This document shows positions 1-64,000 of a stretch of 64,000 nucleotides of DNA, piece after piece. The stretch covers positions 124,001-188,000 of the IMG/VR virus record IMGVR_UViG_3300011113_000640, one strand, 5' to 3'. The position numbers were made by a program, and so were the translations under genes. Numbering within the stretch: the first letter of the stretch is position 1; the number at the start of each line of letters is the position of its first letter. The notes below the pieces were generated by a model. It was not told the origin of the DNA, searched no databases, and saw only the letters and a list, made by a program, of their open reading frames with translations.

Positions 1-598
1 ATTCGGTATTTAAGAAACTGTTGTAGTAATTTCCACCATTAGGGTTGCCAGAATAGTACGGATTAGAAGGCCATTGGGTCCATCCAATGCCATCTGGACT
101 GCCTTGAGCACTGAGTTTGATGGTAGGTATGGTGAGTGGTGCACTGGGCACATACTGTGGTAAGATTGAATCCACAATGTTTACAGGGGCACGGGCACCG
201 GCCTGCGCATCCACAAACACAGCTTCCACAAGGTTACCACTGCTGCGTTGTATGCTGTAGTTGGCCGGTTGTGCCAAGACTTCTAGCAGTTCTGCACTGG
301 TCAAAGTTACCTTGGCGCGGCCGGTGGGAGCATTCAAGATCACCATGGGTTTTTCTATCAGCAATACATCACCTTCAGTGCTGATCACTCGGAACAGGAA
401 CGTGCTACCTGTGATGTTCACAGGTTTTTCTTGCTGGTTGATAAACTCAAACAAGAGCACGTTATCAACACCTTTGTTTATGGTCAGGACTTTGGCGTAC
501 ACAGGATCATACCTATAGATAAAAGTTTCGCCCGCGCCGGTGTCCATGAGCAAGACTCTGGTGATCTGCTGATAGATATAGGCTTGGGTGGAATACAT
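1..598 (-). CDS. Hypothetical phage protein, probably virion-associated (partial, runs off the window start)
   Basis: Not in the ORF track. Manual translation from ATG at 598 (MYSTQAYIYQQITRVLLMDTG...NKGVDNVLLFEFINQQEKPVNITG...) stays open to position 1. TAAATA lies 6 nt upstream. Confidence 0.8.
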   Translation of the reverse strand, partial: MYSTQAYIYQQITRVLLMDTGAGETFIYRYDPVYAKVLTINKGVDNVLLFEFINQQEKPVNITGSTFLFRVISTEGDVLLIEKPMVILNAPTGRAKVTLTSAELLEVLAQPANYSIQRSSGNLVEAVFVDAQAGARAPVNIVDSILPQYVPSAPLTIPTIKLSAQGSPDGIGWTQWPSNPYYSGNPNGGNYYNSFLNTE

Positions 599-658
599 AC
601 AGAGTATTTAGCAGGTTATGCTAGGGCTCAAAAACGGTCTGGTAAATATCCGTAACTT

Positions 659-1036
659 ATGAGCACTGAATTTTTTGCCCAACTAGCGGAAAAATATCCG
701 TTTATCACCTTGTGTGTGTATGCTACCACGGAATATGTGGGCATCATACAGAATCAAGACGATGCTATAACCACCATCTATGATTTTGGAGCCATACAAG
801 ATCTAGCAATCAAACGCAGATTTCTTGAGCTGGCCAACGTTTGGTGGTGGGAAAGCAATAGAACTGTGCCTATAAACATATTCTTGAAAGGTGAGTGGGA
901 CGTGTTCCGCCCCTATCTGCGTACATTTACCAACAAGGACCTGGAAATCCTGCACGGGCCCATATGCAGTCTCAGTGAAATGAGCCGCAAAAAAAGCAAG
1001 AGAAAAAGTATTACCTTAGTTCGGCGTGTTGAGTAG
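659..1036 (+). CDS. Hypothetical protein
   Basis: 125-aa ORF with TAAATA at 643-648; divergent from the preceding gene. Confidence 0.75.
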   Translation: MSTEFFAQLAEKYPFITLCVYATTEYVGIIQNQDDAITTIYDFGAIQDLAIKRRFLELANVWWWESNRTVPINIFLKGEWDVFRPYLRTFTNKDLEILHGPICSLSEMSRKKSKRKSITLVRRVE

Positions 1037-1585
1037 ATTCATGTGCAGGGCTACCAAGGCCGCATAACTAATCGCATGTGATTTCTTGAACACAAATCCT
1101 CGGCTGTCATCACCGTCCCACACTGAGGTAAACACTTGCTCCCAAGGCAGATTCTGTAGGTGTGCTTTGCCGGGTCTAATAATAGATATGAAAGCTGCCA
1201 TCCTAGGGATGCTGTCAGGGCGCATGGTTTTTAACAGTTCTGTATAGTTGCCCACGTGCACCAGTTGGCCTGCCCAATCCGAGTCGGTCCGTAGTCGCGA
1301 CCAAGGTGGTTCCAGGGCCAACATCGCTTCATAGTGTGATGGACTCTTTATCAGTTGATACACACTCATGTTCAGCAGATCGATCTTGAAATAACCCAAC
1401 TGTTCGGCTGTTTCGTAGTCTATGGCCGCACAGGCATTAACAGGATCCTGGGGTATGTCTGTGACATATATGCCACTGTTGTGACGACGCACCTGTCCTT
1501 GATTGATTTGTCGTGCTGGAACAGATTGTATCAATCGCAACAACTGATCTCTGTCAGCCAAGTCGATGTCAATGTCTGCGCTCAT
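1016..1585 (-). CDS. Minimal DNA polymerase III alpha (DnaE/family C) catalytic-core-like protein
   Basis: DnaE motifs in order (DIDID, HNSG, GYFKIDLL, RPG, FKKSHAISYA) within only 189 aa. Confidence 0.85.
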   Translation of the reverse strand: MSADIDIDLADRDQLLRLIQSVPARQINQGQVRRHNSGIYVTDIPQDPVNACAAIDYETAEQLGYFKIDLLNMSVYQLIKSPSHYEAMLALEPPWSRLRTDSDWAGQLVHVGNYTELLKTMRPDSIPRMAAFISIIRPGKAHLQNLPWEQVFTSVWDGDDSRGFVFKKSHAISYAALVALHMNLLNTPN

Positions 1586-2739
1586 TTTGAATATTTCCGC
1601 AAAATCTGATCAAGTTTCATTGGTCCTAGGGCTTCTATTGTGTTAGAAAAAAAGTAATTGTAGTTGTGTTCGACAAGATCTCGAGCCTGAGCACTGACCA
1701 AAATTTCAGGATGTTGGGCCATCCAGTTGATGGCCTCTGCACACATGCGATATCTTGCTATATGATCTTTTTCGTAATTATATGATTGTAACTGTTCTGG
1801 CAACAAATTCCAAGCAGTTTTAAATCCTAATTGGTTATACAACACGTCGGTGTTGGCCCCAGCAATGGGCCAAGGTATAGATTTAGTGATTGCACATTTA
1901 AGCAGTTTTTCAGTGATCCAGACTTCGTCATTTAACCATGTGGTTTCAGGAAATATCACACAATGATATGCAAGATATTCATCAATGACAAAGAAGCCCG
2001 GAGAAATTAATCCAAATTTTTGATCTATGCCAATTTGAATTGATCTATTATAATAGCCTTGAGTCTCTTGATCTATGTTGTCTTGATTGGCACAGTAATT
2101 ATTTACAAATTCTCTGAATTGGGTATCTTGTCTGGTTTCAAAAAAGCTGTCATTTAATTTTGATGCAGTGGTATAGTTATTTTGTCTTATAGTCATAGCA
2201 GTCCCCACAGTGGATTCTAATAGATCCATCATGTATTGACGCTGGGGTCTGTTCTGACCGTTGATATAGATCATGTTTTGCCTGCTGTTCTCAATTTTTT
2301 GATTGCTACGATCATAGTATTGTGGGTAAAACGGTCTTGTCAAGAAATCACGTGTGATCTGCGTGAATGGAAAAGGCAACAATTTGTCCGCACCAGGATA
2401 ACCGTCGACAACCAAGGCCGCAGTCAAAAAATAACAATTTTCTAATTCAACAAAAGCCCGATACATTTCTGGAGTGCAAACCTCAAGGTGATGTTGTCCT
2501 CCGTCAACAATTAAAAAGTCAAACTTGTCTGAGTTCACTGGATCCTTAGGCATGTGATAGAATCCAATATTGATGGCTCCAGCCTCCACTGACATGTTTT
2601 TACCAATTTTTATTTCACAATCAGCCCGATAATTATTGTGTTTATTCCTAGATTGATTGTATGCATAATAGTAATCAAACACCTGCAAGGATGAACTATT
2701 TTCTGAAGTATTATTGTCAAGGTGAACCAGTATTTTCAT
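1582..2739 (-). CDS. Putative glycosyltransferase-like protein (GT10-like ET...ITEK family)
   Basis: Motif FPET...WITEKLLK...GFKT; paralogous to 40147..41442; visibly AT-rich. Start placed at MKILVH. Confidence 0.5.
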   Translation of the reverse strand: MKILVHLDNNTSENSSSLQVFDYYYAYNQSRNKHNNYRADCEIKIGKNMSVEAGAINIGFYHMPKDPVNSDKFDFLIVDGGQHHLEVCTPEMYRAFVELENCYFLTAALVVDGYPGADKLLPFPFTQITRDFLTRPFYPQYYDRSNQKIENSRQNMIYINGQNRPQRQYMMDLLESTVGTAMTIRQNNYTTASKLNDSFFETRQDTQFREFVNNYCANQDNIDQETQGYYNRSIQIGIDQKFGLISPGFFVIDEYLAYHCVIFPETTWLNDEVWITEKLLKCAITKSIPWPIAGANTDVLYNQLGFKTAWNLLPEQLQSYNYEKDHIARYRMCAEAINWMAQHPEILVSAQARDLVEHNYNYFFSNTIEALGPMKLDQILRKYSK

Positions 2740-2744
2740 GACAG

Positions 2745-3419
2745 CTACCACCCAGCCTTGTTCAATATTTCACGCACATATTCTTGATCAGCCACATAGT
2801 CTGCAAATTTTTTCATCCACACTTCACTATCAATGTAAGGCCATATCATGGCAATCTGTGTAGCATCAAGTTCGCTTAGAAACTTTTGACCACTTTCACA
2901 ATTATAAACGATCCACGGACTGATACGGCCGGCAGTTACAGCATAGACCATGGCATTGGTGTTGCCATAACGCAGGCAATCTTCTGCTGGATGTCCAGAC
3001 GTCTCTGCCCAATCAATGCCAAATTCCATGGCACGAGCCAGGGCATCATTGACATTTTCCACCCGCAAATAGTCTATTAGGTATTCGGTATATATGGTAT
3101 CTCGACACCAATGATCAATCTTTTTGTTTTGTTTCAATACCCATTCTACAAATCTTGCAGGATTTACAGCACGGATGTCTACACAGTAGCGACCAAATTT
3201 TACAAAGGCACGATAGTAAGGACTTTCACAAAAGTCATCGTGCGTTTTTAACCGGGCGCTACCCTGGGTAAGCTCATAGAACTTTAAGTAGGACATGAAA
3301 CCAAGACGCACTCCTGCTTCGTCTTTTTCCATGCGACGACGTCGCGGTTCGCATGAATGTACCGCAAGACTGGACTCCTTCATGAAGTCCTTTTTACAAT
3401 ACTGACAGGTATAGGTCAT
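2745..3419 (-). CDS. Hypothetical protein with N-terminal zinc finger
   Basis: CQYC...H-x-C at the N-terminus; lies in the replication operon with overlapping start/stop codons. Confidence 0.7.
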   Translation of the reverse strand: MTYTCQYCKKDFMKESSLAVHSCEPRRRRMEKDEAGVRLGFMSYLKFYELTQGSARLKTHDDFCESPYYRAFVKFGRYCVDIRAVNPARFVEWVLKQNKKIDHWCRDTIYTEYLIDYLRVENVNDALARAMEFGIDWAETSGHPAEDCLRYGNTNAMVYAVTAGRISPWIVYNCESGQKFLSELDATQIAMIWPYIDSEVWMKKFADYVADQEYVREILNKAGW

Positions 3420-3862
3420 TTCTTTGCGTCTTGTCCTGCGGCTTTTAAGTAATCGTCTATGTCTTTTTTTGTGGTGATCTTGGTCAACAAATCCAGTTCG
3501 TCGTCTTTGAGATGTGGATACAATTCGGCCAATTGTTTTCTAACACTGCTGGCACCGACTTCTTTTTTCTTGGGCGCAATCCACGGATGTCTATGTGTGC
3601 CCATGCCAGGACTCACTGTGGTAGCTGTGAGCCATTGCAATTGAGGATGGCGGTTGATGTCAAAAAATCTTTTGTTCAATCGCTCGTTGGTAGCAATCAC
3701 ATAAAACTCCTGTAGTTCTTTTGAACCCTGTACCGCACTACCCCAACGTATCATGAGATAGTTGCTGAACTTTTTGCGTTCTTCGTCGGTGAGTTCGTTG
3801 TAGAAATCGCGGTTTTTGCGATCAAACTGGGCCATCTCATTTTGAATGCTGAGTTTATCCAC
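3416..3862 (-). CDS. Putative clamp loader small subunit (gp62-like)
   Basis: Size, FSNYLMIRWGS, HPQLQW and HPWI motifs, and replication context. Confidence 0.5.
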   Translation of the reverse strand: MDKLSIQNEMAQFDRKNRDFYNELTDEERKKFSNYLMIRWGSAVQGSKELQEFYVIATNERLNKRFFDINRHPQLQWLTATTVSPGMGTHRHPWIAPKKKEVGASSVRKQLAELYPHLKDDELDLLTKITTKKDIDDYLKAAGQDAKK

Positions 3863-4362
3863 TACCAGGCCCGGTTATAATCTACTACTTCACAGTTTCT
3901 GCTGATGTCTTTGACAAAATACACACACTCAGGCTTTTCACCTTCGCCCACTGGCACACACAGCATCTGTCCATTTTTTAATTTTGGCGCATACCAAGTA
4001 ACCTCTTGATACACATCAATGATTTCAATGTCCAGGAAGCTGGGCCTAAAACTGCTCAAAGGATTGAACTGGAATGCCTTGAATCCACGATCATTGATGG
4101 CTGTCAAAGGTAGGACTTCTAGGTCACCCAAATCGGGTTCCCCGATCAAGATCTGCCAGTCCACGGGCATTTTGATACGATATTCACCTATGCGCAGAAC
4201 CAGGGCTGGTGCTGTAAAACTTTCTAGAAAGATCAAGGGTATGTAATGATAGTCTGGATCTTTAGGATCACTATTATCAAATATAGCAAAACGCATGTCG
4301 TCTACTTCTTCGGGTAGATGATCTAGTTCAAATGGCTCATTGTCCAGTGTTAATATTCTCAT
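3862..4362 (-). CDS. Hypothetical protein (possible degenerate Hint-like beta fold)
   Basis: 166-aa beta-rich ORF with its own sigma70-like promoter. Confidence 0.6.
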   Translation of the reverse strand: MRILTLDNEPFELDHLPEEVDDMRFAIFDNSDPKDPDYHYIPLIFLESFTAPALVLRIGEYRIKMPVDWQILIGEPDLGDLEVLPLTAINDRGFKAFQFNPLSSFRPSFLDIEIIDVYQEVTWYAPKLKNGQMLCVPVGEGEKPECVYFVKDISRNCEVVDYNRAW

Positions 4363-4368
4363 ACTTTG

Positions 4369-4396
4369 ATTATAACATATTTTGTGGCAAGTGCAA
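4369..4396 (-). promoter_or_regulatory. Sigma70-type promoter, probably leaderless transcript
   Basis: TTGCAC-N16-TATAAT with extended -10 TG; ATG 6 nt downstream. Confidence 0.65.
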
Positions 4397-4399
4397 CCT

Positions 4400-5857
4400 T
4401 TATTTCCAAGATAACTTTTCCTGGGTAAATGGATAGTTGGCTTCCTTATAGAAAGTCTTGCGTTTGGTTAGATGACGTTTGGCAAATCTACAGGTACTGG
4501 TCACATCCCAGATCTGCACATGGTCTTTGTCTTCGGCTTTTCTAATGCCGCGTCCAATTGATTGAATAACTCGCACAAAGCTCTTTCCTGGTTCCACCAA
4601 CACAAGATTAAAAATTCTAGGTATATTGATACCCACGGCAGCCACACCATAAGTGGCCACGATAATCTTGCCATCGGCTACAGCCACTTCGTCGTATTCA
4701 TCTTGTCTATCCTTGGCCTTGGTTGCACCCGATACAAACACCGCATCCTTGAGTTGTTCTACCAAGGCCTGTCCTGCGGCAATGCGATCCACCAACACAA
4801 GAGTATTGCCAGTGACATTGACTTGTCGCACTAGATCAGCAATGGTCTTGAGTCTGTCGGGCTCTTCTAACAGATACTTTAGCTCGCTTTGGTAGTTGGT
4901 GAACTCAGCATGGTCTTCTAGTTGTACTATGTTGACATGGCACTGGGCCAGCACACCTTGACTTTGCAACTCGCTGGCACTGAGTTTGCTGATCACAGGA
5001 CCCAGGCTTACCAACAAGCTCACACTTTCAAATTTTTCTTTGGGTATAGTTCCTGTGAGTCCCCAGCGTATAGGAATCCGACTCATTACACCAGTGAGTA
5101 GGGTTTTCAGTGCATCAGCCTTGGCCATGTGTACCTCATCCACAATCACGCACACCACACCTTCCAAGAATTCACCTATGGTGATCTCTGCTAGATCGTT
5201 CTTGGTATTCTTTAGTAACACGTTTAGACTTTGCCAGGTGCATATGGTGTGTTGACGTCCGAACTCTTTACGGTCGCCAAAGAACACGCCCACATCCAGG
5301 CCCATGTTGATGTAGTCTCGTTCTGTTTGCGTGACCAGGCTCTTGTTGGGCACAATCACTATGCTACGACCATAAGGTGTTATAGCATCAGATAAGGCAG
5401 CGGTCATCACTGTCTTGCCTGCTCCAGTGGCCACTTCTTGTAGACATTGTGGATTGGCCAGGAAGTTGTTGATGATTTCTACTTGATAGTCACGAAGCTT
5501 CATGGGCTCGCCCGCAGCAGGATGTCCTTTGGGCCAGGCTATGTGGCTGTAACTGTCCTCTGTGACCGGTGTAAAGTCAAACGTGGTCAAATAATCTCTT
5601 TGGTCGTCTAGGTCAATATCATAGTTGAACTTTTCTAATATGGGTATGATCTCGGGCAACAAGTTCACATAGGTGCTGCCACCCAACTGAAAGTAACTGA
5701 CTTTGCCATCCCAACGTCCTAGCCGCACTGCCGGCAAATATCTAGCATAGGGCACATCATATTTGAAGGCATTAACCAGACTACGACGTGCATCTAATTC
5801 AAGACCTTCAATCTTGATATTGACTTCGTCGCGTATGATTATTGTGGCTTTTTTCAT
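4400..5857 (-). CDS. uvsW: SF2 DNA helicase (UvsW-like)
   Basis: LRDYQ, ATGAGKT, DEVH, GLTGT and QSIGRGIR helicase motifs. Confidence 0.85.
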   Translation of the reverse strand: MKKATIIIRDEVNIKIEGLELDARRSLVNAFKYDVPYARYLPAVRLGRWDGKVSYFQLGGSTYVNLLPEIIPILEKFNYDIDLDDQRDYLTTFDFTPVTEDSYSHIAWPKGHPAAGEPMKLRDYQVEIINNFLANPQCLQEVATGAGKTVMTAALSDAITPYGRSIVIVPNKSLVTQTERDYINMGLDVGVFFGDRKEFGRQHTICTWQSLNVLLKNTKNDLAEITIGEFLEGVVCVIVDEVHMAKADALKTLLTGVMSRIPIRWGLTGTIPKEKFESVSLLVSLGPVISKLSASELQSQGVLAQCHVNIVQLEDHAEFTNYQSELKYLLEEPDRLKTIADLVRQVNVTGNTLVLVDRIAAGQALVEQLKDAVFVSGATKAKDRQDEYDEVAVADGKIIVATYGVAAVGINIPRIFNLVLVEPGKSFVRVIQSIGRGIRKAEDKDHVQIWDVTSTCRFAKRHLTKRKTFYKEANYPFTQEKLSWK

Positions 5858-5873
5858 AAAGTATCGATGAGAT

Positions 5874-6689
5874 TTAAATTTTATAAATTATTTTTTTCAT
5901 ATCTAAACTTGTCAAAGGAAAAATATTTAATTGATCACATTGAATTTCAAATTTTTGTTCTCGCAGAAGATATTGAACATAAGACTCATCAAAAATCGTA
6001 ATACAAGGACTCGGATGATCAAATTGGCTGTTTAAAATTTGATCGACCCACTGCTGACACCTAATTTGTGAATTATGAAATTGTTGAGCTTTAATAAATT
6101 TTTTTTGATTGTTCATAATAGTATCAATATCTGCTGTTAATTTTTTATCAACAATCTTGGCGCATTCGACGAGTTTTTCAAAAATATTTTCAAATATATC
6201 TTGGGTATCTAGTTTAAAACTAGATTTAATTTGTTTGTAGCTATCGATAGTCTTCCAGACATCTACGATCCAAAAAGAAACCCATTCTCTCAAAATCCAT
6301 CTCGGGATATCTTCATTGAGTGTGTTAAATTTGTAGTCCCAATTTTGAGACAATTTTAACTTTATTTCAGCGTTAATAATTTGTGTTCGCAAATAGGAAA
6401 TCAAATTACTCTTCTCCCATTTGACAAATTGATTGTTATAATAGTCCAAGCAATGATCATGAACTGGTGTAATTGTTATTACAGTGTCCTGTTCTGTCAA
6501 TACTGTATCCTCACAATGTCCATACCAGATCAGTTTTTTTGATTCATGATCATCTCTAAACAAATGGCTGCTGCCATCGTCACAGAATTCAAAATTGGTT
6601 TCTCTGTGCGAGCTTAAATCAGTGTAATTGTACAAGCAACGGGAAAAATAAGTACCGTAGCATCCAGGAGGAAATAGTATTTTAATCAT
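5874..6689 (-). CDS. Hypothetical AT-rich protein (possible P-loop/sulfotransferase-like fold)
   Basis: N-terminal beta-strand followed by PPGCYGT; has its own overlapping promoters. Confidence 0.55.
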   Translation of the reverse strand: MIKILFPPGCYGTYFSRCLYNYTDLSSHRETNFEFCDDGSSHLFRDDHESKKLIWYGHCEDTVLTEQDTVITITPVHDHCLDYYNNQFVKWEKSNLISYLRTQIINAEIKLKLSQNWDYKFNTLNEDIPRWILREWVSFWIVDVWKTIDSYKQIKSSFKLDTQDIFENIFEKLVECAKIVDKKLTADIDTIMNNQKKFIKAQQFHNSQIRCQQWVDQILNSQFDHPSPCITIFDESYVQYLLREQKFEIQCDQLNIFPLTSLDMKKIIYKI

Positions 6690-6693
6690 TTGT

Positions 6694-6727
6694 TATTTAC
6701 TATAACACATTTGTAACAAAGATGCAA
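6694..6727 (-). promoter_or_regulatory. Overlapping sigma70-type and late TAAATA promoters
   Basis: TTGCAT-N17-TATAGT overlapping TAAATA (6694-6699), 4 nt from the ATG. Confidence 0.55.
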
Positions 6728-6780
6728 AAAAACAGGCACCGAAGTGCCTGTTGTAAAATGGACAACGTCGCCGCTGTCCA
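6726..6780 (-). terminator. Tandem hairpins / intrinsic terminator after the ATPase gene
   Basis: TGGACAGCG-GCGA-CGTTGTCCA-TTTT followed by ACAGGCAC-TTCG-GTGCCTG-T7. Confidence 0.85.
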
Positions 6781-6791
6781 GGAGCTACCGA

Positions 6792-7811
6792 TTATGAGTT
6801 TTTCATGCAAGTGCTTGCAGCCAAGGCCTTCCAATTGTCAGCACTAACCTTGGTCAAGTCTGCTATCTTCAAGGCCATACGCAGGCTCATTTCACGCAAG
6901 CGGTCCTTGTTGGCATCCATGAAGTTGAGGATTTCGTCACCTTGTTCTGGGCTGAAATCATAGTCATTGAACAGTTGTCCTTGGCGGAAGATCTGCTTGA
7001 TACGCAAGAAACGATCACGCTGGGTGTTGAGTGTAAGATCCAAGAAGTGACAACGACTCTGCAAGGCCTCCAAATGGTCTTGCAATTTCTTGCTTTTGAG
7101 ATTGCTGAACTGCAAGTTGGTGATAAAGATGCAGGCACCTTTGAAGTCGAAACAGTCAGGCACACCTTCACGGCGCAACATGGCCGAATCTGAGTTCCAG
7201 TAAATTCTGCGTTTCTTGCCTGAGTCTAGGGCGGCCTTGAGAATGTTCAATGATAAGTCATCTTGGAACACCGAGTCGCAGTCGTCGAACACCAAGACAT
7301 TGTTGGGATCAGAGTGTTTGTAGAGAGTGCAGTAGAGACCAATTGGAGTCATGGCACCTTTGATCACTTCATACTTGATCTTGCGACCGCTGAGTTTGTC
7401 AAACAGACCAGACTTTTCCAATTGCTTTTCTACTCCGTAGCTCTTGCCCACTCCAGGAGGACCAACCACGATCATGGCTCTGACGTCACCTGCGATAGTG
7501 GCCTTGGTCATCTGATCCAGGATGTCAAATCGCTGTTCAATACGATCCATGACTTCATCATCGGTCTCCACCGGAACCTGAGCAGTCGCAGGGCGATCAG
7601 CAGTCATTGACTCGGTAGTAAACTCTACATCTTCGATGCTGTCTACTTTGACACGGACCACTTCGGGCACTTCTGGGCCAAAAAATCCATCTGCTTTCAC
7701 AGTTACATAGCCTCCCTTGGCGCCAGTTTGAAACCCTTTGACCAAGTTAAAGATCATACCGTTGACGGGTTGATTGCGATACGACCCATTTTTAACGAGA
7801 ATAGTTGACAT
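6792..7811 (-). CDS. AAA+ family ATPase (early gene)
   Basis: Walker A GPPGVGKS, Walker B VLVFDDCD, sensor FITN, arginine finger ALQSR. Confidence 0.85.
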   Translation of the reverse strand: MSTILVKNGSYRNQPVNGMIFNLVKGFQTGAKGGYVTVKADGFFGPEVPEVVRVKVDSIEDVEFTTESMTADRPATAQVPVETDDEVMDRIEQRFDILDQMTKATIAGDVRAMIVVGPPGVGKSYGVEKQLEKSGLFDKLSGRKIKYEVIKGAMTPIGLYCTLYKHSDPNNVLVFDDCDSVFQDDLSLNILKAALDSGKKRRIYWNSDSAMLRREGVPDCFDFKGACIFITNLQFSNLKSKKLQDHLEALQSRCHFLDLTLNTQRDRFLRIKQIFRQGQLFNDYDFSPEQGDEILNFMDANKDRLREMSLRMALKIADLTKVSADNWKALAASTCMKNS

Positions 7812-7847
7812 ACATCTAGCTCCTTCTTTGATTGTTTTAATAATACT

Positions 7848-7876
7848 ATTATAGCAAATCGGTTATTTCTTGTCAA
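7848..7876 (-). promoter_or_regulatory. Consensus sigma70 early promoter
   Basis: TTGACA-N17-TATAAT with extended -10; the -35 lies in the last codons of the upstream gene. Confidence 0.9.
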
Positions 7877-8087
7877 CCTGGCTTTTCAAGTAGTCTTTGT
7901 ATTCGAAGTGCGAGAGCAAAACCGAATAGATTGTGTAAAGACATGCTGTGCTACCCATAACTGCCATGCCAATAACAAACTGCTCTGGAGTCATAGACTG
8001 GACCATATATTGAATGCCCAATCCAAATGCCACGCAGATTGCTCCAAACCCTGCTGTGAATAAGCCTGCTTTTAATTTTTGATTCAT
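7863..8087 (-). CDS. Small two-helix membrane protein
   Basis: 74 aa with two hydrophobic segments, an SD-like GAAAGG and its own promoter. Confidence 0.7.
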   Translation of the reverse strand: MNQKLKAGLFTAGFGAICVAFGLGIQYMVQSMTPEQFVIGMAVMGSTACLYTIYSVLLSHFEYKDYLKSQVDKK

Positions 8088-8135
8088 ATTGTGCCTTTCT
8101 ATAAAAGTGTTGCGTAAAAACTACATTATGTTACA

Positions 8136-8164
8136 ATTATAACAGCGAGGCAATTTCAGGTCAA
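8136..8164 (-). promoter_or_regulatory. Sigma70 early promoter
   Basis: TTGACC-N17-TATAAT with extended -10. Confidence 0.85.
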
Positions 8165-8169
8165 GTCAT

Positions 8170-8198
8170 AAAAAAACCCTACTACTTGTAGGGTTTTT
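8170..8198. terminator. Intrinsic terminator (potentially bidirectional)
   Basis: AAAAAACCCTAC-TACTT-GTAGGGTTTTT hairpin with A/T tracts on both sides. Confidence 0.8.
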
Positions 8199-8213
8199 GT
8201 GTATATTTTATGT

Positions 8214-8699
8214 TTAGAACTCTATTTCTGTGCCTTCGGCTATAAACAAATCATGCTCAAACGTAGATCCAGGATCTACGGTCCAATGCCAGGTGCCCAT
8301 TAATCCTGCACGCTCAGCATTGTGGGGAATTCCATTTATCCTTATGTTGTCTCGTGGGTCTCTTACACCCAACTCTCGCACAGGAGACACATCATCAAAT
8401 TCATATGGCCCAGTGTAATATATTTCTCCCCAATCAACTTCGGTATAATTGGCCACGATCATACCAAAACGTACAGTGGCTTTGTCCACCACGATTTTCA
8501 TTTGTTTGGTTCCTGCAAATTCAATTGGTATTTCAAAGCTAAACAAAGTTGGTGCGTTTTTTGCGGAAGAATTTTCATCAGTAAATGGTACAAGATCGAC
8601 ATCATCGGAAAATATCTGCTCGCCATCCAAACTGGCAGTCAGGGCGGCGGTTCCTGTGCCCCATCCTTGTACTCTAACTGTTCTTTTGTTCATAGACAT
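8214..8699 (-). CDS. Hypothetical beta-rich protein
   Basis: Start reassigned to 8699, supported by SD AAGGAG and TAAATA at 8714-8719. Confidence 0.65.
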   Translation of the reverse strand: MSMNKRTVRVQGWGTGTAALTASLDGEQIFSDDVDLVPFTDENSSAKNAPTLFSFEIPIEFAGTKQMKIVVDKATVRFGMIVANYTEVDWGEIYYTGPYEFDDVSPVRELGVRDPRDNIRINGIPHNAERAGLMGTWHWTVDPGSTFEHDLFIAEGTEIEF

Positions 8700-8722
8700 A
8701 TCTCCTTGACTGCTATTTAGCC

Positions 8723-9448
8723 CTAGATTCGCCAATGTTGTAATATAACTGGATCTGTCACATCACTGGGTTTAGGACGACCGTGAAACACAAGAATGCT
8801 GGTTTTGGGCCCAAGGTTGGTTCCAGTGCCCGGTGCTCTATGACGTCTGCGTGCGAAGTCATAGCCTCCATCTACGCACTGCCAACGCCAACTCTGTACT
8901 GATTCAAGATCAAAAAATCTGCGGTGTTTTACTTCTATGGCTTCGGACAAAAAATCCTGATCTCCTCTATATTTCAGTTGAATTTCTCGTATGTCCTTTG
9001 AGCAAAATTTGTCCCAGACATAGTCATATTTTGTGGTATCCCAATTCATTACACTTGAATTGATGCCATTGCTTGAAGATCGCCAGAGGTACTTGTAATC
9101 ACGAATGCTCCAAAAATAGTTTGTGTTGTTGACACCCACCCAATCAATGTTGTTGACAATGACTGTGTCTAGATCAAAATACAACAACGGACCAGCGTGA
9201 TGTGCAGGATTGAACAACTGCATTTTATACCACCAGGCACGACCCAACCGTATTTCTGGCCATTCGGTCAGTGCATGTTTGATCATGTGGGCAGGCACAG
9301 ACCTATCAGCTTCGGTATAAACATGCAGATTGAACTCAGAGGTAAGATTACGCCGGAGCATGGCATAAAGACAGTCCACATATTGCCAAGAATATGCACT
9401 GCCGTGTATCACACAGGCACAGTCTATAATCCCAGGCGTTGTATCCAT
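8723..9448 (-). CDS. GT-A glycosyltransferase (GT8-like)
   Basis: WWYKMQLF, YFDLD (DxD), NSSVM, GDQDF and VFHGRPKP motifs. Confidence 0.75.
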   Translation of the reverse strand: MDTTPGIIDCACVIHGSAYSWQYVDCLYAMLRRNLTSEFNLHVYTEADRSVPAHMIKHALTEWPEIRLGRAWWYKMQLFNPAHHAGPLLYFDLDTVIVNNIDWVGVNNTNYFWSIRDYKYLWRSSSNGINSSVMNWDTTKYDYVWDKFCSKDIREIQLKYRGDQDFLSEAIEVKHRRFFDLESVQSWRWQCVDGGYDFARRRHRAPGTGTNLGPKTSILVFHGRPKPSDVTDPVILQHWRI

Positions 9449-10266
9449 AATCCTGATTCAATTTCTTTTACTGTGTATTCAGTATGACAAATTTCCGTCA
9501 ACCATTGGTCTCTATCCACTGTGTATGGTCGTTCAATATCATCTAGTTGTATGCTGACTGGATGAGCCAAGCTAGAGGAGTCTACTATAGGCCTGGTGCC
9601 GGCTAAAGCTGCTTGTATGCCCGGACCAGAATTGTAGTTGACCAAGGCATGACAGTCAAATGCCAAGTTGTAGCTGTCATAGGTATTGGCTACCCGTACA
9701 GGTTTTTCTATGACCACGTCCAAGGGCAAATGTACCAAGCCAGCCCAGTTCAACGGACTTCTGGGATGAGGGCGCACCACAATAGGACGATCCGTGACTT
9801 TGCGTAGTCGTTCTACTTGTTGAACTACCCAGCCTTCTATGCTGACCAGACCCACCGCCTGCTGACTGCGGGCATGTTGCGCCGCTATCACAATCCTAGG
9901 GTTACGACTTAGATTCACGGCCAGGCTTATACCCAGCTTTCTGGGCCGATCCCAATCCAAGTTTTCTGTGTGTCCATAGTATCCGTTGGCCGTTACGGAG
10001 TTCAAGGCAATCTTCCAGGTTTCTCCACGATACAAGGCACCTACATCAATGATTATCACAGGTTTGCCCGCGGATCTATATTGCGACCATACTGACTGGT
10101 TGGCGGCCATGCGTCCGGACCACAGCACACTCCATATGATAACTGCGTCGGCGTCCAGACTATTGGGTTCAACTGTGTGCCCTGCACTACGTAGACTGGT
10201 CAGCACGGCCTGCAACGCAGGACCGCTGTTTTGAGCACACTGATTTGGAAAGTAGGCCACACGCAT
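9424..10266 (-). CDS. Capsule polysaccharide biosynthesis-like protein (KpsC/KpsS-like GT-B)
   Basis: VVRPHP and NYNSGPGIQAALAG motifs. Confidence 0.6.
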   Translation of the reverse strand: MRVAYFPNQCAQNSGPALQAVLTSLRSAGHTVEPNSLDADAVIIWSVLWSGRMAANQSVWSQYRSAGKPVIIIDVGALYRGETWKIALNSVTANGYYGHTENLDWDRPRKLGISLAVNLSRNPRIVIAAQHARSQQAVGLVSIEGWVVQQVERLRKVTDRPIVVRPHPRSPLNWAGLVHLPLDVVIEKPVRVANTYDSYNLAFDCHALVNYNSGPGIQAALAGTRPIVDSSSLAHPVSIQLDDIERPYTVDRDQWLTEICHTEYTVKEIESGLWIQRLGL

Positions 10267-10268
10267 AA

Positions 10269-10284
10269 GGTTAAATATTTAACC
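10269..10284. promoter_or_regulatory. Palindromic bidirectional late promoter
   Basis: Perfect palindrome GGTTAAATATTTAACC, carrying TAAATA on both strands, between divergent ATGs at 10266 and 10285. Confidence 0.75.
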
Positions 10285-11073
10285 ATGAATCTACTACCCT
10301 TGCAAGGAAACCTGGATCAAGATCGATTCTTCGTGTTTGCAGCCGCAGACACTGTGTATTTTGATTTACATGCTAGACCATTGATCAACAGCATCATGAC
10401 CAATGTTCCTGACCTAGGCATTCACATACACATCTATGATCCTAGGCCAGATCAAATTGATTTCTGTCGGTCACGTGCCGGAGTGACCTGCACGCATGAA
10501 ACCTTGGACGACATGAGTTTTCAACAAGCCGCCGATTATTGGATGACTCGAACTGTGTTTTCCAACGAGCGTCAACAGCAAATGTATAAAAAAGGGCAAA
10601 AACTGGGTCGTGGTGAACTGTTGCGATTGATACGGCAGACCTACTATGCCTGTGGTAGATTTGTGAGATTGGCAGAATTGTTGCGACCCGGACAACGATG
10701 CTTGAGCATTGATGTTGATGGTCTGGTTCGCCAGCCGTTTGAACATCAACTTGGTGCCCAGGATTTTTATCTGTACGAGAAACCCAAAGACGGCACGCAC
10801 CTTGCTGGCGCTATCCTTTTCAATGGCACCGCAGGATCACATGAGTTCCTACAAGAATATGCACGACAGTTGCGTGCAAGCATGACCGAAGACGACCTAT
10901 ATTGGTTCTTGGATCAGTTCGTCCTGGATCAGTTGGTAAAACAGTATCGCACGGGCCACCTGCCCATGAGCTACATTGACTGGGCCATGCGCCCAGAAAG
11001 CGCCATATGGTCGGCCAAGGGTCCACGCAAAGAATTAGAAATATTCAAAAATGAACAAAGAAAATACATCTGA
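10285..11073 (+). CDS. Putative nucleotide-diphospho-sugar transferase (GT-A)
   Basis: SIDVD (DxD), LAGAILF and WFLDQ motifs; start reassigned to 10285. Confidence 0.6.
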   Translation: MNLLPLQGNLDQDRFFVFAAADTVYFDLHARPLINSIMTNVPDLGIHIHIYDPRPDQIDFCRSRAGVTCTHETLDDMSFQQAADYWMTRTVFSNERQQQMYKKGQKLGRGELLRLIRQTYYACGRFVRLAELLRPGQRCLSIDVDGLVRQPFEHQLGAQDFYLYEKPKDGTHLAGAILFNGTAGSHEFLQEYARQLRASMTEDDLYWFLDQFVLDQLVKQYRTGHLPMSYIDWAMRPESAIWSAKGPRKELEIFKNEQRKYI

Positions 11074-11080
11074 TCAAAAT

Positions 11081-11767
11081 TTACAATGTGGATCGATAGG
11101 CGATTAGTTTTTGAGCCCACTCGTGTCTGAGTTTACGCATTTCTGCAGATTTGTAAATTTTCTTTTGATTTGATCTATTGAGGTACGTTTGATCCAAATT
11201 GTTACCTGTTAGATCTGCACGATCATGAAACACTGTTGCGTCGATGCGTTGAATTGCCTGGGCTTCTAAACAAATGTGTTGTATCCAAGAATCATTGGAA
11301 TTTGATAAACTCACGCACCCAAATATGTTGGTCCAGACTCGTGGTATCAATGGAAACAATGCAAACTTGTCTCTATAGTTTTCGGTGCTCATATGCAATA
11401 ATCCCACAAAGTCTGCATGGTCTCTTATCAAAGAATCCCATCCTGGTGTTTTCATCACAGCATCATCATTCCATATCAATAACCATTGGCCGCGAGCATG
11501 TTCTGCCAACAAATTATAGTATTTGTGTAGTTCGGAATATCCCCAAATGGGAGTTTCAAATACTTTTGATACAGCCCCAAATGAATTTACAAGTTCATTC
11601 CATGGCATGGAATTTAGATACTCGCGACTTTGGTCATCGTCTTGATCAAATGCCACAGCTATTTCAATATCGGCAGGATTGTCTGCATTGGCCAACAATG
11701 AATGAATACTTCTTTCGACCAAGTGCGGCCGTTGGCGTGTGGGCAATAATACTGTGACCAACATCAT
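11081..11767 (-). CDS. Glycosyltransferase family 2-like
   Basis: VLLPTRQR, AFDQDD and WNDDA motifs; ATGA overlap with the upstream gene. Confidence 0.75.
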   Translation of the reverse strand: MMLVTVLLPTRQRPHLVERSIHSLLANADNPADIEIAVAFDQDDDQSREYLNSMPWNELVNSFGAVSKVFETPIWGYSELHKYYNLLAEHARGQWLLIWNDDAVMKTPGWDSLIRDHADFVGLLHMSTENYRDKFALFPLIPRVWTNIFGCVSLSNSNDSWIQHICLEAQAIQRIDATVFHDRADLTGNNLDQTYLNRSNQKKIYKSAEMRKLRHEWAQKLIAYRSTL

Positions 11768-12711
11768 TTGACCCACTGCCGCATGTGAGCCCACTGCCGT
11801 CCTGACCGCAGATCCTCAAAGCTCCAATGGCACTGGGCCAAGCGTCTGATCCATTGTTCTCGATCTGGCATGACAGGATTTTCTATCAAAGACAAATCTG
11901 TGTTGGCAACGTCGCCGCCTTGACTATAACCAGGGTCATCGGTGATAAAAGCCGGTATGCCTTCTATGGGTGCCACTGCACTTGGAGTAGAATTATGACA
12001 CACCAGGGCCCAACAGTTGACAAAATCTGCAGTGATATGCCGTTCTTGCGGACTCAAAGTCACATTGTATTTTTCAAAATTTATTTGGCTGGGAAAGTTT
12101 TTCCAATCTCCTGGATGCCAACGCACTCTTATGGGTCGGTCTGTGTATTGGCGTAGCTGATTCAAAGTTGATTCAAACCACTGTATCAAGTTTTGTCCTC
12201 GCATGCTCCAGCCCATAGGGCGTTGCATGCATATCAGTATGTGTGAACCTTGAGTGCGCCAGGGTTGCAAGTCCATGTTGTAGTGTGCTCGCATCCTGTT
12301 CCAATTTTCATCAGTGGCTGTTTCATTGCAATAGATACCTTCTCGAGGAAAAACACCGTTGAAACTGTAGCGTAGATATGTGTGTGGATTGGTCCGGTCC
12401 TTGTAGATGAACACATTGCTGTCAATACTGAGCCAATAACGACCACGCTGACGTTGTTCATCCATGACCATTTTCCTTACCTTGTAGTGAGGCAACAGAG
12501 TCTTGCGTGGATTGGCATCAAAAGCATTGCCAATTATGGCACCCACATCACAGGGTTCGTAGACCTGGCTATGTGTTACTTGGGCTTGATCTCCACACCT
12601 GGCCGCACCCTCGGCAAAATAAGTCAATGCATTGACCTTTTCGGTGCCATTGATATGCTTGGGCAAACTGCTTAGATAGCTTTTAATAATCAAAGGTCGA
12701 CCGTTGCTCAT
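11764..12711 (-). CDS. KpsC/KpsS-like GT-B protein
   Basis: IRVRWHP and CHNSTPSAVAPIEGIP motifs; paralog of 9424 and 12683. Confidence 0.55.
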   Translation of the reverse strand: MSNGRPLIIKSYLSSLPKHINGTEKVNALTYFAEGAARCGDQAQVTHSQVYEPCDVGAIIGNAFDANPRKTLLPHYKVRKMVMDEQRQRGRYWLSIDSNVFIYKDRTNPHTYLRYSFNGVFPREGIYCNETATDENWNRMRAHYNMDLQPWRTQGSHILICMQRPMGWSMRGQNLIQWFESTLNQLRQYTDRPIRVRWHPGDWKNFPSQINFEKYNVTLSPQERHITADFVNCWALVCHNSTPSAVAPIEGIPAFITDDPGYSQGGDVANTDLSLIENPVMPDREQWIRRLAQCHWSFEDLRSGRQWAHMRQWVK

Positions 12712-13735
12712 TTTCTTGCACTATATGCCAGGCTTGTCCTGTGACGATTTCGTCAATACTAAACTGTCCATAGGCCAGACTAGATAACCATTTGTAAACT
12801 ATTTGTTCATCCACCCGCGGCGGACAATCAATAAGACTGAGATCATTGCTGGTGACAAGGCTGGCAGCCGTAGGCGCCAAGCTGAAGCTGGGGATTCCTA
12901 CTTGCAGGGCTTCCACAGCAGCTATGCTGTTATAGGTCACCACTGCCCAAACATCATCATCAAGTGCATCATAGATATTGCTGGTGGTAGTTCTTTCTGC
13001 ACGTCCGGGTTTGTCTTTGATCACTACAGGACGATCCGTGTATTGTTGTATGGTGTCAATGGTGGTTTGTATCCAGGCGTCTCTATCTTCACCATAGAAC
13101 TGAAAGGGTTTTTCTGTGCTCATGATCAAAAGAATTTTATCACCCGGGCATTTGCGCCAACCCTGATAGGTCAATCCTGGATTGAATCGGCACAGTGCTT
13201 GCCAACGATCGTCGGGCACATCAAGAAATCTGCGTTGTTGCATGGCATTTTTTTCAATCCTGTGATATATTTTCCTACCGGTGGCATTGTTTTCACTGCG
13301 ATAGTTACCCAGGTAACCAGTTTCCATAAAGTAATAATCACGACCAGTTTGTTCAGCATGTTTGATATATGCTCCTGCGCTGATGCCACGCACCAAGATC
13401 GGATCTGTGATGGTATCCTTGGCACGTTTGTAATCATGGCTGGTCATGAATTGGCTTTCTGGAAATGCGGCCATGACCATGGCTGGATAATCACTGAACT
13501 TGGTCAGTCTAAAATAGCGTTCTTCTTTTTCTCTGATTAGCAACTCAAGATTTTTATCTATGCGTTTACTTTCTTTGTCATCTTGCAATCGGAACAACTG
13601 TCGCAACAGTTGAATCTCACGATATAATTTCAAGGTATCTTCTACACTGTGCTTGAGCGCACTGCACTGATCCACGTATCGCAACCTGTATTCTTCCATG
13701 GGCCAGCGTTCAACCACAGCTATGGGCAAGGTCAT
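12683..13735 (-). CDS. KpsC/KpsS-like GT-B protein
   Basis: METGY and VVTYNSIAAVEALQVGIP motifs; start set at the ATGA overlap (13735). Confidence 0.55.
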   Translation of the reverse strand: MTLPIAVVERWPMEEYRLRYVDQCSALKHSVEDTLKLYREIQLLRQLFRLQDDKESKRIDKNLELLIREKEERYFRLTKFSDYPAMVMAAFPESQFMTSHDYKRAKDTITDPILVRGISAGAYIKHAEQTGRDYYFMETGYLGNYRSENNATGRKIYHRIEKNAMQQRRFLDVPDDRWQALCRFNPGLTYQGWRKCPGDKILLIMSTEKPFQFYGEDRDAWIQTTIDTIQQYTDRPVVIKDKPGRAERTTTSNIYDALDDDVWAVVTYNSIAAVEALQVGIPSFSLAPTAASLVTSNDLSLIDCPPRVDEQIVYKWLSSLAYGQFSIDEIVTGQAWHIVQENEQRSTFDY

Positions 13736-14418
13736 AGAATCCTCTGTTGACAATATTCAGTGAGTATGCGTTCCCTGTGCCATTCATCTGCCTGCGGTGT
13801 GTCGGCAAATTCAGAGAAGCAGGGTGTGCCCAAGGTATAATGCAATAATTTAGCATCGGCATTGGCGCCAAATTCATCTGGCAACCAGTTCCATTCTATA
13901 GGTAATTCTCCAATACGTTCGTCATCCAGCCACGAAAACCTGTGCAGATAACTACCGGGCTGGCCTTGCACAAATTCAGGAGTAAGTTTTCTATTGGGCC
14001 AACTGTTACAGTTCCATAATATCACACTTGACCAATTTTTTCTAGGGTAATCTTCGTTCTTGGCACCCATGTATTTTTCTGTCATGCGTGTTTTGTAATC
14101 GTGCTTGACCACCATGACATCATAGTGCCCTTCCATGCGCATATTCCACAGTTTCACAATGTCATCACGTAATACCATGTCGCCGTCGATGAATATGGCC
14201 CAACCTGTATAACTCATGAGATGTGGCACTAGGAATCTGGTGTACACAAAATGATTGCTGTTGTCACCATGTGTTTCTTCATAATCTTGGAACAGATTTA
14301 GTGCCACCGGCACAATGGCCACGGGATGGCTGGCATGACGAATAATGCTGTTCACGCAAGTATGATAGGCTATGGCTTCTCTGGGATCGTATCCCACAAA
14401 GATTGGAATAGGTGTCAT
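13732..14418 (-). CDS. GT-A glycosyltransferase (GT8-like, T4-like phage type)
   Basis: IFVGYDPRE, FIDGDM, YPRKNWSS, EWNWL and LHYTLGTP motifs. Confidence 0.8.
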   Translation of the reverse strand: MTPIPIFVGYDPREAIAYHTCVNSIIRHASHPVAIVPVALNLFQDYEETHGDNSNHFVYTRFLVPHLMSYTGWAIFIDGDMVLRDDIVKLWNMRMEGHYDVMVVKHDYKTRMTEKYMGAKNEDYPRKNWSSVILWNCNSWPNRKLTPEFVQGQPGSYLHRFSWLDDERIGELPIEWNWLPDEFGANADAKLLHYTLGTPCFSEFADTPQADEWHRERILTEYCQQRIL

Positions 14419-15170
14419 AGCCTTACTATGTCTTCTTCGTCGCAACTATTACCATACTGAATTTCTACAATTTTCAAAGGCTGGTCTGTGGTATTACGCA
14501 ACTGATGCCATTGGCCTGGGTCTACCCAAAAATGTTCATGACGCCGTAGTTCATCTACAAACACAGGATCTCGAGCCAGTTTCATGGTATATACACTGCC
14601 TTGTCCTTCGCTGACTATCCAAAATTCGCTGCGATGATCATGATACTGCATGCTGATACTTTGTCCAGGATTCAGCGTGAGCTCTTTGACTTTGATTCCC
14701 GGCACTTCATGCAACACACGATAATAACCCCAGACACGTTCAGTTTTAGGAGCTTTCCACTCTTCAAGTATCCATGAACTGGAGTTGGCTTTGTCTTGGC
14801 CCCCGACTCCAAACACAAACTCTACACCTGGCACTGTCATTTCTGGAATGTTGTCCTTGGTGCGGTCACCACCATTGGCAAATATGATACGTGCATGTGG
14901 ATAGTGTGCGCGGACCTGTTGCAATAAGTGACAAGCAGTTCCATCCTCATCGTCAAAGGTATAGACTTCATCTACGGGTTTCAAGTTATTGAGTACCGCC
15001 AGGCGCTCAGTCCAGGGCATGAATGAACGACCTTTTTTACGGGCCAACCACTCGTCGCTGTTGATGCCCACAATCAGCTGGTCGCCCAGCATCCTGGCTG
15101 CTTTGATCAGTCGGATATGTCCAGAATGTACCGGATCAAATCCACCGCTTACTACCACTATAGTCGTCAT
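14415..15170 (-). CDS. Cytidylyltransferase-like (HxGH) fused to a mannose-6-phosphate isomerase type II cupin
   Basis: SGGFDPVHSGH and FANGGDR; C-terminal WGYY...SMQYH..RSEFW...EIQYG. Canonical TATAAATA lies 5 nt upstream of ATG 15170. Confidence 0.85.
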   Translation of the reverse strand: MTTIVVVSGGFDPVHSGHIRLIKAARMLGDQLIVGINSDEWLARKKGRSFMPWTERLAVLNNLKPVDEVYTFDDEDGTACHLLQQVRAHYPHARIIFANGGDRTKDNIPEMTVPGVEFVFGVGGQDKANSSSWILEEWKAPKTERVWGYYRVLHEVPGIKVKELTLNPGQSISMQYHDHRSEFWIVSEGQGSVYTMKLARDPVFVDELRRHEHFWVDPGQWHQLRNTTDQPLKIVEIQYGNSCDEEDIVRL

Positions 15171-15202
15171 GCGGATATTTATATGCCGTTTATGGCCCGA
15201 AT

Positions 15203-15958
15203 TTATCTTATGGCCAGACTGGTAAGATTCTGATCCAACCAAGTTACAACCAGGTCTTGTTGTCGCAAGTAACCGTGGGCCTGTATGGAGGCATCGGTAG
15301 ATCTGGGCAACAGTTCAAGTTCTGATAGAGTGTACCAATTGGTGTTTTTTGGATCTCTGGGCTGGTGTTGGCTTTTGTATGTGACCGCATGCACCCAACC
15401 GTTTTGTGTGTCTAGTTTGAAAAATCCATGGCGGCAGTCCCATCCTGTGGTGGCCAACATGTAGATTAGATTGACCAGGCTGTAATGATAGTATTGTCCA
15501 GGTGGTGAAAAATAATCCAGCTGTCGTTGATGTATGCGTTGCGTTATTGGCACACAAAGAGCCAGCATGCCGCCCGGACTGGCGACACCGTGCCAGTTGG
15601 CCAAGGTTGCCAAGGGATTTACGGCATATTGGAAACTGTCATGACACCACAAAATATCAAAACCAGACTTGGGAATTTGTATCTGGTTTTCAAAATCTAT
15701 TTGTTGATATGACACATTGGAGTATTTTTTACACAAATTCAATTTATCAAACAGATCTACGCCGGTGCACTGTATTTCAAGCGGCGTCTGGCTTTCGTCT
15801 CTGGTGGTTCGTGTGGCCCACCACTCTAAATCATCACCAGAACCACAACCTAGATCTACCACGGTTTTGATGCTGAACATGAAGTCGTCATATTCATACA
15901 GTTGGTTGAGTGTTTCTAAACTGTGAGAGTGACTGTCTGTAGTTTTCTCAAATTTCAT
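15203..15958 (-). CDS. Class I SAM-dependent methyltransferase
   Basis: VDLGCGSG, FDILWCHD and PGGML motifs. Confidence 0.85.
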   Translation of the reverse strand: MKFEKTTDSHSHSLETLNQLYEYDDFMFSIKTVVDLGCGSGDDLEWWATRTTRDESQTPLEIQCTGVDLFDKLNLCKKYSNVSYQQIDFENQIQIPKSGFDILWCHDSFQYAVNPLATLANWHGVASPGGMLALCVPITQRIHQRQLDYFSPPGQYYHYSLVNLIYMLATTGWDCRHGFFKLDTQNGWVHAVTYKSQHQPRDPKNTNWYTLSELELLPRSTDASIQAHGYLRQQDLVVTWLDQNLTSLAIR

Positions 15959-16407
15959 ACCTGTATATCCTCCATTCCGGCTGTGCGTAATCTCACGATG
16001 TGGCCACTCATCCAGGATTTTGAATCCAGACCTTTCATAATGCCCAGCCAGCGGTTGCGTAGCAAGGCCACTTCGTTGATAATTGTTTCAAAGTCTATGA
16101 CTTCATCTTCACCATCCACATATTTTTCTGCGTCTCTCGAAGTCAAGGCACGCTGATAACCTTCTAGGTATTTTTGGAAATGTCGGCGGCGTATCTTGCG
16201 TAGTTGTATGTTGAGGTGATTGAGTATGGCTTCAATTTCTTGAAGCTGATTGAATCTGTGTTCGGTGATACCAGGCAATTCTTTGATATTTTTTTCAATC
16301 AGTCCGCCCACACGCACATCACGTTTGGCATCTTCTAGCTCTTTTTCGTAGTAGGCTATGAAATCAGGAATATTGCCTAAATCAGCAACTACCCGGCTAT
16401 ACCACAT
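15955..16407 (-). CDS. uvsY: Recombination mediator UvsY-like
   Basis: Helical 150-aa protein with KYVDGED and LRTAGMED motifs, downstream of the RecA-like gene. Confidence 0.7.
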   Translation of the reverse strand: MWYSRVVADLGNIPDFIAYYEKELEDAKRDVRVGGLIEKNIKELPGITEHRFNQLQEIEAILNHLNIQLRKIRRRHFQKYLEGYQRALTSRDAEKYVDGEDEVIDFETIINEVALLRNRWLGIMKGLDSKSWMSGHIVRLRTAGMEDIQV

Positions 16408-16655
16408 TAATAATCCTCGTCATCATCCTCGTAATCCTCTTCTTCATCATCCTCTTCATCTTCATGATCTTTGAGATAACTGGTCAAGGCACGTTTGACT
16501 TCTGAATCGCTTTTGAATGTATTTTTGATTTCATCAGCATCTACATCATTATCAATCAATACACTTACCAAGGTTTCTGCCGCTTCGTCTCGATCTACAG
16601 TATTAACATACCGTCGTAGTTCAGTCCAAATTTCTTTAGCTAGTTCCGCACTCAT
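16407..16655 (-). CDS. Small acidic hypothetical protein
   Basis: 82 aa with a D/E-rich tail, inside the recombination operon. Confidence 0.7.
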   Translation of the reverse strand: MSAELAKEIWTELRRYVNTVDRDEAAETLVSVLIDNDVDADEIKNTFKSDSEVKRALTSYLKDHEDEEDDEEEDYEDDDEDY

Positions 16656-16657
16656 TG

Positions 16658-17716
16658 TTATTCCTCCGTGGCTGATTCTTCAGTACTTACCGTTTCTTTC
16701 TGATTTGCAAAGTCGGCCATGACCTTGTCCAAGCACCCTTCTTCGTTGCTTTCCCAGGCCTTGCGGAACTGTTTGATGATTTCTCCATCGCTGGTCACAA
16801 ACATGAGTCTGTTGCCATCCTTCTTTAACAGGCCTTTCTTTTCAGCCAAGTCCACAAGACCGCTGTAGGGATTCATACCTGTTTCATAAGGAATCTTGAC
16901 CTGCACGCCTTCAAAGGGCTTGGCATAGCGTGTTTTCATGACTTTGCAACCTGCACGGATGCCCATGACTTCACTGATCTTGTTGCCGTCTTCGTCTTCT
17001 TTGAGTTTCATCTTCTTCATGGCTACTACAATACTGGAAGCATAGATAAAGCCTTGACCGCCCGAAATTTTGTCATCAGGATCAAACATGTCCTGTGACG
17101 CATAGGTATGATTGGTACATACCAAGCCCACATTGTAGCTACCAAACATGTTGACACAATTACGAACAAGTGCTGTCAGTGCCTTGGGTTTGCGGCCCAG
17201 GTCACCTTTCATTTCGCCTGCGTCAAATTGGTTCACGTCAGTTGGGGTAAGCAACATGCCCAGGCTGTCAATGATAAACATGACCTTGGGACGCTCACCA
17301 TCGGGCAAGGCCTTGTAGTCGGCCATGAATGTGCTGATGGTCTTGGCCACATCATCGATCATGGCCATGCTCAGTTTAAGCAGTTTGCTTTCGCTGGTAT
17401 CAACCCCAAGTGCCTTGAGCCAATCTTCATCTAGTGCGTTCTCCGAATCAATCAGCACAACAAAGATACCTTGCTGTTGTGCATTCCTGGCAATGTTGCC
17501 ACTACAGATATAGCTCTTGCCTGCACCTGACTCACCAGCAAACACAGTGACCTTGCCAAGTGGAATACCCTTGTTGAAGTCTCCTGAGATCAGGTAGTTG
17601 AGTGCAAAGTTGCCTGTGCTGATCCAGTCTGTGGGATCGTTGAATCCGATCGACAAACCGTCAATGCTCTTGGTAATTTCCTTGCGGAATTTTGATACGT
17701 CAAATGGTTTACCCAT
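16658..17716 (-). CDS. uvsX: RecA/UvsX-like recombinase
   Basis: GESGAGKS, IDSENA, IIDSLG, NHTY and SGG motifs. Confidence 0.9.
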   Translation of the reverse strand: MGKPFDVSKFRKEITKSIDGLSIGFNDPTDWISTGNFALNYLISGDFNKGIPLGKVTVFAGESGAGKSYICSGNIARNAQQQGIFVVLIDSENALDEDWLKALGVDTSESKLLKLSMAMIDDVAKTISTFMADYKALPDGERPKVMFIIDSLGMLLTPTDVNQFDAGEMKGDLGRKPKALTALVRNCVNMFGSYNVGLVCTNHTYASQDMFDPDDKISGGQGFIYASSIVVAMKKMKLKEDEDGNKISEVMGIRAGCKVMKTRYAKPFEGVQVKIPYETGMNPYSGLVDLAEKKGLLKKDGNRLMFVTSDGEIIKQFRKAWESNEEGCLDKVMADFANQKETVSTEESATEE

Positions 17717-17725
17717 GATTTTCCT

Positions 17726-18631
17726 TTAGTGAAGTAATAGAGTTGCCCGATTATTGGCTTTAGAATTTTTATATAACATAGTTCTATAATACTTGAGATT
17801 TTTTTCTAAGTCTATGATATTGGCAATTGGAATTTGTGCTGCTATTGCTTTGACACCTTTTTGTTGTTGCCAGTTGATAAATTCTTTGCTGTATGGTATT
17901 GTTTGAGGTCGATCTAGATTGATTTGAAAAGCATATTCTAAAGTTTCATAATTATAATGATCGACGCAATCTAGATCGGTATCAAAATATTGCCATTTGT
18001 CGTAAAATTGCCTGCCAACATAGGTGTATCCAAAACTCAAATTTACCACATCATTGTTGCTGATCATGGTGTCTTGGAATGGATTATCAAATACTTGCCA
18101 TTTTGACTGTGATTTGAATTCAATGTCTTTGGCAAAAAAATTTTCTAATCTATGCACTGTCATGTTGACTTCTTCGTAGGGGAAAATGAATCCTAATTTT
18201 TGCATGGCTTCGGCCAGCCGTATTCGTCGGATTTCATCTGGATATAGATCGTGCAATCTCCATCCAAGTTGGCTGACAGTTTTGTCTTGTGAAAATCGCA
18301 GTCGATCTATGTCAACCATGTTTTGTTGAGACAGAACCCATTGTTCGTGTTGTCGATTTAGGAATTTTTGATCAAGATATTCAAGGAGATCAGTATGCTC
18401 GGCAAATTTTTGATCGCACAACAACGGCATCACAGTGTTGGTCAAAGTCACAGCACTGTGTAACTGATTCAAATAACTGTCAACCGATGAAGAAATATTG
18501 CCATCATCTGAGTAACTGTTACAACCATCGGCATTGGATTTTGCTACCACATGTTCCAATATGTCTGAATTATAAACAATATCAAACTCAATTGAATCGT
18601 TGGAATTTTCAAATATTAAATTTAATTTCAT
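17726..18631 (-). CDS. Hypothetical AT-rich protein inserted between SSB and recombinase
   Basis: 301-aa ORF with no motif I recognise. Confidence 0.65.
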   Translation of the reverse strand: MKLNLIFENSNDSIEFDIVYNSDILEHVVAKSNADGCNSYSDDGNISSSVDSYLNQLHSAVTLTNTVMPLLCDQKFAEHTDLLEYLDQKFLNRQHEQWVLSQQNMVDIDRLRFSQDKTVSQLGWRLHDLYPDEIRRIRLAEAMQKLGFIFPYEEVNMTVHRLENFFAKDIEFKSQSKWQVFDNPFQDTMISNNDVVNLSFGYTYVGRQFYDKWQYFDTDLDCVDHYNYETLEYAFQINLDRPQTIPYSKEFINWQQQKGVKAIAAQIPIANIIDLEKNLKYYRTMLYKNSKANNRATLLLH

Positions 18632-18693
18632 TATCTATAGGCAGGTAGATGCACAGGGAACGTATCCCTCCCTGTGCCCAATCTGTCAATGAC

Positions 18694-19677
18694 TTACTGC
18701 TTTTGACGTGCCCGGATCATGGCCAAGATGTCTTCGGCTTTTTGAGTCGAAGGTTTGGCTTCCACCGGTGCCGAAACTACTGCTGGAGCATCATCCTCAT
18801 CAAAACTGCTTGAAACCGCAGGTGCTGGTCGGGCCGCAGGTGCTGGCGCATCTTCGTCGGCGTGTACAGAACTGGATCCACCAGCCGGAGCATTGACACC
18901 TGCTGGGCGGAAATACTGGCCCCAACGCTCGGTATCATAGGTCTGGCCATCTACCGAAGCCTCGAACATTTCCTTGATGACCTTGACTTCGGCTTCGCTT
19001 GGCTTCTTGGGCAAGAATGTGCTCAAATCAAACAGGCCATGCTTGTCTACTGCGGCTTGTTCGGCTTCTGTGAGTGCGCTTTCTTTGCGTGCCCATTTGC
19101 TACTGTTGTAGTCAGCGAAACCACCTTTGGAAGTTTTGGTGATGCGGAAGTCCAAGCCACGCAACAAGTCTGTTGGCAATTCTTCCAGTTCTGGATCCAT
19201 CAACGCACCTTTGATGATGGTAAAGATCTGAGGACCAATGATGAATCTACGGATTGGATTCTCTGGAGTCTTGTCGTCAGCCAGTGGATTCTCACGCACA
19301 AAGCCTTGGAAAATGTAACTGCGTTTTTTCCAATACTTACGACCCATGTCTTCCAAGGCCTTGTCCTTGAACCAAGTGCGAACTTCTGTGAGCACTGGAC
19401 AGGCTTCTTGCCACATCTCCATGCATGGCACTTGGACGTAGACTTGTTTAGAATCTGCTTCGCCTTTGATGCCATTGAATGGCAAGCGGATCATGGCCCG
19501 TTCTTGCCAAAAGAATGTGTTCTTTGAATTACCATCAGGCAAGAAACGCAGAGTGGCACTTTGGCCTTCTTCCATGTTCCAATGTGGGTAAATCGAATTG
19601 TCACCGCCTGTGGAGTTTCCGCCTTGTTTGGATTCGCTAGCGGCTAGTCTTGCGCGAATTTCTGCTAATGATGCCAT
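18694..19677 (-). CDS. Single-stranded DNA binding protein (T4 gp32-like)
   Basis: LRFLP, CPV, YWKKRSY and GGFADYNSSKW motifs; Ala/Pro/acidic tail. Confidence 0.9.
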   Translation of the reverse strand: MASLAEIRARLAASESKQGGNSTGGDNSIYPHWNMEEGQSATLRFLPDGNSKNTFFWQERAMIRLPFNGIKGEADSKQVYVQVPCMEMWQEACPVLTEVRTWFKDKALEDMGRKYWKKRSYIFQGFVRENPLADDKTPENPIRRFIIGPQIFTIIKGALMDPELEELPTDLLRGLDFRITKTSKGGFADYNSSKWARKESALTEAEQAAVDKHGLFDLSTFLPKKPSEAEVKVIKEMFEASVDGQTYDTERWGQYFRPAGVNAPAGGSSSVHADEDAPAPAARPAPAVSSSFDEDDAPAVVSAPVEAKPSTQKAEDILAMIRARQKQ

Positions 19678-19754
19678 AGTTAAGTTGCCTTTCTAAAGTT
19701 TACTATGTGTTGCCTATCTAAATGTTTAGATGTTACGTTGCCTGTGATGCCGAC

Positions 19755-19815
19755 AAAAAAGCGCATACACTTTTACAAGTATACACGCTGGTTTGAGTAG
19801 CGTCAAGTGTATTTA
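19755..19815 (-). promoter_or_regulatory. Composite control region: late TAAATA, sigma70 promoter and overlapping terminator-like hairpin
   Basis: TAAATA at 19810-19815; TTGACG-N17-TATACT at 19806-19778; hairpin 19760-19789 followed by a T-tract. Confidence 0.7.
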
Positions 19816-19834
19816 TGACGCGGTTGTTCAGATG

Positions 19835-21631
19835 CTAGGTTTTGATCATGCCGCTTAATTCTTTTAAGCGATCCAAGAACGTGGAATCCTCGGCCACAGG
19901 TTTCATTCGGCCACTGTGTCCGTACTGTCCTTGCAGAGCTGAGGTTTCGTACATGCCACACTCTTTGAGTCCGTGAACTGGGCAACTTTCACCTGCTTCG
20001 GTCATGTTACACTTGTCACGCTCGTTGATTGGGCTGAGAACACCTGGGCTTTGTTCATCTAAGTCCTCTTCAGATTCTTCTCGGAGTTCTGGTTCATAAT
20101 CGGGTGCTGGTCTTTCTTGAGCCGGCACACCTGCGTGTTTCAAGATACTGCTCAAGTCTTGAGCATATTCTGGATAGGCCGGTTGGGCAGTGTCGGGTGG
20201 ATCTTCGGTTTGTGTGGCAGGATCTTTGACAGTTTCTTCCATTTCCTCACCTTGTTCAGGCACTTCGATGTCGGTGATCAGGTCATCTGCGGCATCACCG
20301 CCCAACATTTCTTCAACCTTGTCTTCTTCTGATTCAAGATCAGCAGGTGTCTGCTCGGGCGGATTCATTTCTGCCGTGGCATCAATGTTCAAGCTGGTTA
20401 TGACCTTCATTACATCTGGGTCTTGATCTAATTCTTGCATGCGATTGAGTATGACCTGGCGTGCATCAGCATTGGCATCACGATCGGCCAAGGCCTGCAG
20501 TTGATCAAACAACTCATCATCGCCCAGCAGGTCATACAGTTGTTCGGTGGCATTGGTGGCATCGGCACCCACTGGTAGATCCTTGCTCATCAGTTCGATC
20601 AGTTTGGCTTGTTTTTCTGGTGTGTCTGGTGTCTGCCAGGTTCCTTCCATGAGCTGGTCAGCCCAGCTTTCAAATATTGCGGCTTCTTTCATAGCGTTTT
20701 CCTGTTGTTGAATTCTAGCGATCAACGGAAGTGCATCTTCAATCCGCTGATCAATACTTTGTGTGACAAACAAGTGTTTGAGTCCTTCAATGACCACGCT
20801 TTCTTCTGACACATTCAGCGGAGTCCATGATTCAAAATACGTGTTGTAGCCGCGACGATTGGTCAGGCTCTTTAAATTGCGTTGTAGATTTTCATAGTAG
20901 GCCGTGGTTTGTTCTACCAGGGTGGCAGTGTCGCCTTCCAACAATCGGCCAGCATTGGCACGTTTGAAGCGACTCAGCACAGTGAGTTCCGTGACCATTT
21001 CAGCAATGTGTTGTCCACGCAGGTCATACGGACGACCACCGTTGCGCACATGTTCCAACATGGCCTTGCCAGCAGTGAGATTGCGGAATGGTAGTTTATA
21101 TCTTTCGCCTTCGGCGGTTTCAATAAACAAACTTTCCACGTAACGGAATCTGGCTTCGCCTTCACCCAGGTTGCGTTTGTGTTTGATCATGAGTCGGCTT
21201 TCGTTGGCGCCGGCATTCCACGAAATGTCTTTTTTGCCCTGCCATGACTCAAACAAGCCTTCTTTGATGGCAGCTTGACCTTGCATGCTGTAGCGCAGGT
21301 GATTCAAATTCTTCACACCAAAATCCAATCGATTGGTGCGCACGGCAAAATGCTTGAGTTGCTCTAAAAAGTTGAACCAGTCGGTTTTGTCGGCACCTTC
21401 CATGGTTTTGCCCACGTTGTCGGCACAGTAAACTTCCAGGGCTCCGTCATCACTAAGCATGATCACAACAGTGCCGTAGTCCTTGCCCGATTCTGCACGG
21501 AAGTCAAAACTGAATATTTCCGCTTCACTGGGATCAGCAGCGGGTTTTCCAGCGGCATCCAGGATTTCTGGATCAAAATCTCTGGTGACCAAAAGATCAA
21601 ACAGTTTGCGGGCGGGTGTTATATCTGCCAT
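19835..21631 (-). CDS. Putative head/prohead-core-associated protein
   Basis: Late promoter; many hydrophobic-x-E sites, acidic linkers and C-terminal LDRLKELSGM; adjacent to terminase. Confidence 0.5.
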   Translation of the reverse strand: MADITPARKLFDLLVTRDFDPEILDAAGKPAADPSEAEIFSFDFRAESGKDYGTVVIMLSDDGALEVYCADNVGKTMEGADKTDWFNFLEQLKHFAVRTNRLDFGVKNLNHLRYSMQGQAAIKEGLFESWQGKKDISWNAGANESRLMIKHKRNLGEGEARFRYVESLFIETAEGERYKLPFRNLTAGKAMLEHVRNGGRPYDLRGQHIAEMVTELTVLSRFKRANAGRLLEGDTATLVEQTTAYYENLQRNLKSLTNRRGYNTYFESWTPLNVSEESVVIEGLKHLFVTQSIDQRIEDALPLIARIQQQENAMKEAAIFESWADQLMEGTWQTPDTPEKQAKLIELMSKDLPVGADATNATEQLYDLLGDDELFDQLQALADRDANADARQVILNRMQELDQDPDVMKVITSLNIDATAEMNPPEQTPADLESEEDKVEEMLGGDAADDLITDIEVPEQGEEMEETVKDPATQTEDPPDTAQPAYPEYAQDLSSILKHAGVPAQERPAPDYEPELREESEEDLDEQSPGVLSPINERDKCNMTEAGESCPVHGLKECGMYETSALQGQYGHSGRMKPVAEDSTFLDRLKELSGMIKT

Positions 21632-21641
21632 AGTAGTGTAT

Positions 21642-23207
21642 TTATCGTAGTACTGCTATGAAGGGCATGGGCGGTTTTATGTCATCGCCATGGTCACGCA
21701 GTTGGTTGTTTATGGTGCTGTCATAGGTTTGTAGCAGTTGTAACATGCGCACTGCCAGCACTGTGCTCATGACAAGATCATCAGTTTCGCCGGGTTTGGC
21801 CGCATAGCCCATGCCTGAAGCCACAAAAGTTTTGAGCTCGCTGACCAGGCCCGTGCTACGGATTTTCATTCTGGCAGTTTCTACCAGCAATTTTAATTTG
21901 TTGCAGGCCGCCAGTTTGGGTTTGTTTGTGGTGTTGAATCCCTTGCGATATCTGCGCCCACTGCCCGTGCCGGGCTCACTGAGGAAATAGCCCTGTATGT
22001 TTTCTTCACCGTATTCGGCAATCGAAATCAAGGCCGCTTCGCCAATGGTGTTGTTTTCTATGCTGTAGTAGACTCGTTGAGGATCCTGCACAGTTTCGTT
22101 GATATGGGCACAGATACTGGCCAAGATACGCACCTGTTCAGGTATGGTGGTCCTGTTGTGCCGCCATTCAGCCACTTGTTCGGTGGTTTCTGCTTCAAAC
22201 ACCTGTATGGCTGCAGGATCACCTCCGGTGCCCAGGCTAGGATCCAGTGCGACCACATAGGTCCTGTCTTTTCTGGGACGCTGATACCAACGAACCTGTC
22301 CAGTTTTGTAGAGAGGTTCATGCCCTTGCAAGTCCAGGAGCTTGGCTGGAGCTATCAGAGTCTCATCATTGATAATGAATTCACACCCCATCTCTCGGCG
22401 GAAACGATCTTCACCCAGTTGCGCCCGTTGTTCAGCGGCCCAGGCTTCGTCGCGATCTGGATGTTCGTTCCAGTAACTGCGATAGGCTCTAAAGCCATTG
22501 ATGCCAAGTTCAGTGGGATTGCCGTAGGCATCCTCGCATTTGTTAGCGCCTTTCCACAACAAGGCAAACTGATCTTCATCTGAGTTGGGTGTCGACGTAA
22601 TAATGGCCTTACCACCAGTGGCCAAGGTAGGGCTGATAGATGTCCAAAACTCGCGAGCTATGGTGGGTCGCACGAACGCAAACTCGTCACAATATAACAG
22701 CGTAATACTCATACCACGACCTGTGTTTTCTGTTGTGGTGGTACTAACTATGCGACTACCATTTTCAAAATCCAAGTTGCCTTTGTTGTAACTGGTGACC
22801 CCGGCACGTATATGATCAGGGCACAGTTCGTAAGCATAACGGATACGTTGCATGATCTCCTGCGAGCCGGTGTACTTGTGTGCGGCAATCAAGATGGTTG
22901 AATCTGGACGGAACATGGCCATCCACAACAAGTAACCAGCGGCCGACGTTGACTTACCAGTTTGCCTGGGCATCATACTAATACTGTATCTGTAGTTGTG
23001 ATAGGTGTCTATCAAGCGTTTCTGATAGTCAAACGGATGATACAGCATCTTGCCCCGGGTAGGATGCTGTATGTAGAAAAAGTTGTCCATGAAATACTGC
23101 GGACCTGACACAGGATCTGCACAGGCCATGAATTCACTGAGTTGCTGGTCGGTCCAATGCTGGCGGCGATAAGGTGCTTTGACTAGGGTTGATTCAGTTT
23201 GACTCAT
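21642..23207 (-). CDS. Terminase large subunit (T4 gp17-like)
   Basis: PRQTGKS, YCDEFAF and ITSTPN; nuclease-domain motifs LDPSLGTGGD and DDLVMS. Confidence 0.95.
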   Translation of the reverse strand: MSQTESTLVKAPYRRQHWTDQQLSEFMACADPVSGPQYFMDNFFYIQHPTRGKMLYHPFDYQKRLIDTYHNYRYSISMMPRQTGKSTSAAGYLLWMAMFRPDSTILIAAHKYTGSQEIMQRIRYAYELCPDHIRAGVTSYNKGNLDFENGSRIVSTTTTENTGRGMSITLLYCDEFAFVRPTIAREFWTSISPTLATGGKAIITSTPNSDEDQFALLWKGANKCEDAYGNPTELGINGFRAYRSYWNEHPDRDEAWAAEQRAQLGEDRFRREMGCEFIINDETLIAPAKLLDLQGHEPLYKTGQVRWYQRPRKDRTYVVALDPSLGTGGDPAAIQVFEAETTEQVAEWRHNRTTIPEQVRILASICAHINETVQDPQRVYYSIENNTIGEAALISIAEYGEENIQGYFLSEPGTGSGRRYRKGFNTTNKPKLAACNKLKLLVETARMKIRSTGLVSELKTFVASGMGYAAKPGETDDLVMSTVLAVRMLQLLQTYDSTINNQLRDHGDDIKPPMPFIAVLR

Positions 23208-24331
23208 AGTAAACTACTTATTTCGGGCCATAGTTCGGCAAACTTTCCACACTGATCCGGATGATAGTGTGACTCTATCTGTTGTATGTGATCAGCCAAG
23301 GCCGGGCGCAGATCCTGTTGGCAAGGATTTCGTAGATTACCGATTACCTGTGTAAGGAATCCGCGTTCACTGGCTGATAAGTCAAGTCTGTTCAAGACCT
23401 TTGACACTTCTTTTTCTGCCGCCTGTTGTATGTCAGTGCCCAGTTTCGTAGGATCAAGATATTCGTGTTCAAAAACGTTCTGCCAGTGTATTTCTAGCTC
23501 TTGTTGTTTGACCCATTCTACAAATTCGCACAACCTGGTGGCATTGTACACATTATAAACAGCATGTATGCCCACTTGATGCCCAGGTAGTCTGGTCAAG
23601 ATTCCTAAATTTTGTTGCATCAACGACCAGTCGCCGCCGTGCCTGACATATTCATATCGTGGACCTATGTTATCAAAACTCACATTCCAGCCCACATTAT
23701 GTCGATCAGACAACAAGCGGAAAATGCGGTTTGAGGCTAGATCCACACTGAGATTTGTTATAAGGTTTACCTGTGCTGATGCAGGAACTACAGCCAAAAT
23801 TGATTCGTTTTCTTTCAGCAACAAAGGTTCGCCGCCTATCAAGGCCACTTGACTGATGCTGTCTTGATATTGACTCAGATACTCACATACCTGATGTATA
23901 TAAGGTCTGGTTCCCGAGCGAACCGGAATGCCTTTTAGGTCGGCCCATTTGGAGCTGCTTTTTTCACCGCAGTAGTTGCAACTGAGATTGCAGGTAGTGT
24001 TCCAACGCACATCTATCAGCACAGGTCTATGCTCCATGTTGTCCACTGCTGTAGCATCAAATCCTGGATTCAATTGGTTGTGCCAGTCACGTTCACTGCG
24101 TCCATAGCCGTCGGCCTGTATGCAGTTTTGACAAAACTCAGGGTGCATGCGACCTTGCCGCAGAGTTTGTCGTATTTCCTGCATGACAGGGCCGTGCAGG
24201 ATCTGTTCAATGTTGTGCTCGTTGAGATTGCCCAACATGTTGGGATCTCCTGCACAGCAGGTTTTGACATCACCTCTGGGATTGATATGCAAGCCTCGCC
24301 AAGGAGCTGCACAGTAAACTTTTGACATCAA
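23204..24331 (-). CDS. Radical SAM protein with N-terminal SPASM/twitch-like domain
   Basis: CAAPW...GDVKTCC...CQNC, then CNLSCNYC and GGEP. Confidence 0.85.
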   Translation of the reverse strand: MMSKVYCAAPWRGLHINPRGDVKTCCAGDPNMLGNLNEHNIEQILHGPVMQEIRQTLRQGRMHPEFCQNCIQADGYGRSERDWHNQLNPGFDATAVDNMEHRPVLIDVRWNTTCNLSCNYCGEKSSSKWADLKGIPVRSGTRPYIHQVCEYLSQYQDSISQVALIGGEPLLLKENESILAVVPASAQVNLITNLSVDLASNRIFRLLSDRHNVGWNVSFDNIGPRYEYVRHGGDWSLMQQNLGILTRLPGHQVGIHAVYNVYNATRLCEFVEWVKQQELEIHWQNVFEHEYLDPTKLGTDIQQAAEKEVSKVLNRLDLSASERGFLTQVIGNLRNPCQQDLRPALADHIQQIESHYHPDQCGKFAELWPEISSLL

Positions 24332-24526
24332 CTACTTATAGGGATTTTCGCCAGTAAGGCCAGGTTTGGCAAACCATAACTTGAACCAAGGTTCGGTGCC
24401 GGGTTGGATGTTTTTGTTACGTTGGAAACGGGCCACGTGTGTGCCTGTTCGAGATATGTTGCTGCCCGCAAGAGGTTTTAACTTGGACTTAGGATAAACA
24501 CCCTGGCCAAACTCACTGAATCGCAC
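24332..24526 (-). CDS. Small hypothetical protein (possible head-internal protein)
   Basis: Probable GTG start giving MRFSEF...; C-terminal PGTEPWFKLWF. Confidence 0.5.
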   Translation of the reverse strand: MRFSEFGQGVYPKSKLKPLAGSNISRTGTHVARFQRNKNIQPGTEPWFKLWFAKPGLTGENPYK

Positions 24527-24528
24527 AA

Positions 24529-24969
24529 TCAATTACACCACGACTGCTTGGCGTCGCCGTAGTATTCTCTGGCAAAGCCATTGCGGATCAGTTCAGCACG
24601 TAAACTAACACCATCCAGGATCATGTCGCCCAGCACACGACCACCAAACTTGTCCCACGAGTAAAGAATCACTTGATGTTTTTTAGTTGATGCCACAGCT
24701 TTTTTGGTAAACTCCGTGGCAGCCTGACCACGGGCATCTTCCGACGGACATTGGGCGCGATGTCCTTTTTCGGGTGTGTCCACACCAAACACACGCACAG
24801 CCAGTTCAGGCTTGAGTGGTTGTGGAAGAAATGGTGCGGCAATCACAATGGTATCTCCGTCCGTGACACGCACGATCTGTGTGTCATAAGTGGCAGAATT
24901 TTTGGGTATTTTGCCTTGAGCAAATGCCAATGCAGGCACGGTCAATAATAACAATAGGAGTTTTTTCAT
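24529..24969 (-). CDS. Thermonuclease (SNase-like) with signal peptide
   Basis: MKKLLLLLL..ALAFA signal; DGDT, VRVFGVDTPE, DKFGGRVLG and GFAREY motifs. Confidence 0.9.
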   Translation of the reverse strand: MKKLLLLLLTVPALAFAQGKIPKNSATYDTQIVRVTDGDTIVIAAPFLPQPLKPELAVRVFGVDTPEKGHRAQCPSEDARGQAATEFTKKAVASTKKHQVILYSWDKFGGRVLGDMILDGVSLRAELIRNGFAREYYGDAKQSWCN

Positions 24970-24984
24970 TTAAATTTTTTCCGA

Positions 24985-26601
24985 TTAATTTGTAAGTTCT
25001 TCCCAGCCCAGTTTCCACAATAGGTCAGCGTTGTTGGCTGTGTAGGCCACTGCCAGAGTCAAGGTGCTGGGTGTTCCGGTCGCTGTTCTCCATAGTTGCA
25101 GGCGACGTTTGATGTCTTCGCTGATCTCTACTTCGTCTCGGCTGCTACTCAGTCCAGCATAGACCACAGTACCGTCAGTGATCACATTGCTGTGTATGGC
25201 GGTTTGAACAACTGATCCGGCCACGTTGCTGAAACTGGCAGTAAAGGTGGCATTTTCAATCAATTGAAATTGTCCGTATCTAACATCAATTAGCAACAGG
25301 TCCAGTTGAGCCGGTACAACTACTGCGTCAGGATAGGCTGGATTTAGTCGTATACTGCACAAGGCTGTGACAGTGTTACCTGCCGCAACTCGTGTTGGAA
25401 CTGTGCCGTTAGTCACATAACCAATCTTGGTGCTGGGGGTATAGCCGCCCTCGCTTATCACAGTGCTACAAATCTGTTTCATGGTGCTGGCACCCGAAGT
25501 AGCACCAGTGTTAGTTATTTCATATCGAGGATTTAAGGTAGCAGTGGTCATGTATACCGTGGTGTTACCCGGCTGATTGGCATGTTGGAATGTGTGGCAC
25601 ACGATGAACACACCGTTGATCACAAATCCTGTTCTAACATTGCCTACACCCAGCCACTCAACGTCACACCAAAAAATCTGTGTCAGCGTAGGATCTAAAA
25701 CTATGCCCGATGGATTGCCGGCCAACAAGGTGTTGCCGTTCCATGAGGCTTGCGGAATTCTTTCTTCAACTATGCCGCCGGTGACACTGCTGCGAATCAC
25801 TAGATTCAGGGTAGTGCCCACTGCTTCAAAGTAGATGCCGTTGTCGGCTGTGAAGTAGCCCACACGCTGGCGACAGTTGGCTTTGAGTGTGGCCATGGCA
25901 AAGGTATTCATGATCAACAAGCTCTTGCCGGGTTGATAGGTCTGAACTGTTTTGCTTTGTCTGATCACACTGGATCCACTGGTGGCAGATACATTTAGAT
26001 TGAACGAACTTTCATTGGCCACATACACCACATTGCCGCCTGTGGCTGTGATGTTTGAAAACTGATCACCGTCTATGTAACGATTTTGGCTGTCAAACAA
26101 GGTAAAGGGATTACTGACACGGAGTCGGCCAAACGCATCAAGATTGGTGCCACCTATGGTAGTTGACACATTGCCACCAGTAATATTAGCGTTAACTGTA
26201 CCGGTGATGCCCACGTTGCCTGTAATTGGTGGCAAAGCAGTGATTCCGGCTATGTTCCCAGTGATGCCTACATTGCCGGACGTTATGGCAACATTGACGT
26301 TGCCACTAACCACCCATGGACTTGTACCTTGAAGCACAGTGACGTTGCCAGTAATCACATCCACATTTACATTGCCGCCAATCGGCAGATAGGGTGTGGT
26401 TATATTTCCTAAACTACCAACAGCCGTGATATGGTTGTCGACTTCACCCGGAATGGTCACATTACCGGTGAGTGTGATGTTGGCGCCTTCGGTTAATCCT
26501 GTGCGCACAAAAACTTGGCCAGTGGTACTATTCAGCTCCAGAGCCTGGGTGATATTACGTAGATACCACGGTGCTACTTCAGTTGGTTCAGGATAGGCCA
26601 T
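24985..26601 (-). CDS. Putative virion structural protein
   Basis: G/N/V/T-rich repeats followed by DAFGRLRVS...YQPGKS...EWLGVG domain; late promoter. Confidence 0.6.
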   Translation of the reverse strand: MAYPEPTEVAPWYLRNITQALELNSTTGQVFVRTGLTEGANITLTGNVTIPGEVDNHITAVGSLGNITTPYLPIGGNVNVDVITGNVTVLQGTSPWVVSGNVNVAITSGNVGITGNIAGITALPPITGNVGITGTVNANITGGNVSTTIGGTNLDAFGRLRVSNPFTLFDSQNRYIDGDQFSNITATGGNVVYVANESSFNLNVSATSGSSVIRQSKTVQTYQPGKSLLIMNTFAMATLKANCRQRVGYFTADNGIYFEAVGTTLNLVIRSSVTGGIVEERIPQASWNGNTLLAGNPSGIVLDPTLTQIFWCDVEWLGVGNVRTGFVINGVFIVCHTFQHANQPGNTTVYMTTATLNPRYEITNTGATSGASTMKQICSTVISEGGYTPSTKIGYVTNGTVPTRVAAGNTVTALCSIRLNPAYPDAVVVPAQLDLLLIDVRYGQFQLIENATFTASFSNVAGSVVQTAIHSNVITDGTVVYAGLSSSRDEVEISEDIKRRLQLWRTATGTPSTLTLAVAYTANNADLLWKLGWEELTN

Positions 26602-26614
26602 AATATACTATTTA

Positions 26615-26914
26615 TTAGGGCTGGTAGTACACAATTTCACCTGTGGCAGGATCAAAATACAGCTGGTTGAGTCCAGCAGTGCTATTCACCACACGCACAT
26701 TGCCCAAAAAGGTGTTGGCTCCGGTAACCTGTATGATTTTTGTGAGTGCTCCAGTGGCATTGCCAATGTAGATTTCATTGGTGTTGATGTTCACGGTCAT
26801 TTCGGCAGGTCTGGCGTTGCCGTTGTAGTTTGTAACGGTTTCCTGGGCATTGTCCTTCATCACGGTACGGCTTATACCCGTGAGATCTTCATAGGGTGGT
26901 GGCGGATTGGCCAT
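26615..26914 (-). CDS. Small fibre-like structural protein
   Basis: 99 aa; the segment RPAEMTVNINTNEIYIGN resembles fibre N-terminal modules. Confidence 0.5.
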   Translation of the reverse strand: MANPPPPYEDLTGISRTVMKDNAQETVTNYNGNARPAEMTVNINTNEIYIGNATGALTKIIQVTGANTFLGNVRVVNSTAGLNQLYFDPATGEIVYYQP

Positions 26915-27306
26915 TATCTAGGATATCCTCGGAAAGGTCGGATAGGACTGACTGTGTCCACTGACTTGGGTTCTTCACTGGCAGCCGAGCTGACCAGCTT
27001 TTTGCCCCCGGGTGTCTTGGTCATTTTTAGCGCCAGGTCGATCACTGTATCCACATTGGCATCAAAACCCGATATCACACCATGTTCGCCAAAGGCTGTT
27101 TCTGCTTCCCAGGGCGGCATAAAGTGATCTACTTGATCTTGATCTTTGCCGCGGTCACTTCTGGCACGGGCCATGGCCACACCAAATCTGTAGTTTCTGT
27201 AAGGATCTGCGGCACTGAGGCCAGGCAGGACATAGGTATAACGCAGGGGTTCCGAGATCTCGGGCGGAAGCTCTCGTTGTTCACGGATGAACTCTCGGGC
27301 TCTCAT
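26914..27306 (-). CDS. MRAREF-family paralog 1 (putative head-internal protein)
   Basis: Begins MRAREFIRE; contains YRFGVAMA; ends TVSPIRPFRGY. Confidence 0.6.
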   Translation of the reverse strand: MRAREFIREQRELPPEISEPLRYTYVLPGLSAADPYRNYRFGVAMARARSDRGKDQDQVDHFMPPWEAETAFGEHGVISGFDANVDTVIDLALKMTKTPGGKKLVSSAASEEPKSVDTVSPIRPFRGYPR

Positions 27307-27701
27307 CGGCCGTATCCCCCAAATCCTGTCACAGGACTGGTCTTGTTGACCCAGTCTGCTTCGGTGCTACGATTGTCTGTGAGCTTCTTGACTTCTCCAG
27401 CTCCCACTGATTTGGCAGCTGCGTTGATGATTTTTAAGTCGGCATCACTGTAAGTGGCCAAGAGTGGATCTCCAGCAAAAGCACCTGCTGGAGGTGTGGG
27501 ATAATCAGGTGCACCGGCCATGGCTATACCAAAACGCCATTGGGTGTAAGGACTGCCACCTTGTTTGTTTGAGCTGATGTCAGGCATGCTGATGGCGCCT
27601 TTGATGGCCGAGTGTTGACTCTTGGCCAGTTTCCGTCCGTTGGCTGGAACGTCAGCAGCACTGCCAAATTTTGCCTCAGCTACAAATTCTCTTGCTCTCA
27701 T
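27303..27701 (-). CDS. MRAREF-family paralog 2
   Basis: Start reassigned to 27701 (ATGA overlap): MRAREFVAE; WRFGIAMA; ends KTSPVTGFGGY. Confidence 0.6.
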   Translation of the reverse strand: MRAREFVAEAKFGSAADVPANGRKLAKSQHSAIKGAISMPDISSNKQGGSPYTQWRFGIAMAGAPDYPTPPAGAFAGDPLLATYSDADLKIINAAAKSVGAGEVKKLTDNRSTEADWVNKTSPVTGFGGYGR

Positions 27702-28576
27702 TCCATGTCCTGTAAATGCATGTGACCAAACGGTGGATTGCTCTTGACGTTTTGCCATAATTCTCTGTTGCTCATTATCTCCACCCAGACATCTGTGGTG
27801 GGACGATTCAAACTCCAAAAATCAAACTTCATGTGACTGCTCACAGGGCGGCAATACAATGTGCGTTCTTTGGGCACACACAGTTGTTGGCTTGTGGTGC
27901 GCATTTTCTTACCGTCGGTGCTGGTCCTAAGTATATTTAGTTGCGGATCATTGATGTAGACTTGGCACATGCCATCCACTAGATCCTGTGGTGTGCTGGC
28001 TGACTTTACCACGGCTTCTGCCAACAACAAGCGGCTTTCACTGCTGATACGGTCCAGGGTTTTACGTTTATCTCTTGGACTGCGTTGCATACCGGCTGTG
28101 GGCATCCAAATGCCGTGATTGGTCCTGGCCACTGTTTGATCTTGGGGTATCTTTTTGGCTTTAAATCTGTAAGGACGTTTTCCGTCCCAGTTGCTGGCTT
28201 CAATCAAGAACATGTTGTCCTGATCAAATACCATGGTGCAACCACACAGGCGTTGTTGGACTAAAAATTTTGCCGCTGCCTCGGCCGTAGGCAAGGTCAA
28301 GGCTTCGGCAATCATCTGGCCATCAGGGCTGGTTTTGACCCGGCCAGATTCAACTTCGGTTTCATCATTGCCCACATCCAGGCTGGTGTTCAAGATACTT
28401 ACACCTCGGCTGTTGATGCCTTCTTTGTAGCCAGTGATTTCGTCATGCATCATCATGCGATCGGCGCTTTCGGATTCGCTTTCGATGAAGTCTAATACAG
28501 GTATGTAGGTTCGGTCTCGATTTTTGGCACCGGCCCATCCAATACCGTCAAAGTATTTGGCTACGATCACGCACAT
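27698..28576 (-). CDS. Ntn-hydrolase (Cys nucleophile; NRDE/C45-like)
   Basis: Cys at position 2; KNRDR, EGINSRG and RTNHG motifs. Confidence 0.7.
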   Translation of the reverse strand: MCVIVAKYFDGIGWAGAKNRDRTYIPVLDFIESESESADRMMMHDEITGYKEGINSRGVSILNTSLDVGNDETEVESGRVKTSPDGQMIAEALTLPTAEAAAKFLVQQRLCGCTMVFDQDNMFLIEASNWDGKRPYRFKAKKIPQDQTVARTNHGIWMPTAGMQRSPRDKRKTLDRISSESRLLLAEAVVKSASTPQDLVDGMCQVYINDPQLNILRTSTDGKKMRTTSQQLCVPKERTLYCRPVSSHMKFDFWSLNRPTTDVWVEIMSNRELWQNVKSNPPFGHMHLQDME

Positions 28577-28577
28577 T

Positions 28578-28958
28578 TTATTTTGCGTAGCCCCGGAAAC
28601 CTTTTACTGGGCTTGTAGTATTCACATATTCAGCCTCAAGACTGCCGGGCAACACATGATCTCGTGGATTCATGCCCAGTTTTTTCATGATGGCTTTGAG
28701 TTTTTTCCTATCATATTCAGTGTAGGCACTGAACACCGGAAGGTTTCCAAAGAATCCAATGTCATCAACCTTGCCTATTTGGTCTGGGTCCATGCCGGCC
28801 AGGCTCGACACACGATAGAAATCATAATAGCGGCCCCAATACACATCGCCATTTCCACCCGGACCAATTATGCCAGGATGTGCCTGATCAAATTCGTGAT
28901 TGGCAGTGGATCTGGTTCCGCCCCTACTAGCTTCGGTGACGAATTCTCGGGCACGCAC
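28578..28958 (-). CDS. MRAREF-family paralog 3
   Basis: GTG start, MRAREFVTE; ends TTSPVKGFRGY. Confidence 0.6.
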   Translation of the reverse strand: MRAREFVTEASRGGTRSTANHEFDQAHPGIIGPGGNGDVYWGRYYDFYRVSSLAGMDPDQIGKVDDIGFFGNLPVFSAYTEYDRKKLKAIMKKLGMNPRDHVLPGSLEAEYVNTTSPVKGFRGYAK

Positions 28959-28960
28959 TG

Positions 28961-29254
28961 TTATTGTCCTGCGGTGTTGAACACACTATATTGTGCAGAA
29001 CTTTGTGTGCCTAATTCCAATGCTGTAAATGGTGAGCCTACTATTGTAACTTTGTTTCCGGCACCTGAATAACCTTCAAACACTGTGTTGGCTGGAATCG
29101 TGATTGGTGCAGTGTAGATATTGCCAATGGCTGCGGCGGTTCCCAAGGCTGTGGCATAGGCTTGATAAGTCACTGCGTTGGCAGCCGTGGAGATCTGTAG
29201 TTTGTCTGTGTAAACAGTTGTGTTAGCTAGTGTGGTGTATACGTTTGCGGCCAT
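28961..29254 (-). CDS. Small Ala/Thr-rich structural protein
   Basis: 97 aa with SD AGGA; composition typical of virion proteins. Confidence 0.55.
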   Translation of the reverse strand: MAANVYTTLANTTVYTDKLQISTAANAVTYQAYATALGTAAAIGNIYTAPITIPANTVFEGYSGAGNKVTIVGSPFTALELGTQSSAQYSVFNTAGQ

Positions 29255-29269
29255 TTTATTTTCCTTTGT

Positions 29270-30007
29270 TTACCATGCACGACACGACCAATATCGCGCC
29301 TTGGTCTTTGGTCCCGGGTTGTCACAGTTGTGTCTTGCTCTAAAACTCTTTCTACGAGCCGGATTGGATTTTTTGATCTTCATGGTCTTTTGACCCAATC
29401 TCTTGGCAGTATTTCCTCCATGACCAAAGTTCACTTTCTTTACATTGCCGGTCTTGGGATCTTTCACATACACTTTTGATTTTTTCACATCGCCAGCCAT
29501 GGGTTTGTTGAGAGTGACTTCACGGCCTTGATACTTGGCTTCATCAGTGGCCAAGCGTTGTGCGGCATCAATAGCGGCTTCTTTGCCTGCTACCACAGCA
29601 GCATCTTGATCGTCTTTCAACTGCTCTGTCTCGCCAGTGGCTGTACGCCAAAAGTCTTCGATCCAGTCTTCATCACCATAGCGATCTTTGAACTCTTCCA
29701 GGCTCATGCGTAGTGCAGCCGTATACATTTCTTTTTTCATGGCGCCTTCGCCTACCAAGGTGCCATAGCCCATGGTCTCCATGACTATGTTGCTGTCACC
29801 CTCGTCGGTGTCTTCCAAGGTAGCCCATTCAGCCAGGGCTGCATTGATCTCGGGCGTACTATCTAACAGTATGCAATCGTCTGCTACTTCAATGATGTAA
29901 GTTTCACAAACAACTTCATCAGGAAGTTCAAAGGCAAAGATGTCACCTGCTGCAGGTGTGTTCATCCACTGTTCACTTTCCGCGAGATAGTCTTTTAGCG
30001 ATTTCAT
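29270..30007 (-). CDS. Putative head-internal protein with basic C-terminal domain
   Basis: MKSLKDYLAE N-terminus; acidic middle; C-terminal RRKSFRARHNC...KARYWSCRAW. Confidence 0.6.
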   Translation of the reverse strand: MKSLKDYLAESEQWMNTPAAGDIFAFELPDEVVCETYIIEVADDCILLDSTPEINAALAEWATLEDTDEGDSNIVMETMGYGTLVGEGAMKKEMYTAALRMSLEEFKDRYGDEDWIEDFWRTATGETEQLKDDQDAAVVAGKEAAIDAAQRLATDEAKYQGREVTLNKPMAGDVKKSKVYVKDPKTGNVKKVNFGHGGNTAKRLGQKTMKIKKSNPARRKSFRARHNCDNPGPKTKARYWSCRAW

Positions 30008-31899
30008 TGTGCTTTGTAGTTTTGATATAAACGGAACAGGTTGCGCTCAAGTTCCACTGACTCTTCCATTGAAACTTGGCGACGTAATTGGCTTGCAATC
30101 ACAGGAACTGTTGTTTGTCCAGTTGATTTGGGACCATTGAGGCCGCCTGAATACTGCATGGCATTGTCGCTGGTTTCTGTGTTTGTGGGCCAGTCTGGGC
30201 TGTTCTCATCTAATTCTTCACAGCCACAGGGTGCTTTGCCACAGGTGCCACAACTTTCTGCGTTGTCGTGACTGCCCATGCCAGCCATCTTTAACAATGC
30301 GGCCAAGGCTTCGGCATCTTCGCCGTCGGCACTGACAGTGATGTTCTTGGATGGATTACCATCAGGACCAGTGTTCATGTTCACACTTACATTCATGCCT
30401 TCTGTGAGTGCCTGCCGGAACTTTTGGTCCAGGCTTTCATACACACCTTTGCCAAACTGCATGCCACCTTTGGATTTACCACCAGTGGGTGCTGTGGCCA
30501 CTGATCCGGCTACAGTTGTTTCTTCGACTTCGTCTTTCTTCTTGCCTTTGGCTTGTTTTGCTGCTTGTTTCATGGGTTCAGTCTTGTTGCCATCTTTGTC
30601 AAGATCCAGGAAGTCAGGTTTGCCGGCTTCTTTGACTTTCTTTGGCAAACCTTTTTCTTTGGTTGCGGCAAACTTGCGTAGTTCACCCTTGGGCATCCGG
30701 GCCATTTCTTTCGAAGCACCACGCAACTCGCTTTTGGGAATCTCGCCCTTTTGTGCGGCATGTGCTATGCCAGCGGCTCTGCGTTGTGCTTGACTGACGG
30801 CTTTCTCTGCCACAGGTTCCGCATCATTTTTTTGTTGATGCATGTATTGATTGCTGCTGTTGATGTAGTCCAAGGCCTTGGTAATCTTGCTTTGTACCCA
30901 CTCTGGCAGATTTTCGTCGTCACCAAGAATGCTGTGCAGTTCTTTGGCGGCCATGGCCAAACTTTCTAAATCGTCCTTGGCCATTTCGCCTTCGCGGTCG
31001 TATTCACCTTTGTTGATCAAGCTCACACTTTCAATGTCTTCCGAACTCATGTTTGATGGGCGGGTCATCATGACACCATCGGTGTCGAGGTCTTCTTCAG
31101 TCTTCTCTTTTCTAGTGCCTTTGTGCTTCCAGGCACCCTTGGTAGTGCGCTCAGGACCCTTGGCAGGACCTTTTGGACGACCTTTCTTCTTGGGTTGATC
31201 ACTAACTTCTGCGTCGTCTTTTTCTTCAGGTTCTTCTTTTCTTGTGTAACGCTTGCTGTAGCCTGTGTCTTTGACATCATATCTTGGATGCTCGTCTTTG
31301 GTGGCAAACATTGATTTGGCCACTTCAGGATCAAATGCTGTGCCAGCACTGCGAGATTTTTTGGTTTCTTTTTTCTCTTCGATGTTGCTGGTGTCTTTGT
31401 ATTTTTTGCCATCCAGTTCAAACTCGCCACCCCGGGGTGTGCTCTTGAGCTTGGCTGTGAATGCGTTGCCTTCGTCGGCCATTTCTTCGTCCATCTTATC
31501 ATGCTTGGCACGTATTTTGGCCATGGTCTCTTTGCTGGCACCTTCACGACCGGCCTTCTGCAGGGCCTTCATGCCAGTCTCGCCGTATTTTTTCTTGCCC
31601 AGGTATGCTTGCAATGCACTCTCATCCATGTCGCCAGCACTTTCCTTGGCACGCAGTTTGGCCAACACAGCGCCGGCCACTTTCTCACCGCGCTCTTTGC
31701 TGCCATAACGCTCACCTGCACTCTTGGCAATCTTGGAGAACATCTTGCCAGGCTTGCCAATGTCTTTGCCCGCACGAGCCTTCTTGGCTGAATAGTCTCT
31801 AGTGCTGGCTTCGGCCACAGCTGATTGAGCGCTCTCATTGAGGTCTTGTTTCTTGGCCAAGTCAGCCAACTTCTTGTTTAGGTCGTAAAAAAATGTCAT
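30004..31899 (-). CDS. Modular Lys/Glu-rich putative head-internal polyprotein (contains DUF3008-like and DxDxDG modules)
   Basis: Basic modules separated by hydrophobic-x-E sites; KAVSQAQRRAAG...KGLPKKV resembles DUF3008; also DLDKDGN. Confidence 0.55.
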   Translation of the reverse strand: MTFFYDLNKKLADLAKKQDLNESAQSAVAEASTRDYSAKKARAGKDIGKPGKMFSKIAKSAGERYGSKERGEKVAGAVLAKLRAKESAGDMDESALQAYLGKKKYGETGMKALQKAGREGASKETMAKIRAKHDKMDEEMADEGNAFTAKLKSTPRGGEFELDGKKYKDTSNIEEKKETKKSRSAGTAFDPEVAKSMFATKDEHPRYDVKDTGYSKRYTRKEEPEEKDDAEVSDQPKKKGRPKGPAKGPERTTKGAWKHKGTRKEKTEEDLDTDGVMMTRPSNMSSEDIESVSLINKGEYDREGEMAKDDLESLAMAAKELHSILGDDENLPEWVQSKITKALDYINSSNQYMHQQKNDAEPVAEKAVSQAQRRAAGIAHAAQKGEIPKSELRGASKEMARMPKGELRKFAATKEKGLPKKVKEAGKPDFLDLDKDGNKTEPMKQAAKQAKGKKKDEVEETTVAGSVATAPTGGKSKGGMQFGKGVYESLDQKFRQALTEGMNVSVNMNTGPDGNPSKNITVSADGEDAEALAALLKMAGMGSHDNAESCGTCGKAPCGCEELDENSPDWPTNTETSDNAMQYSGGLNGPKSTGQTTVPVIASQLRRQVSMEESVELERNLFRLYQNYKAQ

Positions 31900-31903
31900 G
31901 CTG

Positions 31904-32512
31904 TTATCCTCTTGGGTTGGCGCCGGTGGCTGGGCGTGGTGGTCGCTTGACCTTGGTCATAGGGCTTGAAGTGCCCATGGGTAAATCATTTGTGGTCTTG
32001 GCTGGTGGTGTCTTGCCTCCAGCTACAGTGAAATCACTGCGATAAGCATTATTCAATACTCCATGCTCACCGTAGGGTGCTGAATAATCTTTGCTGAGTG
32101 CTTTCTGCTCTGCGTCAGGAGCAGGATAGTCTGTGTCTGTGAGCAAGTCTTTGTTTTGATCCGCGATCTTTTCACGCTCGACGTCCATGCTGTCTTCGTG
32201 TGGTGTGGTCAACATGATGATTCTATTGGGATCCAAGAACAACAACTGTGCGATCTGTTTGATCTGTGGTTCAATGGCTGGATAGCGGAATTCACAATCC
32301 ATACTGGTCACTGAGTCATTGCTGTGCTTGGGGAAGTCAGCGGGCTTGAGTTGCACTGGCGTGGTTTTTGGCGAACCAATTTTCACAGGATCAAACTGTT
32401 TGAGTTTTTCAGTCAGCATCTTGACAAAGTCAGGAGCAACGTCACCCACGATTTTGATCCTATAGCGGTAGGTTCTTTCGCTTTCGGCCAGGTATTCTTG
32501 AAATTTTTTCAT
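31904..32512 (-). CDS. Putative head-internal protein
   Basis: N-terminus MKKFQEYLAE resembles the T4 capsid targeting sequence; TAAATA at 32531-32536. Confidence 0.6.
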   Translation of the reverse strand: MKKFQEYLAESERTYRYRIKIVGDVAPDFVKMLTEKLKQFDPVKIGSPKTTPVQLKPADFPKHSNDSVTSMDCEFRYPAIEPQIKQIAQLLFLDPNRIIMLTTPHEDSMDVEREKIADQNKDLLTDTDYPAPDAEQKALSKDYSAPYGEHGVLNNAYRSDFTVAGGKTPPAKTTNDLPMGTSSPMTKVKRPPRPATGANPRG

Positions 32513-32533
32513 ATTTGTATCCCTATATGATAT

Positions 32534-33031
32534 TTATGCTTTTGTATCTTTTTGGTCTCTAGAGGCCATTAGACGCTCTAGCAAATCGTTGCGACTCAAG
32601 ATCTGCCCGTGTGCTGTTTCCACTGCTTCATCTCCGGTCTTGCTGGCACGATCCTGATCCATTTTGAGCTTTTTCAGTTGCAGATCAACCATTTTGAGTT
32701 TTTTGTTTAGCTTGGCCGTTTTGGCTGTGAGCGCATGGCCCAGCATGGTGCCAGCCACTGCAAATATTTCAGCACTGTATCTGCTGTCAACTTGCATGCC
32801 CAAGTCCATGAGATCATCAAAGGTTTCCTGGGCTTTGGCAGCCAGGGCATCCATTTCAGTGTCTGACGCATCCAGGCCTCGCACAGCCGGCAGGGCTTGG
32901 TCGATCTTGTCTATGGTAGCGTCGATTTCTTTGAGTGCGATTTGTGTGGTAGGAATAGATTCGGGTTCGGTGGTTTCGCTGTTGCAACCACTGGGCGGCA
33001 AATCAAAAAGTTCTTCCAGTTTTCGGGTCAT
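32534..33031 (-). CDS. Probable terminase small subunit (gp16-like)
   Basis: Helical pattern LMDLGMQVDSRYSAEIFAVAGTML...DLQLKKLK...SRNDLL recalls T4-like gp16. Confidence 0.5.
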   Translation of the reverse strand: MTRKLEELFDLPPSGCNSETTEPESIPTTQIALKEIDATIDKIDQALPAVRGLDASDTEMDALAAKAQETFDDLMDLGMQVDSRYSAEIFAVAGTMLGHALTAKTAKLNKKLKMVDLQLKKLKMDQDRASKTGDEAVETAHGQILSRNDLLERLMASRDQKDTKA

Positions 33032-33034
33032 GAC

Positions 33035-33478
33035 CTATTTACCGGTTTTTTTGCTGCCTTGATGGAATATTTGGTCTTCGTTTATGACTCGGAATGTGAG
33101 TCCGTTGCGACGTGCCCATTTGGTTGCAGAGTCCCACTTGGCGTAGTTCACTGCCACAATAGCACGGTCTCGGTCGGTCATTTTACTTTCAATTAGACTT
33201 TGTTTTTTGGGCTTGATTTCGATCAATTCAGCACGTGTGGTATTGTCACGTCCACGGTAAGTCACAAAAAAATCTGGCACATACATGCTCTGCTTGCCAG
33301 TGATGGGATTTCTATAAGGTATGCTAATGCTTTCACTGGCCCATTGCACAATGTTGTCATTGCTGTCAAGAAACATCATGAAAGTTAGCTCCCAGCCCGA
33401 TCTGTATCTGGGTGTGCCTTTGCCCACATATTTGGCGGGATTTTTACAGGTGTAGATGCCTTGGCGAAAATTTGGCAT
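33035..33478 (-). CDS. Head completion nuclease (T4 gp4-like, TnsA-type fold)
   Basis: YRSGWE, WASE, YVPDF and EIKP motifs. Confidence 0.85.
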   Translation of the reverse strand: MPNFRQGIYTCKNPAKYVGKGTPRYRSGWELTFMMFLDSNDNIVQWASESISIPYRNPITGKQSMYVPDFFVTYRGRDNTTRAELIEIKPKKQSLIESKMTDRDRAIVAVNYAKWDSATKWARRNGLTFRVINEDQIFHQGSKKTGK

Positions 33479-33481
33479 TAC

Positions 33482-33841
33482 TCAAGTCCTGATGTTGTGT
33501 GCCACGTAGTAGTTGGGTTGTGTGGGCACATTGATGCCCAGCAAGGTGCTGGAGCTGTTGAGGCCATTGAGATAGTAGGCCAAGGTCAGGCTCAGTTGTG
33601 GTGCCGACTGGCCTTGCAGTTGTTGTAGCAAGGTCATCACAGGAGTGCCGCTGACTCGGCTGATGCGGAACAGTGCCACAGTGAAGTTGTTGGCCGATTC
33701 GGTGTTTTGGAACACAGAAAGAAAGTAACTGTGCACCGAGTCATACTGATCCACCGGAACTTGTTCTTGATAGCCATAGAATCTGTCAAAGATCTGGACT
33801 GTGGTATCGTTTCTAGGATTGTAGTTGTTGACTGAGGCCAT
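33482..33841 (-). CDS. Hypothetical protein
   Basis: 119-aa ORF in the tail operon. Confidence 0.65.
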   Translation of the reverse strand: MASVNNYNPRNDTTVQIFDRFYGYQEQVPVDQYDSVHSYFLSVFQNTESANNFTVALFRISRVSGTPVMTLLQQLQGQSAPQLSLTLAYYLNGLNSSSTLLGINVPTQPNYYVAHNIRT

Positions 33842-33843
33842 GT

Positions 33844-35052
33844 TTAACCTCCACTGATCTGTTGTGCTGATTTAACACCAGCACTGATGCCAAACGGTGT
33901 GGGGAACAGTTGTCCTCCAGGACCATTGACCACTTGGCCTATGCTTGTAGGTATGCCGATACCAGCTGCTATGCCTATGCCTGAAGCTATGACACCGCCC
34001 AGTGCACCAGAACCTGCCAAGGCACTGTTGAGGAATCCGGCCGCGGTAGGTACCAGGGCCTGTCCTACTGCACCTATCACGTTCTGTAGCGTGTTCTGAC
34101 CTGTAGACAGGGCCTGCAGGTCCTGTTTGGAACCATTAGGACTGAATCGTATGGATCCTTGACTTTCTACCTCGGCGGTGCTGCCAGGTTTAGCAATTGG
34201 ACTACGAGTAGTGTCATAGTGTGCAGGATCAGCAAATCCAGTTACCGATCCGCTGGGTTGTGCGCCACCGATGGCACCCGAATAGTATTTTACCGCTTCA
34301 TAGCGTATGCTCATGGTGTGTTGCATAATGCCGTTGCCTTGGCTGTAGTCATAGGTGTCATGTTGCCACTCGGTAATCAAAGGATTGATCATGGTATACT
34401 GTGCATAGGTCTTTTGGCTCATGCCATATATGGTGATGTCATTGAAAAACGGTTGCACTGTGCTGGCCGCGCCGTTTAATAGACTGTTGCTGAGACTCTG
34501 CAGACTGGGATTGTTGTAACCTTGGCCACTGAGACCCCAGTGTTGCACTGGTCGGCTGGCTGCATAGGTATCATTGCTGGTGTAACTGAATCCAGTAAAC
34601 AAGTTGTTGATCTGTCCCAGAGATCCAGCTTGATTGGGTGTGTTGCCGTACTTGTAGGTAGGATCGCTATAGTAGTATTGAAAATACTGATACCACATGT
34701 TGCGTATGAGATCACTGTCATCATCATGCAACACTATCTGTGCAGGATTGTAATTGATCTTGGTCTGTACCAGACGTTTGCGATTGTACTGATTCATGGT
34801 GGCCACATCAATCTGATAGCCTGGTAACTGTGCCGATTTGGCCATGAGTCCGATAACACTGCTTTTACCACCCGATATCAAATTGGCCACAGCAGGAATA
34901 CTGGTGTTTAGGTTGAAATAAACATAGTAAAGGAACTTGTTGCGTGGGAGATACTGATAGCTACCGCCATCGGAACCAAAGGTCTTGGCAGCATGAGTGT
35001 AATCTCTCAGGCCTTTGCCTGGGGGAAACGGTTGAAGATTATCATTGTCCAT
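33844..35052 (-). CDS. Tail tube-like / baseplate-tube junction protein
   Basis: KSAQLP...NQYNRKR...HDD...NPLITEWQHD tube-fold pattern; follows the tail tube gene. Confidence 0.6.
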   Translation of the reverse strand: MDNDNLQPFPPGKGLRDYTHAAKTFGSDGGSYQYLPRNKFLYYVYFNLNTSIPAVANLISGGKSSVIGLMAKSAQLPGYQIDVATMNQYNRKRLVQTKINYNPAQIVLHDDDSDLIRNMWYQYFQYYYSDPTYKYGNTPNQAGSLGQINNLFTGFSYTSNDTYAASRPVQHWGLSGQGYNNPSLQSLSNSLLNGAASTVQPFFNDITIYGMSQKTYAQYTMINPLITEWQHDTYDYSQGNGIMQHTMSIRYEAVKYYSGAIGGAQPSGSVTGFADPAHYDTTRSPIAKPGSTAEVESQGSIRFSPNGSKQDLQALSTGQNTLQNVIGAVGQALVPTAAGFLNSALAGSGALGGVIASGIGIAAGIGIPTSIGQVVNGPGGQLFPTPFGISAGVKSAQQISGG

Positions 35053-35065
35053 AGGCTATTCTAGC

Positions 35066-35689
35066 CTACGCTGGATTGGCTACACCTGTGGCAGTACCTT
35101 GCTTCGGATCAGTGCTTATAATCTGATTGGCATTGTCAAATCTAATGGTCATGGTCACTGTCATAGGTTCGTTGGTACCATAGTTACCATCATTGTAGTT
35201 GACAGCTTGCAAGTAGCAACCATAGATTTCCCAGGTTTCAAGCGCAACGGGTTTAACTCCGTTGTTGCCATCTAGTACCTGGAACTTGGTCAAGAATTTG
35301 TAGTCGATACCAGCGGCTGCTGAACTTTGCTCAACAAAGTCAATTTGTTTTTGCAGTTGTTGTCCAACTAATCTGGAGATATTGCCAGCAGCATCATCAC
35401 GAATATTGCAGGTGAGATCTTGCCAGACATGCTTGCCAGCAATTTTAACCGTGCTGTTGTACACAGGCAGGTCGATGTTTTCAAAAGTAACATTAGGACG
35501 TGTGAAGTCTATTACCTGTCGTGTCAACTCTAGAGTTTCACTAGAACCGCTGGTTCCAAAATTTTCAAAGTAAACTCTGAAACGATACTTCAGTTTGGGC
35601 ATCAACAGGGTTTGATTGGAGGCACTCTGGTCGGTGCCAAAAATACCCCCGGTGTTAACTGACATTTTTTGTAGCGATGATGTTGGCAT
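35066..35689 (-). CDS. Tail tube protein (gp19-like)
   Basis: YRFRV...RPNV...AGKHVW...TMTIRFD; immediately downstream of the sheath gene. Confidence 0.8.
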   Translation of the reverse strand: MPTSSLQKMSVNTGGIFGTDQSASNQTLLMPKLKYRFRVYFENFGTSGSSETLELTRQVIDFTRPNVTFENIDLPVYNSTVKIAGKHVWQDLTCNIRDDAAGNISRLVGQQLQKQIDFVEQSSAAAGIDYKFLTKFQVLDGNNGVKPVALETWEIYGCYLQAVNYNDGNYGTNEPMTVTMTIRFDNANQIISTDPKQGTATGVANPA

Positions 35690-35736
35690 GGTTATGTTCC
35701 TGTTTTGATTTATTTATGTACCAAATCTACCCTTGA

Positions 35737-38700
35737 TTAGGCTGTTGCCTGGGCTTGTATGGTTCCTGTGTTCTGTATACGCATTGGTATATAGATAAAC
35801 TCTACAGCCTTGACAGGTTCAATAGCGATATCCACATATAGTTCGTTGGCGTCTATAGTAGCTGGTGTGTTGTTTGTTGCATCACAAATCACCAAATAGT
35901 CATACAGGGCACGCTTGCCTACCAAGTCAACCATGAGTGAGGTAATCTGGTTGGCTATGCTTGAACGAGTAATAGTGTCATTGGGCTCGAACAAGTACTG
36001 GTTACCAATGATTTCTAAACGTCCACGCAAGTATGCTACCAAGCGTGCCACATTGATACGATCCAAGGCAGTTGCGTTTCCTTGCAAGGTATGGTTACCA
36101 AAGTTGGTGATGCCTGTGCCAGGTATAAACGTGATTGGATTGATGTCGTTCTGATACAGCACATCACGCAGGCCTTGATTCACACCCAGGGGTTGGAATT
36201 CGCCAGTTTGTCCAACTAGATAACCAATCTGTAGTGCATTGTCTACTACCCCGCGGCGTAGGCCAGCTGGTGCAAACCATGGATAAGCCACGGCGTCGTT
36301 GCGGATTATGGTGCGCAACATCATGTGACTAGGTGCTGTGACCACAACGTTGCCAGTGAGGTCTGTGGTGGTACAACTTGGATAGAAAGCAGCCGAGTAG
36401 GCATCACCTTGTGCCAAATTGCCTTCACTGAACACAGTATTGGATGAAACAACGCCAAAGTCTGAGTAGATGTTGGAGGCTGTGGCCCAGTTCACAATGT
36501 TTTCAGGATCCAGACGCAACGGTGTGTCTACTATGGTAAATCCGGTATCGCCGCGGTCGTTGTTGAGCACAACCATGTTGGGGGCCAGTTCTGGATAGCT
36601 GGTACAAGCCAGCAAGTTGAACTGTGCCTGCTGTTCACGCAAGGTTGTGCTGGTATCTATGGCTGCACGCAAGGCCTTGACTATCAAGAAACGTTGTGCC
36701 TTGCGACCCATGTTGGGGCTGCCGTCAGCATTGTTGGCACTGGCTGTGAGCCAGGTATTGGTTTGGCTAGGCAATACCTCATTTGGAAAGTTTGTGGCAT
36801 TGAAATAGTTGGCCTGGAAGCTCTTAACGTTGAAGCCACTACGACGTGTGTTCCATAACAGCATGCCTTCTGGATACAACAAGGGATTTGGAGCATCAAG
36901 ATCTGTGTAGTCGCTCAGTATCAGCGGATCACTACCAGTGGCAATGGGTGGTATGGGATCTGTTACAGGATTTGTGGTTCCGTTGGGAGCCCAGCGTGCA
37001 TCTGCAAACAAGATGCCATTGATGGTGGTTTGATCAGTGTTGTCTACAGCCACCCATTGGTCTTCGCTATCCACACTCTGCCAGCGATAAATCTTGGGAT
37101 AGTTTTCTAAATCACTGGTATCAATCCATAAGTCACCTTCAACCAAAGGACTTTCAGCTGAATCAGTCTGTGTGGTAGGTGCTGTGGCACTGAATATAGG
37201 ACCATCAGCGTTGGTAAGGCTGAGGTTGTACCCACGCACATCGCTGTTTACCATTTGATAGCCCATCCAGGCACCGTTGTTTTGTATCATGATGTCAGCT
37301 GTGGTAGCATCACTGTAGTACCAGTAGGTTCCAGTGGCAGGATTCAGACTAGGTGCACTAGCACTGGCTGTGTAGGTAAATGTTGGAGAGCCCACCCAGT
37401 TGCTGAGAATCAAACCAGTGGCCACGCCATCGACATAGTTGCTTCTAATTCCCGTTACTGTAATATTAAATCCAGCATCTGCCAAAGGACCGTTGGTACC
37501 ATCTACTAGATAGATATCTCCACCGGTGGAGTGTGTGAAAACTATGGCACCCGAGCTATTGATTTCTGCGCTGACCGGTGCACCCAAGCCAACTGCGGCG
37601 CTGACTGCACTGATAAAGTCTGCTGCTGTGGTGCCGGTAATTGTTGCAGTTGCTGGAGTGGTTACAGTTGCAGTTCCTGCTTGGGTATAGGCAATAGTAA
37701 ATGTGGAACTGGCCACAAATGTAGGATTGGTTTGGTTGCCTGTGATTATGGTGTCACCAGTGGCCAAACGCGAAAGAACCAAAAAGCTCGAAGTCAGGCT
37801 GTCCAAGGGATTTATTTGAGCATAGGTTGAGCCCGCCGCAAGATTTTGACCGCCACTTGACGGATCTAGACCATACAACGCTGCCGCATCTGAATCATAT
37901 ACCGGGCAGGTTTGTAAAACAAAAGTCCCTAAGGTGCTGTCATATCTTTTGATCTGGATCAGCATGCCTTGATTTACTGCATTGGTCTGCTGGAAAACGC
38001 TGCCGGTTGGAGCACCACCGCCCACAGGACTTGGTGTGGAACTTGTAGTTCTCCAGTTTGGAACAGCGTAGTTGGCTCCGTAGGCATAAATTGGAGCACT
38101 GTAGGTTTTGCCTGTGATGCCTAAGGTTGCCAACGGTGTACCAGTGTAGTTCAATATCTGTACAATTCCATTGCCGTCTTCGGTGCTGCCATCAGATGTG
38201 GCCGAGCTGTCAGCAAACACTTGTAGTTTACCGCCCACATTAGCTGCGTAAACTCCGGTAATAGCCAAAGTATTGATTTGATTGGCCAAGGTGGTCACGG
38301 TATTGTATGTCGACGTAGATATAATCACGCCGTTGATTTCAATGCTGCCCGCACCAATCGTGGTAGGTGCCAAGGTCCCTGCCACTGTGGGCCAGGCTGT
38401 TTTCCAGTCGTCGCTGCCAACTTGCACCCAGGTATTGAACAACGAACTCAAATAAGTGGAGTTGGTTTGACTGGCTGTGGCGCCTCCACGTTTGTAATAA
38501 GTTGGATTGTACACGTTTGTGGCTACCACTGCGTAGTTGCCTATGCTGCCGTAGCTGTCTAAGGGCACAGTTGTGGATGGTTGTAAATTTGCTGTGTCAG
38601 TAATGACACTGGCTGTTTTTTTGGTAAATGCCGATGTGGCCTGATTCCATTCATTGATACCATAGGTGCTGTTGGTGGTATCAAACCAGTAAGTGTTGTT

Positions 38701-39093
38701 TAGTGGAGAACCAGTGGGACGTGTCAGGCTGGCTGTGAGTGCGGCCAGGTCAATGTCGGCACGCATGACATAGGCCAAGCTGCTGGCACCCAAAGCGGAA
38801 TATGCAGCCAACAAACCGTATTCATTGAGCTCATAGCCATTGATAGGTGTTCCTGCTGTGGTGTTGTAAAAGAATGGTACTCCAAACGTGCTCAGCAAGT
38901 CACGTTGGCTGGTCATCAAATAGACCTTGCCAGCATTGGCAGCCAGAGTTCCTGGAGCTATGCCGGTGCCTGCGCCGGAAACTTTGTTTTCTGCTGTGGC
39001 CAGCAAGATAAATGGCACCGAACCAGCAGAAGCTGGTGTGTAGTTGCTTTGGTCAATTACACTGACTTGTACACCTGGGGATAGTAAGGCCAT
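35737..39093 (-). CDS. Tail sheath protein (gp18-like)
   Basis: N-terminal LSPGVQV; C-terminal WFAPAG.RRG, INPI, RINVARL, FEPND and PVKAVEFI. Confidence 0.95.
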   Translation of the reverse strand: MALLSPGVQVSVIDQSNYTPASAGSVPFILLATAENKVSGAGTGIAPGTLAANAGKVYLMTSQRDLLSTFGVPFFYNTTAGTPINGYELNEYGLLAAYSALGASSLAYVMRADIDLAALTASLTRPTGSPLNNTYWFDTTNSTYGINEWNQATSAFTKKTASVITDTANLQPSTTVPLDSYGSIGNYAVVATNVYNPTYYKRGGATASQTNSTYLSSLFNTWVQVGSDDWKTAWPTVAGTLAPTTIGAGSIEINGVIISTSTYNTVTTLANQINTLAITGVYAANVGGKLQVFADSSATSDGSTEDGNGIVQILNYTGTPLATLGITGKTYSAPIYAYGANYAVPNWRTTSSTPSPVGGGAPTGSVFQQTNAVNQGMLIQIKRYDSTLGTFVLQTCPVYDSDAAALYGLDPSSGGQNLAAGSTYAQINPLDSLTSSFLVLSRLATGDTIITGNQTNPTFVASSTFTIAYTQAGTATVTTPATATITGTTAADFISAVSAAVGLGAPVSAEINSSGAIVFTHSTGGDIYLVDGTNGPLADAGFNITVTGIRSNYVDGVATGLILSNWVGSPTFTYTASASAPSLNPATGTYWYYSDATTADIMIQNNGAWMGYQMVNSDVRGYNLSLTNADGPIFSATAPTTQTDSAESPLVEGDLWIDTSDLENYPKIYRWQSVDSEDQWVAVDNTDQTTINGILFADARWAPNGTTNPVTDPIPPIATGSDPLILSDYTDLDAPNPLLYPEGMLLWNTRRSGFNVKSFQANYFNATNFPNEVLPSQTNTWLTASANNADGSPNMGRKAQRFLIVKALRAAIDTSTTLREQQAQFNLLACTSYPELAPNMVVLNNDRGDTGFTIVDTPLRLDPENIVNWATASNIYSDFGVVSSNTVFSEGNLAQGDAYSAAFYPSCTTTDLTGNVVVTAPSHMMLRTIIRNDAVAYPWFAPAGLRRGVVDNALQIGYLVGQTGEFQPLGVNQGLRDVLYQNDINPITFIPGTGITNFGNHTLQGNATALDRINVARLVAYLRGRLEIIGNQYLFEPNDTITRSSIANQITSLMVDLVGKRALYDYLVICDATNNTPATIDANELYVDIAIEPVKAVEFIYIPMRIQNTGTIQAQATA

Positions 39094-39192
39094 AACCGAT
39101 TCCTCTTTGTTTAATAATGATATTTATCGGTTGGATCAAAAAACTACCAGTTAGGAATGCCTTTATAAAGGTCCGTGTTGCTAAATATGCTT

Positions 39193-39540
39193 ATGACCAG
39201 ACCCGTGTGCCCTGACTGCAGGCAAAGACCTCGAGCTGTGTGTTATCACAAGTATGACAGGATTTACTATCGAAGTCGTTGCACACAATGTTTGCGCCGC
39301 TTGCAAGGCAAACCCGTGCCACGGATGCGTTGGCAGTTGGATGGATACAAAAAGAAAACAGTGTGCGATCGTTGTGGGTTTAGAGCCAAGTATTCAGCTC
39401 AATTACAGGTATTCCATATAGACGGAGATCTCAACAACAGCAGTTTGCGTAATTTAAAAACTATATGTCAAAACTGTGCTGTTGAAATCAAGAAATCGGA
39501 GCAACGTTGGGCCCCGGGAGATCTTGAACCAGACCTGTGA
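39193..39540 (+). CDS. Zinc-finger / HNH-like protein
   Basis: CxxC pairs; HIDGDLNN...NL..ICQNC; TAAATA 5 nt upstream. Confidence 0.7.
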   Translation: MTRPVCPDCRQRPRAVCYHKYDRIYYRSRCTQCLRRLQGKPVPRMRWQLDGYKKKTVCDRCGFRAKYSAQLQVFHIDGDLNNSSLRNLKTICQNCAVEIKKSEQRWAPGDLEPDL

Positions 39541-40150
39541 TTTGACGGTATAGGTGATCCAAGCTACCGTTGTTGTCTAGCACAGCATCAAATTCAGTGC
39601 CAATCCAGGCAGTTTCGCTGGCGTGTATGTTGTAGCGTTCCAGGGCGAGTTTGCTGGTGGTCCAAGTCATGTTGTGCGGACCAGAATTCACTGTTTCTGC
39701 CAAACTATACCAGGCAGGATCCGCGCCGCGATGCACTCTTATGACCCGGCCACCAGCACGTTTAATGGCCAAGATTTCATTGGGAAATCTGCAGTCGGAT
39801 ATGACCACATCATCATTGGTTTTACGCAGTTTATTTTCCAAGCTGGCAATCCAAGTATCATCGTGAAATCCTCTACGCACCACTTCAGTGCCCCAGTATT
39901 GTAACACCCAACGCGGAGTGAGATCGGGCATGCCCAGGCGTTCTGCCCACCATGGATCCACTTGTTCGCGCCAGGCCCTGCTGTGCTTGGTACGTCCTTC
40001 CAGCAGTTCACGATCCCAGCCAAACACTGAACTCACTGCATCTTTGAGTGTGTTGGCAAAACTTTCTCTGCGGAACTGATGTATGTTTACAAGATAGTCT
40101 GCTATGGTGTCTTTGCCGGCACCGATTAGTCCGCATACTCCAATTATCAT
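39488..40150 (-). CDS. Deoxynucleoside monophosphate kinase (T4 gp1-like)
   Basis: GLIGAGKDT, TPRWVLQYWGTE, SDCRFPNE and HASE motifs. Confidence 0.9.
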   Translation of the reverse strand: MIIGVCGLIGAGKDTIADYLVNIHQFRRESFANTLKDAVSSVFGWDRELLEGRTKHSRAWREQVDPWWAERLGMPDLTPRWVLQYWGTEVVRRGFHDDTWIASLENKLRKTNDDVVISDCRFPNEILAIKRAGGRVIRVHRGADPAWYSLAETVNSGPHNMTWTTSKLALERYNIHASETAWIGTEFDAVLDNNGSLDHLYRQITGLVQDLPGPNVAPIS

Positions 40151-41442
40151 AATTTTTTTCCAAAATAAAAAGAAGATCCCCACAATTGAGTTACATCATC
40201 ACAGATCAAATCGTGCCTGCGACAAAAATTTTCCAGTTGGAGTTGATTCTTTTCAAACAACTCAATGAATTTTTGATAATTGTGTTCAACATCCTGCGCA
40301 ATATATTTGGCATATCTGGCTATGTTTTTGTGGAAACTAACAGCATTTTCGACCACGGCATCTAGTCTAATTTCTGACCAAGACCCGATATGTTCAACAT
40401 AATGTCTTTGTATTTCTTGTTGCAAGCTCGCGGGCAGGGTATCAATTTGATCTAGCTCCAGTTGATCTGGCCACGAATCTCTCTTGAATTGTTGGTAAAA
40501 ATTTCTCCAGGATTTCTGACTCTGTAAATTTTCAAAAAATCCAACTTTACCAGATTGTTGTGAGTAATGCAGAAAATTTTCTTTGTCAGGGTCATCATAG
40601 TTTGGTATATCCATATAATCTTCAAATGTGCGGAATCCTAATTCGCGTAAAGTTGTCAGAGTATTCAATTCCCCGGCCATAACAAACGGTCTGTGATTGG
40701 CCATGCTCAACCAAATTTTTTCAGTCAGCCAGGTGTTGGAAAATGGGCGGTCAAAATCTGTTTCGCTTATAATTTGGAATACAGTATCGCCATACGCACT
40801 TTGATTGATATGGGCCCAGGCCTCAGGAGTACCAAAATACTTGTCAAATTGTCTCTGTGAGGTTTGAAAAAATGTTTCCTGCTCATCTTTGGTCAGATCA
40901 GACAAAACCAGTCTGACTGAATCATATTCTTCTGGTTTGACCATGAATGACCACGATAAGTGTTGCGCAATTGGTGAATCCAATAATTTAAATAACAATC
41001 TACTTCTGTGAATTTTATCAGGTTTGCCGACCATGAACAAAATCTTTGTTTTTGTAGAGTTCCAGTTATCCATCGTGATACAGGTTTTTCTAACACTGAT
41101 ACTGTGATATAATCTGTATAGCGGATCATCTACATACAAAATTTCTGCTACATGATCAAACTGCAAATTGAATGGTTTATAATACCTATTGAGCGTCAAC
41201 AGTATTTTTTTAAACTTGCAGGTTAACTGACTTAGAAATTCTTGAAATTGTTTTTGCCAATAAGGTTCAGCAGATTCACTTATGTAAATAATCAATATGG
41301 GCGGCAAGTTTGTTTGAGTGACCAATCTTGACAGCTCTTTATCTAAAATTGTTTGCACCTGCTGACTGATAAATTTGGAATCGGTGGTGTTTGAAAAAAA
41401 TGACAGTGAAGTCAAAGACAGCGTATGAAAATTTAATCCCAT
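40147..41442 (-). CDS. Putative glycosyltransferase-like protein (GT10-like family) with inserted WPD module
   Basis: IISET...LTEKIW...RPFVMAG...LGFRTF; paralog of 1582..2739. Confidence 0.5.
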   Translation of the reverse strand: MGLNFHTLSLTSLSFFSNTTDSKFISQQVQTILDKELSRLVTQTNLPPILIIYISESAEPYWQKQFQEFLSQLTCKFKKILLTLNRYYKPFNLQFDHVAEILYVDDPLYRLYHSISVRKTCITMDNWNSTKTKILFMVGKPDKIHRSRLLFKLLDSPIAQHLSWSFMVKPEEYDSVRLVLSDLTKDEQETFFQTSQRQFDKYFGTPEAWAHINQSAYGDTVFQIISETDFDRPFSNTWLTEKIWLSMANHRPFVMAGELNTLTTLRELGFRTFEDYMDIPNYDDPDKENFLHYSQQSGKVGFFENLQSQKSWRNFYQQFKRDSWPDQLELDQIDTLPASLQQEIQRHYVEHIGSWSEIRLDAVVENAVSFHKNIARYAKYIAQDVEHNYQKFIELFEKNQLQLENFCRRHDLICDDVTQLWGSSFYFGKKL

Positions 41443-41445
41443 GAA

Positions 41446-41970
41446 TTACTTTAACTCCTTTACGTTTAAGTGTCGGAGTGTGGCCTGCAACATGTCAATC
41501 TGTCTACGGCAGTCTTCGAGTGCATGATGGCTGGTAGGAGGCTTGGGCAGGCCGGGCCACAGGCTGTACACCGTCCTGGCGTCACGCACATTGTAGAACT
41601 GCCAAGGCAGGCTTTTGCCATAGCTCTTGTAGGCATGTTCCAAGATGTTCATGTCATAGGTAGGACCATTGGCCCAAATAAACTTGTGTTGCCAGGCCAG
41701 TTTGTAAAGACTGTCCAAGGCCTTGTCCAAGGGCACCCGTCCTTCTTCGCAGAATGCTTCTGCCTGTGCTTCTTTCTGCGTTGACCACCACTGTACTGTG
41801 CCATCTTCTATGGCACGAGTTTCTTGACTTTCAAGGGTAATACGAGCATAGTAGCAACGATCATAGTAGCCTGTGCCAAATGGATCAAAACTCTGTGCCG
41901 CAATGGTCAAAATAGTGGCATCCGGGCCAGTGGCCAGGCCTTCTATGTCGATCATCAAGGAAGTGCTCAT
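41446..41970 (-). CDS. DEDDh 3'-5' exonuclease (Rv2179c-like)
   Basis: MIDIEGL, WANG..YD, RDART and HHALED motifs. Confidence 0.85.
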   Translation of the reverse strand: MSTSLMIDIEGLATGPDATILTIAAQSFDPFGTGYYDRCYYARITLESQETRAIEDGTVQWWSTQKEAQAEAFCEEGRVPLDKALDSLYKLAWQHKFIWANGPTYDMNILEHAYKSYGKSLPWQFYNVRDARTVYSLWPGLPKPPTSHHALEDCRRQIDMLQATLRHLNVKELK

Positions 41971-41976
41971 GCTGAT

Positions 41977-42005
41977 AGTATAACATGAATTTTGATATTA
42001 GTCTA
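41977..42005 (-). promoter_or_regulatory. Sigma70-type promoter, probably leaderless
   Basis: TAGACT-N17-TATACT with extended -10; ATG 6 nt downstream. Confidence 0.7.
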
Positions 42006-42028
42006 CAAAATTTTTTGTTGAATCAATG

Positions 42029-42676
42029 TTATTTTGGCAAAAATGTGTGTATCACAATGGCTTGTTTGTTTGTAAACCCGTTGGCAATAAAATTATCAGT
42101 GTCGTGTAGATTGTTGCTGTTCCAATATATAATGCTGTTGTGCTTCCATTGATATATCCCTTGTATTGTGAGTTTTTTTACCAGAGATTCCGAATTATGG
42201 CTTAGATGGGATTTATAAATTTTAAATGCCGAATTGTCTTCTTCGATTTGATCTTTTTCAAAACGAGTCTTGAGTGATTGGTTGCTGTCACTGCTCTGAT
42301 CAAATACTATGGTGCTCACACGCTCAACTAAATCTTTGTTGTGATCTACGCTGTAGGGTATCAGCATAGATAGTGCTGGCTTGCGATCAGTAAATCCATC
42401 GCAGTGATAGGCGTCTGTGTGTATTCCCCAGGGTCTTGTTTCATTCAAAAACATACCAAAAATAAGACGCAGGTCTTGACCAAAAAGTTTTTGAATACTA
42501 GAAAAAATATTTCTCTGGAACCAAAAATTATAAGAATTTTTTTCGTCTACACCATGACAGTCATTGTCAAGTATTTTAATTGCAGGTATGTTTGAGAAAA
42601 CATCGACCCACGACTGGATTTCATCAGTTTCAAACACATCAAACAGTTGTCCTGCTGCAGGATTCAAAGATTGCAT
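42029..42676 (-). CDS. Putative 2OG-Fe(II) oxygenase-like protein
   Basis: HTD (HxD) plus a distal His in WNSNNLH, spaced as in the double-stranded beta-helix fold. Confidence 0.5.
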   Translation of the reverse strand: MQSLNPAAGQLFDVFETDEIQSWVDVFSNIPAIKILDNDCHGVDEKNSYNFWFQRNIFSSIQKLFGQDLRLIFGMFLNETRPWGIHTDAYHCDGFTDRKPALSMLIPYSVDHNKDLVERVSTIVFDQSSDSNQSLKTRFEKDQIEEDNSAFKIYKSHLSHNSESLVKKLTIQGIYQWKHNSIIYWNSNNLHDTDNFIANGFTNKQAIVIHTFLPK

Positions 42677-43095
42677 AATAGATACTGTTTAAAAACATCA
42701 GATTCTGTGAAATCAAAGTTGACAGATCCATTGAATCCTATGTATGATGTCGTTATCTCTCTGGCATCGTCGGTGCACAGTTTGATTTTTTTATGCATGA
42801 AACTTTCATTTAGTTCAAATCCATCAAAATCAACTTTGACGATCTTGATATAAACATCAGCTGTGATTTTGCCTTCGCTGTCAACGACAGTGTCGGTGTT
42901 GGAATTTTTGCCGTAAAATTTAAATGCGATCTGTGTTGGCAAAGTTATATCAAATTGCAGTCGTGCTCTATGGTCATGTCCAGGCAAGACAAGTATGGAC
43001 TCTTGGTCGTGAGAGACCTCCAAAGTCATGTGCCGGCCGTCAACTAGGCCAAACTCAAAATCAAATCCAATTTTACATGTATTTAATTCAGACAT
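42664..43095 (-). CDS. Hypothetical beta-rich protein coupled to the radical SAM gene
   Basis: 143 aa; overlaps both neighbours. Confidence 0.6.
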   Translation of the reverse strand: MSELNTCKIGFDFEFGLVDGRHMTLEVSHDQESILVLPGHDHRARLQFDITLPTQIAFKFYGKNSNTDTVVDSEGKITADVYIKIVKVDFDGFELNESFMHKKIKLCTDDAREITTSYIGFNGSVNFDFTESDVFKQYLLCNL

Positions 43096-44533
43096 TTATC
43101 AATGTTTCCAATAAAAAATGATTGTCAAGATTATCTGCCACTGTGTAACCTAATTCGCGACTGACTGCGTTTAATTCTTTGACCCATTTGGCCCGTACCG
43201 CCGGAGTGCTATCAATTGACTCATTGATCCATAAACTAGGTTGTGATCCAATTATACGCACTCCCAACTCTTCTTTGTTCTCGTCAAGATAGGTATTTGG
43301 AAATATTCCCAATGTTCCGCCCCATTGTATTACCAAAATGTCTCGATATTCAACGTGGTCACGCAACCACTGTTTTATAAAATCTATGTCTTTTTCGGTT
43401 TCGTTGACATACCCAACAATATTTAATAACAACAATCCAATGTTGTTTTTTTTGGCCTGGGCCAAATGAAAATCAATGGCTTCGTTGGAAAACTTTTTAC
43501 CAATTTCATATCTGATGTGTTGATTTAGATTTTCAATTCCCACTGCAAGTTTTTCGGCCCCACTTAATCGCAACAGATCCCATTCACGCTCAGATGCAGT
43601 GCTGACATTCCTAAAAATATAATAGCCAGACCACCTAAACTTGACTTCAGACTTTTGATTGAAATCTGCCAAAAGTTCTAGTAGTCTCATAAACTCTTTT
43701 TGATTTCCGTTGGTCAAAGAATCCTGGAATTTGAAAGTGCTGATATTGTATCTTTGGTATTGCGCCAGCATTTCGTTAAAAATATCGTCGGCGGTTCTCC
43801 ATTGAAACCGTTTCCAATTGGCGATGTAATCACAAAATTTACACTGTCTCACACAACCTCGACTGCCAATCAACGGCATAACCTTTTTGTCGTACACATC
43901 AAAAATATAATCATCATAATTGGGCATAGGCAAAGATCGCAGTTCGTCTTTGCTGAGCTCTTGCCATTCCAATGAATTTATTCCTGCATAGTTGGAGTTG
44001 CCAATCAACAACTCATATAGACTGTTTTCGCCATCGCCCCTGACATGATAATCAAAAAATTTAAGCCGCAACATGTCATCTATGTATTGAGATTTACCTG
44101 TGAATGTTGCTAGGCAACCAGCGCCGCCTACAATAATTTTAACGTCAGGATCTAATTTTTTGATATAATATGCCATCCATTTTGCTGAGTGTTGGCACAC
44201 ATAACTAAACAAGCTGAGTGCCACAAACTTTGGTGACCAACTCAAGATCTGCTTGGCTGCGCTGATAAAGATTTGTCTAAGCACCTCACTGGTTTCTGGA
44301 TCAGCATGCCCATCAAAGAAAAATCGTATCAATTGTTCTTTTTGAGGATGATTGCCGACGTACTGATAAATTTCAACGTTTAAATCCACAGCTAAACAAC
44401 TATGCCCAGATTTTTCAATTATGGGTTTTAGAGCCGCAGGAGCCATTAAAGGTATAGAACTGTCAGTCCAAGGAACTGTGCATATCACTACATCTTTATG
44501 ATTTGAATTAGGATTGTCAAGGCATTGCCACAT
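43088..44533 (-). CDS. B12-binding radical SAM enzyme (class B methyltransferase-like)
   Basis: IIVGGAG, VRGDGE and SRGCVRQCKFC motifs; start reassigned to MWQCLD at 44533. Confidence 0.85.
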   Translation of the reverse strand: MWQCLDNPNSNHKDVVICTVPWTDSSIPLMAPAALKPIIEKSGHSCLAVDLNVEIYQYVGNHPQKEQLIRFFFDGHADPETSEVLRQIFISAAKQILSWSPKFVALSLFSYVCQHSAKWMAYYIKKLDPDVKIIVGGAGCLATFTGKSQYIDDMLRLKFFDYHVRGDGENSLYELLIGNSNYAGINSLEWQELSKDELRSLPMPNYDDYIFDVYDKKVMPLIGSRGCVRQCKFCDYIANWKRFQWRTADDIFNEMLAQYQRYNISTFKFQDSLTNGNQKEFMRLLELLADFNQKSEVKFRWSGYYIFRNVSTASEREWDLLRLSGAEKLAVGIENLNQHIRYEIGKKFSNEAIDFHLAQAKKNNIGLLLLNIVGYVNETEKDIDFIKQWLRDHVEYRDILVIQWGGTLGIFPNTYLDENKEELGVRIIGSQPSLWINESIDSTPAVRAKWVKELNAVSRELGYTVADNLDNHFLLETLINV

Positions 44534-44539
44534 TAAATC

Positions 44540-44568
44540 AGTGTAACAAAGTTTATTAAAAAAGTCAA
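44540..44568 (-). promoter_or_regulatory. Sigma70-type promoter, probably leaderless
   Basis: TTGACT-N17-TACACT with extended -10; ATG 6 nt downstream. Confidence 0.7.
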
Positions 44569-44574
44569 TGATTA

Positions 44575-45345
44575 CTAACCAATTACCCAGGTAAGAGGTT
44601 GGCTGGCATCCACATAGTTCTTCAAATCTTCTATGCATCGATCCATGGCGGCCTGGGCTTCGCCTTTCATGGCTGTGCCATTCAGGCTGCTGCCACCTTG
44701 AGGTCCAGCATATTGTCCAAACTTTTCTCTGGCTTCGCCAATGATCATTTTACAGTTGGCTGTCATGTAGTCGCGGATCCATTGGCGTATTTGGTAGTCG
44801 CTGAGTAGATTGAATTCGGGTTTGAGATTGTAGGTCCAAAGCAGGACATTTTCACCAGTGCCTTTGGGATCACGGATCAGTTGCAATTTCTTTGTGACCG
44901 GATTCCAGGTATAGTTCATGTAGGCACCAAACATCTTGCCGGCCTGTTCCACATACTGGCTGTAGAAGTCATAAGTAGCAAGTCCGCCTGCCACGTTGAA
45001 GTTCATCAAATATACGTTTAAACTGGCCTGACTGAACGGATCAAAGTTACTGGCAAAGGGCCCAGTGCTGTCACCAAAAGTTCTGCGGAATATTTGACGC
45101 ACAGTTATCACTTCTTGTGGCAAGTCATAGATATTCACATTGGTTACTAGTTCTAAAAAGCTGTAGCTTTCTTCGTAGGCATTTTGTGCCCTTTGACGGT
45201 AAACACCAATGGTGCGTTGATAAGCGGCTTCGTAGTGTTCGGCATCCAGCTCGATGTCGATGATTTGATCGCCCAGTTGCAGGCGCACATAATCTATAAG
45301 TTCTTGTTTTAATGTTTCAGTGCTGGATTGACTTTCTAGTGCCAT
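44575..45345 (-). CDS. Neck protein (gp13-like)
   Basis: YVRLQLG..IIDIEL, WIRDY..A..K, and KF...GPQGG..LNG motifs. Confidence 0.8.
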   Translation of the reverse strand: MALESQSSTETLKQELIDYVRLQLGDQIIDIELDAEHYEAAYQRTIGVYRQRAQNAYEESYSFLELVTNVNIYDLPQEVITVRQIFRRTFGDSTGPFASNFDPFSQASLNVYLMNFNVAGGLATYDFYSQYVEQAGKMFGAYMNYTWNPVTKKLQLIRDPKGTGENVLLWTYNLKPEFNLLSDYQIRQWIRDYMTANCKMIIGEAREKFGQYAGPQGGSSLNGTAMKGEAQAAMDRCIEDLKNYVDASQPLTWVIG

Positions 45346-45383
45346 AGGAACTCCGTGTTCCTGTATTTATCTGCTTACCAGCG

Positions 45384-46553
45384 TCAAGAACCTTTAGTAA
45401 AAAAGTCCTGGCACGCACCCTGGCGCGACAGGTCATTGGTCACACAGTGTATGCCGCAGTCCCAGAAATATTTGTGTCTAAAAGGCATCACATGAACTTC
45501 TATACCATGTCTAGCACAGGCTGCTTCAACTTGATCATTGTGGGTACTGACCACTATGTTTTTGGGGTCTACTATGAGTATGTTTACATCAAATACAGTT
45601 TCTGATACCTGCCCGACCCACTCATCAAAGTAGTGATCCACCATGTTTATGAGATTGTTGTCCTGCTCAAAGCCGGGCATGAACCACCGTCCTTTGTTGC
45701 GTTTCATGCTAGTTTCAAACTCACGCATGTGTGCATAGTTGCTGGGTGGCAAGTAGACCACTTCCCAATCAGGAAATGTGTCGGTATAGGTAGGCACATC
45801 ATTGAGACTGATAATCAAGCCAGGCGTAATAGGACAGTACACTGCATCACCGTGGCCGCCGGCATTGACCACATGATTGCGTGTGCCAGGAAACAACTCA
45901 TTGACCTGGGCCAGTATGGCCTGCTTGTCGTCGTGATAGGTCTGTGTGGCAAAGTACAAGTCTTGACCAATGCGACTTACAAAACAACCATTGACAAAAT
46001 CCAGGTCGGTGTAGACAATCTCGTTGCCTTGAGACTCGATGTCATCCAGCACATGCTTGTAAAATTTTAATTTGGCGTCGAGGTGTGCCTGATCTACCAA
46101 ATTAAACTTGGCAAATTTTTCTTGCACTTCCTGGGCGAATTCTGGCAAGGCCTCGTAAAAATCTGTTGGTCTAACAAAATCTGGCCACCAGCTCTGCTTG
46201 TTTTGTCTATAAAACACACTCCAGGCATGACTTGCATTTGGTATTTTTGGAATCCAAAAACGATCTTGAATCATTAAAAAATAGTCACGTGGCGCTGTGG
46301 GTGGTTGGACCCACTTGCCTTCAACAAATAATTCGTCCAGATCGTCAGGAAATTCAGGACGAAAAACTTTGACTCCAAATCGGTTTGTCAGCAGACTGAT
46401 TAGACGTTGATAATCTTCTTCGGTCTCCTGAGCCAGTAGTTCGAATCTGTTGCGTGTTTCTGCGTTTTTGATCCAGTGGTAGAATTCTGGAGGGTATGTG
46501 CGACCCACCAGGCATACTTGCAACGGATCCCAGTGTTGATAAACATTGTACAT
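45384..46553 (-). CDS. Amidinotransferase (glycine/inosamine-phosphate amidinotransferase-like, pentein fold)
   Basis: WDPLQVCLVG, PRD, GHGD and C-terminal GIHCVT (catalytic Cys). Confidence 0.85.
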   Translation of the reverse strand: MYNVYQHWDPLQVCLVGRTYPPEFYHWIKNAETRNRFELLAQETEEDYQRLISLLTNRFGVKVFRPEFPDDLDELFVEGKWVQPPTAPRDYFLMIQDRFWIPKIPNASHAWSVFYRQNKQSWWPDFVRPTDFYEALPEFAQEVQEKFAKFNLVDQAHLDAKLKFYKHVLDDIESQGNEIVYTDLDFVNGCFVSRIGQDLYFATQTYHDDKQAILAQVNELFPGTRNHVVNAGGHGDAVYCPITPGLIISLNDVPTYTDTFPDWEVVYLPPSNYAHMREFETSMKRNKGRWFMPGFEQDNNLINMVDHYFDEWVGQVSETVFDVNILIVDPKNIVVSTHNDQVEAACARHGIEVHVMPFRHKYFWDCGIHCVTNDLSRQGACQDFFTKGS

Positions 46554-47704
46554 TAATGAGCCCTCAATATAATTAAATTTTCGTTTCCGCGACCGTTGAA
46601 CTTGGTTTCTGTGGCTCGGATATCTTTAAACACCTTGCGGGCCGCGGGTTTTCCGCCTGACAATAGTTCTTTTAACTGCTCTGCAGGCTTGCGTAGCGTT
46701 TTCTGCACGGTTTGCATGGTATCAAAGCCCACAATGGCTGATCCTTTGACGCTGAAGGTTCCAAGATGAGCATCGGCCATGACATGGATCAACTTGCGTT
46801 TTTTGGTGTCGTACAACCAGGCTTCGCCAGCACCCACCAATTGTGCTGGTGCTATGCTGGTCAGTTTGAGTTCGGTAAAGTCTTTCATGTACTTGAATTT
46901 AGCTGACAACTTCTCAGGGCTCACTGTTTTCTTGGCTCTGGGTTTGCGTTCAACTTTTTTGATCTGCACATAGTTGCCACAGTCGGCTATGACCTGTTCA
47001 ATGAACTTGATGCATTGTTTGATTTGATTTTTGTTTAGGTGGCTGTAACCTTCCGCCAGATCCGCATCGGTGCCTTCTAAAACTTCTTCAAACTCGGCCA
47101 ACTTGCGTTTCCACACATCAGCGATCGTGCCCACCATGTTAGGGCTGATGTTCATGCCACGGATCTGTGCAATGGGTTTCCAGTCTGCGCTCATCTTGGC
47201 ACCAGCGGCAATGAAATCATCGAACATGCCTTCCAGTTCGCCGGCACACTCTGATACCTTTTCACGCAGGTGATCCTGTATGGTGAGTTTGGCCACTGCG
47301 GATTCTGCGGCCACTTCGTCCTTGTCACGGCGCACTTCTTGTTTTACTTTGAGCATGTTGGCAATCTGTTCGTCGATGATGCATTGTTCATGCTCGTTGA
47401 GTTGTAGTCCTACCAAGGTCATCCTACACACCCAGGCCGGTGTGAGTCGAATTTGGCTGTCAGGAATGCCTCGCATGAGTTTGGCATCCTTGGGTCTGTG
47501 ATTGACGTCCAGGTACTGGCACAGCATGTCTTTGGCATCTTTTTTACCATAGTGATAATTATACCAGGCAAAAGCCTTGCTGAATGCACTGATGCGATTT
47601 TCTTCTGTGGGTTGGAATTTCCAGTCAGGCTCGTGCCCAACATATTTGGTTTCTGCGCCTTTGGGATTCAAGGGTTTGATCACTGTAGCGGCTCGTGCAT
47701 TCAT
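46553..47704 (-). CDS. Hypothetical early protein
   Basis: 383 aa with SD AGGAG and a sigma70 promoter. Confidence 0.75.
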   Translation of the reverse strand: MNARAATVIKPLNPKGAETKYVGHEPDWKFQPTEENRISAFSKAFAWYNYHYGKKDAKDMLCQYLDVNHRPKDAKLMRGIPDSQIRLTPAWVCRMTLVGLQLNEHEQCIIDEQIANMLKVKQEVRRDKDEVAAESAVAKLTIQDHLREKVSECAGELEGMFDDFIAAGAKMSADWKPIAQIRGMNISPNMVGTIADVWKRKLAEFEEVLEGTDADLAEGYSHLNKNQIKQCIKFIEQVIADCGNYVQIKKVERKPRAKKTVSPEKLSAKFKYMKDFTELKLTSIAPAQLVGAGEAWLYDTKKRKLIHVMADAHLGTFSVKGSAIVGFDTMQTVQKTLRKPAEQLKELLSGGKPAARKVFKDIRATETKFNGRGNENLIILRAH

Positions 47705-47728
47705 GGGCTCTCCTGAGTGTAAAACATA

Positions 47729-47757
47729 ATTATAGCATTTTAGGTATTTTTGGTCAA
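47729..47757 (-). promoter_or_regulatory. Sigma70 early promoter
   Basis: TTGACC-N17-TATAAT with extended -10; the -35 overlaps the upstream stop codon. Confidence 0.85.
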
Positions 47758-48008
47758 CCGCCTAAAAGTGCCGCAAAAGTAAGGTGTTGCTCTAGATTTG
47801 TGATCAGGTCTTCAGCTTGCTGGATCAGCTCTTTGTAGTGATTAGTTTCTCGGTGAAGTCTACGGCACTCCACGCTTTCCATGTCTGCGGCCACCATGGC
47901 CGAGTCTATGGTTCTGACCATTTTCAGCAGATCCTTACGGGCCACTTTGTTTTGGATCGTGGCAATTTGACGTTCTGCACGATCCAGGCGTTGATACAAT
48001 TCTTCCAT
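47754..48008 (-). CDS. Small helical hypothetical protein
   Basis: Start reassigned to MEELYQ at 48008; TTGACC-N17-TATACT (48044-48016) ends 7 nt upstream. Confidence 0.65.
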   Translation of the reverse strand: MEELYQRLDRAERQIATIQNKVARKDLLKMVRTIDSAMVAADMESVECRRLHRETNHYKELIQQAEDLITNLEQHLTFAALLGG

Positions 48009-48074
48009 GAGTTTAAGTATACTATAAGTTGATTTAACGGTCAATCTGGAATTATGAACATAAATATCTATACT

Positions 48075-48659
48075 ATGTTTTATGTATATACCTATTTAAG
48101 AGAAGACGGCTCCCCGTATTATGTTGGCAAGGGTAGTGGAGATCGTGCCTACAAAAAATGGAATAAAAAAGACATTAAACCACCAAAAGATCAAACTCGT
48201 ATTATTATAGTAGAAGATAATTTAGATGAACAATCTGCATTTGATTTAGAAATTAAATTGATTGCCCAATATGGACGCAAAGATTTAGGCACAGGCATAC
48301 TACACAACAAAACAAACGGAGGTGAAGGATCGTCTGGGCATAAAATAGGTGGATGGCAATGGAGTGCAGAATCTAGAGAAAAACGCAAAGGTGCCGGCAA
48401 TCCAGCGTTTGGAAAAGAACAGAGTGTAGAAATTATACAGAAAAAAGTAGAAAGCTGGCTTAAGACCACTGGAGGTAAGCAAAATCCAGAATGGATAGAA
48501 AAACGTGCTAATGCTAGAAGGGGTAAAAAACAACCAGAGGGCACCGGAGAGAAAATTGCTGCAAAATTAAGAGGTAGAAAACAATCACCAGAGGCAGTAG
48601 CTAAACGAGCGGAGTCGTGTAGGTTATCGTGGGCTGGTAAAAAAGCACTAAATATTTGA
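48075..48659 (+). mobile_element. Free-standing GIY-YIG homing endonuclease with NUMOD3-like repeats
   Basis: FYVY...YYVGKG..R, E..LI..YGR and NKTNGGEG; basic C-terminal repeats (NPAFGK, RGKKQ, RGRKQS); A-rich composition. Confidence 0.85.
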
Positions 48660-48661
48660 CT

Positions 48662-50005
48662 ATGCCAAGACTCTCGTTATATAGGCCTAATAGAACGGCC
48701 GATTATCAATATCTAGACAAAATAATCTCAGAACAATATACAGTGGGAGGCCTTGACCTTTTCGTACATAAGTATCTTGGGCCACAAGGTGCTGGACAAG
48801 ACAATGGCAACAATGATGCTACCCTGCCCAACTATCCTTCAACCGATCCGCTTTTTATCCAAGACCTATTATTGTTGGAAAATCGCGATCGAGTATATGC
48901 TCCTGATGTGTTTGTCATGCGTGGTGTGTATCGCACACAAGACATAGATTTTGATCTCACCCAGTTTGGCTTGTTTTTAAACGGTGACACTTTGTTCATC
49001 ACCTTCCACTACAACGACATGATTGACACGTTTGGCCGCAAACTCATGAGTGGTGATGTCATAGAAGTGCCCAACCTTAGAGATTACCATCCCTTGGACA
49101 CTACCTTGGTCAAAAGCCTGGCTAGATACTATGTGATCCAGGATGCCAACTTTGCTTCAGAAGGATTTAGTCAGACCTGGCAACCTCATTTATGGCGTAT
49201 CAAAGCCACGCCCATGGTCAATGCTCAAGAATTCAGTCAGATCATTGATCAGCCGTTCATGCCGGAAAACATCTGGGACCCAGGCAATTTTTATCCTGCC
49301 AACGAAATTGTCAACAACGGTGGCACATACTACCGGGCCACGCAAAATGTTCCACCGGGCACTGACATAACGAATACCGCTTACTGGCAAGTGGTCACTC
49401 CTGACACCGTGGGTGACAAGCAAAGCACCAGACCCAAGGATCTGGCTCTCAATGATGCTATCCTGGCACAAAGCTACGAAGAGGTACCACTCAGTGGCTA
49501 TGACAATGTGAAGTTTTATATATTGCCCACACAAGACGGAGAACCTGGACAGTATGGTATCACTACAACCACCGACGGTCCTGACTCAGCTGGTGGGCAA
49601 CCTGCCTTGGATCAAACACCCACTGGATTTGGCTATGCCAGTGGTTATCTTACTGGTAGCACCCATGCACTCAATGGCCTGCCAGTTACGCCTGGAGTTC
49701 AGTTTCCTCCAAATCCGGCCTCTGGTGCCTACTGTTTACGTTTGGATTATTTCCCCAACCGCTTGTTTCGTTACAATGGACGTGCCTGGATTGCCATTTC
49801 AGACAATGTGAGAACGGATCTTGATTATGCCACCCAGGCGCTGACACAACGAGCCAGCTTTGTGAACAACACATATACTGTGCCCACCACAGACCTTGGC
49901 AACATTCCAAGCCGTCAGAGTTTAAGTAAGATTTTAGAAATCCAGCCCGACAACGGCGACCAAGGTGGTAATCTTCCACCCAATCCTAGACCCCCAGGAC
50001 GATAA
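48662..50005 (+). CDS. Neck/head-closure protein (gp14-like)
   Basis: DLLLLENRDR, LTQFGLFL and GDVIEVP motifs; precedes the gp15-like gene. Confidence 0.65.
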   Translation: MPRLSLYRPNRTADYQYLDKIISEQYTVGGLDLFVHKYLGPQGAGQDNGNNDATLPNYPSTDPLFIQDLLLLENRDRVYAPDVFVMRGVYRTQDIDFDLTQFGLFLNGDTLFITFHYNDMIDTFGRKLMSGDVIEVPNLRDYHPLDTTLVKSLARYYVIQDANFASEGFSQTWQPHLWRIKATPMVNAQEFSQIIDQPFMPENIWDPGNFYPANEIVNNGGTYYRATQNVPPGTDITNTAYWQVVTPDTVGDKQSTRPKDLALNDAILAQSYEEVPLSGYDNVKFYILPTQDGEPGQYGITTTTDGPDSAGGQPALDQTPTGFGYASGYLTGSTHALNGLPVTPGVQFPPNPASGAYCLRLDYFPNRLFRYNGRAWIAISDNVRTDLDYATQALTQRASFVNNTYTVPTTDLGNIPSRQSLSKILEIQPDNGDQGGNLPPNPRPPGR

Positions 50006-51420
50006 TGGCACAATTTTTTTATGACCAACAAATACGCAGATTCCTGTTGCAGTTTGCCAGAATCTTCAGTAACTTTGATGTGGAATACGGTACCAACCAA
50101 TTTGGTCAAGGTCCAGATTCAGAACAAGACACCTTGGTGCGTGTGCCAGTTCGTTACGGTGATGCCAGCCGCCAGGCCCAGACCATCCTGCAGAACAACT
50201 CGGCCAACGACATGCCATCAACTCCCTTGATGACATTTTATATCACAGAATTCAAATATGATCGGCCTCGTATACAAGAACCTTATTTTGTAAACAACAT
50301 CTCAGTGCGTCAACGGACCTGGGATTCTGATACGCAGAGCTATGAAACCACACAGGGCAATGCATTTACCATAGAACGCCAGATGCCAGTGCCGTTTGAG
50401 ATGCGTGTAAACCTTGACATATGGACCAGCAACACCAATCAAAAATGGCAGTTGCTTGAACAGATCCTGACCTTGTTCAATCCCAGCCTGGAAATACAAA
50501 GCACTGACAATTACCTGGATTGGACCAGTCTGAGTGTGCTATACCTTGAAGACATACGATACAGCAGCCGGGTCATTCCGGTCAACGCAGACAATCCCAT
50601 AGACATAGCCACCTTGACTTTCCGCTTGCCCATGTGGATCACTCCTCCGGCCAAGGTCAAAAAATTGGGTGTTATTGAACGTGTTATTGCCAGCGTGTAT
50701 GATGCACAAGGCGACTTGGTCAATGCCTTGAACAACAGTGATCTTTTGTTGGGCACTAGACAGCGATTCACACCTTATGGTTATCAGGTCCTGTTGATAG
50801 ACAACAAACTACAGGCCCTGCGTCAACCACAGATCGTAGACGAACCCAATGCCAGCTTGACACCGCCAGATAGTCCCGACAGTAACCTGCTATGGGCCAG
50901 CGTGGTTGGCATGTATGGCACTCTAAGGCCGGGTATCAGTTATATCAGTCTTGAACAACCCGATGGCAGCCAGGTCACAGGCACCGTGGTTTTTGATCCT
51001 ACTGATGACAGATTCCTGTTGTTTGACATTGATGCTGGTACAGTTCCAGCCAATACTCTGGATCCTGTCAACGCTGTGATTGACCCTTTGATCAGCGGGC
51101 CTGGATCTGGTTTGCCAGCACCAGCAGTGGGTCAGAGATATTTGCTCACACAAGACACTGGTAGCTATTCTAATCCCAATCAGACCAATCCAGATGCCTG
51201 GTCTGGAACCAGTGGACAACCTTTGGTGGCACGCCGCAATGATATCATAATCTACGATGGCACACGTTGGCAAATTTATTTTGACAGTGGAAGCAGTCCT
51301 GATAATATACAGTATGTCACAAATATCACCACAGAGATACAATATCGTTGGACTGGCTCAGCCTGGGTCAAGAGCTATCAAGGACTTTACCCAGGAGGCA
51401 TGTGGAGTCTAACACTGTAA
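50005..51420 (+). CDS. Tail sheath stabilizer/terminator (gp15-like)
   Basis: FFYDQQIRRF, VPVRYG, MPVPF and QLLEQILTLFNP motifs. Confidence 0.8.
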   Translation: MAQFFYDQQIRRFLLQFARIFSNFDVEYGTNQFGQGPDSEQDTLVRVPVRYGDASRQAQTILQNNSANDMPSTPLMTFYITEFKYDRPRIQEPYFVNNISVRQRTWDSDTQSYETTQGNAFTIERQMPVPFEMRVNLDIWTSNTNQKWQLLEQILTLFNPSLEIQSTDNYLDWTSLSVLYLEDIRYSSRVIPVNADNPIDIATLTFRLPMWITPPAKVKKLGVIERVIASVYDAQGDLVNALNNSDLLLGTRQRFTPYGYQVLLIDNKLQALRQPQIVDEPNASLTPPDSPDSNLLWASVVGMYGTLRPGISYISLEQPDGSQVTGTVVFDPTDDRFLLFDIDAGTVPANTLDPVNAVIDPLISGPGSGLPAPAVGQRYLLTQDTGSYSNPNQTNPDAWSGTSGQPLVARRNDIIIYDGTRWQIYFDSGSSPDNIQYVTNITTEIQYRWTGSAWVKSYQGLYPGGMWSLTL

Positions 51421-51851
51421 CCGCGGTAGGAGTTTGGTTTTATACAGCCACAACTCACAGGTATCTTTATCTCATGCGCAACGATCCCAAACACCCCGGA
51501 AGTTGGGGCCTGCCTGGCGGACGTGTAGAGTTGGGTGAAACCTTGATCGAGGCCATCACAAGAGAATGTGAAGAAGAATTAGGATCAATGCCCAAATATC
51601 AACGCATTGTTCCATTGGAAAAATTTACCACCGCCGACTCTGGATTCGAATATCACACCTTTTTTTGTATAGTTGCCGAGGAATTCCGGCCCCAACTCAA
51701 TCACGAACACTTGGGATATGCATGGTTGGATTCTGGTGTATGGCCCCGACCCATGCATCCGGGTCTATGGAGCACTGTGAATTTTGAAGCAGTTCAAAAC
51801 AAAATTGTCACTATCGAATCAAGATTTACTGCGACACATCACAGTAACTGA
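51402..51851 (+). CDS. Nudix hydrolase
   Basis: Nudix box GGRVELGETLIEAITRECEEELG; probable GTG start. Confidence 0.9.
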   Translation: MESNTVTAVGVWFYTATTHRYLYLMRNDPKHPGSWGLPGGRVELGETLIEAITRECEEELGSMPKYQRIVPLEKFTTADSGFEYHTFFCIVAEEFRPQLNHEHLGYAWLDSGVWPRPMHPGLWSTVNFEAVQNKIVTIESRFTATHHSN

Positions 51852-52491
51852 TCCAATCTTGATAGTTTGTGGTGCGCACATTGGCACAGTCTAACCAGGC
51901 CGCAGGCATGTTGGTGGGCTCTCCGACCAAATAAAAATCCACAGGATAAGTTGTGAAGATTTGAGATATGTCTGTGATCCAGGTATCTCGCCCGGGACTC
52001 AAATCTTGAGTGTAACCTAACAAAAATATTTCCTTGTGTCCATCAAAAGCAGCCAGATAGATTATGGTGGCCATATCCAGGATCCTGGGCTTGTTGGGTA
52101 TGAGATAGAAATCTCCAGGGTTGGCTATGCAGTTTCGTGCTGTAGTGTAGACCACGTTGTCTTGATTGTAGGTTGACTGTTTGATTTGTGATAAAGGACC
52201 GGAATCGGTTTCCACCACAAAATCTAAACGCATTTCCAGAGCTATGGATCCCACGCCATAGGTCTGTAATTTTTTACTGCTGAGCAAGCCGCCGCGATGC
52301 CGAGCCAGCCTGGTGTAATCAAACCTCCATCGGTCTTCGGCACTGCCTATACATGCAGCACGACCACTGATGTGTTGATTTTCTATGGAATTTGGAATCC
52401 ATTCACGTGTTTCGTGTTTGCGACCACCAGACCAGCGTGTTTCTAGTATGACAAACTCGCCCGGATATTCCGATCTATATCGGGCAGTCAT
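51826..52491 (-). CDS. Divergent GT42/Maf(DUF115)-like protein
   Basis: YLAAFDGHKEIFLLGY and overall layout shared with 61414..61995. Confidence 0.45.
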   Translation of the reverse strand: MTARYRSEYPGEFVILETRWSGGRKHETREWIPNSIENQHISGRAACIGSAEDRWRFDYTRLARHRGGLLSSKKLQTYGVGSIALEMRLDFVVETDSGPLSQIKQSTYNQDNVVYTTARNCIANPGDFYLIPNKPRILDMATIIYLAAFDGHKEIFLLGYTQDLSPGRDTWITDISQIFTTYPVDFYLVGEPTNMPAAWLDCANVRTTNYQDWISYCDVSQ

Positions 52492-53597
52492 CAGGTCCTA
52501 CCTATAGCAATCTCTATGCGTCCTATGCCGGCACTGCTGTGATCTTCTAGAGACTTGCCAATGATGCAGGCTGGTTCGTACTTCTTGGGATCAAGGCGTG
52601 TGGCCACACCTGGAATGGCGCTGGCAACCAATCGGTCACCTTTGGCTATGGTGCCTGTGACCATGCAAGGCACTCGACCAGTCAAGGCCACGGCTAACAC
52701 ATTGTCTCCGGTCTGTGTGGCATTCATCAAATAGCTGGGGTTAGTAGATATCACTCCAGCCACACGTGTGCTGTGGTCTGTGCTGGCAATGGTGATTTCA
52801 GCCGGACCACCAAACTCTACCACTGTGCCTGGAGAGTAGTTATCGTCGGCCACATACATCTCTGCCAAGTCAGCGTATTGCGCACTGGTGGCTTTGGCAA
52901 ACACTGTGTTAAAATATCCCGTGGAACTTCCAATGTTGCCTACTGCGTTGGCCTGACCATTGCGAATATCAGTGTTGACCACAATCACACCACTGCCATT
53001 GGGTGCCAAGGTGATATTGCCATTGCTTGAAGTGCTGATAGTCATTGGTCCTGTGTCAACAATGTTACCAACTAAACTCAAGTCACCACCAGCAGTGACA
53101 GTTCCTGTGGCACTGATAACCCCAGTTACAAACTGTCCTGTGGTGGCCACAACAACCACGTTGCTGGTACCGCCGATACTAATGTTGGCATTGCCACTGG
53201 GTGTTTGAATATCAATGCTGGTTGTACCATTCTGTACACGATCACCTAAAATGTTACCGCTCAGTGTGGCATTGCCCGAGACGCTCAAATCGCCCGTAAT
53301 TGCTACCAATCCTGAGCTAATTGTCTGCACCGTGCTGCCAGCAATATTACTACGTATGTTTCCGCCCGAGGCAATCACTGCCACGCTTGATGTTCCAAAG
53401 CTGATGCTGTTGGAACTCAAGGCTGATATTTGACTGGTCACATAGGCCACAGTGGCAATGTTGCTGCCACCGGGTGTAATAGCATCATGCACCCGCAGGG
53501 TACCGTTGGTGGTGTCCACTGTGATTTCTGCCAAGGCTCCAGTAAAAGCCGCATTTTGTGCGTTGGTTCCGCGTCTGTATTGTACTTGTGAGGCCAT
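52491..53597 (-). CDS. Tail fibre protein (Mtd-N-like N-terminus, C-terminal ADLAE chaperone-like domain)
   Basis: QYRRGT...EITVDT...LRVHD; C-terminal SAQYADLAE...VALTGRVP...IIGKSL. Confidence 0.75.
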   Translation of the reverse strand: MASQVQYRRGTNAQNAAFTGALAEITVDTTNGTLRVHDAITPGGSNIATVAYVTSQISALSSNSISFGTSSVAVIASGGNIRSNIAGSTVQTISSGLVAITGDLSVSGNATLSGNILGDRVQNGTTSIDIQTPSGNANISIGGTSNVVVVATTGQFVTGVISATGTVTAGGDLSLVGNIVDTGPMTISTSSNGNITLAPNGSGVIVVNTDIRNGQANAVGNIGSSTGYFNTVFAKATSAQYADLAEMYVADDNYSPGTVVEFGGPAEITIASTDHSTRVAGVISTNPSYLMNATQTGDNVLAVALTGRVPCMVTGTIAKGDRLVASAIPGVATRLDPKKYEPACIIGKSLEDHSSAGIGRIEIAIGRT

Positions 53598-53617
53598 TTT
53601 AAGTTCCTATATGCTAT

Positions 53618-55615
53618 TTATGTTACTATGGCACGGTCTGTTACTCTGCGCCAATTTGTGCCATCAGCAAAGGCCGGCACTGGGCCGCCGGTTTCGTTGG
53701 TCACGTATATCATGGCCCCAGCTATCGCGGCACTGGGCAACGTATTGGCGGTATAACTGGGCAAAACAAGCTGATCTGGGTAGATCAAGCCCGATGTAAC
53801 CAGCGTGCCAAGATCTGCTTCACTGTCCACAGGGGCGGTTATCAGGCCAAGATCTTCCGATACCGTAACTGGTTCGGTCACTGCGCCAAAATCTGCTCCA
53901 TCTACAAAGAGTTCGCTACCGCCCTGGGTACCAATGGTTATGGTGTCTGTGGCGGGATCAATCACAATGCTGATACCAGTGCCAGCTGTCAAGGTCAGGG
54001 TATCAGCTATGCTGTCTGCCACAGCACTGTTGCCTCCGGTGACTGTGACGTTGCTGAACACATTGATACCAGATAGGCCAGCACCGTTGCCCAGGATATT
54101 ACCACCACTAATGTTGCCAGTTGCTGAAATCAGTCCACCAGTCAGAACATTACCGCCAGTGACATTACCAGTGGCGCTCAACAATCCTGTAACAAATTCA
54201 CCAGTGGTGGAAAATACAACAACGTTACTGACTCCACCAATTGAAATGTTGGCATTGCCGCCCGATGTGCCAATGTTGGCTTCGCTGGTGCCATTAAATA
54301 TTCTGCTGGCACTGAATCCAGTGGCAAAATAGATGTTGGCCAACAAATAATTGCCAGCAATGTTGCCCGTGGCACTGACGTTGCCTGCTGTGGTTAGATT
54401 GGCACCTGCGACGTCGCCAGTAACACTGGCACTTGAACCTGTGATTACACCGCCCACTGTTGATGCAGCAGTTTGAGTGCCAGTGACGCTGGTAGAACTA
54501 CCAGTTATTACTCCACCTATTGTAGAGGCAGATGTAGATGTGCCAGTTACACTGACACTGCTTCCAGTAATCACACCGCCCACTGTGCTGGCTGTTGCTA
54601 CAGTTCCTGTGACACTAATATTGGTGCCTGTGTAATTAGTAGATGAAATATTGCCGCTAGTAATGTTGCCAGTGACGCTGAGCAATCCAGTTATAAATTG
54701 ACCGGTAGTGGCAAACACTGCCACATTCGACGTGCCACCAACGGATACATTGACATTGCCGCCACTGGCTCCAATATTGGCTTCACTGGTGCCATTGAAT
54801 ATCCTTGATGAAAATATTCCCGATGCACAGGCCACGTTGCCTAAAAAGTAATTGGCCGTGACATTGCCGGTAGCCGACACAAGACCAGAAGTCAGGATAT
54901 TACCACCTGTGATATTACCACTGGTACTAAAAGCAGCTCCAGTATTGCCGGTCAATACGTTAGCTCCATTGACTGTGAGTACGGAACCAGTGGTGGCTAT
55001 CGACACATCCCCAATATACAATGTGCTGTTAGACAGCCATAAATCTTTCCATCTTAGGGCAGTATTTCCTAAACTATAAGTGACGTTGGCCGAAGGGAAC
55101 AGGTTACCAGTAAACGTCACTGCTGTGTTACCAACGCTGACAACGTTGGCTGTGCCAGCTGAACTTATTGTGACATTGGCATTTGAATTGACCACCACAT
55201 TTGACGTGCCGCCCGATATGGAGTTGGCCATGTAGTTTTGCGTAAACGTCAGGGCCGTGGTGTTGATCGTAATGGGATCATCAGTGATCAGTTTCCATTG
55301 CGTGTCGGCGTAGATGGCGCCTTCTGTGACCATGACAATCATGCCGGCTTCAATTTCACCGTTTTCGTTGCCGTCGCTGGTCCTGTCCCAGGTACCATTG
55401 GCACCCGATCCCAAGGTGGTCACAAGGTAAAGTCCGTTTTGGCTACCTGTGGTTTGTCCAGTGACCAAGATCCTGTCACCCTTGACTAGATTTACACTGT
55501 CAACCACACTGGGCGCACCACCACTCAAATTGATATTGGTAGCAGTAACTACTCGCGTGGACTGTTTGTAGTCTAAGTTGAATATCTGCGCGGCACGCGG
55601 TTTGGTTAAGCCCAT
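53618..55615 (-). CDS. Tail fibre protein
   Basis: GDRILV...NGLY domain, G/N/T/S repeats and C-terminal FADGTNWRR. Confidence 0.75.
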   Translation of the reverse strand: MGLTKPRAAQIFNLDYKQSTRVVTATNINLSGGAPSVVDSVNLVKGDRILVTGQTTGSQNGLYLVTTLGSGANGTWDRTSDGNENGEIEAGMIVMVTEGAIYADTQWKLITDDPITINTTALTFTQNYMANSISGGTSNVVVNSNANVTISSAGTANVVSVGNTAVTFTGNLFPSANVTYSLGNTALRWKDLWLSNSTLYIGDVSIATTGSVLTVNGANVLTGNTGAAFSTSGNITGGNILTSGLVSATGNVTANYFLGNVACASGIFSSRIFNGTSEANIGASGGNVNVSVGGTSNVAVFATTGQFITGLLSVTGNITSGNISSTNYTGTNISVTGTVATASTVGGVITGSSVSVTGTSTSASTIGGVITGSSTSVTGTQTAASTVGGVITGSSASVTGDVAGANLTTAGNVSATGNIAGNYLLANIYFATGFSASRIFNGTSEANIGTSGGNANISIGGVSNVVVFSTTGEFVTGLLSATGNVTGGNVLTGGLISATGNISGGNILGNGAGLSGINVFSNVTVTGGNSAVADSIADTLTLTAGTGISIVIDPATDTITIGTQGGSELFVDGADFGAVTEPVTVSEDLGLITAPVDSEADLGTLVTSGLIYPDQLVLPSYTANTLPSAAIAGAMIYVTNETGGPVPAFADGTNWRRVTDRAIVT

Positions 55616-55645
55616 GGTTGTTCCATTAATATCCAATATTTAGCC

Positions 55646-55678
55646 AAAAAAATAGGACTGTGACCAGTCCTATTTTTT
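55646..55678. terminator. Intrinsic terminator (potentially bidirectional)
   Basis: AAAAAATAGGACTG-TGAC-CAGTCCTATTTTTT. Confidence 0.85.
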
Positions 55679-55693
55679 CACAACTTTGAGCTA

Positions 55694-58600
55694 TTAAACG
55701 CGGCCGACCACAACTTCAATCACTGCATCGCCTTCGCTGTCGGCTAGAGCTTTGCCGATCACTGTGCCTACCTGTGGGTTGGCTTCGGCTCTTGCGGTTC
55801 CGTTGCCGGCACTGACCATCATGTCGCCTTTGCGTACTGTACCAGTTACGCTTGTGGGCACACGTCCGGTGAGTGCTACCATGGCTGTGTGTTCGCTCTG
55901 TAAACCGTCGTTCATCCTGTAGCTGGGATTGGTTGAAATCACACCTGCCACACGCGAACAACCATCATTTACACACAAGGTAACCTCTGCTGAACCGCCA
56001 AACATGACCACTGTACCCGGCGCATAGTCTGCGTCAGCGGCATATTTCTCAGCCAAGTCAGCGTATTGCGCACTAGTAGCTTTGGCAAATATGGTGTTGA
56101 AGTAGCCAGTTGAGTTACCAATATTGCCTACCGCATTGCCCATGTTGTTTATGATACCAGCCGAGGTAAATGTGACTATGCCGCTGCCGGCAACATTGAC
56201 AGCAATATTGCCTCCAGACGACAACACTTTTACATTGCTGGTGCCTGACTGTATACTGGTAGCATCAATACCTGTGAGCTGGCTACCATTACCAATAAAG
56301 AAGCTGCCGGTGATGTTGCCAGTAGCACTTACAATGCCGCCTGTCAATACATTACCGCCGGTGATGTTGCCAGCAACACTTGATGATGTGGTTGCACCAG
56401 CTAAAACAGTTTGTCCACCTGCTGGATTAGTCATCACGATCGCTGTGGCATTGGCACTGATTTGAGCATTGCCCAGATAGATTGTGCTGTTGGCCAAATA
56501 CAAATCTTTCCAGCGTCTTGTGGCTGTACCTAAATCGTATGTGACGTTGGCTGCTGGTAAGATATTGCCCGAAAATACGCTGTTAAACTGACTGATATTC
56601 AGTACATCGTTGGCTGCGTTTACGTCAAAGTGAATGTTACCGTTGGCCTCGGGGATCTCTATGCGTGACGTACCATTTTGAATTAGGTCAGTTGCAACGT
56701 TACCAAGGATGGTAGCATTGCCTGTCACTTCCAAATCACCTACGATATTTACTGTTGCACTGCTATCGCTAACAGACACCGAAGCGTTGCCTGAACTATT
56801 GGAAATAGTGGTAACAGTTGTAGTGGTTGTCAAGTTTCTGACATCAATCAAGTCGCCCGGAGCCGGAGCTTCAGTGAATAAGAGTGTGACTCCAGAAACA
56901 CTGTAGGCCGTGATTGGTATCTGTTGCACACCGTTGATGCTGACGATTGTGCCAGCTGTGGTGGCATTGGCTGTGAGTGTGAATGACACGGTACTGCCGT
57001 CACCGTTGAACTGCTGATCAGTAATAACTGTAAACGCTGGAACACCTACACTGGTCCATTGAGTGTTGTCATAGACCTCAAGACTGTCAGTGGTGGTGTT
57101 GAAACGGAACATGCCAGTGACCCCTGTTGCAGGACGTTGTGCTGTGTTGCCCACTGGCGTCTTGAACGACGTAGTTGTGTCAAAGTTCACTATGGCATTG
57201 GTGACCTGTGTGCTTGAACCAAAGCTGGCTGTGCCTGTGCCGGCATCCACATAGAACACGTTGGCCAAGGTGTCGCCATCCACTGCAAAGTCGGTGTCAA
57301 TGTCTGAACCATTGATGGTGATCCTGCCTGCAGCTGGTCCATCTATAGTACCGCTGGTAAGTGCAAGGTTAGCACCTGTGATGTTGCCGCTTACACTGGC
57401 GCTTGATCCAGTGATCACTCCGCCCACTGTTGATGCAGCTGTTACTGTGCCACTGACACTGGCACTTGTGCCTGTGATCACACCACCCACGGTGCTGGCA
57501 GCTGTTACTGTGCCGCTTGCGCTGACCGAGGTGCCAAACACATTGCCATTGAAATTGGCGGCATTCACGTTGGCTCCAACTGTGACTGTGTTTGATGTTT
57601 TGTTAAATGTGAATCCACTTGTTGCATTGGCTGTGCCATTATCGTTGAATATGACCTGTGTATCGGCACCGGGCGAGCTAAGGTTACCTGAAATGTTACC
57701 AAAGAAGTTGGCTGCAAACACGTTGCCTGTGGCCGACACATTGGCACTGGTCAAGATATTGCCAGTAGAGCTGACTGTGCCACCTGTGCCTAGATTGCCC
57801 ACTGTGGCAGTTCCGGTGGCACTTACTGTGCCACTAGTGGCAATGTTGCCACCTGTTACAGTACCAATTGCGCTGACCACACCGCCAGTGACCAAGTTGC
57901 CCACTGTAGCTGTACCAGCTGCACTTACAGTTCCGCCTGTGGCCAAGTTGCCACCAGTGACTGTGCCAGTTGCACTTGCAGTACCACCAGTGGCCAAATT
58001 ACCACCTGTGACAGTGCCCGAAACGTTGGCTGTTCCACCTGTTTCTAAATTGCCACCAGTTATAGTACCAGTTGCACTGATAGTGCCGCCAGTGAAAAGA
58101 TTACCCACTGTGGCTGCGCCCGTGGCAGAAATCGCTCCTGTTGTGCGTATATTGGCACCCGTGATGTTGCCACCTGCACTAACTGTGCCACCAGTGGCCA
58201 AGTTGCCCACTGTGGCTGTGCCAGTGGCACTAGTTACCCCAGTTACATATACGCCTGCGGTTGCAAATACGGCCACGTTGGGAGTGCCGCCAACACCAAT
58301 CAATACGTTGCCATCGGTCACGGGTATGTCTACATTACTGGTTCCATTGACCAATTTCTGTGCAGACGTGGCATTGGCCACACCAGCCAAGAAGAAGCCA
58401 TTACCAAAATAGTAGCCAGCTGTGGTTATGTTGCCTGTAGCGCTGACGATACCGCCAGTGAGTATGTTTCCACCAGTGACATTGCCTGTACCAGAAATAG
58501 TTCCACCAGTGGCCAAGTTACCTGCTGTGGCTGTGCCAGTTGCACTTACAGTTCCACCAGTGGCTACGTTACCACCAGTGATGGTTCCTGTGCCGGAAAT

Positions 58601-61264
58601 TGTTCCGCCTGTGGCAAGATTTCCACCAGTGATAGTACCAGTTGTACTTAAACTTGTGCCTGTGGCAGCACCAATGTTGGGTGTGGTCAAGTTTGCACCG
58701 GCTTTGACCGAGATATTGCCAAACCCATCAAAGGCTGTGGTGTTGTTGTCAACCCTGGCACTGATCACTGTGCCGTTGATGTCAATACCGTTGCCTTCTG
58801 TGTAGACCTGTGTCTGGCTGAATTGAGCAAATGTGATCTGACTGGTGCCAAATGTGATGGTGCCCGAAGGTGAGTCAACGATGTATGCTGATCCTGCATT
58901 GACATTACCGCTGGTGACAAAGAAGTAATCGTTTATGCTCAGTGTGTTTGCACTGGCTGGTCCATAGGTGTCAGTGTCCGAGCTACGTGTGATTGCCGTG
59001 GCATTGGAATAGACATAGATACCGTTGAATACTGCGTTGCCTTCGTCTTTGACCAGGATTCTTGTGCCCACGGTCTGCACGTTGGCTGTGTCAATGGTGG
59101 TAAAGGTTCCGGTGGTCTGGATGTAAGCACCCACACCGTTTGATACACCGTTGGGTTGAGTATAGGTAATAGTACCGCCTGTGGCTGTGGCCAAGGTGGT
59201 GTTGGTGGCCGCAACCACTGCTTGGTGATAGCTGATGGCCGTGGTAACCAATTGATCCACATAGAATTTGGAAGTGGCTGCTGTGTTGCCTGCCGGCTGG
59301 AGAGCCAGGCCCAAGATTTGTTTGTTATTCAAGACCACATTGGCAGCAGATTCAATGTTGATGTTGCCCGAAGCATTTACTATGCTCAAGCCTGAACTGC
59401 TGTATAATTGTGCGGTGTTGACATTGGCACCAGTGATGTTGCCTGTGGCTGATACCAGACCTCCAGTGAGTATGTTGCCACCAGTGACGTTGCCTGACAC
59501 ACTGGCTGTTCCGCCAGTGGCCAAGTTGCCACCAGTGATTGTGCCTGTTGCTGAAACTGTTCCGCCTGTGGCAAGGTTGCCAGTTGTGGCGGTACCACTG
59601 ACACTTAAATCAGTCAATGTGCCCACAGAAGTAAGGCTTGAGAATAAAACATTGGGACTTAGTGTATTACCCAATAAAGCGTTAGCGTTAACAGCACTGG
59701 CAGTAACGCCTGTCAAGAATGCACCGTTGCCAAGAAAGAAATTGTTGGTAGAAATATTGCCTGTGGCTGAAACTGTGCCACCTGTGTCCAAATTACCGCC
59801 CGTTACAGTGCCACTGGCACTGACTGTTCCACCAGTGTTTACGTTGCCCACTGTGGCTGTGCCTGTGGCAGATAGCAATCCTGCTGTGCGTATGTTACCG
59901 CTGGTGACGTTGCCCGTGGCACTGATATTGCCAGCGGTGCCAATAAAGCCACCTGTGATTGTGCCAGTTGCTGAAATTATCCCATTAGTGACAAGGTTGC
60001 CTACTGTGGCATTTTGTGCAATGTTGGCAGTTATTCCAGATAATGCTGCACCTGTGATGTCACCTGTGGCACTGACAAGACCACCAGTGAGCAGGTTGCC
60101 GCCTGTGACATTGCCTGTGGCAGTCAGTGGACCGGTGGCAAAATTTGCGGGTGTGACACCGTCATCACGAGTGACTGTGAACACATTAGGACCGGCTTCT
60201 TGGATCTGTAGATTGCCCAAATGAACTGGGCCTGCCAAATAAAGTTGATTCCACCGACTGGTGGTTGTGCCCAAATTATAGGTCACGTTGGCTGTGGGTA
60301 TGACATTGCCACTTGCTGAAACGTTGGCACCAGTGATATCGCCGGTGGCGCTGACAGTGCCACCTGTGGCCAAGTTTCCACCAGTTACTGTGCCGGTTGA
60401 GCTTACAGTGCCAGTGACTGTGACAGCATTGGTAGTTTTGTTAAATCTAAATCCAGCAGTGGAATTGGCCAGACCATTGTCATTGAACAGCACATCTGTA
60501 TTGCCACCACCTATGACAAGATTACCAGAAACGTTTCCAAAAAAGTTTGCAGCCGTGACATTACCTGTGGCGCTGACATTTCCTGCTGTGTTGATGTTGC
60601 CACCAGTGATGGTTCCTGTGGCACTGACTGTTCCACCAGTGGCTACATTGCCCACAGTGGCTGTGCCAGTTGCACTAACAGTTCCGCCAGTGGCCAAGTT
60701 GCCACCCGTGACTGTACCAGTAGAGCTAATCAAGCCCACTGTGGTTATGTTAGCGCCAGTGATGTTGCCGGTGACATTGAGAGCACTGATAATATTGCCG
60801 CTCAAGCTGGTAGTGCCAGCTACTGTGAGATTGCCACCTACAACAGTGTTGGCTGAATGTAGATTGGCATAGCTGGTAATGGTAATAACTGTGTTTGATT
60901 CTGCGGTGCTGGTAAAGGCCGTGATAAATTCACCAGCGCTTTCGTCCCACACAAAGGCTATGTTTTCGCTGGATCCGCGTTGGCCAATGTAGCCGATGTC
61001 AACTGTGGGGCTACCGGTCTGTCCAGATCCCAACAGTAAAATTGGGTCTTCAATGGTGGTGATGGTGGTGTCAATGGCTGTGGTGTTGCCTTGTACCGTG
61101 AGGTTGCCAGTAATGGTCAGGTTTGATCCATAGGTAAGATTGTTGGCGATCTTGGTGGCTGTGATCGAGTAGTTTTGCAGTTTGGTACCTGCATTGATAC
61201 CCACATATAGGTTGCCTGATTGTGCATCAGTGACTTGATTGTTATTAATTCTTGTGACGGCCAT
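55694..61264 (-). CDS. Long tail fibre protein (1856 aa)
   Basis: Many ~17-aa TGNVTGGNL.TGG.VSA repeats; C-terminal ADLAE domain. Confidence 0.85.
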   Translation of the reverse strand: MAVTRINNNQVTDAQSGNLYVGINAGTKLQNYSITATKIANNLTYGSNLTITGNLTVQGNTTAIDTTITTIEDPILLLGSGQTGSPTVDIGYIGQRGSSENIAFVWDESAGEFITAFTSTAESNTVITITSYANLHSANTVVGGNLTVAGTTSLSGNIISALNVTGNITGANITTVGLISSTGTVTGGNLATGGTVSATGTATVGNVATGGTVSATGTITGGNINTAGNVSATGNVTAANFFGNVSGNLVIGGGNTDVLFNDNGLANSTAGFRFNKTTNAVTVTGTVSSTGTVTGGNLATGGTVSATGDITGANVSASGNVIPTANVTYNLGTTTSRWNQLYLAGPVHLGNLQIQEAGPNVFTVTRDDGVTPANFATGPLTATGNVTGGNLLTGGLVSATGDITGAALSGITANIAQNATVGNLVTNGIISATGTITGGFIGTAGNISATGNVTSGNIRTAGLLSATGTATVGNVNTGGTVSASGTVTGGNLDTGGTVSATGNISTNNFFLGNGAFLTGVTASAVNANALLGNTLSPNVLFSSLTSVGTLTDLSVSGTATTGNLATGGTVSATGTITGGNLATGGTASVSGNVTGGNILTGGLVSATGNITGANVNTAQLYSSSGLSIVNASGNINIESAANVVLNNKQILGLALQPAGNTAATSKFYVDQLVTTAISYHQAVVAATNTTLATATGGTITYTQPNGVSNGVGAYIQTTGTFTTIDTANVQTVGTRILVKDEGNAVFNGIYVYSNATAITRSSDTDTYGPASANTLSINDYFFVTSGNVNAGSAYIVDSPSGTITFGTSQITFAQFSQTQVYTEGNGIDINGTVISARVDNNTTAFDGFGNISVKAGANLTTPNIGAATGTSLSTTGTITGGNLATGGTISGTGTITGGNVATGGTVSATGTATAGNLATGGTISGTGNVTGGNILTGGIVSATGNITTAGYYFGNGFFLAGVANATSAQKLVNGTSNVDIPVTDGNVLIGVGGTPNVAVFATAGVYVTGVTSATGTATVGNLATGGTVSAGGNITGANIRTTGAISATGAATVGNLFTGGTISATGTITGGNLETGGTANVSGTVTGGNLATGGTASATGTVTGGNLATGGTVSAAGTATVGNLVTGGVVSAIGTVTGGNIATSGTVSATGTATVGNLGTGGTVSSTGNILTSANVSATGNVFAANFFGNISGNLSSPGADTQVIFNDNGTANATSGFTFNKTSNTVTVGANVNAANFNGNVFGTSVSASGTVTAASTVGGVITGTSASVSGTVTAASTVGGVITGSSASVSGNITGANLALTSGTIDGPAAGRITINGSDIDTDFAVDGDTLANVFYVDAGTGTASFGSSTQVTNAIVNFDTTTSFKTPVGNTAQRPATGVTGMFRFNTTTDSLEVYDNTQWTSVGVPAFTVITDQQFNGDGSTVSFTLTANATTAGTIVSINGVQQIPITAYSVSGVTLLFTEAPAPGDLIDVRNLTTTTTVTTISNSSGNASVSVSDSSATVNIVGDLEVTGNATILGNVATDLIQNGTSRIEIPEANGNIHFDVNAANDVLNISQFNSVFSGNILPAANVTYDLGTATRRWKDLYLANSTIYLGNAQISANATAIVMTNPAGGQTVLAGATTSSSVAGNITGGNVLTGGIVSATGNITGSFFIGNGSQLTGIDATSIQSGTSNVKVLSSGGNIAVNVAGSGIVTFTSAGIINNMGNAVGNIGNSTGYFNTIFAKATSAQYADLAEKYAADADYAPGTVVMFGGSAEVTLCVNDGCSRVAGVISTNPSYRMNDGLQSEHTAMVALTGRVPTSVTGTVRKGDMMVSAGNGTARAEANPQVGTVIGKALADSEGDAVIEVVVGRV
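57700..60800 (-). repeat. Degenerate 51-bp (17-aa) coding tandem repeats in several blocks
   Basis: Recurrent gtggccaagttgccaccagtga-type units; boundaries are approximate. Confidence 0.8.
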
Positions 61265-61413
61265 TTTTGGTCTCCAGTTCGCCTTTTAACACCCCTAGCA
61301 AGCGGTTTTCTTGCTATAATAATTCTTCTAGCCATGCGAATTCGCAGGCTATGACTTATTTACCAGAGCCCAATAAAAAGGCAAATTGTGTGGTGATTTT
61401 TGAGAGTGTTAGC

Positions 61414-61995
61414 TCAGGGTTGAATACCCAAAATGCTGACAAAATCTGTGAGATTTTCGTGTTGCAAGTTTGAGATTTTGTCTAGCTCGGCAATTCTGGC
61501 CGTGGTATCTCCGTAGACTCTTACAAATTGTGTGTGCGGATAATCTGCGCAGATTTCTGTGATTTGCCGTATCCAGTTGCCGGCAAAGGTGGGCGGATGT
61601 GCAGATGTTTTGTAAAATTCTGTGTCTGCATACACATTGTTGAACTGGTTGTTTTCTCGAGGGCCCATGTCAAAACCCAGCAGATATACCATAGTGTGCC
61701 CATGGTCAGCGGCCAAGGCCACGGCGTTGGGCCCTGAGCTGTAGCCATGATATTTACGAAGCACGGCTTGAGCTTCCAGGCCCGGCAAGGGTCGTCGGGT
61801 GTGGAACTGATTGTGTTTGGCATAGCCAGATTCCTGAATGGCTGTGGCTATGGGCTGGTCTGTGGCCACCAGGACATCGGGCGTAAACTCTCTGTACAAG
61901 GCGTTGCACCCATAGATTTTTCCAAATTGTTTTAGCCATACAAGATCTACGTTGCGACGGCTGACTCCGTTTCCTAACACAAAAGCAGTGCTCAT
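61414..61995 (-). CDS. GT42/Maf(DUF115)-like putative glycosyltransferase
   Basis: AFVLGNGVS...YGCNALY...SSG...A...GH..VYLLGFD parallels the CstII-type sialyltransferase layout. Confidence 0.55.
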   Translation of the reverse strand: MSTAFVLGNGVSRRNVDLVWLKQFGKIYGCNALYREFTPDVLVATDQPIATAIQESGYAKHNQFHTRRPLPGLEAQAVLRKYHGYSSGPNAVALAADHGHTMVYLLGFDMGPRENNQFNNVYADTEFYKTSAHPPTFAGNWIRQITEICADYPHTQFVRVYGDTTARIAELDKISNLQHENLTDFVSILGIQP

Positions 61996-62047
61996 AAAAA
62001 ATCCCCACTGTACTTATTGTGGGGATTTTGGGTTGGCTACAAAAAAA

Positions 62048-62839
62048 TTAAGTCTTGTAGTTTTCTACGATAGCAAGATCCAGGTTGCCTGTGCTGAGCT
62101 GGCTGGTGCCTGCCCATGTGTCAACTTCGGCGCCCGACTTGGCTGTAACGCCTTCGTCGCTGAAGAAGTTGGCTGCAAACTCAACATCGTTGACCACTTG
62201 TGCATAATTCCAAACATCGCCGGTGTTGGCATTGCCACCTGTGGCACCGCCAGCAAAGTTCTGCAAGAACTTGTTGGTCAGTTTGCTGATTGGTGTTTCA
62301 GAAGAATCGTTGCTGAAGTAGCTGATGCTCATGTTACCAGCTGTGGGGCTTAAATCGCTGGTAAGAACACAGATACCTACTGCGTTTACACGACCAGAAC
62401 CTGTGGAGCCCAAGGCAGCTGTGGCTGTGAAGATGGTTCCAAGTGCTGCGTTTGGAGCACCATAGCTGGCCCAGTCTGTGTTGCCTACCACTGTGATACG
62501 ATAGGCTTGATTGGCTACCAAGGCTGTTCGGCTTGTGATATCTGCCACCAAGAATTTGTGTGAACCTTTTTGACGTATGATCTGTCCATCGGCTTCAGCG
62601 AATCCTGTCACAAACACACGACACTTGACAATAGGATAGTTGGTGCTGGCCACGGTAGGAGGCTGAGCTCCGCCAACCACGCCTAGATATTCCGTGGCCG
62701 AATCCCATACAGGACTAGGGTACACAGGTGCTGTCAAACTAGTTAGTGCATTGAAACCAATGTCTACACCTGGATTTGCACCGGTAGTAGAATTATAACC
62801 AGTTTCGATAATTTTTTTAATTTTGAGAGGACGTCCCAT
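62048..62839 (-). CDS. Putative virion structural protein
   Basis: Start MGRPLKIKK at 62839 with SD AAGGAG; late promoter at 62932-62937. Confidence 0.65.
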   Translation of the reverse strand: MGRPLKIKKIIETGYNSTTGANPGVDIGFNALTSLTAPVYPSPVWDSATEYLGVVGGAQPPTVASTNYPIVKCRVFVTGFAEADGQIIRQKGSHKFLVADITSRTALVANQAYRITVVGNTDWASYGAPNAALGTIFTATAALGSTGSGRVNAVGICVLTSDLSPTAGNMSISYFSNDSSETPISKLTNKFLQNFAGGATGGNANTGDVWNYAQVVNDVEFAANFFSDEGVTAKSGAEVDTWAGTSQLSTGNLDLAIVENYKT

Positions 62840-62849
62840 TTTTGTTTTC

Positions 62850-62925
62850 TCCTTAAAGAAGCCCAATGCGAGTTCTAGTCGCTACGCGGTGGGGTTAATC
62901 ACCGCATAAAACGCAGGATTGCGTT
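62850..62925 (-). promoter_or_regulatory. Structured 5' leader (three hairpins), candidate cis-regulatory RNA
   Basis: AACGCA/TGCGTT, TATGCGGTG/CACCGCGTA and GCGA/TCGC stems between TAAATA and the SD. Confidence 0.55.
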
Positions 62926-62984
62926 GACAAGTATTTATGGCAAGGCAAATATTTTAGGTCAGTACATACAAATTAAATAGAACC

Positions 62985-64000
62985 ATGCATACAGAAGAAC
63001 TCATAGCGTTAGGCAATCAAGCCCGAGAAGACAACAATCCAGAATTGGCCTTGCAGTACTATGTGCAGGCCTTGACTCAAGATCGCAATTCGGCAAGTGC
63101 ATTCAACAACTATGGCAATGTTTTGAGAGAGTGCGGTGATCCTGCGGGTGCCATACCTTTCTTGCAACGAAGCATAACTTTGGCTCCAGAGCATCCCACT
63201 GCGCAATTCAATTTGGCTGTGGCCTACTTGCTCATGGGCGACTACGAGCGCGGTTGGCCACAGTACGAAACACGCTGGAACTACGAACACCTGGCTGGCA
63301 CGTTGCCCAATTACACACAACCGCGTTGGACTGGACAAGATGTCCGAGACAAAACTGTGTTGATCATGGGCGAGCAAGGTCACGGTGACAACATACAGTT
63401 TGTGAGATTTGTTGAGGATATTAAAACCCGCGGCGCCCGAGTTATCTTGGCAGTCAGCGCCAGCCTCAAACCCTTGTTGCAGGGAGAGGCCATACCCGAC
63501 ATTGTTTGCCCGGGCGACGCCTTGCCAGAGTTTGATTATTGGATTCCCATAATGAGCATACCTGCTGTAGTGGGTAGCACCTTGGAAAATCTTGCTCCTG
63601 TGCAGTATTATCTCACAGCCGACACAGCATTACAACGTACCTGGCAACAACGCCTGGGACCAAAAACTCGCTTGCGTGTGGGCTTCTGTTGGTCGGGCCG
63701 CAGAGACACCTGGATCAATCGTCACAAAGGCATGCCTTTTGCAACCATGTTAGAACTGATAAAAAGAAATCCCACGTATGAATGGGTCAATCTGCAGTGC
63801 GATTGTACCCCTGAAGAAGAAGAAGCCCTGGTAGCTGCAGGAGTCACAGCTTATCCAGGTAGCATACAGAGCTTTGCAGATTCAGCGGCCTTGCTCATGC
63901 ACATGGATGTAGTCTTGAGTGTGGACACCGCTGTGGCGCACCTGGCCGGTGCATTGGGCAGACCTGTGTGGGTCATGCTGAGTCAATATGCTTTGGATTG
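62985..64000 (+). CDS. TPR-domain + GT-B (GT9-like) glycosyltransferase (partial, runs off the window end)
   Basis: Not in the ORF track. Manual translation gives MHTEELIALGNQ...AFNNYGNVLRE (TPR), EQGHGDNIQFVRF and VDTAVAHLAGALGRPVW; TAAATA 5 nt upstream. Confidence 0.85.
   Translation, partial: MHTEELIALGNQAREDNNPELALQYYVQALTQDRNSASAFNNYGNVLRECGDPAGAIPFLQRSITLAPEHPTAQFNLAVAYLLMGDYERGWPQYETRWNYEHLAGTLPNYTQPRWTGQDVRDKTVLIMGEQGHGDNIQFVRFVEDIKTRGARVILAVSASLKPLLQGEAIPDIVCPGDALPEFDYWIPIMSIPAVVGSTLENLAPVQYYLTADTALQRTWQQRLGPKTRLRVGFCWSGRRDTWINRHKGMPFATMLELIKRNPTYEWVNLQCDCTPEEEEALVAAGVTAYPGSIQSFADSAALLMHMDVVLSVDTAVAHLAGALGRPVWVMLSQYALD

What the first reader, a model, noticed from the sequence alone, without database searches (positions are those of the whole stretch)
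26914..28958. Three MRAREF paralogs wrapped around an Ntn-hydrolase
Seen: three ~130-aa paralogs share the MRAREF start, a central (Y/W)R(F/V)xxx(M/L)A helix and a C-terminal V.T.SP...F.GY-like tail. They are tightly packed around a Cys-Ntn hydrolase that lacks the targeting-like N-terminus. Inference: a small undescribed module, either an amidase/peptidase or acyltransferase with three dedicated substrates or partners, or a tandemly diversified effector family.
Basis: partly seen in the sequence, partly recalled or inferred. Interest (0 to 1): 0.6.

Follow-up and report, generated by a model that had tools for sequence, protein, structure and literature searches.

The report
Leader-tagged head proteins around accessory amidase
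Three small paralogous genes of a freshwater jumbo phage carry a T4-style "pack me into the capsid" leader peptide, and they form a variable gene array into which a Cys-Ntn amidase gene was inserted as an optional extra rather than as their dedicated enzyme.

Summary
Three paralogs of 126, 132 and 130 aa (26-32% identity) flank a 292-aa protein in a translationally coupled minus-strand operon. The 292-aa protein is a genuine Cys-Ntn hydrolase: its fold matches NAAA, IAT and acid ceramidase at Z about 21, with Cys2 on their catalytic Cys.

The window lies in a 320.5-kb T4-superfamily jumbo phage from freshwater. The phage encodes a T4-type portal, a gp21-type prohead protease and a gp23-type capsid protein.

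The shared start M-R-A-x-E-F-(I/V/L)-x-E resembles T4's capsid targeting sequence (MKTYQEFIAE) and ends in the gp21 cleavage motif. It is conserved at peptide level in 150 relatives. It also heads unrelated proteins, including two neighbouring genes here.

My best reading is that these are leader-targeted, protease-trimmed internal head proteins.

The "enzyme with three dedicated substrates" idea is not supported:
- The paralog array (1-4 copies) is present in all 31 relatives whose whole slot could be read; 10 of them lack the hydrolase.
- On a terminase tree the hydrolase needs about 9 gains or losses.
- 64 of 78 paralog-seeded loci have no hydrolase nearby.
- Distant hydrolase homologs have no paralogs beside them.

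In some distant phages the hydrolase carries its own leader ending (L/V/I)-x-E just before the Cys.

No wet-lab evidence exists for any of this.

The parts
28578..28958 (-). MRAREF-family paralog 1 (P0001, 126 aa, GTG start, MRAREFVTE|A)
   Evidence: family HMM E 1.5e-43
27698..28576 (-). Cys-Ntn hydrolase, divergent peptidase C45-like (P0002, 292 aa). It starts M-C, so Cys2 becomes the N-terminal nucleophile after Met removal. It has no leader.
27303..27701 (-). MRAREF-family paralog 2 (P0003, 132 aa, MRAREFVAE|A). This is the most conserved ortholog group of the family.
26914..27306 (-). MRAREF-family paralog 3 (P0004, 130 aa, MRAREFIRE|Q). This type is variable or often replaced in relatives.
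28932..28958 (-). Nine-codon leader of P0001 (putative capsid targeting sequence plus protease site V-x-E)
27675..27701 (-). Nine-codon leader of P0003
27280..27306 (-). Nine-codon leader of P0004
28581..28634 (-). 18-residue basic C-terminal tail of P0001, following the invariant S-x-E (..VNTTSPVKGFRGYAK). It is specific to this family.
27306..27359 (-). 18-residue C-terminal tail of P0003 (..VNKTSPVTGFGGYGR)
26917..26970 (-). 18-residue C-terminal tail of P0004 (..VDTVSPIRPFRGYPR)
28961..29254 (-). Conserved 97-aa gene that immediately precedes the array in relatives. It marks the upstream edge of the slot.
29270..30007 (-). Unrelated 245-aa protein with a T4-CTS-like leader MKSLKDYLAE|S. 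The leader is kept in 20 orthologs.
31904..32512 (-). Unrelated 202-aa protein with the leader MKKFQEYLAE|S (T4 IPII/IPIII: MKTYQEFIAE|A). The leader is kept in 28 orthologs. The PA5oct homolog is an MS-verified virion protein.
26615..26914 (-). 99-aa gene translationally coupled (TAATG) to the end of the array, with a weak Mtd_N-like hit
21642..23207 (-). T4-type large terminase. It marks the downstream edge of the variable slot in relatives.

Best explanation
The three MRAREF genes belong to a large, unannotated family of ~125-aa proteins of freshwater T4-superfamily jumbo phages. I read them as internal head proteins.

Inferred mechanism:
1. The nine-residue leader M-R-A-x-E-F-(I/V/L)-x-E acts like T4's capsid targeting sequence. 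It docks the newly made protein onto the scaffolding core while the prohead is built.
2. The phage's gp21-type prohead protease then cuts after the invariant Glu9, at an (I/V/L)-x-E site.
3. The mature protein stays inside the head with the DNA. It is probably expelled into the host at infection.

The family has its own extra signature that T4 internal proteins lack: a central P-Y-x-x-Y-R motif, an invariant S-x-E, and a basic 18-residue tail S-P-V-x-x-F-K-G-Y-x-R. This is most likely a docking or structural element.

The array is a fixed but copy-number-variable feature of the virion gene block, lying between the 97-aa gene and the terminase. It behaves like the hyperplastic internal-protein loci of T-even phages, because other genes with the same leader have been inserted into it.

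The Cys-Ntn hydrolase is one such insert. It is an accessory C45-like amidohydrolase or acyltransferase that is gained and lost among close relatives. In this clade its nucleophile Cys is exposed by removal of Met1. In other phages the same enzyme carries a CTS-like leader ending (L/V/I)-x-E directly before the Cys. There the prohead protease would both release the enzyme and create its active N-terminus. It is not a dedicated processing enzyme for the three paralogs.

Shown here: the anatomy, family distributions, fold, leader similarity and the presence of the protease.
Inferred only: targeting, cleavage, packaging, ejection and the enzyme's substrate.
For: Leader similarity:
- T4 IPII/IPIII start MKTYQEFIAE|A (read from AF158101).
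- The window has MKKFQEYLAE|S, MKSLKDYLAE|S and three copies of MRAREF(V/I)xE|.
- T4 gp21 cuts after L/I-x-E, and the first 10 residues suffice for targeting (PMC9026906).

Head machinery in the same genome:
- Peptidase_S77 (gp21) at E 3e-26, T4 portal at E 5e-102 and gp23 capsid protein at E 6e-97.
- L-x-E motifs occur in the N-terminal regions of the capsid protein, protease and scaffold-like genes.

Conservation in the 56-sequence alignment:
- The invariant residues are R2, A3, E5, F6, E9, E114 and S122.
- Mean conservation is 0.87 in residues 1-9 against 0.25 in residues 10-50.
- All synonymous codons are used at the invariant leader residues in 150 genes, so selection acts on the peptide.

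Portability of the leader:
- It also heads unrelated proteins: the 202-aa and 245-aa families, ~96-aa RWNC-ended proteins, and ORFs of 166, 186, 237, 290 and 323 aa.
- The C-terminal tail is restricted to this family.
- The PA5oct homolog of the 202-aa leader-bearing gene is a virion protein by ESI-MS/MS.

Array versus hydrolase:
- The array is present in 31 of 31 fully covered slots, and the hydrolase in 21. The hydrolase needs 9 changes on the TerL tree.
- Gene order varies.
- 64 of 78 family-seeded loci lack the hydrolase.

Hydrolase:
- Fold matches at Z 19-21 with Cys2 on the catalytic Cys.
- NF040521 (C45) hit at E 2e-6.
- 17 of 56 relatives hit Pfam AAT.
- About a dozen relatives have leaders ending (L/V/I)xE|C. 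One is MKTVSEFTSKANNPFLNE|C, which resembles T4 IPI (MKTFKEFTSTTTPVSTITE|A).
- Chryseobacterium phage MA9V-1, which has such a hydrolase, also has a gp21-family protease domain.
Against: - There is no proteomic, N-terminal sequencing or expression evidence for any of these proteins. No cultured relative carries the family: tblastn against 50,697 phage records found nothing.
- The leader is one residue shorter than T4's and starts MRA rather than MK.
- The mature cores are mostly acidic to neutral (median pI 5.7). My recollection is that the T4 internal proteins are basic; this comparison was not tested here.
- The P0003 type is as conserved as the terminase. That looks more like a structural or core role than an arms-race effector.
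- At least one copy is present in every slot read, which also suits an essential assembly role.
- The hydrolase here has no leader, so whether it enters the head at all is unknown.
- The AF2 model of the family is only moderately confident (pLDDT 67).
- The locus samples are the best 80 of larger hit lists and come from fragmentary contigs, so the proportions are not population frequencies.
Confidence: 0.6

Rival explanations
1. Functional enzyme-partner module. The Ntn hydrolase acts on or binds the three paralogs. For example, it could trim or acylate the conserved C-terminal tail. Alternatively, the leaderless enzyme could ride into the capsid bound to the leader-bearing paralogs.
For: - In 80 hydrolase-seeded loci (49-86% identity) the enzyme almost always lies inside or at the end of the paralog array.
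- The genes are translationally coupled here.
- The enzyme lacks a leader in this clade, while relatives elsewhere have one. Piggy-back loading would explain its position.
- The tail is a conserved, exposed peptide.
Against: - The two occur independently in both directions.
- The hydrolase is gained and lost among near-identical TerL lineages. L148 lacks it while L016 and L068 have it; L122 lacks it while L077 has it.
- No single paralog type is consistently adjacent to it.
- All hydrolase-seeded loci belong to one phage clade, so the co-location may simply be inherited synteny in an insertion hot spot.
- The solved enzymes that match the fold most closely (NAAA, acid ceramidase, bile salt hydrolase, penicillin V acylase, IAT) act, from general knowledge, on small-molecule acyl amides rather than protein tails.
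Confidence: 0.1
2. The paralogs are late, non-virion proteins, or virion proteins outside the head. On this reading the conserved N-terminus serves another purpose, such as an oligomerisation helix, a chaperone or assembly tag, or a translation-coupling element. It would not be a capsid targeting and cleavage signal.
For: - The array lies next to tail, neck and fibre-like genes rather than next to the portal-protease-capsid block, which is about 40 kb away.
- AF2 predicts the leader as a short helix.
- There is no direct evidence of cleavage.
Against: - The match to the experimentally defined T4 CTS covers the positions reported to matter for targeting (4, 7) and for processing (8, 10).
- Glu9 is invariant and is preceded by I, V or L at P3 in all 56 sequences.
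- The leader is portable across unrelated families.
- Synonymous codon variation rules out an element acting at DNA or RNA level.
- A T4-type protease is present.
- T4's own internal-protein genes also lie far from its head genes, at about 65-74 kb beside lysozyme and the tRNA genes.
Confidence: 0.2
3. The proteins are head-internal but not effectors. On this reading the family is a set of prohead core or 'inner body'-like structural proteins. They would be comparable to T4 gp67/gp68 or the phiKZ/SPN3US paralog families, needed for building or filling a very large capsid, and partly degraded or retained rather than acting in the host. This is a sub-variant of the best explanation and differs only in the fate and role of the mature protein.
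For: - At least one copy is present in all 31 slots.
- The P0003 type is 62-91% identical across relatives, similar to TerL.
- The conserved central motif and tail suggest a fixed binding partner.
- Giant phages are known to carry copy-number-variable paralog families of processed head proteins (PMC5694885).
Against: - Other copies, such as the P0004 type and extra members, are strongly divergent or replaced between close relatives. This is typical of conflict genes.
- There is no similarity to PF12699 or any known core protein.
Confidence: 0.3

Closest known systems
T4 internal proteins IPI, IPII, IPIII and their capsid targeting sequence (CTS)
   Same: - A short N-terminal leader with the same core (E-F/Y-I/L/V-x-E), ending in the prohead-protease motif.
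- The leader is shared by otherwise unrelated small proteins.
- The genes sit in variable loci.
- The phage has gp20/gp21/gp23-type head genes.
   Different: - The cargo family has no sequence similarity to any T4 IP.
- The leader is 9 residues and starts MRA.
- The cargo has a conserved central motif and a basic C-terminal tail that T4 IPs lack.
- The mature parts are mostly not basic.
- The host phage is a 320-kb freshwater jumbo phage only distantly related to T4 (TerL closest to PA5oct at 53%).
- Nothing has been tested experimentally.
T4 Alt (ADP-ribosyltransferase), an enzyme packaged through a leader and processed at both ends
   Same: It is an enzyme delivered through the capsid, with gp21 processing. 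It is the precedent for a catalytic cargo, and for C-terminal processing as well (PMC9026906).
   Different: - The enzyme here is an Ntn amidohydrolase and lacks a leader in this phage.
- The C-terminal S-x-E of the paralogs is followed by Pro in at least 20 of the 56 sequences. That makes cleavage there doubtful.
Paralog families of processed head or ejection proteins in giant phages (phiKZ inner-body proteins, SPN3US families A and B)
   Same: Tandem paralogs whose number varies between related giant phages, located in the head and processed after Glu by a gp21-related protease (PMC5694885).
   Different: - Those propeptides are over 100 residues with an S/A/G-x-E motif, whereas here the leader is a T4-length 9-10 residues with I/V/L-x-E.
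- There is no sequence relationship (no PF12699 hit).
Peptidase C45 / acyl-CoA:isopenicillin N acyltransferase, with the related NAAA, acid ceramidase, BSH/PVA and TANGO2 Ntn hydrolases
   Same: - The alpha-beta-beta-alpha fold, at Z 16-21.
- An N-terminal Cys on the catalytic position.
- A K/R-N-x-D motif about 16 residues downstream.
- Remote profile hits to C45/AAT.
   Different: - It scores below the curated thresholds of both Pfam and NCBIfam.
- It has no internal autoproteolytic propeptide, since it starts M-C.
- It is phage-encoded in a virion gene block.
- Its substrate is unknown.

Membership tests
T4-type CTS-led internal head proteins | N-terminal leader of about 10-20 residues resembling the T4 CTS (MKTYQEFIAE) | tested here: met
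   T4 IPII/IPIII N-termini were read from AF158101. They were compared with MRAREF(V/I)xE, MKKFQEYLAE and MKSLKDYLAE. The aromatic, aliphatic and Glu positions reported to matter (4, 7, 8, 10) are matched.
T4-type CTS-led internal head proteins | The leader ends in a gp21 cleavage motif (L/I-x-E, cut after Glu) | tested here: met
   Glu9 is invariant and P3 is I, V or L in 56 of 56 sequences. This is a sequence criterion only; cleavage itself is not shown.
T4-type CTS-led internal head proteins | The phage encodes a gp21-family prohead protease and T4-type head genes | tested here: met
   PF03420 at E 3e-26, PF07230 at E 5e-102 and PF07068 at E 6e-97, located at genome positions 189-195 kb just outside the window.
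T4-type CTS-led internal head proteins | The same leader is carried by unrelated cargo proteins (a portable signal) | tested here: met
   28 orthologs of the 202-aa gene, 20 of the 245-aa gene, and several other non-family ORFs carry it. The C-terminal tail is family-specific.
T4-type CTS-led internal head proteins | The protein is found in the mature head with the leader removed, and is ejected into the host | not testable with these tools
   There is no cultured member and no RNA or proteome data. The only indirect support is that the PA5oct homolog of the neighbouring 202-aa gene is an MS-verified virion protein.
Ntn hydrolase, peptidase C45 / AAT-like | Four-layer alpha-beta-beta-alpha Ntn fold | tested here: met
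   AF2 pLDDT 90. Foldseek E 6e-9 to IAT. VIA Z 21.1 to 3gvz, 20.8 to NAAA and 19.5 to IAT over 200-221 residues.
Ntn hydrolase, peptidase C45 / AAT-like | The catalytic nucleophile (Cys) is the first residue of the mature chain | tested here: met
   Model residue 2 aligns with the first residue of the mature chains in the PDB rows, by chain numbering: IAT 103, NAAA 126 and acid ceramidase 143. Cys2 is at least 90% conserved, with a few Ser variants. Met1 removal is inferred from the known specificity of Met aminopeptidase.
Ntn hydrolase, peptidase C45 / AAT-like | Scores above the curated family thresholds (Pfam PF03417; NCBIfam NF040521, 85 bits) | tested here: not met
   P0002 has no Pfam hit at E<=1 and scores 27.3 bits against NF040521 (E 2e-6). 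17 of 56 relatives hit PF03417 at E<=0.1, the best at 1.8e-7. It is therefore a divergent sister group rather than a curated member.
Ntn hydrolase, peptidase C45 / AAT-like | Made as a proenzyme that cuts itself in front of the Cys | tested here: not met
   The protein starts M-C, with a stop codon close upstream. Relatives use three routes: an M-C start (67 representatives), a short (L/V/I)xE|C leader (about 12), and ..A|C in giant proteins (about 20-30).
Dedicated enzyme-substrate or enzyme-partner gene module | The components co-occur across relatives and are not found apart | tested here: not met
   they occur independently in both directions, and the hydrolase is repeatedly gained and lost.
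phiKZ-type inner-body paralog family (PF12699) | Sequence membership | tested here: not met
   No Pfam hit for any of the 56 family members.

The most novel reading that the evidence does not exclude
The slot is a cargo-loading locus for the capsid, and the Ntn hydrolase is itself an injected enzyme. On this reading the hydrolase family is a zymogen unmasked by the capsid maturation protease. Cleavage after (L/V/I)-x-E removes the targeting leader and in the same step creates the catalytic N-terminal Cys, so the enzyme becomes active only inside the head. In the clade of this window the enzyme has lost its leader. It would then be carried in by binding the leader-bearing MRAREF proteins, perhaps through their conserved basic C-terminal tail. 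As far as I know and could find, neither a protease-activated Ntn hydrolase nor piggy-back capsid loading has been described.
Probability: 0.12. Interest if true: 0.75.

Novelty: new variant of a known kind. Interest (0 to 1): 0.5.

Why it matters
If the reading is right, the T4 capsid-targeting mechanism is much older and more widespread than the T-even phages. It would operate in an abundant, uncultured clade of 320-360-kb freshwater phages, on at least half a dozen different cargo families.

That gives a simple sequence rule, M-(R/K)-x-x-(x)-(E/D)-(F/Y)-(I/L/V)-x-E at the start of a gene. The rule could be used to list the proteins these phages inject.

It also defines a new, very common protein family with no entry in Pfam, PHROGs, NCBIfam or the PDB.

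It points to a divergent Ntn amidohydrolase family of large phages. This family is found free, with CTS-like leaders, and at the N-terminus of giant multi-enzyme proteins. Its substrate is unknown.

Finally, it corrects a tempting misreading: tight packing of genes here reflects a shared insertion hot spot, not an enzyme-substrate pair.

Tried and rejected
- **Complex prediction.** Complex prediction of the hydrolase (alignment A2) with P0003 (alignment A4) scored 0.00 in both runs, and the controls were not run. The tool's verdict is 'no answer'. It is not used as evidence either way.
- **Fold of the paralog family.** The model has pLDDT 66.6 and no PDB match at E<=0.001. The ESM Atlas gave only unnamed viral clusters below 0.9.
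- **Family searches for the paralogs.** Pfam, PHROGs, NCBIfam, a PDB profile search and tblastn against phage records gave nothing significant.
- **Profile of the hydrolase family against PDB sequences.** No hit. Only the fold search and NCBIfam/Pfam scans of relatives connected it to C45.
- **The search for related loci with the 56-sequence hydrolase alignment.** It failed because no stretch was conserved enough. I repeated it with 13 closer sequences.
- **A second protease site at the invariant S-x-E, about 18 residues from the C-terminus.** This would release the tail, as in T4 Alt. I left it as doubtful because the residue after Glu is Pro in at least 20 of the 56 sequences. P3 is Ser there, which is the phiKZ-type motif rather than the T4-type motif.
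- **The conserved start as a DNA-level recombination or translation element.** Rejected: every synonymous codon is used at the invariant residues.
- **Literature.** Searches for an Ntn hydrolase in jumbo phages or polyvalent proteins found nothing.
- **Reads.** Read laying was not used. No RNA run holds the stretch.
- **Genetic code and sequence handling.** No alternative genetic code was needed.
Full report
**What is there.**
The window is positions 124001-188000 of a single 320,541-bp virus record (46% G+C; CheckV completeness 93%). Between 26914 and 28958 the minus strand carries four genes:
- P0001: 28578-28958, 126 aa, GTG start.
- P0002: 27698-28576, 292 aa.
- P0003: 27303-27701, 132 aa.
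- P0004: 26914-27306, 130 aa.

The junctions are TAA-A-ATG, ATGA and ATGA. A conserved 97-aa gene ends 2 nt before P0001, and a 99-aa gene overlaps the end of P0004 (TAATG). This is one translationally coupled run.

The three small proteins are 26-32% identical, with 21 invariant columns. They share the start MRAREF(V/I)xE, a central Y-x-x-(Y/W)-R-(F/V) helix and the tail S-P-(V/I)-x-x-F-x-G-Y-x-(R/K).

**What the phage is.**
Around the locus lie:
- a T4-type large terminase (21642-23207);
- a radical-SAM/SPASM gene and a secreted SNase-like nuclease;
- a virion structural protein of the T4-like cyanophage type (24985-26601);
- a DUF3008 protein;
- head-closure, tail-tube and tail-sheath genes.

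UvsX and gp32 homologs are nearby. Just beyond the window, at genome positions 189-195 kb, is a T4-order head block. It holds the portal (PF07230, E 5e-102), a 288-aa protein, the prohead protease (PF03420, E 3e-26), a 365-aa scaffold-like protein and the major capsid protein (PF07068, E 6e-97).

The terminase is closest to Pseudomonas phage PA5oct (53%), Sinorhizobium phage Phosso, Agrobacterium phage Atu_ph07 and Cronobacter phage GAP32. The stretch is held by freshwater and lake metagenomes from ten studies, and no RNA run holds it. Both gene families have hundreds of near relatives on metagenomic contigs of up to 348 kb.

**The hydrolase.**
P0002 has no Pfam or PHROG hit. A search of 1.84 billion representatives gave 378 relatives.
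- In a 56-sequence alignment K18 is invariant. Cys2, N19, R20, D21, E52, N55, N153, H154 and R182 are at least 90% conserved.
- AlphaFold2 on that alignment gave pLDDT 90 and pTM 0.90.
- Foldseek matched isopenicillin N acyltransferase (E 6e-9), CV2077, bile salt hydrolases, NAAA, TANGO2, penicillin V acylase and C69 dipeptidase.
- VIA-align gave Z 21.1 (3gvz), 20.8 (NAAA), 19.5 (IAT) and 19.3 (acid ceramidase) over 200-221 residues. Model residue 2 aligned to the first residue of the mature chains, which is their catalytic Cys.
- NCBIfam's C45 model hits at E 2e-6 but only 27 bits against a cut-off of 85.
- 17 of 56 relatives hit Pfam AAT, the best at 1.8e-7.

It is therefore a real Cys-Ntn hydrolase: a divergent sister of peptidase C45, and not a curated member.

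The way the Cys is exposed differs across the family.
- 67 representatives start M-C, as here. In these, Met aminopeptidase would expose the Cys; this is an inference from its known specificity.
- Four start M-S or V-S.
- About a dozen have a short leader ending (L/V/I)-x-E directly before the Cys.
- About 20-30 have ..A|C, at or inside proteins of 1000-2800 aa.

One leader, MKTVSEFTSKANNPFLNE|C, is very like T4 IPI's MKTFKEFTSTTTPVSTITE|A. The homolog in Chryseobacterium phage MA9V-1 reads ..NNNEFLNE|C. It sits among genes starting MNFNKNE|A, MSNYINE|A and MKGFFINE|A. That phage has a gp21-family protease domain.

**The leader.**
T4 IPII and IPIII begin MKTYQEFIAE|A. According to the review PMC9026906:
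- these ten residues suffice to load foreign proteins into the T4 head;
- residues 4 and 7 matter for targeting, and 8 and 10 for processing;
- gp21 cuts after L/I-x-E.

In this window the 202-aa gene starts MKKFQEYLAE|S, the 245-aa gene starts MKSLKDYLAE|S, and the three paralogs start MRAREF(V/I)xE|. These are the only good matches to such a pattern in the whole genome, and all five lie within 6 kb.

In 56 diverse family members R2, A3, E5, F6 and E9 are invariant and position 7 is always I, V or L. The residue after E9 varies freely. Mean column conservation is 0.87 for residues 1-9 and 0.25 for residues 10-50.

In 150 distinct genes every synonymous codon is used at the invariant positions: six Arg codons at R2, four Ala codons at A3, and both codons at E5, F6 and E9. 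So the peptide is under selection, not the DNA.

The leader is portable. It is kept in 28 orthologs of the 202-aa gene and 20 of the 245-aa gene. It also heads proteins that the family HMM does not recognise:
- ~96-aa proteins ending ..RWNC;
- ORFs of 166, 186, 237-242 and 290 aa;
- a 323-aa ORF starting MKAHEIIVE that sits inside the array in four contigs.

The C-terminal tail occurs only in the paralog family. The PA5oct homolog of the 202-aa gene (MKSFRDYYD..) is annotated as a structural protein found by ESI-MS/MS. The N-terminal regions of this phage's capsid protein, protease and scaffold-like protein contain L-x-E motifs.

**Enzyme and paralogs: linked or not?**
I fetched 80 IMG/VR loci seeded with the hydrolase (49-86% identity) and 80 seeded with the paralog family (78 of them new).
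- *Hydrolase-seeded set.* The enzyme is nearly always in or beside an array of 2-5 paralogs. The order varies: M-H-M-M (as here), M-M-H-M, H-M-M, M-M-M-H and M-M-M-M-H.
- *Paralog-seeded set.* 64 of the 78 new loci have no hydrolase within 6 kb. Of 16 loci that include both edges of the slot (the DUF3008, 245-aa or 97-aa gene upstream and the terminase downstream), 10 have one to three paralogs directly after the 97-aa gene and no hydrolase.
- *Both sets pooled.* 31 loci with distinct terminases cover the whole slot. All 31 have the array (1-4 copies) and 21 have the hydrolase. On a terminase tree the hydrolase needs 9 changes, at least 3 of them forced by well-supported branches. That is no fewer than shuffled labels need (mean 8.7). 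There are near-identical terminases with and without it (L016 and L068 versus L148; L077 versus L122).
- *Further out.* Hydrolase homologs at 33-46% identity sit beside flagellin-like, RNA-ligase or 2OG-oxygenase genes. No paralog is detectable there even at E 10.

The hydrolase is an accessory insert in a variable array.

Caveats:
- The loci are the best 80 of 411 and 186 confirmed hits, and many are contig fragments.
- The tree is a quick search.
- Recombination could also decouple the terminase from the slot.

**The paralog family itself.**
Besides the leader, the near-invariant positions are Y52 and R56 (the centre of a predicted helix), S112, E114, S122, P123 and G129. The distance from E114 to the C-terminus is 18 residues in 45 of 56 sequences. 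The tail is basic (median pI 9.8). The part between E9 and E114 is mostly acidic to neutral (median pI 5.7).

The S-x-E could be a second protease site, but Pro follows it in at least 20 of the 56 sequences. I therefore treat the tail as a docking or structural element.

The orthologous groups evolve at different rates. The P0003 type is 62-91% identical across relatives, comparable to the terminase. The P0004 type and extra copies are often 35-55% identical or replaced.

The AF2 model is modest (pLDDT 67). It shows a leader helix, a small alpha/beta core and an extended tail, and has no PDB match. The family has no entry in Pfam, PHROGs, NCBIfam or the PDB, and no member in 50,697 phage records.

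**Conclusion.**
The best-supported reading (confidence about 0.6) is that the three genes encode internal head proteins. They would be loaded through a T4-type capsid targeting leader and trimmed by the gp21-type protease. They form a copy-number-variable array that also serves as an insertion site for other leader-bearing cargo. Whether the mature proteins are injected effectors or core/'inner body' components cannot be decided from sequence, and the evidence is mixed.

The Ntn hydrolase is real and interesting in its own right, but it is an optional passenger and not the centre of a module. It remains possible that it is packaged too, either by piggy-backing here or by a leader whose removal creates the catalytic Cys in other phages. 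That is the most novel reading the data leave open (probability about 0.12).

All mechanistic steps (targeting, cleavage, packaging, ejection, substrate) are inferences. No experiment or expression data bear on them.

Noticed in passing
proteins P0326, P0332, P0346, P0254 (relatives of window 27698-28576): The same Ntn-hydrolase domain sits at the extreme N-terminus of giant proteins of 1000-2400 aa. It is followed by topoisomerase IB, GNAT acetyltransferase, ChaC/AIG2 gamma-glutamyl cyclotransferase-like, poly(A)-polymerase-head and 2H-phosphoesterase domains. This looks like the injected 'polyvalent protein' architecture. The polyvalent-protein paper does not mention an Ntn domain.
   Followed up: partly
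L111:3019-6420, L113:1360-2634, L114:4996-6399, L115:5272-6453: In some contigs a paralog-family domain is fused in frame behind a larger ORF. The junction reads ..YANKVIRE|MRAQEF.., which places an (I)-x-E site exactly in front of the internal Met. This may be a polyprotein cut by the prohead protease.
   Followed up: no
L002:3324-7097 (Chryseobacterium phage MA9V-1): The hydrolase homolog there (..EFLNE|C) lies among genes whose products start MSNYINE|A, MNFNKNE|A and MKGFFINE|A. This suggests a different leader dialect (x-I/K-N-E|A) for the same mechanism in a cultured 213-kb phage.
   Followed up: partly
window 29270-30007 and L019:8876-9166, L029:9271-9564, L118:3305-3589: The C-terminal domain of the 245-aa protein (..RRKSFRARHNC..YWSCRAW, phrog_7595) also occurs in Pelagibacter phages. 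In relatives it occurs as ~96-aa proteins headed by the MRAxEF leader. It is a Cys-rich, basic, widespread small domain of unknown function.
   Followed up: no
window 23204-24331: A radical-SAM/SPASM enzyme gene sits immediately upstream of the terminase, inside the structural block. It overlaps the terminase start by 4 nt and is present in only some relatives.
   Followed up: no
window 24529-24969: A staphylococcal-nuclease-like protein with an apparent signal peptide (MKKLLLLLLTVPALAFAQ..) lies in the same variable slot. Relatives carry other signal-peptide proteins at this place.
   Followed up: no
window 30004-31899: A 631-aa, very Lys/Glu-rich protein with one DUF3008 domain. The region has a strong AT skew (-0.37). 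Orthologs range from 219 to 1202 aa, so its length is highly variable.
   Followed up: no
L171:4501-5103 (PA5oct gp202): The MS-verified structural homolog of the 202-aa gene starts MKSFRDYYD, with Asp where the window's protein has its cleavage Glu. In T4, Asp at that position is reported to allow targeting but block processing.
   Followed up: no
Only 186 encode a detectable relative of P0003. The leader may therefore head many more cargo families than were examined.
   Followed up: no

What the first reader, a model, noticed from the sequence alone, without database searches (positions are those of the whole stretch)
30004..31899. Polyprotein-like gene: small basic modules separated by prohead-protease-type sites
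Seen: LNE|S, VAE|A, MDE|S, ADE|G, IEE|K, VAE|K, VKE|A, VEE|T, VYE|S, LTE|G and LDE|N fall at the borders of distinct 25-60 aa modules, including YSAKKARAGKDIGKPGK..., ALQAYLGKKKYG..., GNAF...ELDGKKY, NLPEWVQSKIT, a DUF3008-like unit, a DxDxDG loop and CGTCGKAPCGC. Known: T4 gp21 cuts after (I/L)-x-E. Inference: a cassette polyprotein cut in the prohead into about ten peptides (DNA-condensing or injected effectors), with modules shuffled between phages. The 19835 and 29270 proteins show the same pattern.
Basis: partly seen in the sequence, partly recalled or inferred. Interest (0 to 1): 0.7.

Follow-up and report, generated by a model that had tools for sequence, protein, structure and literature searches.

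The report
Modular head-internal protein precursor of jumbo phage
A 631-residue late gene of an uncultured 320-kb T4-like phage is a string of small interchangeable modules joined by short hydrophobic-x-Glu motifs and sits among genes carrying T4-type capsid-targeting leaders, so it is probably packed into the phage head and cut there, but cleavage has not been shown.

Summary
The ORF (30004-31899, minus strand, 631 aa) and all 11 listed x-x-E sites are real. In this one sequence such sites are no more frequent than its composition predicts (18 seen, 19.3 expected). The comparative evidence is stronger. The family is very large: 4,488 clusters at 50% identity, all uncultured. Its members share a C-terminal core (G-Z), and eight small modules come, go and change order. 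Of 455 inter-module junctions, 273 hold [LIVM]-x-E, against 126 expected. Almost none occur inside the G-Z and D-H units. Every FFYDLN-type leader examined (85) ends in L/I/V-x-E.

The phage encodes a T4 gp21-type prohead protease. Its own scaffold and capsid propeptide are enriched in L/I-x-E. Five neighbouring genes begin with near-copies of the T4 capsid-targeting sequence, for example MKKFQEYLAE against T4 MKTYQEFIAE. That arrangement recurs in 80 of 80 related loci.

Best reading: a late, capsid-targeted internal protein precursor whose leader is removed and which is probably cut further at junctions. "About ten peptides" and "basic modules" are overstated, since two sites lie inside a fold and only three or four fragments are basic. 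Nothing here shows cleavage or packaging directly. I rate it a new variant of a known kind.

The parts
30004..31899 (-). 631-aa modular ORF (P0001), including the stop codon
   Evidence: Its start overlaps nothing. Its stop overlaps the next gene's ATG by 4 nt, and the gap to the upstream gene is 4 nt.
31834..31899 (-). Leader, aa 1-22: MTFFYDLNKKLADLAKKQDLNE|S. It has an amphipathic helix (aa 3-16) followed by a disordered L-N-E site. Proposed role: targeting propeptide.
   Evidence: Conserved in more than 80% of 120 homologues. All 85 FFYDLN-type leaders in diverse representatives end in L(65)/I(16)/V(4)-x-E, 13-37 aa from the leader start. [LI]xE is enriched 3.8-fold in leaders.
31636..31803 (-). 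Module A, aa 33-88: basic two-helix unit, preceded by VAE30|A
   Evidence: About 90% identical in the otherwise divergent P0210.
31489..31626 (-). Module B, aa 92-137: helical, pLDDT 93-95, preceded by MDE93|S
   Evidence: (border motif in 100% of 56 cases)
31384..31473 (-). Module C, aa 143-172: helix plus beta-hairpin, bounded by ADE143|G and IEE175|K
   Evidence: (P1 Glu 100% at the N-border; [LI][ED]E in 79% at the C-flank)
31108..31353 (-). Modules D and H, aa 183-264: helix plus hairpin, then an AT-hook-like PKKKGRPKGP. There is no junction site between them.
   Evidence: G240 and R241 are invariant and P242 at least 90% conserved in 70 sequences. D>H junctions: 0 of 14 with a site.
30832..31020 (-). 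Module E, aa 294-356: helical hairpin containing NLPEWVQSKIT
   Evidence: This is the only part that matches cultured phages. It is found in Synechococcus phages S-H9-1, S-WAM2 and DSL-LC02, in a different protein context.
30625..30813 (-). Module F, aa 363-425: DUF3008, preceded by VAE365|K and followed by VKE424|A
   Evidence: Pfam PF11450, E 2.5e-15. [LIV]AE|K is kept in 120/120 close homologues and 99% of distant ones.
30496..30624 (-). Module I, aa 426-468: optional insert with a DxDxDG loop, ending VEE460|TT
   Evidence: Missing from most close homologues: gap share about 0.8 over aa 427-452 and 0.5-0.7 over aa 453-467; the VEE460 site is kept in 52-55 of 120. It is found after the leader, mid-protein, or after Z in other members.
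30007..30480 (-). Core G-Z, aa 474-631: alpha-beta-beta-alpha unit, Cys4 knuckle, invariant [LVIM]DE565|N, disordered NSPDWPTN...GGLNGPKSTGQ stretch, C-terminal helix
   Evidence: Present in nearly all of the 151 representatives. E500 and E565 are invariant in 82 sequences. G>Z junctions: 8 of 137 with a site. No fold match.
31904..32512 (-). Upstream neighbour, 202 aa, with leader MKKFQEYLAE|S (T4 CTS-like)
   Evidence: phrog_14802 'virion structural protein'. The PA5oct homologue gp202 was detected in virions by ESI-MS/MS.
29270..30007 (-). Downstream neighbour, 245 aa, with leader MKSLKDYLAE|S and a C-terminal basic Cys module (phrog_7595)
   Evidence: Homologue in L005: MRGLREHIAE|T.
26914..28958 (-). 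Three paralogous small genes (26914-27306, 27303-27701, 28578-28958) with leader MRAREF[IV]xE| and C-terminal SPVxGFxGY. An Ntn-hydrolase-like gene (27698-28576) lies between them.
32531..32537 (-). ATAAATA, a T4 late-promoter-like motif 25 nt upstream of the 202-aa gene. No further copy occurs before 26615, so 202aa-P0001-245aa... is probably one late transcription unit.
   Evidence: 10 of 11 copies in the window are on the coding strand, and 8 lie 14-72 nt upstream of gene starts, including sheath and tube

Best explanation
P0001 is a late-expressed precursor of internal (packaged, probably ejected) head proteins. The host virus is an uncultured 320-kb T4-like jumbo phage related to Pseudomonas phage PA5oct. 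Proposed mechanism: (1) a conserved amphipathic N-terminal leader takes the protein into the scaffolding core of the prohead, as the T4 capsid-targeting sequence does; (2) the phage's gp21-type serine protease removes the leader after L-N-E22; (3) the same protease probably also cuts at the conserved [LIVM]-x-E junctions in the disordered linkers (candidates 30, 93, 143, 175, 365, 424, 460, 565). This would release several mini-proteins of about 3-21 kDa, some strongly basic or DNA-binding (A, F/DUF3008, the invariant AT-hook in H), which stay with the DNA. Each cassette carries its own junction motif, so cassettes can be swapped between phages and still be released. Shown here: the anatomy, the family-wide junction statistics, the genomic context and the presence of the protease. 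Inferred: targeting, every cleavage, DNA binding and ejection.
For: The protease (PF03420, E 4.9e-27) is encoded 36 kb away in the same genome, next to scaffold and capsid genes. Its likely specificity was read from its own substrates. The scaffold has 19 [LI]xE against 7.4 expected (no shuffle of 3,000 reached 19, p<0.001). The first 60 aa of the capsid protein have 4 against 1.0 (p=0.006). Neither shows [VM]xE or [SAG]xE excess. This matches the published T4 rule L/I-X-E (PMC9026906).

The five flanking genes begin M[KR]xx[KRQ][ED][FY][LIV]xE. These are the only five such ORFs in 320 kb. They resemble the T4 CTS MKTYQEFIAE (PMC8442874). All 80 related IMG/VR loci have such ORFs on the same strand (252 in total), against 0 of 1,556 opposite-strand ORFs. 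In 173 distinct leaders, P1 is E in 97% and P3 is L 68, I 67, V 29, M 4.

The P0001 family's own leader always ends in L/I/V-x-E, although the spacing varies. Junctions: 273 of 455 carry [LIVM]xE against 126 expected (z 17). Control motifs are at or below chance. The motif is present in rare, rearranged junction types too (B>F 8/8, H>F 7/7, E>A 5/5, Z>I 12/12). Several motifs (LNE22, IEE175, VEE460|TT, LDE565|N) are conserved islands inside predicted disorder, so helix capping cannot explain them.

A late-promoter-like motif and translational coupling link the gene to CTS-bearing genes. The PA5oct homologue of the upstream neighbour is a mass-spectrometry-confirmed virion protein.
Against: There is no direct evidence of packaging or cleavage, and no cultured phage carries the G-Z core. 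In P0001 itself the sites are not enriched, unlike the scaffold. Junction P3 is mostly V or M, whereas leaders and known-type substrates prefer L or I, so the junctions may be poor substrates. The P0001 leader differs from the neighbours' CTS and from T4's. Motifs are inherited together with their modules, so z-scores overstate independence. Some border motifs (MDE|S, ADE|G) coincide with helix starts and could be capping boxes. The models have low confidence (pLDDT 60-62).
Confidence: 0.5

Rival explanations
1. It is a packaged internal protein that loses at most its N-terminal leader and otherwise stays in one piece as a flexible beads-on-a-string DNA-binding protein. The hydrophobic-x-Glu motifs at module starts are structural (helix N-cap or hydrophobic staple, or linker signatures that travel with each module), not cleavage sites.
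For: Most modules begin with a helix just after the motif (MDE|SALQ helix 92-118; ADE|GNAF helix 146-153). Junction P3 is mostly V or M rather than the L or I of leaders and scaffold. [LI]xE is not enriched in P0001. In T4 the IPs are cut only once, next to the CTS (PMC8442874).
Against: Several conserved motifs sit in long disordered stretches with no adjacent helix (VEE460|TT, LDE565|N, IEE175, LNE22). The Pfam DUF3008 model starts after VAEK, so that motif is not part of the general domain. V occupies P3 in 17% of CTS-type leaders of this clade. The control motifs [LIVM]xD and [LIVM]xxE are not enriched.
Confidence: 0.25
2. It is a late but non-virion protein, for example a DNA-binding or condensing factor, or an assembly chaperone acting in the infected cell. 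It sits among head and tail genes only by operon position.
For: Invariant AT-hook-like GRP core. Modules are of unknown function. PA5oct lacks the gene at the syntenic position, so it is not an essential structural component.
Against: The conserved leader ending in a protease-type site has no obvious role outside the prohead. The gene is embedded in, and translationally coupled to, CTS-bearing genes in 80 of 80 loci.
Confidence: 0.15
3. It is an auxiliary scaffolding or core protein (like T4 gp22, gp67 or gp68) that is chopped up and expelled before DNA packaging, with no function after assembly.
For: T4 core proteins are cleaved into multiple fragments at L/I-X-E (PMC9026906). P0001 has multiple junction motifs and a C-terminal amphipathic helix.
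Against: Its [LI]xE density is at chance, whereas the phage's real scaffold shows 2.6-fold enrichment. It lies 36 kb from the protease-scaffold-capsid block. Strongly conserved small folded, basic and AT-hook modules that are exchanged between phages argue for payload rather than disposable scaffold.
Confidence: 0.1

Closest known systems
T4 internal proteins IPI/IPII/IPIII and their capsid-targeting sequence (CTS, MKTYQEFIAE)
   Same: The phage is T4-like and has a gp21-family protease. Neighbouring genes carry near-identical 10-aa leaders ending [LIV]-x-E. The locus is a variable cluster of unrelated small proteins sharing only the leader, as described for T-even IPs (PMC3012670; PMC9026906). 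P0001 shares hydrophobic residue 4, acidic residue 6 and hydrophobic residue 7 with the CTS. This last point is an inference from aligning MTFFYDL with MKKFQEY.
   Different: P0001's leader is a different, longer sequence (cut site at 20-22, not 8-10). The protein is 631 aa and multi-modular, with internal junction motifs. T4 IPs are single small proteins cut once.
Polyvalent proteins of phages and conjugative elements (Iyer, Burroughs, Anand, de Souza, Aravind 2017, PMC5512222)
   Same: Many unrelated domains sit in one polypeptide, encoded among late or structural phage genes and proposed to be packaged and released as separate units. Architectures are shuffled between elements.
   Different: Those proteins carry enzymatic effector domains and an embedded metallopeptidase for self-processing. 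P0001 has no enzymatic or peptidase domain. Its modules are 25-85 aa, and release would be in trans by the prohead protease.
Inner-body and ejection proteins of phiKZ, 201phi2-1 and SPN3US, cut at several sites by a gp21-like protease
   Same: Jumbo phages; many head proteins are processed C-terminal to Glu at a three-residue motif; redundant sites occur in propeptides (PMC9026906).
   Different: The motif there is S/A/G-x-E. There is no sequence relationship. Those proteins are not built of exchangeable mini-cassettes, as far as the cited review describes.
T4 prohead core proteins gp22, gp67 and gp68
   Same: They are cut into multiple peptides at L/I-x-E by gp21.
   Different: They are enriched in sites and adjacent to gene 21. 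P0001 is not enriched and lies elsewhere.

Membership tests
T4-type CTS-targeted internal proteins | N-terminal ~10-aa leader resembling MKTYQEFIAE, with hydrophobic residues at 4 and 7 and L/I-x-E at 8-10 | tested here: not met
   P0001 starts MTFFYDLNKK, and its first L-x-E is at 20-22. The feature is met by the five neighbours, which are the real members.
T4-type CTS-targeted internal proteins | Genome encodes a gp21-family prohead protease | tested here: met
   PF03420, 92 bits against a cut-off of 27, at G000:C1:191567-192022
T4-type CTS-targeted internal proteins | Protein is present in proheads or virions and is cleaved after the leader | not testable with these tools
   No cultured member. 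Only the neighbour's PA5oct homologue has mass-spectrometry support.
Polyvalent proteins (Iyer et al. 2017) | Several unrelated domains in one polypeptide, in a late or structural phage context, with variable architectures | tested here: met
   Eleven segments (a leader plus ten modules). Order and content vary across 151 representatives. The context is late and structural.
Polyvalent proteins (Iyer et al. 2017) | Embedded peptidase (MPTase) and/or enzymatic effector domains | tested here: not met
   Pfam finds only DUF3008. There are no PDB or fold matches.
T4 prohead core/scaffold proteins (gp22/gp67/gp68 type) | Strong enrichment of L/I-x-E sites and a position beside the protease and capsid genes | tested here: not met
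   5 against 4.8 expected in P0001, compared with 19 against 7.4 in the phage's own scaffold. The gene is 36 kb from the protease.
Pfam DUF3008 (PF11450) | Match above the gathering threshold | tested here: met
   56.8 bits against a cut-off of 24, aa 367-422, full-length profile 1-57. This covers only 9% of the protein.
AT-hook DNA-binding motif | G-R-P core flanked by K/R; binds the DNA minor groove | tested here: inconclusive
   PKKKGRPKGP has G240 and R241 invariant and P242 at least 90% conserved in 70 sequences. No profile search was run and binding is untested. The resemblance is from general knowledge.

The most novel reading that the evidence does not exclude
A very large, so far uncultured family of trans-cleaved 'cassette polyproteins'. 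Each small module would carry its own prohead-protease junction. Phages could then swap mini-protein payloads by recombination and still have each one released inside the capsid and delivered with the DNA. This would be a modular peptide-payload system distinct from single-protein T4 IPs and from self-cleaving polyvalent proteins.
Probability: 0.3. Interest if true: 0.8.

Novelty: new variant of a known kind. Interest (0 to 1): 0.6.

Why it matters
If the junctions are cut, this would be a phage polyprotein built of exchangeable mini-cassettes and processed in trans by the head protease; I found no precedent in the papers searched. That would extend the T4 internal-protein paradigm to a widespread group of environmental jumbo phages: at least 4,488 clusters at 50% identity, on contigs up to about 360 kb. 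It would also define about ten new small domains (plus DUF3008) as candidate injected or DNA-associated factors. The leader and junction motifs could then be used to predict capsid cargo from sequence alone. The clear, clade-wide CTS-like leaders next to the gene are a practical handle for finding packaged proteins in metagenomic phage genomes.

Tried and rejected
1. Single-sequence enrichment of x-x-E sites: at chance.
2. Relic or internal start codons at P3 (M/V/L = ATG/GTG/TTG): rejected. At P3, Val is coded by GTG about as often as in the rest of each gene in three genes, and many P3 codons are ATC, ATA or CTC.
3. Homology of P0001 to the 598-aa protein at 19835-21631: none (BLASTP E at least 0.12).
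4. Homology to PA5oct gp203, the syntenic MS-detected structural protein with a vaguely similar N-terminus and C-terminus: none by BLASTP, hhalign (probability 0.7%) or profile search of the PA5oct record.
5. Paralogues of any module elsewhere in the 320-kb genome: none.
6. G-Z core in cultured phages: none, even at E<=1. The whole protein hits only module E, in three cyanophage species (five records).
7. Pfam on separate pieces: nothing beyond DUF3008.
8. PDB sequence searches; Foldseek against PDB with the full model and against AFDB clusters with the G-Z model; ESM Atlas. None gave an informative match, and both models have low confidence.
9. Exact T4 late promoter TATAAATA: one copy only, at chance. 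The shorter ATAAATA shows the strand and position bias.
Full report
**Observation.** The window is bases 124001-188000 of a 320,541-bp IMG/VR virus record, about 93% complete. ORF 30004..31899 on the minus strand encodes 631 aa (P0001). The protein is rich in K (84), A (70) and E (63). Shuffling gives 19.3 +/- 3.5 [LIVMAFY]-x-E sites against 18 observed, and 4.8 [LI]-x-E against 5 observed. Taken alone, the sequence shows no excess of such sites.

**Modules.** An AlphaFold2 model built on 70 homologues is beads on a string (mean pLDDT 59.7). It shows the following elements:
- helix 3-16
- helices 52-86
- helices 92-132 (pLDDT 93-95)
- helix plus hairpin 146-168
- helix plus hairpin 191-220
- helical hairpin 301-358
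- helices 370-411
- an alpha-beta-beta-alpha unit 487-538
- a C-terminal helix 605-630

These are separated by disordered stretches at 19-38, 227-300, 356-368, 416-489 and 544-605. Nine of the eleven sites lie in linkers or at helix caps. Sites 488 and 500 are inside the G unit. Pfam recognises only DUF3008 (aa 367-422, E 2.5e-15). PKKKGRPKGP has an invariant G-R core and resembles an AT-hook. The four cysteines of CGTCGKAPCGC are at least 90% conserved. Only some predicted fragments are basic: 31-93 (+7), 366-424 (+10) and 94-143 (+2).

**What kind of phage.** The window encodes the following:
- T4-type tail sheath (35737-39093) and tube (35066-35689)
- a gp4-like head completion protein (33035-33478)
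- large terminase (21642-23207)
- UvsX-like recombinase and gp32-like ssDNA-binding protein

The closest cultured relative by terminase is the jumbo Pseudomonas phage PA5oct (52.7% identity). A T4 gp21-family prohead protease (PF03420, E 4.9e-27) lies 36 kb away. It sits in the canonical block of acidic core protein, protease, scaffold and major capsid protein.

I inferred the protease's specificity from its own expected substrates. The scaffold holds 19 [LI]-x-E against 7.4 expected (no shuffle of 3,000 reached 19, p<0.001). The first 60 residues of the capsid protein hold 4 against 1.0 (p=0.006). The protease itself holds 6 against 2.4 (p=0.02). None shows an excess of [VM]-x-E or [SAG]-x-E. 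This agrees with the published T4 rule L/I-X-E (PMC9026906).

**Context.** Five genes around P0001 begin with a shared leader:
- MKKFQEYLAE|S (31904-32512)
- MKSLKDYLAE|S (29270-30007)
- MRAREFVTE|A (28578-28958)
- MRAREFVAE|A (27303-27701)
- MRAREFIRE|Q (26914-27306)

These are the only ORFs in the whole 320-kb genome that match this pattern. The T4 capsid-targeting sequence is MKTYQEFIAE. It is cut off after Glu10, with residues 4 and 7 needed for targeting and residues 8 and 10 for processing (PMC8442874; PMC9026906).

The arrangement is conserved. In 80 IMG/VR loci holding the family's core, 80 of 80 have same-strand ORFs with such leaders within 6 kb (252 ORFs). None of 1,556 opposite-strand ORFs does. 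In 173 distinct leaders chosen without reference to P3 or P1, P1 is Glu in 97%, and P3 is L 68, I 67, V 29, M 4.

The PA5oct homologue of the 202-aa neighbour (gp202) was found in virions by ESI-MS/MS (PMC7318152). PA5oct has nothing between gp202 and gp203, so P0001 and its companions form an inserted, variable locus. ATAAATA, a late-promoter-like motif, occurs 11 times in the window, 10 of them on the coding strand. It occurs 14-72 nt upstream of eight gene starts, among them sheath, tube and the 202-aa gene. The next copy downstream is at 26615. P0001 is 4 nt from the upstream gene and overlaps the downstream one by 4 nt. The group therefore looks like one late operon.

**Family.** P0001 has 3,571 scored relatives in the 90%-identity collection. 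The best 120 are 58-96% identical, and most are collinear over the full length. In these, only module I (aa 426-468) is optional. Against 1.84 billion representatives at 50% identity there are 4,488 hits at E<=1e-3 and 300 at E<=1e-30.

I mapped eleven query segments onto 151 diverse representatives. The C-terminal G-Z pair is nearly universal. A, B, C, D, H, E, F and I are present or absent and change order (E-B-F, E-A-B-F, C-B, B-A). Module I can sit after the leader, mid-protein, or after Z. In P0210 (order E-A-B-F-G) module A is about 90% identical to P0001's, although the rest of the protein has diverged. This points to cassette exchange. Module E also occurs in Synechococcus phages, at the C-terminus of a 179-aa protein with different partners. 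No cultured phage holds the G-Z core, and the genome has no paralogous modules. Module shuffling is therefore real.

**Sites at borders, family-wide.** All 85 leaders of the FFYDLN type end in L(65)/I(16)/V(4)-x-E. The site lies 13-37 residues from the leader start, so spacing varies but the motif is always kept. The second leader type (MNNMYDIL...) ends LLE|G or LNE|G. [LI]-x-E is 3.8-fold enriched in leaders.

For 455 junctions between trimmed module cores, 273 contain [LIVM]-x-E against 126 expected (z 17). 86 contain [LI]-x-E against 42 expected (z 8.4). The control motifs [LIVM]-x-D, [LIVM]-x-x-E and [LIVM]-x-K are at or below expectation. By junction type:

| Junction | With [LIVM]-x-E |
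|---|---|
| E>F | 57/58 |
| F>G | 68/76 |
| A>B | 17/17 |
| I>A | 15/15 |
| Z>I | 12/12 |
| B>F | 8/8 |
| H>F | 7/7 |
| G>Z | 8/137 |
| D>H | 0/14 |

The units delimited by the motif are therefore leader, A, B, C, D-H(-E), F, I and G-Z.

In close homologues the motifs are islands of conservation within variable linkers. Examples are [IV]AE|K in 120/120 and [LIV]DE|N in 119/120. E500 and E565 are invariant in 82 core sequences. These z-scores overstate independence, because motifs are inherited together with modules. The stronger argument is that the motif persists across different neighbours and inside predicted disorder.

**Interpretation.** The best-supported reading is that P0001 is a capsid-targeted internal protein precursor. 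Its conserved leader shares hydrophobic residue 4, acidic residue 6 and hydrophobic residue 7 with the CTS (an inference from alignment). The leader would be removed after Glu22 by the gp21-type protease. The junction motifs are plausible further cut sites, giving fragments of 3-21 kDa.

The main caveats are these:
- Junction P3 is mostly V or M (VDE, VEE, VKE, VAE, MEE, MDE), whereas leaders and bona fide-type substrates prefer L or I.
- V does occupy P3 in 17% of CTS-type leaders, which softens that caveat.
- Some border motifs coincide with helix starts and could be capping boxes.
- P0001 is not site-enriched in the way the scaffold is.
- No experiment or cultured relative exists.

The alternative that P3 residues are relics of start codons was tested and rejected.

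**Comparison with known systems.** The neighbours meet the sequence definition of T4-type CTS proteins. P0001 itself does not, because its leader is different and longer. It resembles the polyvalent proteins of Iyer et al. 2017 (PMC5512222) in being a shuffled multi-domain protein encoded among late genes and proposed to be released as separate units. It lacks their embedded peptidase and enzymatic domains. It resembles phiKZ-type inner-body proteins in multi-site processing after Glu, but the motif and the sequences differ. It is not a scaffold-type core protein.

**Verdict.** I class it as a new variant of a known kind: capsid-internal cargo of T4-like phages, here as an exchangeable-cassette precursor. 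Confidence is about 0.5 for capsid targeting with leader removal, and about 0.3 for genuine multi-site polyprotein processing.

Noticed in passing
window 26914-32512 (-): Five genes share a T4-CTS-like 9-10-aa leader (MK.F[QK][ED]YLAE / MRAREF[IV].E). These are the only such ORFs in the 320-kb genome. The same leaders flank the family gene in 80 of 80 related IMG/VR loci. This looks like a hyperplastic internal-protein locus that is absent at the syntenic spot in PA5oct.
   Followed up: yes
window 27698-28576 (-): A 292-aa protein starting Met-Cys lies inside the leader-gene cluster. There is no Pfam or PHROG hit, but language-model neighbours carry AAT (PF03417) and CBAH (PF02275) families. 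This suggests an N-terminal-nucleophile (Cys) hydrolase. It has no CTS-type leader.
   Followed up: partly
window 26914-27306, 27303-27701, 28578-28958 (-): Three paralogues (27-32% identity) share the MRAREF leader and an invariant C-terminal S-P-x-x-x-F-x-G-Y motif. A homologue in L005 ends SPIKGFSGYSK. Function unknown.
   Followed up: partly
window 29270-30007 (-); L005 7487-9076: The 245-aa neighbour ends in a basic Cys-containing module (..RRKSFRARHNCDNPGPKTKARYWSCRAW, phrog_7595). Its homologue in a distant relative is 529 aa with the same leader and the same C-terminus, so this gene also varies by internal insertion.
   Followed up: partly
window 19835-21631 (-): A 598-aa acidic protein (phrog_13484 'virion structural protein') preceded by ATAAATA shows an excess of [VM]xE (12 against 5.1, p=0.001) and of [LI]xE (14 against 9.0, p=0.04). 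It has a CxxxxxxxCPVHGxxxC cluster near its C-terminus, and PA5oct gp203 has CPVHG near its N-terminus. It is not homologous to P0001.
   Followed up: partly
window 32531-32537, 35711-35717, 39121-39127, 26609-26615, 21639-21645 and others: ATAAATA occurs 11 times, 10 on the coding strand, and mostly 14-34 nt upstream of structural gene starts. It is probably this clade's late promoter core. The full T4 octamer TATAAATA occurs only once.
   Followed up: partly
window 23204-24969 (-): A radical-SAM protein (23204-24331) and a small endonuclease (24529-24969, phrog_452) sit between the large terminase and a 538-aa virion protein. The endonuclease may be a homing-type insertion. PA5oct has a Hef-like homing endonuclease nearby instead.
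   Followed up: no
window 24985-26601 (-): A 538-aa protein (phrog_1645, virion structural protein) has an N-terminal run of GNV/TGNV repeats. It occupies the position where PA5oct has the unrelated gp203.
   Followed up: no
window 55694-61264 (-): A very long ORF of 1,856 aa lies downstream of a 672-aa protein with head-decoration or tail-fibre-like PHROG hits. It was not examined.
   Followed up: no
L002 3647-4186 (Synechococcus phage S-H9-1): A cyanophage 179-aa protein starts MKTFKQLREE and ends with module E of P0001 (GEYDYEGDMAK...NLPEWVQSKIT). The same small module is therefore reused by Kyanoviridae in another combination.
   Followed up: partly

Follow-up and report, generated by a model that had tools for sequence, protein, structure and literature searches.

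A small protein module of uncultured giant phages is shared by unrelated enzymes

Introduction

Promiscuous small domains are how cells organise many enzymes around one scaffold or substrate. The dockerin modules of cellulosomes are small and non-catalytic, are appended to many unrelated enzymes, and tether these through cohesins to one scaffold. RiPP recognition elements (PqqD-like RRE) are fused to diverse peptide-tailoring enzymes, among them radical SAM enzymes and methyltransferases, and recruit them to one substrate. The cargo-loading peptides of bacterial microcompartments and encapsulins are short shared tags at the N- or C-terminus of unrelated enzymes in one genome which direct them to a common protein shell; encapsulin shells share the fold of HK97-type phage capsids. 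Carbohydrate-binding modules (CBMs) are position-independent, sometimes tandem, aromatic-rich accessory modules on glycan-active enzymes. The ubiquitin-binding motif (UBM, Pfam PF14377) of the Y-family DNA polymerases Pol iota and REV1 is a unit of about 30 residues built as helix, Leu-Pro turn, helix. Peptides of comparable length can also be inserted into unrelated proteins by selfish DNA, as with the Rickettsia palindromic elements.

The window analysed here is a stretch of 64,000 nucleotides, positions 124,001 to 188,000 of the IMG/VR virus record IMGVR_UViG_3300011113_000640, which belongs to a genome of 320 kb. A first-pass annotation of the window, made from the sequence alone, proposed that one module of about 35 residues is inserted into two unrelated enzymes, labelled a GT10-like protein and an amidinotransferase, and that it is a mobile docking or targeting tag. 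We have examined both proposals. The observation is confirmed and turns out to be larger than reported, whereas the interpretation is supported only in part.

The two segments are copies of one module

The features considered are collected in Table 1. Both peptides are where the first-pass annotation placed them, and they are diverged copies of a module of about 40-45 residues with the consensus W..FY..IKDPSWPDC..E.DF..LP.HIQ.EC(I).VFGY.P.

Table 1. Coordinates of the features in the window
Feature	Coordinates	Strand	Residues	Description
Carrier 1	40147..41442	-	431 aa	GT-B-like putative glycosyltransferase
Module copy 1	40393..40515	-	310-350	Inside an insertion of ~75 residues flanked by low-confidence linkers; segment at residues 312-348
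Peptide in copy 1	40509-40411	-	W312-I344	Peptide noted in the first-pass annotation
B12-binding radical SAM enzyme	43088..44638	-		Lies between the two carriers
Carrier 2	45384..46553	-	389 aa	Amidinotransferase (pentein) fold
Module copy 2	46107..46229	-	109-149	Diverged copy; opens a helical excursion (about residues 105-176) between two beta-strands of the pentein fold; segment at residues 111-147
Peptide in copy 2	46223-46119	-	W111-V145	Peptide noted in the first-pass annotation
Module-less ORF	1582..2751	-	389 aa	Used as a paralog in the first-pass annotation

A BLASTP comparison of the two carriers aligns only this stretch, with 14/44 identities and E=0.004 for the single comparison, which is marginal on its own. 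It is the family context that makes the resemblance significant. A profile built from 94 module segments of 92 proteins, taken only from carrier families unrelated to either window protein, scores the segment of the 431-aa protein 42.7 bits (E 2.4e-12 against all ORFs of the genome) and that of carrier 2 17.7 bits (E 1.6e-4), while the maxima over 3000 shuffles of each protein were 6.2 and 9.3 bits, respectively. Over the independent module profiles used the scores were 42.7-47.8 bits for copy 1 and 17.7-23.6 bits for copy 2.

The claim that the module is an insertion holds, but on better comparators than the one first used. The ORF at 1582..2751 had been taken as a paralog of the 431-aa protein lacking the segment. 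It has gaps at the module columns of the alignment and no module hit by HMM, but it is only a weak relative of the 431-aa protein (BLASTP E=0.003 over 43 residues). Two adjacent Stf0-like sulfotransferase paralogs of the same genome (38% identity, E 3e-94) differ by presence or absence of the module. Amidinotransferase homologs from marine viruses and from Synechococcus phage S-SCSM2R lack it, while the homolog P0142 (34% identity) has a canonical copy at the same site, as have ADI-like IMG/VR proteins. In relatives of the 431-aa protein the module sits at the C-terminus rather than internally.

The two carrier proteins

The label amidinotransferase is supported for carrier 2. Its structure aligns with VIA-align Z scores of 19-20.3 over 269-280 residues to SxtG, StrB1, AGAT and HsvA, Foldseek gives E 2e-11, and a profile search hits the same PDB chains. 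The C-terminal sequence GIHCVT has the G-x-H-C-x-T motif with the catalytic Cys; G367, H369, C370 and T372 are invariant in an alignment of 33 homologs, and the region aligns to the C-termini of HsvA, AGAT, StrB1 and SxtG. Amidino-group transfer and the substrate were not assayed. The protein is very highly conserved among related phages, with more than 2350 homologs, the best at 79-86% identity, and the module residues are invariant across the 33 aligned homologs, as conserved as the enzyme core.

The label GT10-like is not established for the 431-aa protein. It has no PHROG hit and no Pfam hit at E<=0.1 apart from a spurious Gam hit, and only one AFDB cluster named fucosyltransferase was found, at E 6e-3 and TM 0.30. 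VIA-align Z scores of 9-10 over 250-285 residues were obtained to UDP-GlcNAc 2-epimerase and UGTs, only slightly above the stated background of 7-8 for this method, and the Foldseek hits in the PDB have E>=0.056; these values leave membership of the GT-B fold undecided, and we use GT-B-like for a moderate resemblance only. The protein has 8 homologs, and copy 1 is conserved in the proteins P0122-P0126. It belongs to the commonest carrier family: it is 27% identical (E 5e-33) to P0134, a member of a family of 55 which usually has the module at the C-terminus.

Homologs of the radical SAM enzyme lying between the two carriers (Pfam Radical_SAM plus B12-binding) sit directly next to module-bearing methyltransferases in other jumbo-phage contigs. 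It is 29% identical (E 2e-51) to the product of positions 5887-7431 of one such contig (L011), which abuts a module-bearing MTS-type methyltransferase.

Distribution of the module

The genome holds four copies in four different protein families: the GT-B-like protein, the amidinotransferase, an SGNH/GDSL hydrolase (weak Pfam match) and a Stf0-like sulfotransferase (recognised by language-model features). The first-pass annotation had named a search with an HMM of the segments as the test of its proposal, with hits in many unrelated enzyme families as support, and this search came out positive. Among 1.84 billion cluster representatives 541 carry the module at E<=1e-3 and 28 at E<=1e-10. The top 149 fall into 41 BLAST components once the module is masked, and at least 12 unrelated families are represented, including PrmC/MTS-type, FkbM and CmcI-like methyltransferases, radical SAM enzymes, GDSL hydrolases, DUF6492, Amidohydro_2 and Asp/Arg hydroxylases. 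The module is found at N-termini, at C-termini, in internal loops or in tandem. Among the top 149 it is internal in the GDSL, amidinotransferase, radical SAM and other families, as in both window proteins, and it is thus not a strictly terminal tag.

It was found only in uncultured jumbo-phage contigs. All of 30 IMG/VR pattern hits carry the whole module, against 0 of 12 hits in 185,579 species genomes, and 6 of 6 jumbo-phage records are hit by the profile, against 0 of 406 bacterial genomes. It was not found in cultured relatives. No Pfam, NCBIfam or PHROG model covers it; all hits of such models lie in the catalytic domains and stand-alone module segments give none. For example, phrog_35227 aligns to the carrier P0132 only from residue 94, after the module.

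Predicted structure and conservation

Unrelated structures in the two segments had been named in advance as an outcome that would count against a common module. Both window copies are predicted with the same helix-loop-helix-helix pattern, so neither this outcome nor the absence of further instances was observed. In the 431-aa protein the helices are at residues 312-317, 330-335 and 338-349, with pLDDT below 50, and in carrier 2 at 109-118, 129-135 and 137-174, with pLDDT 77-92. The isolated module was not modelled, and the ESM Atlas model is poor. The layout is helix 1 (W..FY..IK), a conserved loop (DPSWPDC), helix 2 (E.DF..L), and a Leu-Pro turn into helix 3 (P..IQ.EC...F). The residues Y8, W16, P17, L29, P30 and E36 are at least 97% conserved across hundreds of divergent proteins. 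The mean net charge is -3.5 and 93% of copies are acidic, which argues against nucleic-acid binding.

The four copies in the genome share only 36-54% nucleotide identity, and 3-6 identical residues per pair use different codons. The folding energy (MFE) is within about 1 sd of shuffled sequences, i.e., there is no excess hairpin stability.

What the module might do

In our reading the two segments are copies of an autonomous, previously undescribed mini-domain, which we call the WPDC-LP module. The analysis shows that, as far as searched, it is confined to uncultured T4-like jumbo phages, many from fresh water, that it has been shuffled by insertion and terminal fusion into many unrelated, mostly tailoring enzymes (glycosyl-, methyl-, sulfo- and amidino-transferases, SGNH esterases, radical SAM enzymes, hydroxylases and amidohydrolases), and that it is held under purifying selection at the protein level. 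What we infer beyond this, with a probability of roughly 0.55, is that the module is non-catalytic and works as an interaction handle. In this view an acidic, aromatic-rich helical surface, whose second half mimics the UBM of Pol iota and REV1, binds one shared partner, most likely a protein and less likely a shared glycan or carrier. Binding would bring different enzymes to the same place or substrate, and tandem copies would add avidity. The carriers share no cofactor.

The mobile module in unrelated tailoring enzymes, as proposed in the first-pass annotation, is thus shown, while its docking to a common scaffold, carrier or substrate remains an inference. No partner was found and no experiment exists. 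Only some of the tailoring enzymes of the genome carry the module; the second sulfotransferase, for example, lacks it. The carrier genes are scattered among core replication genes such as gp32 and UvsX rather than lying in one operon. The conserved hydrophobic residues may simply be the core of a three-helix bundle rather than a binding face. In the amidinotransferase family the Pro of WPD, otherwise 98% conserved, varies, and that copy may have become an integral structural element.

An alternative we regard as unlikely, but which deserves attention, is that the module recognises a shared substrate, like a CBM, and binds a glycan, glycolipid or carrier-linked sugar which all these enzymes decorate. 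Many carriers are typical sugar or glycan tailoring enzymes: a Stf0-like carbohydrate sulfotransferase next to an APS-kinase-like gene, SGNH/GDSL esterases, FkbM and CmcI/rhamnosyl-O-methyltransferase-like enzymes, DUF6492 and GT-B-like proteins, and amidinotransferases of the StrB1 (inosamine-phosphate amidinotransferase) type. The conserved aromatic residues (W4, F7, Y8, W16, F25), the tandem copies and the variable position are also typical of CBMs. However, PrmC/HemK-like methyltransferases, the second-largest carrier family among the top 149 hits, and Amidohydro_2 enzymes are not obviously glycan enzymes, and the carriers have no signal peptides, with N-terminal modules starting at residue 3, so any glycan would have to be cytoplasmic. 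Somewhat less likely still is a structural or regulatory accessory without a common partner, for example a self-association element or a stabilising or redox-sensing cap which happens to be portable. There are two partly conserved cysteines (C19 in 90% and C37 in 59% of top hits), tandem copies exist, and in carrier 2 the module is predicted with good confidence, continues into a long helix of the enzyme and is conserved like the catalytic core. But both cysteines are missing in the two window copies and the second is often replaced by Ile, so there is no obligatory Cys pair. The linkers around the module in the 431-aa protein are of low confidence and variable, and a purely structural cap would not be expected at N-termini, C-termini and internal loops of more than 12 different folds.

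That the peptide is a by-product of a selfish DNA element inserted in frame would fit short peptides of similar length at permissive surface sites of unrelated proteins in one genome. This reading is effectively refuted by the DNA comparison, and the conservation of specific residues, also within the 33 aligned homologs of carrier 2, speaks against it. A chance resemblance between two low-information stretches could be suspected from the pairwise E-value and the modest score of copy 2, but it is refuted by the independent profile scores, by the canonical copy at the same site in distant amidinotransferase homologs and by the 541 database hits.

A more far-reaching possibility, which we consider unlikely although the data do not exclude it, is that uncultured jumbo phages run an enzyme-recruitment system in which a virus-specific, UBM-like docking module tethers a changing set of tailoring enzymes to one phage or host partner. 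The partner could be a cryptic beta-grasp (ubiquitin-like) protein or a virion or assembly scaffold, and such a virus-built tailoring hub would decorate the virion or the surface of the infected cell. It would be a prokaryotic-virus counterpart of ubiquitin-reader or dockerin logic.

Small modules shared by many enzymes are known from cells; this is a candidate of this kind that appears confined to viruses, absent from the Pfam, NCBIfam and PHROGs copies searched but present in hundreds of protein clusters from widespread freshwater jumbo phages. Knowledge of its partner would show what the many auxiliary tailoring enzymes of these phages act on, a long-standing blank in jumbo-phage biology, and the module could also yield a compact 40-residue tag for enzyme co-localisation. 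In practical terms it can now be annotated, and its presence flags otherwise unannotatable phage ORFs as members of one functional set.

Comparison with described modules

The second half of the module shares with UBMs the signature F-x2-L-P-x2-(I/V)-Q-x-E-(L/I/C)-x3-(W/F). The UBM positions which contact ubiquitin, F, L-P, V/I, E, L and W/F (PMC8468184), coincide with module positions 25, 29-30, 33, 36, 37 and 41: F25 (77%), L29 (97%), P30 (99%), I33 (89%), E36 (97%), C/I/L37 and F/H/Y41 line up with Pol iota F688, L691, P692, V695, E698, L699 and W703, and predicted helices flank the Leu-Pro. Both are helix, Leu-Pro turn, helix units of about 30 residues, both are acidic and both also occur in tandem. 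The similarity is, however, below significance: the best PDB hit is UBM1 of Pol iota at E 0.04, the others are at 0.37-0.66, Pfam gave no UBM hit for ten module segments at E<=10, and PF14377 gave no match in the genome at E<=10. UBMs are eukaryotic and bind ubiquitin, whereas no ubiquitin (PF00240) or ThiS (PF02597) match was detected in this genome; a divergent beta-grasp protein of the phage or the host cannot be excluded, and binding was not measured. The module also has an extra conserved N-terminal helix and the DPSWPDC loop, and convergence on a simple helix-turn-helix cannot be excluded.

The dockerin-cohesin modules follow the logic proposed here, but there is no sequence or predicted structural similarity and there are no Ca-binding F-hand repeats; the setting is cytoplasmic phage enzymes, and no scaffold protein with repeated receptor domains was identified. 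RREs are winged-helix domains of about 90 residues with a beta-sheet, found in cellular gene clusters, whereas the module is helical, about 40 residues long and virus-restricted, and no precursor peptide is known. The encapsulation and cargo-loading peptides are single amphipathic helices or short motifs of 10-20 residues and strictly terminal; the module is longer, has three helices, and is often internal and sometimes in tandem. Nearly all CBMs are beta-rich, no CBM family in Pfam matches the helical and acidic module, and several carriers are not glycan enzymes. The Rickettsia palindromic elements insert peptides of similar length into unrelated proteins, but here there is no DNA-level repeat or palindrome, and there is strong residue-specific conservation.

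The genome and the two segments

The window covers bases 124001-188000 of a single virus record of 320,541 bp, which CheckV estimates to be 93% complete. The virus is a T4-like jumbo myovirus, and its tail sheath of 1118 aa is 39-45% identical to the tail sheaths of Pseudomonas phage PA5oct and Agrobacterium phage Atu_ph07. Near-identical DNA occurs in lake, river and other freshwater metagenomes and viromes. The positions of the features discussed below are collected in the table.

Positions of the genes and module copies discussed in the text (G000:C1 denotes the coordinates of the whole virus record, L001 a locus on the same record)
Feature	Position	Strand	Size
Carrier with moderate GT-B resemblance	window 40147-41442	-	431 aa
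Carrier with amidinotransferase (pentein) fold	window 45384-46553	-	389 aa
B12-binding radical SAM enzyme, between the two carriers	window 43088-44638	-	516 aa
ORF used as comparator in the first-pass annotation	window 1582-2751		
dNMP-kinase-like gene (39488-40183) and Rv2179c-like 3'-5' exoribonuclease (41446-41970), flanking the 431-aa carrier	window 39488-41970	-	
ORF with a GIY-YIG-like N-terminus	window 48054-48659	+	201 aa
Module copy outside the window	G000:C1:7253-7363	+	
Module copy outside the window	G000:C1:8010-8129	-	
Two tandem Stf0-like sulfotransferase paralogs, one with and one without the module (the latter at 5078-6355)	G000:C1:5078-7729 (L001:1079-3730)		
APS-kinase-like/cytidylyltransferase-like fusion	L001:4610-5446		
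ORF resembling a solute-binding protein	L001:6750-7763 (G000:C1:10749-11762)	-	337 aa

The first-pass annotation stated that one short module is present in two unrelated enzymes of the window, and this observation is confirmed: both peptides are found exactly where it placed them. A BLASTP comparison of the two proteins aligns nothing but this stretch (14/44 identities, E=0.004). When a regular expression and a small HMM were run over all six-frame ORFs of the genome, four copies were found and not two, the other two lying outside the window.

A search with a profile for hits in many unrelated enzyme families had been named in advance as the way to test the idea. We used a profile of the four copies and their close homologs to search 1.84 billion cluster representatives, which gave 541 proteins at E<=1e-3 and 28 at E<=1e-10. 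The consensus is W..FY..IKDPSWPDC..E.DF..LP.HIQ.EC(I).VFGY.P, and positions Y8, W16, P17, L29, P30 and E36 are at least 97% conserved among the top hits. The profile was then rebuilt using only families unrelated to both window proteins (94 segments from 92 proteins). With this profile the copy in the 431-aa protein scores 42.7 bits and the copy in the 389-aa protein 17.7 bits, while the maxima in 3000 shuffles of each protein were 6.2 and 9.3. The amidinotransferase copy is the most diverged. A homolog search restricted to the module region returned only 5 candidates.

The carrier proteins

The carriers are unrelated enzymes. The 389-aa protein has an amidinotransferase (pentein) fold: VIA-align gives Z 19-20 to SxtG, StrB1, AGAT and HsvA, Foldseek gives E 2e-11, a profile hits the same PDB chains, and a GIHC motif is invariant in the 33 aligned homologs. 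This enzyme is extraordinarily conserved for an auxiliary phage gene, with more than 2350 database homologs of which the best 120 are 79-86% identical, and it sits among structural genes; its function in these phages must be important. The 431-aa protein has no family hit and shows only a moderate GT-B resemblance (Z 9-10; Foldseek E>=0.056; one AFDB cluster named fucosyltransferase at E 6e-3), and the label "GT10-like" given to it in the first-pass annotation is therefore unproven. Both genes flanking it belong to nucleotide metabolism, which is not what a glycan island would contain.

The third carrier has a weak GDSL/SGNH match (Lipase_GDSL_2, E 1.6e-4, below Pfam's cut-off). The fourth looks like a Stf0-like sulfotransferase by language-model features (scores 0.95-0.97; all ten best named clusters share that family or clan). 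Near the tandem sulfotransferase paralogs lie the APS-kinase-like/cytidylyltransferase-like fusion and a P-loop protein, which suggests that the phage makes or uses an activated sulfate donor. The 337-aa ORF has a signal-peptide-like N-terminus and looks, by eye, like a periplasmic solute-binding protein of the TctC/Bug type, although it was not scanned against any family library; this is unusual cargo for a phage and a possible hint at a proteobacterial host. The 201-aa ORF, which lies on the opposite strand to its neighbours, has an N-terminal YVYTY...YYVGKG that looks like a GIY-YIG homing endonuclease motif, a resemblance that was left untested, followed by a lysine- and arginine-rich tail.

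Among the top 149 database hits (P0128-P0276), masking the module and clustering the rest gives 41 components, of which at least 12 are multi-member families. Pfam places them in MTS/Eco57I (PrmC-like) methyltransferases, radical SAM enzymes, GDSL hydrolases, DUF6492, Amidohydro_2, Asp/Arg hydroxylases, FkbM and CmcI-like methyltransferases, and others. The largest family (55 representatives, about 400 aa) is related to the 431-aa protein (27% identity, E 5e-33) and carries the module at its C-terminus. One of the 149 carriers matched Pfam P9_TM (minor capsid protein P9 transmembrane helices, E 4.5e-8). We could not locate this protein again, and it was not among the carriers that were re-scanned; if the match is real, the module may also occur on a virion-associated protein or outside tailed phages. 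The metagenomic protein P0130 (94 aa) consists of an N-terminal module followed by a coiled coil which matches the valyl-tRNA synthetase tRNA-binding arm (E 3e-9), and the module is therefore also fused to non-enzymatic helical segments.

Insertion and selection of the module

The module is an inserted, portable unit. The two adjacent sulfotransferase paralogs of this genome are 38% identical (E 3e-94) and differ by a roughly 50-residue gap exactly at the module. The amidinotransferase homolog P0142, a database protein (34% identity, E 3e-72), has a canonical module at the same site as the 389-aa protein, and so do ADI-like proteins of 377-386 aa on IMG/VR contigs, whereas homologs from marine virus AG-345-D19 have other sequence there and the enzyme of S-SCSM2R lacks the whole excursion. 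The comparator used in the first-pass annotation is only a weak relative (E=0.003). In the 431-aa family the module precedes a conserved helical segment (IAQDVEHNYQ), while in the database proteins P0128 and P0134 it follows that segment. Across all hits the module is N-terminal (from residue 3), C-terminal, internal or tandem, the last as in P0129, P0135 and P0215.

The module is selected as protein and not as DNA. The four copies in this genome share 36-54% nucleotide identity, in each pair 3-6 identical residues are encoded by different codons, and none of the copies folds more stably than its shuffles. This rules out an in-frame repeat like the RPE. In the alignment of 33 sequences of the 389-aa family, the module residues W111, F114, R116, Q117, K119, R128, P129, D131, F132, Y133 and P137 are invariant.

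Distribution

No stretch of the module alignment was conserved enough to search for related loci directly, and a degenerate DNA pattern for KDPSWPDC was used instead. It hit 30 IMG/VR loci, all 30 of which carry the full module, and 12 loci in one genome each of 185,579 prokaryote species, none of which carries it. The module profile finds the module in 6 of 6 jumbo-phage records tested, with 1-4 copies each; it should be noted that these records are contigs of 49-210 kb estimated to be 14-58% complete. It finds none in the 5 cultured or marine relatives examined (PA5oct, Atu_ph07, Vibrio phage 2.275.O, S-SCSM2R and marine virus AG-345-D19) and none in 406 bacterial genomes. A tblastn search with one canonical module against 50,697 cultured-phage records gave no match at E<=0.1. 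The expectation that a similar motif would be present in cyanophage proteins was therefore not borne out.

No Pfam, NCBIfam or PHROG model covers the module. Literature searches on the motif, on amidinotransferases in jumbo phages and on targeting peptides in phages found nothing relevant and no description of it. Within these limits it is an undescribed, virus-restricted domain family.

Possible function of the module

That the two segments might adopt unrelated structures had been put forward beforehand as an outcome which would refute a common module. AlphaFold2 predicts the same pattern in both copies: a helix over W..FY, a loop over K..WPD, a short helix over DF..L, and then a helix starting at the LP. 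The pLDDT is 77-92 in the amidinotransferase but below 50, with floppy flanks, in the 431-aa protein, and an ESM Atlas search with a stand-alone module gave only unnamed viral clusters and a poor model. The module is acidic, with a mean net charge of -3.5 and 93% of copies negative, which argues against nucleic-acid binding, and this reading was dropped. Zinc-finger and EF-hand readings of the conserved Cys, His and Asp residues were considered and also dropped, as no ligand set is consistently conserved. The carriers share no cofactor; what they share is being tailoring enzymes.

Taken together, the best reading is a small autonomous interaction domain which brings diverse enzymes to one partner. 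The first-pass annotation had proposed a mobile docking or targeting tag recruiting tailoring enzymes to a common scaffold, carrier or substrate, and this interpretation is partly supported: the mobility of the module and the breadth of families carrying it are demonstrated by the data, while the docking function is our inference and was not tested. A protein partner is somewhat more likely than a shared glycan or carrier, but glycan binding is still a serious rival because so many carriers are of sugar-tailoring types. No partner was identified, and only some of the tailoring enzymes of the genome carry the module. In the amidinotransferase lineage the hallmark Pro of WPD has become variable, and that copy may have been domesticated as a structural part of the enzyme.

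The gene neighbourhoods gave no candidate partner either. Around 30 IMG/VR carriers the neighbours are ordinary core genes (gp32-like, RecA/UvsX-like) or other auxiliary enzymes, and the one recurrent association is a B12-binding radical SAM enzyme. A homolog of the window's copy (29% identity, E 2e-51) sits immediately downstream of a module-bearing MTS-type methyltransferase on another jumbo-phage contig (L011), and members of the same ORF cluster occur in five further loci. This could be a conserved functional pairing.

Comparison with known modules

Promiscuous accessory or docking modules are already known, and what is new here is a further module that is not homologous to them. The finding is of considerable interest as it stands, and would be of much more if a common partner is found. 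[quoted passage not shown] This is a lead and not membership, since the Pfam UBM model does not match the module and no ubiquitin or ThiS-like gene is detectable in the genome. The residues that contact ubiquitin in those UBMs are F, L-P, V, E, L and W (PMC8468184), and they coincide with the conserved module positions 25, 29-30, 33, 36, 37 and 41.
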